A stretch of DNA of 64,000 bases, taken from the NCBI GenBank assembly GCA_033442325.1, contig JAWQFM010000025.1, positions 196,912-260,911 of the forward strand, read 5' to 3'. Shown here piece after piece: positions 1 to 64,000 of the stretch. Positions within the stretch are counted from its first letter, which is position 1, and each line of letters begins with the position of its first letter. The notes below the pieces were generated by a model, which was given only the letters and a program-made list of their open reading frames with translations, ran no database searches and was not told where the DNA came from. The DNA is from Salpingoeca rosetta. Taxonomy: Eukaryota; Protista; Choanoflagellata. The position numbers were made by a program, and so were the translations under genes.

Positions 1-14664: not shown

Positions 14665-16383
14665 CTTAGTGTCTGAGTGTCAGTTCGATTTTTTTTGTCN
14701 NNNNNNNNNNNNNNNNNNNNNNNNNNNNNNNNNNNNNNNNNNNNNNNNNNNNNNNNNNNNNNNNNNNNNNNNNNNNNNNNNNNNNNNNNNNNNNNNNNNT
14801 CATACAAGCTGAGCTCAGCTTCGTCGGCATGTGGGTCCTGATTGATGTTGTAAGGTCAGGCCTGCTGGGCGAAATCGAAGAGGACCAGGAAGAGTTGGAG
14901 GCACTGGAAGAAAAAGCTGCGCGACGAGCGTGGCGAGATGCCAACACAGGGACTGTTGGACGCCGTGAGGGCTGAGGAACGGCAATCGCGTCGACAGCAG
15001 GGCAACGTTTCCAGCCGATCGGTTGCTGCTGGCTTCTTGGACACGCTTGCCCGCCGCGCGTTGAAGGGTGTGTGTGAAAGTTGGGGGGGGGGTTGAGGTG
15101 GTGGATGAGACAGGATACTCAGATGGACAGGTGGATCAGACGCATGAAACGGGGCATATTGAGAGCACAAGAGAGACATGCAGATGCAGACATACGACAA
15201 CACATACACACACACACGCACACACGCAAAAGCATATATACAAACACACACACACACACGTATCCACACACACACACACGTACCGTTGCGAGCTTGTGCA
15301 TGTTTTCTGGGGAGAAAGCCTTGATGAAGCGGAGGACCTTTGGCATCTCCTCCTTCTCCAGCGACACCATCAGGTACTTGAACCGCTGCAGCACTTCGTT
15401 GAGCGCCTACATGTGTGTGTAAGTGTGTTGGAAGAAAAAGGCCGTGTGGCAAAGGAAAGAGAGGTGGCAGCAAGTGACGGCGCATGTTGAGCAAGAAATA
15501 AAGAGTACACACTTGCACTCACACGCACGCACCATCACACACACACACACCATCACACGCACACACACACACACGCATACGCATCATCCACGCATACGTA
15601 TCAACCACGCACGCACCGTAAAGTACTCCTTGATTTGCTCGTCGCTGCCGTCCGTCTTGAAGACGCAGAACTCTGCCTCGCCCTTCTCGCACTCAATCAC
15701 GGAGCCGCCAGGTGCTGGGGTGGTGTGGTTGGGCGTGGTGGCAACATGAGGGATGATGAGAAACAAGGGGGGATCGAGAAGTGCTGATCACCACTCAAAT
15801 GGGATCCGCGAACGAACGACACAAAGGACGCAATCCACATGTACACGCACATACAAAGAGCAATACAGCGACGACGACACACCCGCACACTCGCACATAC
15901 ACACACGCACACACACGCAGCACAACACACGCAGCACAACACACGCTAACATGCACACACACACCGAGGATGCCGCCGGCAATGAAGATGTCGAAGAACT
16001 GTTCTGCATAGCGGCGGTAGTCCATGGAGTCGCCCTGGGCAACGAGGTAGTTCTTGACCTGGCGACAATTCAAGGGAAACAACAAACGCGTCAGTTGTGC
16101 CTGCGGCGTGTATTGAAGTCTGTGGGTGTCCGCCACGTGAGTTGATGTACCACGTGCTCAACTAACTGAACGCACCTCCTCGATGTTGCTGCAGGAGTTG
16201 ATGCCGCTCACGAGCTCGTCGCGGAACGTGTTGGGATCAAACTTGACTTTCTCATCTGTAACCGGCAAAGAAACCACGTCACGTGAGCGACAGACACGTG
16301 AGAGCACATGCACGAGTTTGCATGTGCATGACGGTGAATGTTGGGGAGCGTGCGTGGGTGTGCGAGTGCGTCTCGTTCGGCCC

Positions 16384-16478
<95 letters not shown>

Positions 16479-16526
16479 GCGTGACGCACCGCGCTTCCTT
16501 GAGCGGATGGCTCCTTGAACGCTCAT
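13036..16526 (-). CDS. BZW: BZW / eIF5-mimic protein (5MP); C-terminal exon(s) probably in the 12513-12694 gap
   Basis: ATG at 16526: MSVQGAIRSRKR|DEKVKFDPNTFRDELV...|DYRRYAEQFFDIFIAGGIL|APGG..., then VFSAVFSSVSWNKK and ALMKIFDKMVLLMYK. These are characteristic BZW1/2 motifs. Confidence 0.9.
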
Positions 16527-16781
16527 GGTTGGTTTGGTTGTTGGCGTGGGTGTGCAGCTGTGGTGACTGTGTGAATGAAGGCGAACTCGTGTGTGGTTGT
16601 TGGCTGTTGGCGCAGGTGCAGGAAAAAGAAAGAGCAAAAAAAAAAGGCACAAGACGCAGAAAACTGCTGACTCAGGTGGTGCTGGAGAAATTTGGTGGAA
16701 ATCTTCAGCGATGTTGCGGTTCGGAATTCGAGGGAGCAGGTAGGAGTTGTGGAGGAGCGGAATCGAGCGTGGATTTGTGTG

Positions 16782-16941
<160 letters not shown>

Positions 16942-17282
16942 TGCAAGGTCCGCTATTCAAACTTTCAACTGCAACTTTTAGCGTCATGTCAAGGAATTAA
17001 GACTGAAACAACACAAGAAGGCGAGATGATACGTCAAGAGGTCAAGAGCAACCTAAAACTGAAAAAGTTCTGAAAGTAGGCAGAAGAGACCTTGCTCAAA
17101 GGTGGGTTTGGTGACGAAACAGAATGGATTACAAGAGGGACAAGGAGACAAGTGACAAAGAGACCTCTTTCAACAGAGCCAACACTAATTAAGTAATTAG
17201 ACAACAAGCAATCAAACATGGTACGTAACCCTGTCACACGACCATATCGCCAGAGTTTTGCCGCAATGCTTCGGTCACAAGG

Positions 17283-20200
17283 TCAAAGGATGTCTTCATC
17301 AACAGCTTCTGTCCGGCCGCTCCCACAAGCTTTCCAAGTCGAGCTTACTTGATTTGGAATCGGCGTCGTTGAGTGTTGAGCGATCCAATTCCGAACATCC
17401 ACGAGGTCCCAAACGTCGGCAGCTCGCAGATCTCGTGCTAATTCCTCCTGAGGCTGCTGCACAGTGAAGCATGTGGGCACGAGAGTTACGCGCTCTGTAT
17501 CGAAGGGAATATTGGCACGTGCAAGCAGATCTTGGACCTTGTCCTTGGAATCTTGAAGACTGGCGATAAAGTCGGCCTGCGAGCTATGCTCACCCCTCCA
17601 CTGATCTGCTCGATGCAGACATATGAGAACCGGCACAGAGGACTGAAGCAATGCAGCCCGAAGAACGTCGACCGTTGCATTTGCTCGAACCTTCGTCCCT
17701 TCTACAATCAGAATCAGCAGGTCCACTGCAGCAATGCCATCTTGAAAGACGTGGCTCACGACTGAGCCTGTGTCGTCAATGCCAGGAAAGTCAAGAAGAA
17801 CAATGTCACCCTCCACATGGGTTGATAGGGATGAATTTCTGTGATGATCGTGTGGCCCCGGATTGGTGTTCGCAGAAAAGATCTGTTTGAGCATGTAAGA
17901 CTTTCCCAGGTTCATTGCGCCAGCAGCGCCAATGTGAAGCCTTCCAGACAGCCCAAGCCGCAGCTCATGGATCATGCAATGGGCGCGGATCAGGTCCCAG
18001 CTTTCAATGGCGGTGTTCTTCTGCAAGTTGGACTTCAGGATGCGATGATCCCCTTTTTTGAGGGCTGATGGCAACTGAGCAAAGCTTTTGGACAAGAGCT
18101 CGCGCTTCTGAAGGCCGGAAATGGCGGCAGCTGTCTCAACACGAAGTGTCAAAAGGTGTTCGAGGCCAAGCAGATCGACGCACAATCCTTCATCTGAGAT
18201 GGGCTGGCCTTGTGTGTCTTTGAGCCCAGCCATCAAATGAGCGACTTCCCGAAGAGACGACACGGTGAACTGAGTCATAAACCATCTCCACACATCCCTC
18301 GACACGAAAAACAGGCTCGCGTGGACTTTGTTCCACCAATTGAGGGTTGTGCTTGCATATAGCTCTGAGAACGCATCTTGAACTTGAGCAGTTGTACGTT
18401 GCAGGTCATCCTGCTTGTGTATCTTCAGGTTGGTGCTCCACACGTCAAGAGATCGTCGTTCGAGTGACGCAGAAACAATTGCGAGGGCAGTTTGCGCACG
18501 CAGTAAGATTGACGCCACCGCAGCTGGGCCGCGCTGCCTCAATGAGTCTGCCATTTCCGATGGCATGAACTCGGAGCCGTCAGGGAAGAGATTGACTGTT
18601 GGCGCACCCACACGCACGCTTGAACTTTTACCTCGAGGCCCTCGTTCGATGACGTTGAGCGACGCGTCCTCCTTTTCCGCAAACTTGTACAACCTTGTCA
18701 ACACGGTTTTCTCCCATGGAGTGAACGAGGTCTTGTTGAGGGTGCGTCTTGTTTCAGCGCAAGTCATGGCAGTCTCCAGCAAGTCAACAAACGCCACAGC
18801 AACTTCATTTCGTCTTTCTGTACACTCTTTTGCAGATCTACAGCGACGAACACCGTTTTCAAGAAAAGGACGCGACACTTCGGGAAGGTCAAGAAAAGGG
18901 GCGAGCTGCGCTGTTTCAAAAATGCAGTCCAACGTGGAAACCGTATGCTTGACGGCGTGAGTATGCTGCGCATCAAGATGAGCGGCATTTTTTCGGTGAT
19001 GACACGACAAGATGAGGAGTGCGCGGACCAACGCAGCGTGGACAACTTCAGAACTCGTCAGTCTGTCAAACATAGGGTGCAGGCATTTGTTGCCTTCGCT
19101 CAATCTGTGATCTCTGATGTCTTGACGGCGAATGGTCACAATACATTCCTCATCCAAGACTGTCATGAGTGAAAATGCATACTCTTCCATGGCAGGCTCC
19201 AGAACAACTGAAGGAAACTCAAAGCGTGCACTGCTGATGCCACTGAGAAAAGCCACCTGAGCTTGGGCTGGCTTAGAAGTGCCGTCTGTTGTTCTTGTTG
19301 GCCTCATTTCACGTGCCATGAACAGTTTCTTTCCCTGTAGCTCAACTACAAGGCGAGTAGTTGAGTGGACGGCCAGATGAACGCGAATGTCTCTTGGGCA
19401 AAGAAAAGCTCCCTGGAACGGAAAATCGGGTGCGTGTTGGGGCTGGCATGAGACAGTTGGTTGCAACTTCAAACGCACTGCATACGTGCCCAAACTGTGG
19501 GCTGCCAGGAGTTGGCTGTGTGAAGGAAAGCCTCCTGAATCTGTACGATTTAGTTCTGGTGGTATCATTTCCTCGTCATAGAAATGGGGAGTGCCGTCAA
19601 CGTCATCTTCCTCGCGAAAGGACACGGGTGTGGGTAATATACAAACTACTGTGCGTGCCCTGAGTTTGTAGACGCTCCCAAACGGATAGTATTTCACACG
19701 AAATACTCGATGACCTATTTCACGCGCGCCGGCTTGCAGCACGCTTGATGTCACTCGGAGTGCAGCAGCGGCAAGTTTGGCCGGAAGTGGGCCGTGGTCT
19801 GCAAGAGTCGCAACAACCTGCAGTACAGATGTGCCTTTGGCAAGCTCCTTCAACAATTCTGCAAACTTATGCGCTGCGGAACTCAGGCCGTCAGCAATGC
19901 GTTGTTGGTAGAGCGTCATGACAAGTGGGACTATGTCCCCGTCATTGACAATGTGAAAGAAGATATCTCCCCAGCGAGCTTTGATGCACTTTGCAATTTG
20001 CTCATCGCCGACGAGAGGTGATGCAAATGTGACGCATCTGAGATTGGACACCAATTTGTCTCGTGACACGTGAACGAGGTCTTCCAGCAACAATATGCAA
20101 AGCGTTTGGGCCACGGCTCCTCCTTTGGAGTGGCCCGTCACCACAACCTTTTTATTCTCGTTTAGCACCTGCTGAACGATTTCCCGTGGGAACTCTTCGG

Positions 20201-20585
20201 CGCAAGAGAGAAAGCCTGAGTGTACCTTGCCCAAGGACTTATGCGTTTGAGTCAACCGTGCGTTTTTCCACCAATCTGTCGCGTCCGTGGTTCCCTTGAA
20301 GCCAATGTAGAACACGCTTTCGTCCGCATTTGCGCCGATTATCCACTGTTGATTCAAGCTTTCACTTGTCTGACCACGTTTTACGTGTCGAACCTTGTGT
20401 GGAAGACCATTTAGCTGTCGGAGAGTGTGGAGCGGGTTGTCAGAGTATGCACAGATGCTCATGGCCAAAGCACTATCCACGTCCACGTCGCACTGATCCA
20501 GTGGTTTGGGCTGACTGAGGTGGAGGCCGATTCTTTTGACTGCCTTCTGTCGCTCAGACAGTGGCTGTGACAACAGAGGGCCCAT
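17283..20585 (-). CDS. Class-3 lipase + C-terminal P-loop GTPase fusion, copy 1 (about 1100 aa, no coding introns)
   Basis: Lipase motifs FKGT, VHSGF, TGHSKGG, TFASPLVGD, NDGDIVP and AHSLGTY. GTPase motifs G1 GAMNLGKS, G3 DFPG and G4-like CLHRAD. First ATG at 20585. The upstream GTG at 20633 looks like a 5'UTR splice donor (CAA|GTGAGT). Confidence 0.85.
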   Translation of the reverse strand: MGPLLSQPLSERQKAVKRIGLHLSQPKPLDQCDVDVDSALAMSICAYSDNPLHTLRQLNGLPHKVRHVKRGQTSESLNQQWIIGANADESVFYIGFKGTTDATDWWKNARLTQTHKSLGKVHSGFLSCAEEFPREIVQQVLNENKKVVVTGHSKGGAVAQTLCILLLEDLVHVSRDKLVSNLRCVTFASPLVGDEQIAKCIKARWGDIFFHIVNDGDIVPLVMTLYQQRIADGLSSAAHKFAELLKELAKGTSVLQVVATLADHGPLPAKLAAAALRVTSSVLQAGAREIGHRVFRVKYYPFGSVYKLRARTVVCILPTPVSFREEDDVDGTPHFYDEEMIPPELNRTDSGGFPSHSQLLAAHSLGTYAVRLKLQPTVSCQPQHAPDFPFQGAFLCPRDIRVHLAVHSTTRLVVELQGKKLFMAREMRPTRTTDGTSKPAQAQVAFLSGISSARFEFPSVVLEPAMEEYAFSLMTVLDEECIVTIRRQDIRDHRLSEGNKCLHPMFDRLTSSEVVHAALVRALLILSCHHRKNAAHLDAQHTHAVKHTVSTLDCIFETAQLAPFLDLPEVSRPFLENGVRRCRSAKECTERRNEVAVAFVDLLETAMTCAETRRTLNKTSFTPWEKTVLTRLYKFAEKEDASLNVIERGPRGKSSSVRVGAPTVNLFPDGSEFMPSEMADSLRQRGPAAVASILLRAQTALAIVSASLERRSLDVWSTNLKIHKQDDLQRTTAQVQDAFSELYASTTLNWWNKVHASLFFVSRDVWRWFMTQFTVSSLREVAHLMAGLKDTQGQPISDEGLCVDLLGLEHLLTLRVETAAAISGLQKRELLSKSFAQLPSALKKGDHRILKSNLQKNTAIESWDLIRAHCMIHELRLGLSGRLHIGAAGAMNLGKSYMLKQIFSANTNPGPHDHHRNSSLSTHVEGDIVLLDFPGIDDTGSVVSHVFQDGIAAVDLLILIVEGTKVRANATVDVLRAALLQSSVPVLICLHRADQWRGEHSSQADFIASLQDSKDKVQDLLARANIPFDTERVTLVPTCFTVQQPQEELARDLRAADVWDLVDVRNWIAQHSTTPIPNQVSSTWKACGSGRTEAVDEDIL

Positions 20586-21067
20586 GGATGGTCTGTTGTG
20601 TTGTTGGAAGCCAAAGTTCGGAGAGGAACTCACTTGAACCGAAATTGGTCAAGACAGAAATGGTCAGAACATCACACACACACACACACAACCACACACA
20701 CAACCACACACGCACAACCACACAACACACACACGCACAACCAAGTTTTCACGCTCACGCACACAAGACGAACCCATGCGGGTCACATCAGCACATCTCG
20801 GCTAATTTTCTGTGTTTGACAAACGCTAGCAACCGGCCCGCCCATTCCCTGTTTGGGCGGAAAACCGGACATCGGACACCTGCATGTCCGGGTTGCATGT
20901 CCTGTGTGCTTCGGTTTCCTATTTGAGGTGCTTGTTTCGCCAATTTTCGATGCCTCTGGTGCTTTTCACGTGGAGCTCAAACTCAGGCAATGCTTCGGGT
21001 TGAGTTGTGCATTTTCTTTTCCTGAACTATCAGCGCGCATCATTGTGTCACTGCAAACTTACGGAGA

Positions 21068-22588
21068 ATGGTGAATGAGCGACTGCTGGAGCAAAATGGG
21101 GAAGAACAGGAGGGCTACTGCCGAACGTGTTGGCGTAACTGCACACGAGCTGTTTTTGCGTTTTGGCCTGCCGCCCTCTCTGTGCTTTCATTCGGAGCCC
21201 TAGTGGCAGCGGCGTACGGTGCATTGACACCGAAAGACTTTGACGTCACGCAACCGACCCGAGGAGGGCGGTATGAGCTGTTCGAAGGCCTCCTTCTGGG
21301 AGCAGCCGGAGCCGCAGCTCTGGCCGTGCTGCTGGTGATCTGCAACAAGGCCAAATTCGACAAGAAACAAAGCACATCCACGCGTCACACACGAGAATCA
21401 GACGATCAGGGGTGTTGTTGTCGTTGTGGGTATGCATGGTTGAAGCCCCTGTGTTGTGACTGTGCATGGTTGCCTTGCAACATTCACGACGACGACGACG
21501 ACGATGTGGAGTCCAGTGGCTCAGTCTTTGAAACAGACCCCATGCCAGACGACCCGTTTGAGTACGAAGAAAAGGACAAGGCCACCTTGCTCACCAAAGT
21601 GCTTGTGACTGCGTTTACGTGCGTCAAGGTGAAAACGGGGACACACAACTCCCTTCGGATTGCAAATCGAAAACTCGGACCAAGTGGCAAGTACTTGCTA
21701 GTGGGTTGTCTCGTGTTCATGTTTATGGGCATGGGGTGCGTCGTCGTCTATGAGCTTCAAGACCAAGTGTCGACTGCAGTCTGCTTGGAAGGCTATGACT
21801 GTTTCGTCTCGAACCCTAACCGAGTTAGTCACAACTCTGAGCCCGTCAACTGCACGGAAGTGCCATTTTTGAAAGCCCCATTCTACTTTGACTGTCGACG
21901 CCTGCACCCTTTTGAATTCAGCCGCGTGAGCTCGGTGCTCGGCTCTGCTTACGGCGCACTGCAGATCATTCTATTCGCGATCAACGCCTTCGTTGGGTTC
22001 CTGGACAAACAGCCACCGAAATCAAGGCGACAGAACGAACAGACAGGGTATTGTGCCCCCATCACGTCGCTTCCATGGAATTTCGATCGCGTGTTTTGGT
22101 GGATGCTCGGGGCGACCGTCGTGGGTTTAGTTTCACCAACAGTATATCTCGCCGTGTCGTTCTCACTGGATTCACTGAACGCCCCTGGGATTGGAACGCT
22201 GCTCCAGGTCGTTTTTATCATGGCAGGTCTTGTCATGCTTCCCCTCGCATTTTGTTGCAGCAGCCACCGAAACAATGTTGCTTTTGTGACCGTCAAGGAT
22301 GGCGTATTGATGGAGTACTTTGGCAGGTTGTCAAAGCAGGTTCAGGAGCAACAGTCACTCCACCCAGAGCGAGAAGAAGTGCCTGGCAAGCTGGACAGTC
22401 GCCCCCCAACCACCAAATTTGGTGGTCCCAAAGCCACAGAACAGTCTGTCCAACGCATGGCTTCACACGGCAATGACCCGACAACCGGAGATGATGACAC
22501 TGCTTCTGCCGTCACCCCTTTGGAAAAGGGCAAACCCCAAGTCCAGTACGGCACCAGATTAACTTCACATCCCGAGCAAGCTGTGTAA
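21068..22588 (+). CDS. Orphan multi-pass membrane protein (506 aa, about 6 TM, intronless)
   Basis: Six hydrophobic segments, a Cys cluster (CCCRC..CCDC) and a four-Cys loop with an NCT sequon between TM3 and TM4. Divergent from the lipase-GTPase gene. Confidence 0.75.
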   Translation: MVNERLLEQNGEEQEGYCRTCWRNCTRAVFAFWPAALSVLSFGALVAAAYGALTPKDFDVTQPTRGGRYELFEGLLLGAAGAAALAVLLVICNKAKFDKKQSTSTRHTRESDDQGCCCRCGYAWLKPLCCDCAWLPCNIHDDDDDDVESSGSVFETDPMPDDPFEYEEKDKATLLTKVLVTAFTCVKVKTGTHNSLRIANRKLGPSGKYLLVGCLVFMFMGMGCVVVYELQDQVSTAVCLEGYDCFVSNPNRVSHNSEPVNCTEVPFLKAPFYFDCRRLHPFEFSRVSSVLGSAYGALQIILFAINAFVGFLDKQPPKSRRQNEQTGYCAPITSLPWNFDRVFWWMLGATVVGLVSPTVYLAVSFSLDSLNAPGIGTLLQVVFIMAGLVMLPLAFCCSSHRNNVAFVTVKDGVLMEYFGRLSKQVQEQQSLHPEREEVPGKLDSRPPTTKFGGPKATEQSVQRMASHGNDPTTGDDDTASAVTPLEKGKPQVQYGTRLTSHPEQAV

Positions 22589-22937
22589 CACGGATATGCT
22601 GCTCTTGTGCAAGCTGGTGTCACGTTGACATGAGATGTGTCAAGTCTGGCAACGTGCCACCTTTCATTTTTTTTTTTTGTTTTTGTTTTGGAACCTTGAG
22701 TGTTTTCGGGGTGTTCGATTCTGTTTGGGCGGCACCCCCCCCCCCTTAAGCTGTCGGCCTCTCTGAGCAGAGAAATAAACACGTTGCAAGTTCGTACAAA
22801 CTGTGAAATGAGGGGGGGGGGGGGTACGCAGTGACTTGTGTGTCATTGCAGACGGGAGGATAGAAGGTGCCGTGTGTGTATGCGTGTGTGCGTATGTATG
22901 TGCCGAGCAACAGATGAAGCAGGCGGTGTGCTGCGCT

Positions 22938-23361
22938 TCACGACCATTCAATGGGCAGTTGGTGTCTGATATCGGTGAGCCTGTGGGTGTTTGTTGGCGT
23001 ATGCGCGCGTGAGAGCGTATGTGAGTGTGCGGCGTGAAGTTGTGGGTGTCATCCAACGAACATACGTTTTCACACAAACACACCCCAAAACAGCACACCA
23101 CCTCATGAGGATGTGTCCTGAGAGGGAGAAGAGGAACCCGCCGCCCTGCTGCAGCGAAAACATTTTCTTGATCTCCTGTCGTCATGTCATCATCGACAGC
23201 ACGAGGGTGGAGGGTGGAGGGGGTGAGAGAGAGTTGACGTTGACGTGGACAGAAGTAGGAGAAGGTCAAGAGGCGGTGCACGAGTTCAATTACACATGTG
23301 GCGGGCGCGGGCAGAGAGGAAGTGCGTGCTTGTGGGTATGAGCGTGAGCAAGAAAGGAAAG

Positions 23362-23430
<69 letters not shown>

Positions 23431-24555
23431 CACGCACAACCACAAATCTGACCTTGACGTGTCTCCTGTGCAATCGATCCCATATGCGGCGTGTGGCCGG
23501 ATCAAGCGGAGGCGTCACATCGTCCTCTTCATCAACACCAGCACAGCCATCAGCCACACCACCACCACCTTTGTTACCATCTTTCTGCTCTGTCGCAGTG
23601 CTTGTCCCACGGCTGCCACCGTTTATGGCACCTGCCTCTGTCCCAGCATGCGCCTCTCCCTTCTCACCGTCACCACCACCATTACCACCACCACGGCCAT
23701 TGGTGCTGCGGGTTTCCCCATTTGGAAGGCTGCGGCGCTGCAGTTTGGCCAATGTGTCCGCGGCCACGTGCGCCGACCGCCGCGGCTGCTCCTTCACCAC
23801 GACGCTCCGGTCGCTGCAGCACACGGACGCCGGCACAGCCGTTCGCGGCACCGCAGACTGCGCCTGGAGCAGTTGCAGTGAGGTGGCGGTTGTAGCGGGT
23901 GGGAGGCGGTGTTGTGAATGGGAGGTGGTGAGGTTGTTCTCTCCATTCGCGATTCTGAACATGACACAGGGCCATACACACACACGTACGTACATTGAGT
24001 TTCTTTGGAAGTGTTGATGGGTGGAGGGGGATGAGCTCCACATCTTCAATGCCAAACACCTGCGACGCAGACGGAATCAGGTGAGCGACAGCGTAAGCGC
24101 AGTCGCGTTGTGCAATCCGCTGCAGCCACCAACACACACACACACACACACAACACACACACACACACATACCCACCCAACCCCCCCCCAAACGCACCCC
24201 CAACATACACACCGTCAAAGGCTGCACGGTCGATGAGGTCCCATTGCCGGGTGATGCGGGAGATGCGCAGGCAGTGCTCGAGGTTTGCACTGGCAAAGAT
24301 GAGATGCTCCCCGTTGAGGTACACGTCCAGCCGCTGCGCCCCTCCGTGCGCCAATGGCACTCCTTTCAGGCCCGGCAGCGTGCCACCACCACCAACGCGA
24401 GACGTGCGTGCACTTGCGTTGTGCGCGGCAGCAAGCACCGCCTCCACCGCAGGCGCCGGTGGCCGTGCCGGTGGCTCACTACCACCGCGACGCTGCTGCT
24501 GTTCGTGCATCAGCTGCTGGTGGTGCTGTTTGTTGTGGTTGTTGGAGGCAGTCAT
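22938..24555 (-). CDS. Multi-exon hypothetical protein with possible doublecortin (DCX)-like motifs
   Basis: ATG at 24555. Exons splice to ...AQRLDVYLNGEH... and ...RRHVK|EIKKMFSLQQGGGFLFSLSGHILMR|LTDIRHQLPIEWS* (TGA at 22938-22940). Confidence 0.5.
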
Positions 24556-24694
24556 ATCTGGCTACTGTTTGTGGTGTTTGAAAGAAGTGACACATCATGG
24601 CAAATTTTCTACAATTGGTGCCACCAACAACAACTGCGACGATGAGGACTTTGTTGTCGCATCTGAGGATGAGGCAGCAGCCCTGGTGGCAGAG

Positions 24695-27360
24695 ATGGAG
24701 GATGAGGAGCGACGACACCTGCGCAAGAAGGCAAAGAGGCAAGGGGCGGCGCCTGCTGCTGCTGCTGCTGTGAAGAAGAGGACCCCGAAATACCTGCCAC
24801 CCGAGGAGCTGTGGATGGAGACATGCGCCATTTCCGGAAGCTGCGAGGCCGTGGAGCTGTGGAGCGCTGTCCGAGCGCGAGTGCCTCCTGGTGCTGCACC
24901 TGTACACCTTTCTCAAGCACGAGCACGAGATGGAGAGAGCAAGGAGGAAGGCGGCACGCACGGGTGGCAAGATGGCAACAAGAGACTTGCCGAAGGAAGT
25001 CGCCGTCATGCTCGGGTGTTCAGCGGCAACGGTGAAGCTGCTGCTGAGCAAGTGGAATCGAATGAAGCGGGAGGCTGGCAAGCGCCCCAACAGCCTCAAG
25101 ATCACCAACAACCGGGGCACAAGCGCAAAGCCACAGCGTGTCCCGTTCACGGAGCGCGTGACCAGGCTTGTCAGAGACTTTACCACACAAGCGCAGAGCA
25201 GCGGCCGGGTCATCAATGCCACGCAACTCACGAAGCACCTCATTGAGAGCGGGGTGCTGTCTGTGAAGGTGAACCCACTCACGAGCCAGCCGGAGCACAG
25301 AGACCTCCAGGCCGCAAGGAGGGCCACACAGCGGTTCTTGGTGCGATCCGGATACTTGCAAACTCAGGGTAGGGATGAGAGAAAGGCACGACCGACAACC
25401 CATCTCGACAAGCTCGCCGACTATCTCCACACCTTGTTCAAGAACCGCGAGCGGCCTCCCGAACAACAGCTGCGCGAGGTGCGTGTGTGTGTGTGTGTGT
25501 GTGTGCGCGTGTGTGTGGGAGGGGGGGGGTGTATGTGTGTGTGTGTCTTTGTGTGGGGGGGGGGTCTGTGTGTGTGTGTGTCTTTGTCTTTGTCTTTGTC
25601 TTTGTCTGTGTGTGTGTGTGTATGTGTGTGTGCACCGATGAATCTACTCGCCACCTCGCCACCTCGCCCCCTACTCGCTCCCTCGCCCTCCACGCGCCGC
25701 CTTTTGCCAGTCGTGTTACCCTAACATGTTACGTGTCACTTCATGACGTGCGTTACAGGTGTATCTGGACGAAGCGTACGTGCAAGCAGCAACCAACGAC
25801 AGCTCTGTTCGGCTGTCCACCCACGATCCCAGTCACCAATGGAACGCTGCTGAGCAGGAGAAGACCACGAAGACGAACGGCCCTCGCATGCGTGTTGTGC
25901 TGGCCATTCAGAACCGCGACCCACGCTCCGCCGACCCCTCGCAGCCGTGCACACCGCAGCAGCAGGCAGGCATTGTTGAGGGCACAGCATGGGTGGCTGA
26001 TCCTGATGAGGCGAAGCGACGGAAGGGAGAGGGCGGTGATCCGACGACGAAGAACAGGAAGAAGAGGAAGGCGAAGATGATGACGCTGATGACGATGATG
26101 CAAAAGATGAACGAGCGGAGTGATTCCCACACGACGGATGATAGCAAGGCCGTCGATACGACGAGCTTTCGCCAGTACTGGGTGTCCCAGCTGCTCCCGA
26201 GCCTGCACCAACCAAGCCTCATCATCATGGACCACGCAGCACACCGCAAGCTCTTCCCTCTGCACATCCCATACGTTGCGATCGCAAGCAAGGCGGACCT
26301 GCTCGGGTTCCTGACGGCGCCACCGACGGGCGCCGAGACAGTGGAGGAAGCTGTGGCGGAGATTGGGACCGGGACACCATTGACATCACAACCAGTGGCA
26401 GCAGCATCAACAAGTGGCGGTGATAGTAGTGGTGGTGAAGGTAACGATGATGGTGTTGGAGTTGCAGGCAGCAGTAGCAGCAGCGACAGCCGTGATGAGT
26501 AGTAGCCGGCTGTGGAGGCTGATGCCAGTAGCCATGAACGCAAACGGGCACACGTGCCGGGTGCTGGGCCGCACATGCATGTGGACACGTTGAGGCGCCT
26601 CGCGAGCAAATGGATCAGAGCACACTGCGTGCCGGAGCTTGTATCGCTGGCGCGGCAGCAAGACCACGAGGTTGCCTTCACGCCGCCACGCTACTCGGAC
26701 CTGCAGCCGATGGAGCTGGTGTGGGCTCTCCTCGGGGCACGCATGGCCCGGCAGGACGCATCTGGCACAGCCACGTCCGATGTGAGGCAGCGGTTATTGT
26801 GCAGCATCGGTGACATCTCCATGGCCTGCAGCGGAGGTGCCCACACCGTCGTACAGGCGCTCATTGACCACGCGGACAAGGTGGCGACACAACAACGCGC
26901 CGTTTTGTTTGAGAGTGGGACGTCTCGTCAGGCACCGCGCACCACCGTGTCATCGACGTTGTCCCCTTCACAGCCCGCCGCACACAGCGAAGCGCCCTCT
27001 CAACCACACGTTGCACCCGAAATACAGCCCGCACCAGTGCAACACCAGCAGCAACATGATGGTGGTCGTGGCGCATCCAGTGTGGAGGAGCTTCAACAAA
27101 GAGCCGATGACTTGCTCGACGTCATCCTCGGCCAATCAACGACGACCACCACGACCACCACCAATGCCACCACCAACATCACTACTACTGCTGCTGGCGT
27201 GGACACTTCAAGGGCCGGATTGGACGCGGTTGACGGCCTGGCGGAGGCTGCAGTGCAACTGCTGATGGAGGAGGACGTGCCACTGCAGGCGGAGGGGGAT
27301 GATGGTGATGATGATGATGACGGTGATGATGATGTTGTTGTTGGCAAGGATGAAGCTTAA
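24695..27360 (+). pseudogene. IS630/Tc1-mariner-type DDE transposase-derived gene with an intron and lesions
   Basis: LRE|VYLDEAY (intron 25479-25758), SLIIMDHAAHRK and AFTPPRYSDLQPMELVWA form a DDE triad context. There is an in-frame TAGTAG at 26500-26505 and a frame change near 24810-24860. No TIRs seen. Confidence 0.75.
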
Positions 27361-27808
27361 GCTTCTCCGGTGTTCATGTACTGCTGTGCGTATGTGTGTG
27401 TGTGTGTGTGTGTGTGTCTTGTCTTTGTGTGCCTGCACCTGCACGCTCTGATCTGTTCACCTGCTTCGCGGTATCTCGTTTTATGTTAGAGCAACATATG
27501 TTATCGAAACCGCGACATTGTAACCAGACCTGTGGGAGAAAACGAAACAAGGCACGCATTACCAAGCAAGTAACGCGGCGCAAAACAGCGCGAGGTGCAA
27601 CGAAAGCGACAGTGGGAAGCAACAAACAACGCCCAAACACAAGTTCCAGTGCGTTTGCGAAGAGTGGGGCCATGCAACCAACACACACACTCACACACAC
27701 GCCACACACACACACACACACCCAGCACACCCAGCACACACACACACACATACAACATAACATACACACACACACACACAACCTTCCCCTCCCAACACAA
27801 GCACACCA

Positions 27809-28219
27809 CTATCGTCGTCTGAGGTATGCGAGGATTTCCTTGTACTCTGGTTCCTCCACGGGAATCTCGCACGCCTTGAGCGTGGGGAACAGCCACTTCT
27901 TCAAGACGCCCTTTGGCGTGACGATGGCGCGTTCTTGGAGGTCCGAAGGCTTCACAACTGGACCAAGGTGCGGTGCAAAACACGTCAGGCATGTTGAGAA
28001 CGTCTGCTTGTCTCCAGACGCGCGTTGCACTTCGACAGTGTGGAGGCCAGAGTCCTTGTCAATGGTCACGTGTGGATTGGCGCCTCCTAGGGTGAGCCGT
28101 ATCTTCTCCCGCAGGATGTCGTGCAGCTCCTCCGGTGTACGCAACGGTGTCTGCACCATGACAACCCAGAACACAAAACAGACCCATGCAGTGAGAAACA
28201 TTTAGAGGATACTGACACG

Positions 28220-28266
<47 letters not shown>

Positions 28267-29982
28267 GCTCTCTGGCTAGCCTCACGCACACGCATGTGCG
28301 CGTGCATGCTTGTTGATGCGTGCTTGTGTGTGCGTGCGTGCACCCAGTCAATGACACGACTCGTACCAAAGGGCCAAAGTCCTCGAAATCATCATATCCG
28401 TCATCATCATCATCATCGTCGTCGTCCACTGGAGAGGTCACCTCGGCTGCAGCAGAGTCTGGTGACTGAGCACTTGGCAGTTCATCCTGCTGTTGCTGAA
28501 GGGGGCGCGGGAGCAGCAAGTCCGCCTTGTTCAAACACAGCAAAATGGGCACCTGCATCCATGTCACGGGTGGTGGGTGACGAAACATCAACGCAAGTCT
28601 CAAAGTGGCCTTGAGATAATTTTTGAGTTGCACACACACACCTCTTACAAAACCACACGTACACACACACACACACATTCACACACACACACACATTCAC
28701 ACACACACACACACACACATTCACAAAAATTATTTCGTACCCTCTCGTCGGAGAGTTGCCAGGAGTGCGTCCTTTGACACGTGCGGGTGTTTGGCTTGTC
28801 TGCCTCAACGACGAAGATGCAGGCATCGACGATTGAATAGTGCGCAGCAAACGCCTCTTCGACCTGTAATTGGATGGATATGCAAAACAACCGAGATGTC
28901 GAGATATGTGAGGAAGCCAGTACATACACCGCAACACGTCAAACGCTATTCGCCCCTTTCAGTAACAGCATCAACAACAACAGCAACAACAACATCAGCA
29001 ACAACAACAACATCATCAGCAGCAGTAACTACATGGCACGCCGCACCTTCTTGGTTGCATCGTCGCTGCCCGGGAAATCAACAAAGACAAAGTGCCGGGC
29101 GGCGGGCCACTTGTAGAACTCAATGCGCGTCGAGTTGACGGCGAAGTCGGGGTTGGACTTGAACTTGAGCCGAGAGAGGAACGTGCTCTGAAGTGAAGAA
29201 CGCATGCCACGCATGACGCCAGGGTGGAGTGAACAAACGAGTGTTTGCAGGAGTTGGCAGACGCATTGGAAGCGACTCCCATGCAAGCTCATGCACACAC
29301 GTGCACGTACACACAACACACACATACACGCACGCACGTACAAGCACGTACACACGCACACACACAAGCACGCACGCACGCATGTACACACACACACAAA
29401 CACACACACAAGCACACACCTTGCCCGTCTTGCTGGTTCCGACGACGCCAAACATAAACGTCCCTGCCATCAGTTCTCGCAGGCGGAAGATGAGCCAGAC
29501 GTCGCGGAGGAACAGCAACGCCCGCTTGCGCGCTGTGTCGTCGTCTTTCACATTGAACAGGGGATCGCCTTGCTTGAGTTTGGAGAAGTACCTGGCCCGG
29601 AATTCCGCAGACATCAGGGCGGCTGGGTCGATGCTGTGGCCCACAATCGCTTTCACCTTCTGTGCAATCCCCTTTTGCACAATGGCCTTCTCAGCAAAGT
29701 ACGTTGGGTCGACCGGCAGATCCTCGTTCTCATCCAGGCCAAGTAGTTGAAGCATCAGCTGTTTTGGTACCATAGCAGTGGGTGATTTGCGTGTTAGCGC
29801 GTACGTTTGTGCGTGTGTACGTTGGTGCGTGTGCCGTACATGTGTGTGAGCAGTGCTCTGGCATGCTGCGAATGAAATTGCATTGACGTCCGTGCATGCA
29901 CGTACACACTGTTTGTCGTGTACCCACCCCCCCCCCTTCTCCACACACATACACACACACACGCACACACACACGCACACAC

Positions 29983-30047
<65 letters not shown>

Positions 30048-31188
30048 TCAACACACAAACACACACACACACAAGTATGCCCACAACACCGCACCTGAAG
30101 ATTCTTCTGGTATTCCGCCTGATTCTCGTTTAACTTGTCCAGAACATCCCCAAGTACTCCCGCAAGTAGAAATGCAGCGATGCTGCCTGTCAGCATGGTG
30201 AGGCCGCCAACCTCTGCAAACAGGAAGTAGATGCCCGCAAATAACCCACCAAGCGAAAAGAAGGCAAGGCCAGCCATGATGATAGTGATGGCAGTGGTTA
30301 GCGCGACAATGCCAGGCCCCTTCTTAACAGCAATGTCTGGGTACCCCGTACGCGCGAGCACGTCCAGTGTTGACCACGAAACCGCTCGGAGCGCATCCTG
30401 TGCACACGTGCTCTTGTCATTCCGGAACCATTCTGAGGCGCGTTGGTACGGCAGCCGTTGTTCCTGCCTGTCTGCACATGCTCCTCCAGCGGGCTGATCA
30501 TACACCTGATGCTTGTGCACTTTCAGGTGCCATGAACCACGTTGAAAGTCGCACGAGGAACAATAACTGAGGTGAGAATTGACATCGATGAGTGCAACAA
30601 GAACAGCACAAAAGCGCCTTCAAAGTGGAGTTTGCTGCACAACCCTTTTGTTGCAATGAAATGCCCACACCAAACTCACGACAACACAACGCAACCACAC
30701 ACACACACACACACATCCTCACCTGCATTCCTCATTTTGCCCGCCAAAGCCTTCGCGTCTGCGGTGTCCACTCCAAATACATGCTTGCTTGCATCTACCA
30801 AGGCACCTGTATCTTGGTCCTCGCCCTCTTGCTCCGCCATGACTTGAATGGCCTCCTGCAGTGGCTTTGTGCGCTCGTCCTGATACTTGAGTTCTTCGAT
30901 CGAAATCGTGGAGCCAACGACTTCACGCAGGGCCGCTGCAGGCTCGTCCTTGCCCCTCTCCTGCCACCGCTTCGCAGCCGGTGTTACATCGCCCTCCTCC
31001 AACTGCGCAAGGATCTGTAGCACCTCTTCTTGTTGCGCCTTGTTATCTGAGAACAGGGTGAGCAGGAAAGCCTGCAGAAGTAACATGTGATGGCAGAAGC
31101 AACATGCGAGTATAGGTGATGGAAGATACACCTGTAAGCGTTTGAGGTTTGGTTCGCCCCACAGATCAGTGCAGCACACATAAATGCA

Positions 31189-31257
<69 letters not shown>

Positions 31258-33458
31258 CACACACACGCACACAAACCGCAGCATACTTGGTTGATGACGT
31301 CGTGACGTGAGAGCTTTGCGGCCTGCGCCAGCTTGCCAAACAAGGGCAACTTTGAGAGTTGAGTGACATCGACACGCACTGTGCTCGCAGGCGCTGTGAA
31401 TACGGTGTAAAGTCGCACATCAAACACGGCCTTTGCCTGTTGTGTCGTGCATGAAATCGTCACCTCCAGCCGCTTCCCACCGTCAAGAAGCACAGGCGTG
31501 AACTTGCGCTTGTGGCCATCAAGGGAGCTTGTCACGTGCGTGACAAACGCAAACCCGTCGCCAGTGAATGTGAGATGGTGCTGTTGGCTGTTGGCTGTCA
31601 ATGTCGTGCTCGAGTGGTCTGACTGGAACATCAACTTCCGAGGGGCGGAGAAGTCGGGATGCTGGGTGAATGTTGGGATTCGGGGTGTTTGCTGCGGATA
31701 CCATGCATGCCGATTCAAGTGGTGGCCCTGGCAATAGTGGTCCAGAAGATGGTTTTTGAGGAGCTCGGCCTTCAGCTGCGGAAGTGTGTGTGTCTTGAAC
31801 AAAGCGGCATGAATCTCATTTGGGTTGTTGTATGGATTCCATTTTGAGTCCTCAAAAATCAGGTACGTGCCAAAGGGCGAATAGTCACTCTGCATGCTTT
31901 GGCTCGCAAGGAAGCCAAGGTACCTTGCAAGTGTCATCCAAAGGCTCCCCTTCGCGTTTTGCGAAATGACAGATGTAAGGCTGCCGAAGAATGAGCTGCG
32001 GCTCTCTGGCTGGCTGAAGGCCTTGTTGAGAACTTGCGCGACAAGTGATGACCTCTTAGAAGCGTCTGCTTGGGAGCTGAATGCACGCGTGAGCATGGTC
32101 AGCACGCGTGGGACAATGTCGTTGCTGTACACGTGGAACCGGCAGTTGCTGTGAGCCACGCCAGCACCACCAATCTCCCGCTCAAACTGCTGCGCGAAAG
32201 CCCTGTCTCCGACAAGAGGTGCGCCAAACGTCACCACGTGCACGTTTCTGCGGTCGTCGTGCTGGTGGCACTCAAGCAGCACGCGCAACGCCACCAGCTG
32301 TGCCAGCGCACCGCCGAGCGAGTGGCCGCAGAACACCAAGCGGTACTTCTTCTTGTCACCTGGACTCCCGTGGAGCAACCGCACAAATGGCTCGACGGGG
32401 ATCTTCTCAGCCACGCGAAGAAAGCCCAGATGCACGCGGCCCTCGATGGCCTCGCTCATTGGAGGGACGGCAAACGCCGTCATGTCCGTCATGGCGTGTT
32501 GCAGCGTCTGCGTGCTCTGGAAGCAGATGTACACGGGGGTCGTGTCTTCGCCGTTGAGCGGATCGTCGCTGCCAAACGCGACGATGAAGTGGTGGCTTTC
32601 AGCGGCATTGCGTGTGAAGGCAATCTCCTTCAGCTGGTGGTATCCGTCGCGCTTGTCGAGGTTTTGGTTGAAATGCCGTTGAATTGCCACTTCTTGATTG
32701 CTGCCCCCGTTGCTCAGGCATTGCGCCAACAGGAGACACATGTCGGTGTCTCGACGGCGTATGACATCTGGAGGTAGCCTGGGCGCGTGTTGGAACACAA
32801 GCGTCGCAGGATGGCCTCGGACTAACACACAGGTGTACAAGCAGCGCCATTGTGAGCGCGTCAAGCAGGCTGAACTTGGGCTGGTGGTAGGGAGGTGTCG
32901 GTGACGGTTCATAACGTGGGTTGTTGGGGGGAGAGGCAGCACGATGAGGCGTCAGTAAGCATGAGATGAGCAACAATTGACTTACGCCTCTGCGCAAAGG
33001 TTTGGTCCATGAGACGGGCGGGAGTCACTGGTTGTGGGATCACCAAAGATGTCACAGTGTCATCTCCAACCGGAGGTACCTCTGTTGTCTCCACAACGTC
33101 GGCTGCAACAACTTCTGCGAGGACATGGCCGCACCGCACGCCTTCTTCAAACAGCCTTGAGCCTACCAAAGCAAGTGCCCAAGAGGAGTGCGTACGTGAG
33201 CAGAGAGAAGTGTGTACGTGAGTGCGCGGACACAAGCCAAAAGACACGACACAAGGGACGAAGGGATACAAACAGACATGGGTCGGTGGAGGCGTTGGCG
33301 TAAACCTGCACACATTCAGCAAGCAGTGGTGTACCTTGATGACAGAATGAGACGACATGTCGCTCGCCGTCCCGCATCAGGCCAAACGTCGACACTGCCT
33401 GCTGCAGGTCGTTCACTGTCACTGTCACCTGCGTCACAGTCGCTCTGGTGGTGGACAT
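27809..33458 (-). CDS. Class-3 lipase + TM hairpin + P-loop GTPase fusion, copy 2 (10 exons, about 1230 aa)
   Basis: Exons 33335-33458, 32986-33162, 31287-32821, 30723-31071, 30095-30471, 29420-29758, 29047-29187, 28741-28863, 28367-28552 and 27809-28150 sum to 3693 nt in frame. Lipase motifs VHLGF, CGHSLGG, TFGAPLVGD, NDIVP and NHLLDHY. GTPase motifs G1 GTSKTGK|S, G3 DFPG and G4 NKAD. Confidence 0.82.
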
Positions 33459-33555
33459 GACGCTGTTTGTTTGTTTGGGTGTGAAGTTCGGAAAATTGGT
33501 TTTATTTTCCGTGAATAATCGGCAATCTGCGACAGTGCGCACACCAAACGCGACG

Positions 33556-36339
<2,784 letters not shown>

Positions 36340-36895
36340 GGGTGTGTGTATGTGAGAGTGAGAGAGGTGCCGGACACACACACACACACAGACGGGGGAA
36401 GGTGTGAGTGTCAGCGTGTGCGTTGAAGATTTGTTTCCCTTGCGCCTGGTTGAGCAGCTTGGCTGTGCCTTTGACCATTGCATTGACGGTAAAGTGTTTG
36501 AGAAGTTCATTGTGTATTTGGGCCGTGCAGCTTGCGTATTCTTGTGCACGATCACCAACAAAATCAAATCAGAGACACGCACCGCCAAAACGACGCACAC
36601 CCGCGCTTCAAGACATGTCCACACCATTCACAGTACCAACAAGCATCGGCTGTCATTCGCATGTAACGAACGCATTGGCACGATGTCAAGACACAAGAGC
36701 ACGGTAGCAACTCGCACAACCTGAACATCTTTCGGCAACCTGCTGCGTGAGAATGGGGCCAAACTTCACCGAAGCGAGATTGCCACACCTCACCAGAGCT
36801 GAAGGAGGTCGATCGTGGGTGTTGACAAAGGGCGTGCGCGACGCCACTGGCGAGTTTGCAGCTGGCAGCGGCGGGAAGTGGGTGCGAGGTTAGTC

Positions 36896-39213
36896 TCACC
36901 CCGCAGAGGCTGGGGACGTGTGTGCATGCAGTGTTGAGCAGAGGAAGCGCAGGATCAAGTTGCGACGCGTTGAAGAGGATTGGTGGGCTACTTGAGCGGA
37001 GATGAAACGGAGCAGGGGGTTGCGCTGTACTGGGGAGTGTTGCTGCTGTTGTCCAGAGGGAGTTGGGGTAGACTGGTGTTGTGAAACTTGACGAATGAAT
37101 TCCTGCAGACGCAGTGCAAGTAAATTCTGCTGCCCATCTTTGGTGTGTGGGTGGTCTGGGCCAAGCGTGTCCATCAAGATATCGACAGCTCGTTGCATCA
37201 ACTGTTTTGCGCGGGCATAGTCGCACTTGCTGTAGTACACCCCACCCAGGTTGTTGTATGTGGTTGCTGTGTCTGGATGCTTCTCCCCCAACGTGTCCAG
37301 GCGGATCTGCAGGCTCTTCTGGTAGTAGTGGATGGCGCGGTCATACTCCCCCTTGCTGTTGTACACCCCGCCCAGGTTGCCGTATGTGGTTGCTGTGGAC
37401 GGATGCTTCTCCCCCAACGTGTCCAGTGTAATGTTCAAATCCTTCTGGTAGTACTCCAGAGCACGGTCATACTCCCCCTTGCTCCTGTACACCTGGCCCA
37501 GGTTGTTGTATGTGGTTGCTGTGTCTGGGTGCTTCTCCCCCAACGTGTCCAGCTTGATCTGCAGGCTCTTCTCATAGTAGTGGATGGCACGGTCATACTC
37601 CCCCTTGCTGTTGTACACCTGACCCAGGTTGTTGTATGTGGTTGCTGTGTCTGGGTGTTTCTCCCCCAACGTGTCCAGCTTGATCTGCAGGCTCTTCTGG
37701 TAGTAGTGGGTGGCGAGGTCATAGTCGCCCTTGCTCTTGTACACCTGACCCAGGTTGCCGTATGTGGTTGCCGTGTGTGGATGCTTCTCCCCCAACGTGT
37801 CCAGCTGTATCTGCAGGCACTTCTCATAGTAGTGGATGGCACGGTCATAGTCGCCCTTGCTCCTGTACACCTGGCCCAGGTTGCCACATGTGGTTGCTGT
37901 GGACGGATGCTTCTCCCCCAACGTGTCCAGCTGTATCTGCAGGCACTTCTCGAAGTACGCCAGAGCGCGGTCATAGTCGCCCTTGCTCTCATACACTTGA
38001 CCCAGGTTGTTGTATGTGCCTGCCGTGTGTGGATGCTTCTCCCCCAACGTGTCCAGCTGTATCTGCAGGCACTTCTCATAGTAGTGGATGGCGCGGTCAT
38101 AGTCGCCCTTGCTGTAGTACACCTGACCCAGGTTGTTGTGTATGGTTGCTGTGGATGGATGCTTCTCCCCCCACGTGTCGAGGTAGATCTGCAGGCTCTG
38201 TTGGCAGTACTCCAGAGCACGGTCATACTCACCCATGCTGCAGTGCACCCCGCCCAGGTTGTTGTACGTTCTTGCTGTCTCTGCGTGTTTCTCCCCCAAG
38301 GTGTCCAGCTGTATCTGCAGGCACTTGTCATAATAGTGAATGGCACGGTCATAGTCGCACTTGCTGCAGTACACGTGACCCAGGTTGTTGTATGTGGTTG
38401 CCGTGTGTGGATGCTTCTCCTCCAACGTGTCCAGCTGTATCTGCAGGCACTTCTCATAGTAGTGGATGGCGCGGTCATAGTCGCCCTTGTTGCAGTACAC
38501 CTGACCCAGGCTGCTGTATGTGATTGCTGTGGACGGATGCTTCTCCCCCAACGTGTCCAGCGTAATCTTAAAACCCTTCTGGTAGTACTCCAGAGCACGG
38601 TCATACTCACCCATGCTGTAGTACACACCGCCCAGGTTGCCGTATGTGGTTGCTGTGGACGGATGCTTCTCCCCCAACGTGTTCAGCTCGATATCCAGGC
38701 CTCGTTGAAGAAACTGCTCCGCTCTTTCATGCTCTCCAAAGTCAAGCATGACCAGTCCAACTCTGTTGCACATGCGTGCAAACTCGGCCGTGCCGTCTTC
38801 GCCTCCCATCCCCATCTCCTCCAAAAATGACTTTGCCATCATCAAACACCAGGCGCGCATCCGTCCTTTCACAGCTCTGTTCACTTCAGGGAAGCCCACA
38901 GTGTCCTCAATCGCCTTGAAGATCATCTCCTTGTCTGCTCGCACACTTGCGCTTGCTTTCCCTGCTTGCACCTCCACCAGCATGTTGGTGATTGCCTTGT
39001 GATCTTCAAGCAAAGCTTCCCTCAGCTTCGTGCGCTGGTGCTGTGGCAGCCTAATCTCCAATCCAACATCGCTTTCTTGGCTGATGGCGCAGAAGATCTC
39101 CCACAGACACCACGCGCGTGTCAGTGGGACGGGCTTGTTCCACGGCGTCAGCACCAGCAGCACCTTGCCAATGGATGCAATGGCGCTCTTGAACGGGGCC
39201 CCAATCCTGCCAT

Positions 39214-39276
<63 letters not shown>

Positions 39277-39801
39277 AGGTGTCGAGACGAAACGCACACA
39301 CTGGTGAAGCAACCTGACACACACACACACACACACACACACAACTCACTGTTCTGGCGACAGGCCCATGCGCGATTCTGTGTGCTGGTTGTTGCAGAAG
39401 AGGTCAAACCAGAAGAACGTCTCTTGCTTGCTGTGCTTGGTTCCATCTTCATCCTTGTGTTTCTCCTCCTCCTCCTCGTCGTACTCCAGCATGGTGGTGA
39501 GGACATCGGAGATCTTGTACTTCCAGGCGTGCGACACAAACACGGTGGCTGGTCCCACTTCCTCCGGCTTGGTTCTGCGCAGCAGGTCGATGTACGAACA
39601 CTTCCATTCCTTCGTGCGGTGGATCACGGGCTTGACACTCGCATCGTACGTCGTCACCTCCTCGTAGTTGTCGGGGTGATAATCCTTGATCTGCGACATG
39701 AACCGCTTGATGGCAGAGGTGCTCACGCCATCCGTGCAGATGGGCGCTGCTGCTGTTGTGGTGGTTGTGGTGGTTGCAGTTGTTGGCTTTGGCGTGGACA
39801 T
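36896..39801 (-). CDS. TIR/HET-like N-terminal domain + 13 TPR repeats (kinesin-light-chain-type 42-aa TPR)
   Basis: Exons 39350-39801 and 36896-39206 (intron CA|GTGAGT...GCAG|G). N-terminal motifs FVSHAWKY, FWFDLFCNNQH and PLTRAWCLWE. Repeat unit LGEKHP.TA.TY.NLG.VY.SKG.YDRA..YY.K.L.I.LDT. Confidence 0.9.
37180..38760 (-). repeat. 126-bp coding tandem repeat array (TPR units)
   Basis: 12 highly similar 126-nt units plus one degenerate unit. Confidence 0.92.
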
Positions 39802-53362: not shown

Positions 53363-56300
53363 ATGTCACAGCCCAATCCCCGGGGTTACCTGCCTCCGAC
53401 GGGCACACCAACAACCCTTGCACCTCAACAGCAACCGCCCTTCCAGATGTACCCGTCGCAGCTCCAAATTCCTCTCCAACGCCTCCAGCACATCCCATCC
53501 TCATCCGCCATGCTGCAGCACGCCTACCAACAGCAGCACCAGCACCAATACCCACAACAATATCCACAACACCTCCCCTCGCCGCCACAACCACAGCCAC
53601 ACCCATATGCCCAACAGAACTCCCTCCAGCAACAGCCGCAACCACCACCACAACGGCTGCAACCACCACAACAGCCACCACAACAGCCACCACTACAACC
53701 ACCACTACAACCACCACCACAACAACAACCACTACAACAACCACTACAACGACCACTACAACCACAACCATTGCAGCAGCAGCAGGGCCAATTCACCCAC
53801 GCCTACTTTCCACAACAGCGACAACGGCCTCTTGCACCCGCACCCTCGTTACCGCGCCGACAGCCACAGCAAGTCTCGTCGAAACCGCAGTCAACTTCAG
53901 CAACAGCGACACCACCAGTGCACAGGCCAGTGCCTCCCACCTCCAACACGAACATGCCAGCACCCTCACCGTTCCCTGCTTCCGCAAGCACAAACACCAC
54001 CACCACCACCACAGCGCCAAGCTCAGTTGCGCGCACCACTCCTGCCCCCACCACCACCCCCACAACCACCACAGCAACTACAACCACCACAGCAACTACA
54101 ACCACCAACACTGTTACCACCACGACAGCAGCCACCACGTCGGCCGCAACCACAACCAATGCCACGACAGCAGCCACCACCACCACCACCACTGTGGCAG
54201 CAGGCAGCAGCACCAACAACACCTTTACCACCATGCGCGACGGTCAAAAGTACGAAAGCTTCTCCTTCCGCAACGTCGACGGCAACTGGCTCGAGATCTA
54301 CCTGCAGCCAAACACGTGGCAGTTTGTGGACCACATCCTCAATATCCTCCCCGACCAGGATGTCGCATACGTCAACGCCGTCCACAAGCGCCGCTCTGCG
54401 CGCGTGTGGACGGACCGTGGCCGCCTTGTGGAGGTGTTTGTGCCCAAGGAGGCCCTCCTGGTCTCTGCGCACCTCGTGCCGCCAAATGAGGACGACAGCA
54501 GGCTGTGGCCGAAGCTGCGCACCTACCGCATGATCCCGTCGACACGCCGCTTCATCATGGACCAGACGAGCGGCTCCGACCTGCGCACGTTGGCGGACTT
54601 CCCGCGCTACGGCATGACCGGGTACCGGTTTGCGCTCCTGCTCCAGCTGTCCACAGGCGCCTACGCGTGGAAGGTGTCCAAAAACGTGTTCGCCTTCCGC
54701 TCCAAAGGCTCATCAGAGGTGGCCGCGGCCAGGGCAGCGGAATCAGGAAAGGCGACAACAGCACCCGCATCATCAAAGCCATCCTCAACAGCAGCATCGG
54801 GCCGCACCAGAACATTCGCATCAAAGCGGCCGCTCGGGTCGGCGTCGTCGTCAACTTCCAGCAGGCGCATGCATGTGGTGAAGATGGAGCACGGTGGCAC
54901 AATGGCTACCTGGCACATGTACCCTGCTGGTGGCAGTGCAGACCACGGCAGCCGCGCCAGCAGTGGCCGCGGCGGGACCACCAGCGTCTTCAGCACCAGC
55001 ACCCCCACCAGCAGCAACAGCGTGTTTAGCAGCTACAGCAGCGCCAACAGCGGCAATCACGGCAGAGCCAACAACCACAGCCACAACGGCAGCCACAACG
55101 GCAGCCACAACGTCTACAATCGCAATGCCGCAAACACCGGCATGTACAATAACACCACCAACACCAACAACACCACCAACACCAGCAACATCAGCAACAA
55201 CACCAGCAGCATCAGCAGCATCAGCAACAACAACATCAGCAACAACATGGGCAGAACGACGGCACATCGTTCGCTGGGCGGCGAGACACCGGCAAAACGC
55301 GCCCATCTCGTGCTGCCGCAGAACGGGCCCACCGCCCCGACGACGTATGCGGCACCCAATCAGCAGCCGGTGGCGGCAACCTCGGCACCCATGCTGATGC
55401 TCCTGTCAAACGCAGCAGCCAGGATGGACCGCCACGGCGGGGGCGGCTACAGCAGTGGTGGTGGTGGTGGTGGCGGCGGCGGTGGCTGGAACAACGCAGC
55501 CCACGCCCCCATGCAGCAAAGCCCATGGCAGCTGCAACAGCAGGCGCAACCGCCACAAGGCAACATTGGCACCCAGCCGCAGGTTTACGGCGCCTCTGCC
55601 GCCCAATCAGGCCCGACGTCCTCAGCCACGCCGACGGTGCCGCAACCGCGCATCAAGGAGGAGGTGATTGAGAGTGAAGCGGGACCAATGCACGGTGCTG
55701 TGCACAATGATGATGGTGGTGGTGGTGGTGGTGCCAGCACTGGTGAGGGTGGTGCGAAGCGACAGCAGCACGAGCGCCAGCAACAGCCGCAGGACCAGCT
55801 GCACAGGGGCAAGAAGAAGAAAAAGAAGAAGAAGCAGAAGAGCAAGAACAGCACAAGCAACCTGAACGGCACAACACCAACCGCACCCGTGTCGCAGGCC
55901 ACAGCATCGTCGACACCAGGCATGGAGCCTCCGAAGCTGATGCCACTCAACCGCTACCCGTTTGCCATGCCACCCACGATGATGCCGCCACCACCTGCGG
56001 GCGGACTGGCTGCCCACCCGTCCTCGCTGCAAACAGCAGCACCGGCAGCACCAGCACTACCGGCCACAGCGGCAGGGCTGACGGCTGCAGCAACAAGGGG
56101 ATGGCCCACCGCTGCACCACCGGCAACAGCAGCACCAACTCCACTAACAATAACAACAACAACACCACCACCACCGCCAGCAACGACAATACCAGTGCCA
56201 ATACCAACGCCACCAATGCCGGCAGCAAACATGGCAGCAGCACCGCCACCCTGCACCGGGCCCTCCTCCTCCTCCCTCACGGCGTCTTCATTGCCCCACC

Positions 56301-57468
56301 AGCCGTATCCATATGCGATGAACCCTGCCGCAATGATGGCTGCAATGGCAGCCATGCATGGGGGCGGTGGTATGATGCAACCATTTCCAGGCATGATGCA
56401 ATCCTCCATCGCCCCGCCCACAGCAACCACAACAGCAACAGCAGCGTCGTCGGCAACAGCGCCGCTACTGGCGGGAATGCCGAACGCGCTTGTGCGCATG
56501 CCCGATGGAACCATGTCAGTCGTTGACCCACGCATCTACGCGTACCAGGCAATGCTGCTTCAACAACACCACCAACAACAGCCGTGGCAGCCGTGGCAGC
56601 CGTGGCAGCCGTGGCAGCAGTGGCAACGCGGCCAGGGAAATGACCAAACCAAGACGCAGAAGGGTGGTGATGGCGGCAAGCTGACCAGGGGCCGAAAGAA
56701 GCGTGCCAACACCAGCAAACATAGTGCCAGTGACGACGATGACGATGGTGGTGACGACACGGGAGCAGGCTCTGACGCGAGCACAGATGATGACAGCGAT
56801 GGCAGTGGTGGCAGCAAAGGTGAGCGGCGTCGCAGTCATCACGACCGTCGTCGCCATCGTCGTCATCATCATGGCCGCGGCCGCCAGCATCGTCGTGGTC
56901 GCCAGGATCACCGCCGTCAAGCCACGAACGGCACCGCATCCACATCACCATCCACATCGTCGTCGTCATCGTCGTCATCACGTATCATGTCCCGCGCTGC
57001 GTCGCCAGAACGCACAGCACTGGCACACGTGGCGGCGTCCTCGTCCTCGTCGTCGTCGTCGGGGGCGGCATCAGTGACGTCCCTCTCCTCCTCCTCCTCC
57101 TCCTCCTCGTCGTCGTCGTCGTCTTCCGCCGTGACGTCGCGCTCCTCATCACCGTCACCGTCATCAGCATCATCATCGTCGTCGTCGTCACCAGTGTCTC
57201 CATCGTCGCTTGCATCCTCGCTTCGCAGCGGTAAGCGGAAGCGGCGGCAGAAGCAGATAAAGCCGAGCAGACGCAACAGAACAATGAGAGGCACACGCAG
57301 CAGCAATGATGATACCAACAGCAGCGGCAGCAACAGCGGCAGCGGCAGCAGCAATGATGACAGCAACAGTGACAGTGACAGTGACATTGACACGTCGCGT
57401 CCATCATCGTCGCCAGCCCCAACACGCACGCGGTCGCGAGCAAAGAAGCCGCAGCAGCCGCGCAAACG

Positions 57469-57501
<33 letters not shown>

Positions 57502-58942
57502 ACAACGAAAAAGCAAGCAGCTACAGCAGCAGACAACCGCGCCTTCGTCGCGCAGTGAGATTATGCCGCCACTCCTGCCTGTTGTACTGGAAAAGCTTTC
57601 CAATGGAGTGCTGCGCGCATGCGAGGCATCAGCGCCCCCGCGCCACCGCCGCCGCCGCCGCCACCACCACGCTGGTGACAATGGTCATGATGATGACGAT
57701 GACGACGATGATGATGAGGGCGATGGTGATGGCAGCAGTGGTGGTGAGGTTGCTCGTTCCGCTTCTCGCCAGGGCCACACGAAAGGTGCAAAGGGTACGA
57801 AGAGTGCGAAGGGTGTGAAGGGTGTGAAGAGCGCGAAAGGCGGCAATGGCGATGCCGATGGTGTTGGTGACGGCACAAGCAGCGACAACAGCAGTGATCA
57901 TGCAGCAACCTCACCACCAGCAACACAGCAGCCGGTGCGTGAACTGGTGCCTGTCGACCTCGTGACTGGTGCGACTGCACGTCGCGCCATCCTCGGTGGC
58001 GTCGTTGCCGCGCGCATGGGTCGCTCGGGCGTGTGCCACCCTTTCAAATGCCACCTGTTCCTGCTGGTTGGCGCCGGGCGCAAGCAGAAGAAGGACACGG
58101 CGCGGCTGAGCATGCAGCAGGGTGCGGATGTGGTCGTGTTTGTGCCGAGCGATGCTCCGCAGCCCGTGGCGGTGCTGCTGCTGTCGCCCAGCAAGAAGTT
58201 GGCGGCGTGTCTGCCCCCATCGCCACCGCACGTGCTCAACCGCACGCGCCAGCTCACAGCCGTGCCGGAAGCCGCGCTAGGCACACGCAGCAGCACACTG
58301 TCCCGTGCCGGTGATGACGGCGAAGTAGACGATGGCGATCGCGACGATGGTGACAGCAGCAGTGGTCGTCGTGAGGTGAAGGCGGAAGAGGATGCGAGTC
58401 GGCAGACGAGAGGCAAGGGCGCGAACAAGCGCAGGAACGTGGAAAGGAGCAGCAGCCGGCGAAGCAGTGCACGCCACACGCGAGCGGTGACGCGAGAGAA
58501 GGAGGGCGGAGCCACGAGTAGGAACGACGCCGACGTCTCGTTCGAGGCGAGCGACAGCGGTTATCACGTGTACACGCACCGCTTGACGTGGACAACCGAC
58601 AACCACTTTCCCTTCAACTTTCACCGTGAGGGCGCCGGGCCGTACACAATCGGTCTCCGGTATGCGCGCGCTGACGTGAGCGGCAATGTCGGTTTTGACG
58701 ACGAGGACGCGGAGGGCATTGGTGGTGGTGGTGGTGATGATGGTCACGGTGATGATGGTGATGATGATGGTGATGATGATGGTCGCAATGACGACGGGGA
58801 CAAGGCCAATGGCGAGGGGGCAGATGGCGATGGTGTTGTGGGCAACAAGAGGGGCGACAGGACGTATGCGGATGTGGTGATTCCCAACACGCAATTCTGG
58901 CTCGAGCCAACACAGCGTGTGAGGGGCAGGAACACAAAGTGA
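53363..58942 (+). CDS. Large intronless low-complexity, probably nuclear protein (about 1860 aa) with small globular islands
   Basis: Single ORF with Q/P-, T-, S- and D-rich tracts, an NLS-like KKKKKKKKQK, and ordered segments at about 54235-54710 and 57940-58935. Confidence 0.75.
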
Positions 58943-59341
58943 GGGCGTTTGCGTGAGTTGTACGAGTGATCGTGTGTGTGTATGTGTGTGTGTGTGTGTG
59001 CACGTGGTGGTGAGTGTTCGAGGCAAAGGACAGCAGAGGTAGTGATTATGATATTGGACAGGACGACGATGGACAATCTTGATAGACTAGTCGCTGATAG
59101 TGGCGAGGCCCTGAGTGGAAGACAATGGGTCTGTGAATGATAGAATGATGGAGACTTGATGGTGTTGTTGTTGATGATGATGGTGGTGGCGATGGTGCGA
59201 GGTTTTCGTGATCACACTTTCGCGCGTGCAAGCGTATCCTGCATTGTTCTGATGTACATTGATTTTATTTTTCATGTTTCCACTCGCGTCATGAGATTGC
59301 GTTTGACATTCAGTTTACGCACGTTTATTTGTTCGCAGTGG

Positions 59342-59418
<77 letters not shown>

Positions 59419-59568
59419 TGCTGCGCTTGCCATTGAAACCACCAACAATACAAGGAAATACCAGAACTTGCGATGAGACGGAAAGCGCGCGTGTGCATGT
59501 GTGGTTGTGTGGTTGAGTGTGTGTGTGTGTGTGTTCCTTATTTTACTTTTTACATGTTTGTTTGCGTG

Positions 59569-59921
59569 TCATTGCGTCGTTGATGTTGTCGAGGACGATG
59601 ACGTATGGATGCCCGACAGCGAGAGAAGCGCGGCAAAGTCCGTGCGCCAGGACGGCGGGGCTGCAATGCAACAGGCAGTCACGCATATTATTCGCGTGAA
59701 TAAGAGAAAGCATGCAACGAGAACGATGAGGCGCATGCTTGCACACACCATGCACACATTCACACACGTATGCATGTGTGCCAACTGACCTGCGGTGAAG
59801 ATTGCCACCAGTGTTTCGCGGACAGCGAGGTCTTTCACCAGCGTTCCTCTCACCAGGCTGATCTGTGGGATGTGTGTGTGTGTGTGAGGAAAGAGTGAGC
59901 GAGTGTGCAAAGGACGACGCA

Positions 59922-60009
<88 letters not shown>

Positions 60010-60034
60010 TGCAATCCGCATCGCATGCACACAC

Positions 60035-60094
<60 letters not shown>

Positions 60095-60494
60095 TGCAAT
60101 CCGCACCGCATGCACACGTACATGGCACGTTAACACTCACGATATTAGAGCCACGCGTCGTCTCTTTGCAAAACGCGTTCAACTCGTTTAACCAGAGCCA
60201 GGACGGCGACGGGGAGCCACCGCTCGCATCAACCTTTCCTGTCTCATCACCATCGCCACCACCATCACCATCCTTTCGCTGCTTCTCCTCCCGAACCACG
60301 TCTGCCTCCACGTGTGTGAGCAGCGTGCGTGCTGCCTCGAAGAGCTGCCCTGCTTGCTGCTGCGCCCACACGCCGACAACAGACGCGGTCACGTGCGCAC
60401 ACGATGACTGCAGCGCAATTACCAGTCGCAGGGTGGCTGGTGTGTCATGTGTGTGAGCGCGTGTGCGCGCGTGTGTGAAGTGTGAGAATGAAAT

Positions 60495-60551
<57 letters not shown>

Positions 60552-62470
60552 TGTGTGTGTGTGTGTGTTTGTGAAACAGTTGCTGAGACAGCGGAGCAAA
60601 TGCCCCAATCTCGCAACAACCGCCACCGCCGCCACCACCACCACCACCATCATCGCCACCTGCTGTTGGTCCCAGACGGGTGAGGATTCGCGCAATTGCG
60701 GAGTGGAAATGGACGGCAGCGGCCGGCGGCGCCTGGCGAACAACCTGAAGTCGCGTGCCGGTGTGTCGTGTGTATGTGCGTGTGTGCGTGTGTGTGTGCG
60801 TGTGTGTGTGTGTCGTGTGTGTTTGCGGTATGTGCGTCTGGTTCAAATACTTGCCCTGACAACATTCTCGCTCGCCGCACACCACAAACAACTGCAGCAC
60901 CTCCAAGCAGCTTTCCTCCCTCCCCCCCCCCCTCTTCCCTCGCTCACACAGTCGACTGCGTCCCCACCTCCAGGGAGAATGCAGGGTCCACCATGCAAAG
61001 CTCCAAGTCCATCACTTCCATCAGCCGATGCCGAACAGCCGCAGATGCCGCAATACCCCAACGGCGACGAGAATGGTGGTGTTGCTGATGATTGTGCTGA
61101 TTCGGAGAAGCGTTGGCGTGTGATGCTGTGGCGCTCAGAGCGGCACCATCACCGCTATCGGCTTCATATTCACGAGGAGGAGACGCAGAGTCAGTTGTTG
61201 ATGTGGTGGCTGCTGTCCCTGCCAATGCCATTGCTGCAATCACAGTTTGCCATAATCGCCGCACGCGCCGCTGCAGTCGTACAGGGGCACTTGAATGGGA
61301 AGGGGGGGGGGGTGATTGGAACAGTGGTGGAATGGATCAATGTGCAATGGGAGGGTGTGAAGGTGTGAGCGTGTGATGGCGTGAAGGCGTGATGGTGAGA
61401 CTTTACAGACAGTGTGGCATTTTGAGAGATGAGGGGCTGCAGCCTCGATACTTGATTGATCACACACACACACACACATACACACACACACACACATACA
61501 CACACATACACATACACACACACATACACATACACACACACATACACATACACACACATACACACAAACAAAACAACGCAATGCAATGCAGCGAGGACGG
61601 CACCTTGGCGGGGGCATGGCTGGATATGAGCTGGCGACCGGCTGCTGGGCATCGGAATCATTGTCGCGTTGATCATCGCCAACGAGGAGTTTGGGCAGCG
61701 CGATGCACGAGAGGGCGTGGCACAGCGCAGACCACCCGCGTACAGACAGGCGCGCACACAGCGCGTGGAGGAGGACGGGGTTGCACGACACACACGCGAC
61801 GCCGAGCGCATGCACGGCGTGGAGAAGGAGTGGATCGACGAGCGGTGGGAGGTCGGCAGCGGCAGTGGATATGTCACGCAACACGGGCTGGTGGCGTGTG
61901 TTTGGTTGTGGTTGCGGTGAGAGCAAAAAAGAGGGTTGTTTGTGGGATGGCAATCACGGGGGAAAATGACAGGCGACAATATTGTTGCACACACACACAT
62001 GTGTACAATGCATGTGACATGCACACGCATACACCCAAACTGTGTCATCATCACACACTTGCACACACTTGCACAGACTTGCACGGACATGCTTTGGTTG
62101 CATCTGGTTTTGGGCACTGCTGCCTCCTTACCTCCACGAGTTGCCGCATGTTCGTCTTGTCGTGCAGACGCATGTACGTCCTCATGGCCGTGGAGTCCTG
62201 GGGGCGTTGTCTGGACGAACGGTCACGGAGTGCCACCAGCAGTACGTGCAGTGACATGCGGGGCTCGCGTGCTGTCAACTGTGACAGCAGCTGCTGCGCC
62301 AGCGCGGCAAACTTGGTCTGCTGTGACGCCTGCGGGCCATATGTTTTGGGTTCATACATGTGCGCGCGTGTGTGTGAGGAAGACGCACGCACTCAAGGCA
62401 TGACGAGCACACACACACATACACGCACACACAGATAGGTACACACACAGACACACAGACAAACAGACAC

Positions 62471-62509
<39 letters not shown>

Positions 62510-62519
62510 CAGACAGACA

Positions 62520-62570
<51 letters not shown>

Positions 62571-63905
62571 CGCCTACCTGTGCGTCGAGAGCGCGGGCGA
62601 TGAGGACGTGGTGCGACGCCGGCGGCAGAGGGAACTCGGGAAGCTGCGGCCACATGTACAGCGGTGTTTCTCCTGATGCAGCAGGGGGGAAAGGGGAAAC
62701 GTGCATGTGGTGTGGCGTGATGTGAGACGAGTAGTGGGTGAAATAAACCTCATGCACATGTACATGTACATGTGTGCGTGTGTGCAAGTGCGAGCAAACA
62801 GTCATGTTGCAGACTCTCCAACGCAACATGTCAGCCCACCTCCCTCCACCGCCAGCAATCGAGTCATTGTGTTCCCAAGTCGCCAACCCCCCCCCCCCCC
62901 CCATCCTTCATTTATCTCTTTAATCTACCACTCTCACATACCCTCCTCCCACTCACGGATTGCGTCGGCGCTGCTGTGTCCAAAGTCGTCCAGGCAGACG
63001 AGGACGGCGGGCAGCAGCGCCCCCGCGAGCGATGCGCAGAACGCAGCGTCGCTCTCTGGTGGTTGGTGGAGGGGATGATGTTTGAGGGTGGGGAGGGGGA
63101 GGGTTGGGGGGGGGGCGTGTGTGGACGTGTGAGTGTATGTATGTGAACGCATGCGTGTGAAGGTATGTGTGGACGTGCGAATGTATGTATGTGAACGCAT
63201 GTGCGGTGTGTGAATGTATGTGTGCTCAATAGGACTTAACACGCGAGCACAGCTCCACAAATGACGATGCCATTCAAAAAAAACAAAAAAAGAATCAACA
63301 ACACAAATGACTCCACTCCATCAACAACCCCATCTCTCCACCACTGTCACCATCACCTTTGCCCGGTTTGCCCGCCACCTCCTCCAGTCGCGTCATAATT
63401 CGGTCAAACAGCTGCGAAAACGAACGCGTCTTGCTCTGCACACGTTGTGCGCGGTAAGTGTGGACACGTGTGTGTGTCGGTGTGGACACGTGTATATGCG
63501 TGTACATGCGTGTGTGAGTGAGTGAGTGAGTGAGTGAGTGAGTGAGTGAGTGAGTGAGTGAGTGTATGTTCATGCATGCATGTGTGCATCACCGCTCGAA
63601 TGTATCGTGCCAGCAAAAGCATAAAAGTAGCATCTACCCACGTCCAGAGCGAACACCATCACCACCGACTCCATCGTCTCACCATTCCAAACTGCTCAAT
63701 GAGGCCATCAAAGAACATTAATCGCCCCGAACTGAAGCGCACGCGGCCCGCAGACGCCGGGTCATACGCGTCTGGTGGTGGTGATCATGGCGGTGGCGGT
63801 GAACATGGTGGTGGTGGTGATGATCATGGTGGTGGTGATGATCATGGTGGTGGTGATGGTGATGAGTGAAGGGTGAGACGCGTCGGGAGGAAAAGAGCAC
63901 ACGCA

Positions 63906-64000
<95 letters not shown>
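59569..64000 (-). CDS. 3' portion of a large multi-exon, helical/Leu-rich hypothetical protein entering from the right edge
   Basis: Exons such as [65 protein letters not shown] and [24 protein letters not shown]|APPSWRTDF...* (TGA at 59569), separated by microsatellite introns. Confidence 0.6.

Follow-up and report, generated by a model that had tools for sequence, protein, structure and literature searches.

Two neighbouring genes in the window, the 64,000-nucleotide stretch of Salpingoeca rosetta DNA analysed here, are each predicted to join an N-terminal class-3 lipase to a C-terminal GTPase as one polypeptide. The window derives from scaffold GL832983, which carries both genes. Two lipase-GTPase fusion genes were what the original prediction had proposed, and this was borne out, since both products matched Pfam Lipase_3 and both carry GTPase motifs. 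A membrane-bound, GTP-controlled lipase is plausible from these sequences. An immune role has only circumstantial evidence behind it, drawn from the expansion of the family, its patchy distribution and the genes next to it.

Gene models of the two fusions

A one-polypeptide structure is favoured because the lipase and GTPase of copy 1 both lie within a single ORF, the copy 2 model matches the NCBI length and the exons of a paralog, and uninterrupted family genes were found on their own contigs in relatives (P0019, P0009, P0012 and P0025). The gene features are as follows.

17034-20585, minus strand: copy 1, gene PTSG_09137 (NCBI gene range), 1090 aa
20585-17349 and 17069-17034, minus strand: copy 1 exons, with a short 3' intron in the NCBI model
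27809-33458, minus strand: copy 2 gene, 1246 aa, 10 exons
33458-33335, 33162-32986, 32821-31287, 31071-30723 and 30519-30095, minus strand: copy 2 exons 1-5
29758-29420, 29187-29047, 28863-28741, 28552-28367 and 28150-27809, minus strand: copy 2 exons 6-10
28741-28785, minus strand: out-of-frame stretch in copy 2 exon 8, 15 codons, residues 1057-1071, from nucleotide alignment with PTSG_02605 exon 8

Copy 1 was an exact protein match to P0001. Its unspliced ORF has a stop at 17283, and the spliced NCBI model ends at 17034. The copy 2 model runs from the ATG at 33458 to 27809, all of its introns are GT-AG, and its 3741 nt translate into 1246 aa, the same length as the NCBI product, for which precomputed Pfam lists Lipase_3, MMR_HSR1 and GTP_EFTU. 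The same exon structure was found in an annotated third paralog, PTSG_02605. When words were sampled from 28000-33500, fractions of 0.65-0.69 were present in runs X1-X3, near the exonic share of 0.68.

The P-loop of copy 2 had been said to be split by an intron within GK/S (the slash marks the intron), and the gene model agrees: exon 6 ends in GGC AAG/gt at 29420 and AGC opens exon 7 at 29187. PTSG_02605 has this P-loop-splitting intron too. Exon 8 of the assembled copy 2 differs from that of PTSG_02605 by three single-base homopolymer insertions, which put 15 residues between G3 and G4 out of frame before the frame returns at the exon end. None of three 31-mers sampled from 28741-28810 was listed in any run, which at n=3 is weak evidence.

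The lipase, the GTPase and the region between them

Both lipase domains scored above the curated Lipase_3 cut-off of 22 bits, copy 1 with 79.7 bits (E 2.5e-22) and copy 2 with 81.1 bits (E 9.7e-23).

19461-20498, minus strand: copy 1 class-3 lipase domain (Lipase_3), residues about 30-375
20135-20118, minus strand: copy 1 GHSKGG with Ser153, residues 151-156
19946-19926, minus strand: copy 1 NDGDIVP with Asp217, residues 214-220
19505-19482, minus strand: copy 1 AAHSLGTY with His363, residues 361-368
31734-32591, minus strand: copy 2 class-3 lipase core (Lipase_3), in exon 3
32327-32310, minus strand: copy 2 GHSLGG with Ser268, residues 266-271
32126-32106, minus strand: copy 2 SNDIVPR with the Asp, residues 333-339
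31757-31734, minus strand: copy 2 KNHLLDHY with the His, residues 456-463

The Ser-Asp-His set claimed for both genes was found, with the quoted motifs present and conserved family-wide: in the alignment of 61 members, Ser was kept in 58, Asp in 58 and His in all 61, both window genes included. The lipase of both genes is apparently active. Atg15, the diacylglycerol lipases and the plant DAD1-type PLA1 enzymes are eukaryotic class-3 lipases anchored in membranes whose glycerolipids they hydrolyse. They share the Lipase_3 fold and the GxSxG Ser, Asp and His with the window genes, but they have no GTPase and are anchored by transmembrane segments at the N-terminus.

Another reading gives the lipase domain no catalytic role and makes it a scaffold or a sensor of small molecules, like EDS1, PAD4 and SAG101 of plants; the protein would then be a signalling GTPase and not a lipase. 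EDS1 was the closest solved sequence to the copy 1 lipase (1.6e-11), these plant proteins likewise have a lipase-like domain with a large helical domain as its partner, and P0003, P0005 and P0007 of the copy 1 clade are without the Ser and Asp segments. However, fungal triacylglycerol lipases matched nearly as well (Rhizomucor lipase, 1e-9), and copy 1 residues 372-870, a moderate-confidence model, drew no EDS1-family entry in the Foldseek or VIA-align listings. The EDS1 family is also without a GTPase, and catalysis is dispensable there, whereas the triad is conserved in the lipase-GTPase family. We consider the scaffold reading highly improbable.

The features of the C-terminal domains are listed next.

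17361-17963, minus strand: copy 1 GTPase domain, residues about 875-1075
within 17930-17898, minus strand: copy 1 G1, GAMNLGKS
within 17795-17772, minus strand: copy 1 G3, DFPG
within 17621-17598, minus strand: copy 1 G4, HRAD (deviant)
17480-17376, minus strand: copy 1 terminal TCF...W motif
27887-29449, minus strand: copy 2 GTPase domain, spread over exons 6-10
29419-29188, minus strand: intron that splits the copy 2 P-loop GTSKTGK/S
within 29082-29059, minus strand: copy 2 G3, DFPG
within 28537-28514, minus strand: copy 2 G4, NKAD
27988-27887, minus strand: copy 2 terminal TCF...W motif

The predicted GTPase fold held up. MMR_HSR1 matched the isolated G domain of copy 1 with 24.0 bits (cut-off 21.9) and 44/57 family G domains, and the AlphaFold model of the copy 1 G domain had a pLDDT of 87.7. 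With this model, 500 of the 500 Foldseek matches listed were at E<=0.001, and structural alignments gave Z scores of about 17 for EngB, Irga6 and IF2 (YsxC 17.5, Irga6 17.1). A family GTPase profile searched against PDB retrieved EngA, Era, EngB, eIF5B and Irgb6. The P-loop Lys and the G3 Asp were invariant in 61/61 members, and the terminal motif noticed earlier was present in both genes, its W being kept in 70% of the family. From sequence and model, the C-terminal domain is assigned to the TRAFAC GTPases of the Era/EngB/dynamin-like kind. The GTPase cycle of copy 1 may be altered because Asn917 replaces the switch-I Thr, the only Asn there among 61 members, and HRAD stands in for NKxD. In copy 2, NKAD is present and a Thr lies one position off the aligned G2 column.

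The prediction had also described a beta-rich and helical middle region. AlphaFold supported this description with an Ig-like sandwich and helices for copy 1, the copy modelled, using residues 372-870 at moderate confidence (pLDDT 66).

19128-19385, minus strand: copy 1 Ig-like seven-strand beta-sandwich, residues about 401-486 (AlphaFold, block pLDDT 64-87)
17976-19073, minus strand: copy 1 helical middle, residues about 505-870 (AlphaFold)
30140-30319, minus strand: copy 2 hydrophobic Gly/Ala-rich block, 60 residues (796-855) between lipase and GTPase, Kyte-Doolittle means up to 2.19

The beta-sandwich had generic Ig-like or E-set matches only (Z about 6.5). The helical middle of copy 1 had four-helix-bundle-like matches with Z about 7.5 at most and no Pfam family. 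The hydrophobic block of copy 2 is predicted to be a membrane hairpin or two to three membrane spans. An equivalent block was found in about 27/61 relatives, ending 40-130 residues ahead of the GTPase envelope, and 49/61 had a hydrophobic segment anywhere in the middle region. In copy 2 and many other members, the distance from the block to the G domain is 60-130 residues. This hydropathy analysis was crude, being based on Kyte-Doolittle means and, for N-terminal leaders, on judgement by eye, by which a hydrophobic leader was seen in neither copy. One relative, P0059, has a PX domain (E 5.6e-9), and JGI labels another, P0129, 'predicted membrane protein'. The idea of membrane action gained support from the block of copy 2 and many relatives and from one PX domain, but not from copy 1, which is without a strong anchor. 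The sole weakly hydrophobic segment of copy 1, at residues 688-708, lies inside a long helix in the AlphaFold model.

Family spread and likeness to known GTPases

The two copies were proposed to be paralogs, and this stands insofar as their lipase and GTPase parts, and only these, align pairwise; the relationship is a distant one. The lipase domains share 33% identity (tblastn 1.8e-12), and phmmer aligned the GTPases collinearly, positions 829-967 against 825-963. In the tree, copy 1 grouped with chrysophytes (support 0.998) and copy 2 was placed elsewhere. The two are assigned to different subfamilies. The two copies and PTSG_02605 bring S. rosetta to at least three family genes, and another eukaryotic contig (L003) carries three in tandem; the family is therefore not a single-copy enzyme, in agreement with the prediction.

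A search for the family gave 1752 matches at E<1e-3, with both domains in about 70 of the best 150 representatives. The few named members are scattered over chrysophytes, Amoebozoa, one chytrid, Hydra and an acoel, and Chromulina members fall in two distant clades. The architecture had been said to occur in other eukaryotes, with no characterised function known. Many members were found, and literature searches aimed at the family and its genes, together with broader ones, turned up neither a paper on it nor a characterised member. As judged from these sequences, the family is a widespread eukaryotic one of 0.9-1.3 thousand-residue proteins for which we found no published work. Gene expansion and patchy distribution of this sort also fit roles other than conflict.

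A specific kinship with IRG, GBP or GIMAP GTPases found no support: EngB, IF2, Irga6 and mitofusin all matched the G domain of copy 1 about equally well. The IRGs (such as Irga6, Irgb6 and Irgb10) do resemble it, as their G domain is Era-like, acts on membranes, has DxPG as G3 and is flanked by helices; their structures aligned to the model with Z 16.5-17.1 over about 176 residues, and the family profile matched Irgb6 at 2.9e-11 and Irgb10 at 3.7e-9. However, the IRG match of copy 1 was no better than that of EngB, IF2 or eIF2-gamma, and IRGs are about 400 aa and without an enzymatic effector domain. Pfam IIGP matched 2/57 G domains at E<0.01, neither being a window gene, and GBP and AIG1 were absent among the 25 families listed.

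Mitofusin, BDLP, atlastin and LeoA offer another likeness, as they join a large GTPase to bundled helices and a hydrophobic hairpin in the membrane. Mitofusin-1 aligned over model residues 1-272, including the helices before the G domain (Z about 16.6, 235-244 residues, rmsd about 6), and Dynamin_N matched 22/57 G domains at E<0.01, copy 1 not among them. In contrast to the dynamin superfamily, the hydrophobic block of the lipase-GTPases precedes the G domain instead of following it, and their G domain, at about 200 aa, is small. Structure matches with the pLDDT 66 model showed no dynamin-type stalk in the middle region of copy 1, and we know of no dynamin-superfamily member with a lipase. In the ESM Atlas, the models closest to the G domain of copy 1 plus the helices that precede it were bacterial MMR_HSR1 + Dynamin_N (+ DUF697) proteins (TM 0.55-0.60 over about 200-216 residues). 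Many of these are membrane proteins via DUF697, but they are 240-615 aa long and without a lipase domain.

Possible mechanism and biological role

We put at about even the chance that both proteins are GTPase-coupled membrane lipases in which the nucleotide controls the lipase. The hydrophobic block, as a hairpin, would keep the lipase and GTPase on the cytosolic face of a membrane, a placement suggested because no hydrophobic N-terminal leader was seen and a GTPase requires cytosolic GTP. GTP binding would lead to dimerisation of the G domains, as in Era-like, dynamin-like and IRG GTPases, and this dimerisation would govern where and when the lipase meets membrane glycerolipids. Endosomal, phagosomal or other conflict-related membranes would be favoured as the site over core lipid metabolism because of the lineage-specific expansion, tandem clusters, patchy phylogeny and the one relative with a PX domain. 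Since it is without a strong anchor and its G2 and G4 motifs deviate, copy 1 may be soluble or regulated in another way.

Another possible, though rather improbable, explanation is that these are housekeeping enzymes of lipid metabolism or organelles, with a hairpin-held lipase on lipid droplets or ER and a GTPase for tethering or membrane shaping like atlastin or mitofusin. Lipid-droplet and ER-shaping proteins typically have hairpin-type hydrophobic blocks, as this family does, and the mitofusin alignment with the preceding helices points the same way. The dN/dS between copy 2 and PTSG_02605 was 0.32 overall (lipase 0.29, GTPase 0.23) and therefore indicates purifying selection on this pair, and the PADLOC defence models gave no match to P0001 or P0020. 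However, core metabolic enzymes are usually conserved and near single-copy, whereas this family is multi-copy with a tree that departs from the species tree, its named members are few and scattered (in animals Hydra and an acoel, in fungi a single chytrid), and its paralogs are very divergent, with a G-domain mean column identity of 13%.

It is unlikely, in our estimate, that the proteins are dedicated cell-autonomous immune effectors, as the original prediction had suggested. On a membrane that encloses a pathogen or belongs to prey, oligomerisation dependent on GTP would free a phospholipase that destroys the membrane or the cell itself. The points in favour are all circumstantial: the expansions, tandem clusters and patchy distribution; a TPR_12/TPR_10-repeat-rich protein and an LRR tyrosine kinase nearby in the window; a relative on a possible giant-virus contig with MutS; IRG proteins among the tied best structural matches; and weak PADLOC matches of P0019 to LeoBC (1.5e-7) and LeoA (1.6e-4). 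Against it, the copy 2/PTSG_02605 dN/dS showed no diversifying or gene-wide positive selection, no specific IRG, GBP or GIMAP signature was found, and the neighbouring ORFs at 992-2824 and 3891-5456 had no Pfam match at E<0.001.

A bolder version, which we regard as doubtful, is an ancient pan-eukaryotic class of cell-autonomous defence effector. On its target membrane, which could be that of a bacterium taken up by the cell, of a parasite vacuole or of a giant-virus factory, GTP-dependent oligomerisation of the G domains would activate a hairpin-anchored phospholipase. Choanoflagellates, cnidarians, acoels, chytrids, amoebae and chrysophytes would have retained the family, which giant viruses may also have acquired. 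If true, one polypeptide would unite what animals do with IRG/GBP GTPases and separate lipases. The MutS-bearing contig of the relative mentioned above was dense, with many ORFs without matches, and may belong to a giant virus.

Gene models of the two lipase-GTPase genes

Two genes on the reverse strand of the window, called copy 1 and copy 2, were modeled as follows:

17034-20585 (-), copy 1 in the NCBI model: start at 20585, uninterrupted to 17349, then a short 3' intron and the end at 17034
27809-33458 (-), copy 2: ten exons, with the ATG at 33458 and the stop codon at 27811-27809

The ORF of copy 1 is an exact match to PTSG_09137 of S. rosetta (P0001, 1090 aa, scaffold GL832983.1), and the window has the same orientation as that scaffold record. 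Without 3' splicing, the ORF stops at 17283, the start coordinate in the original prediction; the spliced and unspliced readings differ solely in the final 11-21 residues. N-myristoylation of copy 1 (MGPLLS...) was considered and dropped because a Pro directly after the Gly is disfavored for this modification.

Copy 2 was modeled by hand by joining open frames at GT-AG splice sites, and the exon model was validated against the length of the NCBI product and against PTSG_02605, the third paralog in S. rosetta. In the NCBI annotation, copy 2 is one gene with a product of 1246 aa, and our model, at 3741 nt or 1246 codons, equals this length exactly. Precomputed Pfam matches on the NCBI product were Lipase_3, MMR_HSR1, and GTP_EFTU; no meaningful Pfam match was found with single copy 2 exons. 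PTSG_02605 (P0020, 1243 aa) lies on a different scaffold and is ~90% identical to copy 2. Its annotated protein mapped exactly to its genomic locus in ten exons, as in copy 2, with identical exon phases and nearly identical lengths. An intron had been predicted to split the P-loop of copy 2, and this was borne out at the exon 6/7 boundary (GTSKTGK|S, between the end of exon 6 at 29420 and the start of exon 7 at 29187), with the intron at the identical position in PTSG_02605. Of the words sampled from 28000-33500, sequencing runs X1-X3 contained a fraction of 0.65-0.69, near the exonic share of 0.68, an indirect sign that copy 2 may be spliced and expressed. Long (TG)n/(CA)n microsatellites occur in nearly all copy 2 introns (window 28220-31250; for example ~31250-31190, 30060-29950, 28720-28650, and 28270-28220) and, therefore, the ORF track is misleading across this gene.

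Compared with PTSG_02605, exon 8 of copy 2 carries three single-base insertions, each of which extends a homopolymer (CC to CCC, AA to AAA, and G to GG). As assembled, these insertions (window 28741-28785, -) put 15 residues, 1057-1071, out of frame within the G domain, between G3 and G4, and the frame is regained at the exon end. The cause could be an error of the assembly or a frameshift that is compensated. Three 31-mers sampled from the stretch were listed in none of the runs, a weak hint at an assembly error.

A class-3 lipase and a GTPase in one polypeptide

Both genes had been predicted to encode a class-3 lipase with a Ser-Asp-His set. Each matched Pfam Lipase_3 (E = 2.5e-22 for copy 1 and 9.7e-23 for copy 2) and each has all three residues, with the Ser at position 153 in copy 1 and 268 in copy 2. 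In a 61-sequence family alignment, the Ser and the Asp are each kept in 58 of 61 members and the His in all 61. The closest solved sequences to the copy 1 lipase were plant EDS1 (1.6e-11) and the Rhizomucor lipase (1e-9), which marks the domain as a generic class-3 lipase.

The predicted C-terminal P-loop GTPase was likewise recovered, with the P-loop Lys at residue 895 in copy 1 and 982 in copy 2. The isolated G domain of copy 1 scored 24.0 bits on MMR_HSR1, above the cut-off of 21.9, and across the family MMR_HSR1 matched 44 of 57 G domains and Dynamin_N 22 of 57. Against the PDB, the family G-domain profile found EngA/Der (4.8e-27), Era, EngB, eIF5B/IF2, and Irgb6 (2.9e-11). An AlphaFold model of copy 1 residues 805-1090 (pLDDT 87.7, pTM 0.82) matched YsxC/EngB, Irga6, eIF2-gamma, IF2, and mitofusin, all tied at Z 16-17.5. 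The closest predicted structures in the ESM Atlas were bacterial proteins with MMR_HSR1 and Dynamin_N (TM 0.55-0.60), several of which also have the membrane domain DUF697. By these profile and structure matches, the C-terminal domain is a true TRAFAC GTPase, Era/EngB/dynamin-like in kind. The comparisons did not tie it specifically to the immune GTPases IRG, GBP, or GIMAP. At the position of the switch-I Thr, copy 1 alone among the 61 members has Asn (Asn917). Its G4 motif reads HRAD in place of NKxD, with the guanine-specifying Asp retained.

The region between the two domains had been described as beta-rich and helical. Residues 372-870 of copy 1, modeled with AlphaFold from 60 aligned sequences (mean pLDDT 66), agree with this description: the model predicts a seven-strand beta-sandwich at ~401-486 followed by helices. 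Foldseek and VIA-align searches of the PDB found nothing for this region beyond generic Ig-like/E-set (Z ~6.5) and four-helix-bundle (Z ~7.5) likeness, all at Z <8. Neither an EP domain of the EDS1 type nor a dynamin stalk was supported, and both were rejected. Pfam gave no meaningful match to the copy 1 middle region, and no Pfam family recurring in this region was found across the lipase-GTPase family. One member, P0059, has a phosphoinositide-binding PX domain between lipase and GTPase (residues ~630-690, E = 5.6e-9).

A hydrophobic block was also seen in the middle region:

30319-30140 (-), copy 2 residues 796-855: hydrophobic Gly/Ala-rich block of 60 residues

Copy 1 has a single weakly hydrophobic segment at the equal relative position. 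A hydrophobic segment is present somewhere in the middle region of 49 of 61 family members, and in ~27 of 61 it ends 40-130 residues before the G-domain envelope.

Distribution of the family and kinship of the two genes

Word-index searches with P0001 and with another family protein, P0052, returned self-matches only; the family was recovered by exhaustive protein search alone, which gave 1752 proteins at E<1e-3. By local profile iteration, the lipase and this G domain occurred together in ~70 of the best 150 cluster representatives, with lengths of roughly 780-1370 aa. Named members come from Chromulina nebulosa, Dinobryon divergens, Cavostelium apophysatum, Acytostelium subglobosum, Hydra vulgaris, the acoel Convolutriloba macropyga, and the chytrid Physocladia obscura. 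The family spans several eukaryotic supergroups, including early-branching animals and a choanoflagellate, a member of the group nearest to animals among living organisms. It appears in databases solely as hypothetical proteins, and a literature search for the lipase and GTPase architecture or the locus tags found no relevant paper and no functional study. This matches the original expectation of an architecture present in other eukaryotes with no characterized function. Plant Lipase_3 clusters of ~1020 aa lay near both proteins in a protein atlas (scores 0.82-0.85) and are taken as a lead only to family relatives. The possible plant candidate AT3G07400 was found in the literature in gene lists only.

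Several members are uninterrupted genes on long, eukaryotic-looking environmental contigs. One such contig of 434 kb holds three tandem family genes encoding 1311, 1456, and 1135 aa (L003:10001-23305). Another protein, P0019 (903 aa, single ORF), is encoded at L002:10001-12712 on a dense 65.8-kb contig whose closely spaced ORFs are for the most part without matches and which also carries MutS and a weak CHAT match; this contig may be from a giant virus. P0019 weakly matched the PADLOC LeoBC and LeoA models, and no PADLOC model matched either S. rosetta protein searched (P0001 and P0020). Parts of the architecture have been lost in some members. P0052 (1038 aa) has kept the lipase and lost the P-loop, and the closest environmental relatives of copy 1, P0003, P0005, and P0007 (874-898 aa), have lost the first half of the lipase, including the Ser and Asp segments.

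Copy 1 and copy 2 are distant paralogs. They are pairwise alignable in the lipase (33% identity) and the G domain only, at strikingly collinear positions. A FastTree phylogeny on 758 well-occupied columns of the family alignment placed copy 1 with the chrysophyte proteins of Chromulina and Dinobryon (support 0.998), and copy 2 and PTSG_02605 clustered with other environmental sequences. With the out-of-frame exon 8 stretch masked, the Nei-Gojobori dN/dS between copy 2 and PTSG_02605 was 0.32 (dS 0.21); by region it was 0.29 in the lipase, 0.23 in the G domain, 0.50 in the hydrophobic block, and 0.54 in the N-terminus. Purifying selection maintains this pair, and dN/dS gave no signal of gene-wide diversifying selection between them.

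Possible roles and neighboring genes

A class-3 lipase, its catalytic set conserved, and an equally conserved domain of the GTPase type lie in one polypeptide, and many family members have a hydrophobic block. The original prediction of a nucleotide-switched membrane phospholipase acting as an immune effector stands in part: the fusion, its catalytic residues, and the hydrophobic block favor a membrane lipase, and the missing affinity to IRG, GBP, or GIMAP counts against the immune role. Its stated alternative, a conserved single-copy lipid enzyme, is at odds with a family that is multi-copy and patchy in distribution. As judged from domain matches and models, the system would join a large GTPase associated with membranes to a lipase effector, a new combination of known parts. 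We propose that the hydrophobic hairpin may hold the protein on a membrane with lipase and GTPase both cytosolic. The G domain could work by nucleotide-dependent dimerization, by analogy with its structural relatives, and dimerization would control lipase access to membrane lipids.

The expansion of the family, its tandem clusters, and a tree that departs from the species tree lean toward an endosomal, phagosomal, or conflict function, as do the PX domain and the neighboring TPR-rich and LRR-kinase genes. The hairpin and the purifying selection agree equally well with a lipid-droplet or ER role. With a switch GTPase and a lipase in covalent linkage, the fusion would offer a simple and testable example of membrane lipid hydrolysis gated by a nucleotide. 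In a defensive role, the family would give the large immune GTPases a branch with enzymatic effectors and would bear on the form of cell-autonomous immunity before animals. In a metabolic role, it would represent an unrecognized mode of control over a lipase of membranes or droplets. Genetic tools exist for S. rosetta and, thus, localization, knockout, and point-mutant work is feasible.

Other ORFs in the window were also examined. The ORF at 36896-39349 (-; 817 aa) consists almost wholly of TPR_12/TPR_10 repeats (E = 6e-222), a repeat type common in NLR-like sensors. A putative LRR receptor kinase at 42097-45570 (-; 1157 aa) combines LRR_8 repeats (E = 2e-57) with a tyrosine/serine-threonine kinase domain (E = 2.6e-18). 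No Pfam family was found at E<0.001 for the large ORFs at 992-2824 (+) and 3891-5456 (+). The ORF at 33448-35802 (+; 784 aa), which adjoins copy 2 divergently and has no Pfam family, contains GDVTER repeats in tandem as well as very long runs of poly-Gln. An uninterrupted 1887-aa ORF at 53279-58942 (+), with no Pfam match at E<0.001, lies in a region with a GC content of 0.57-0.62 and a strongly negative GC skew.
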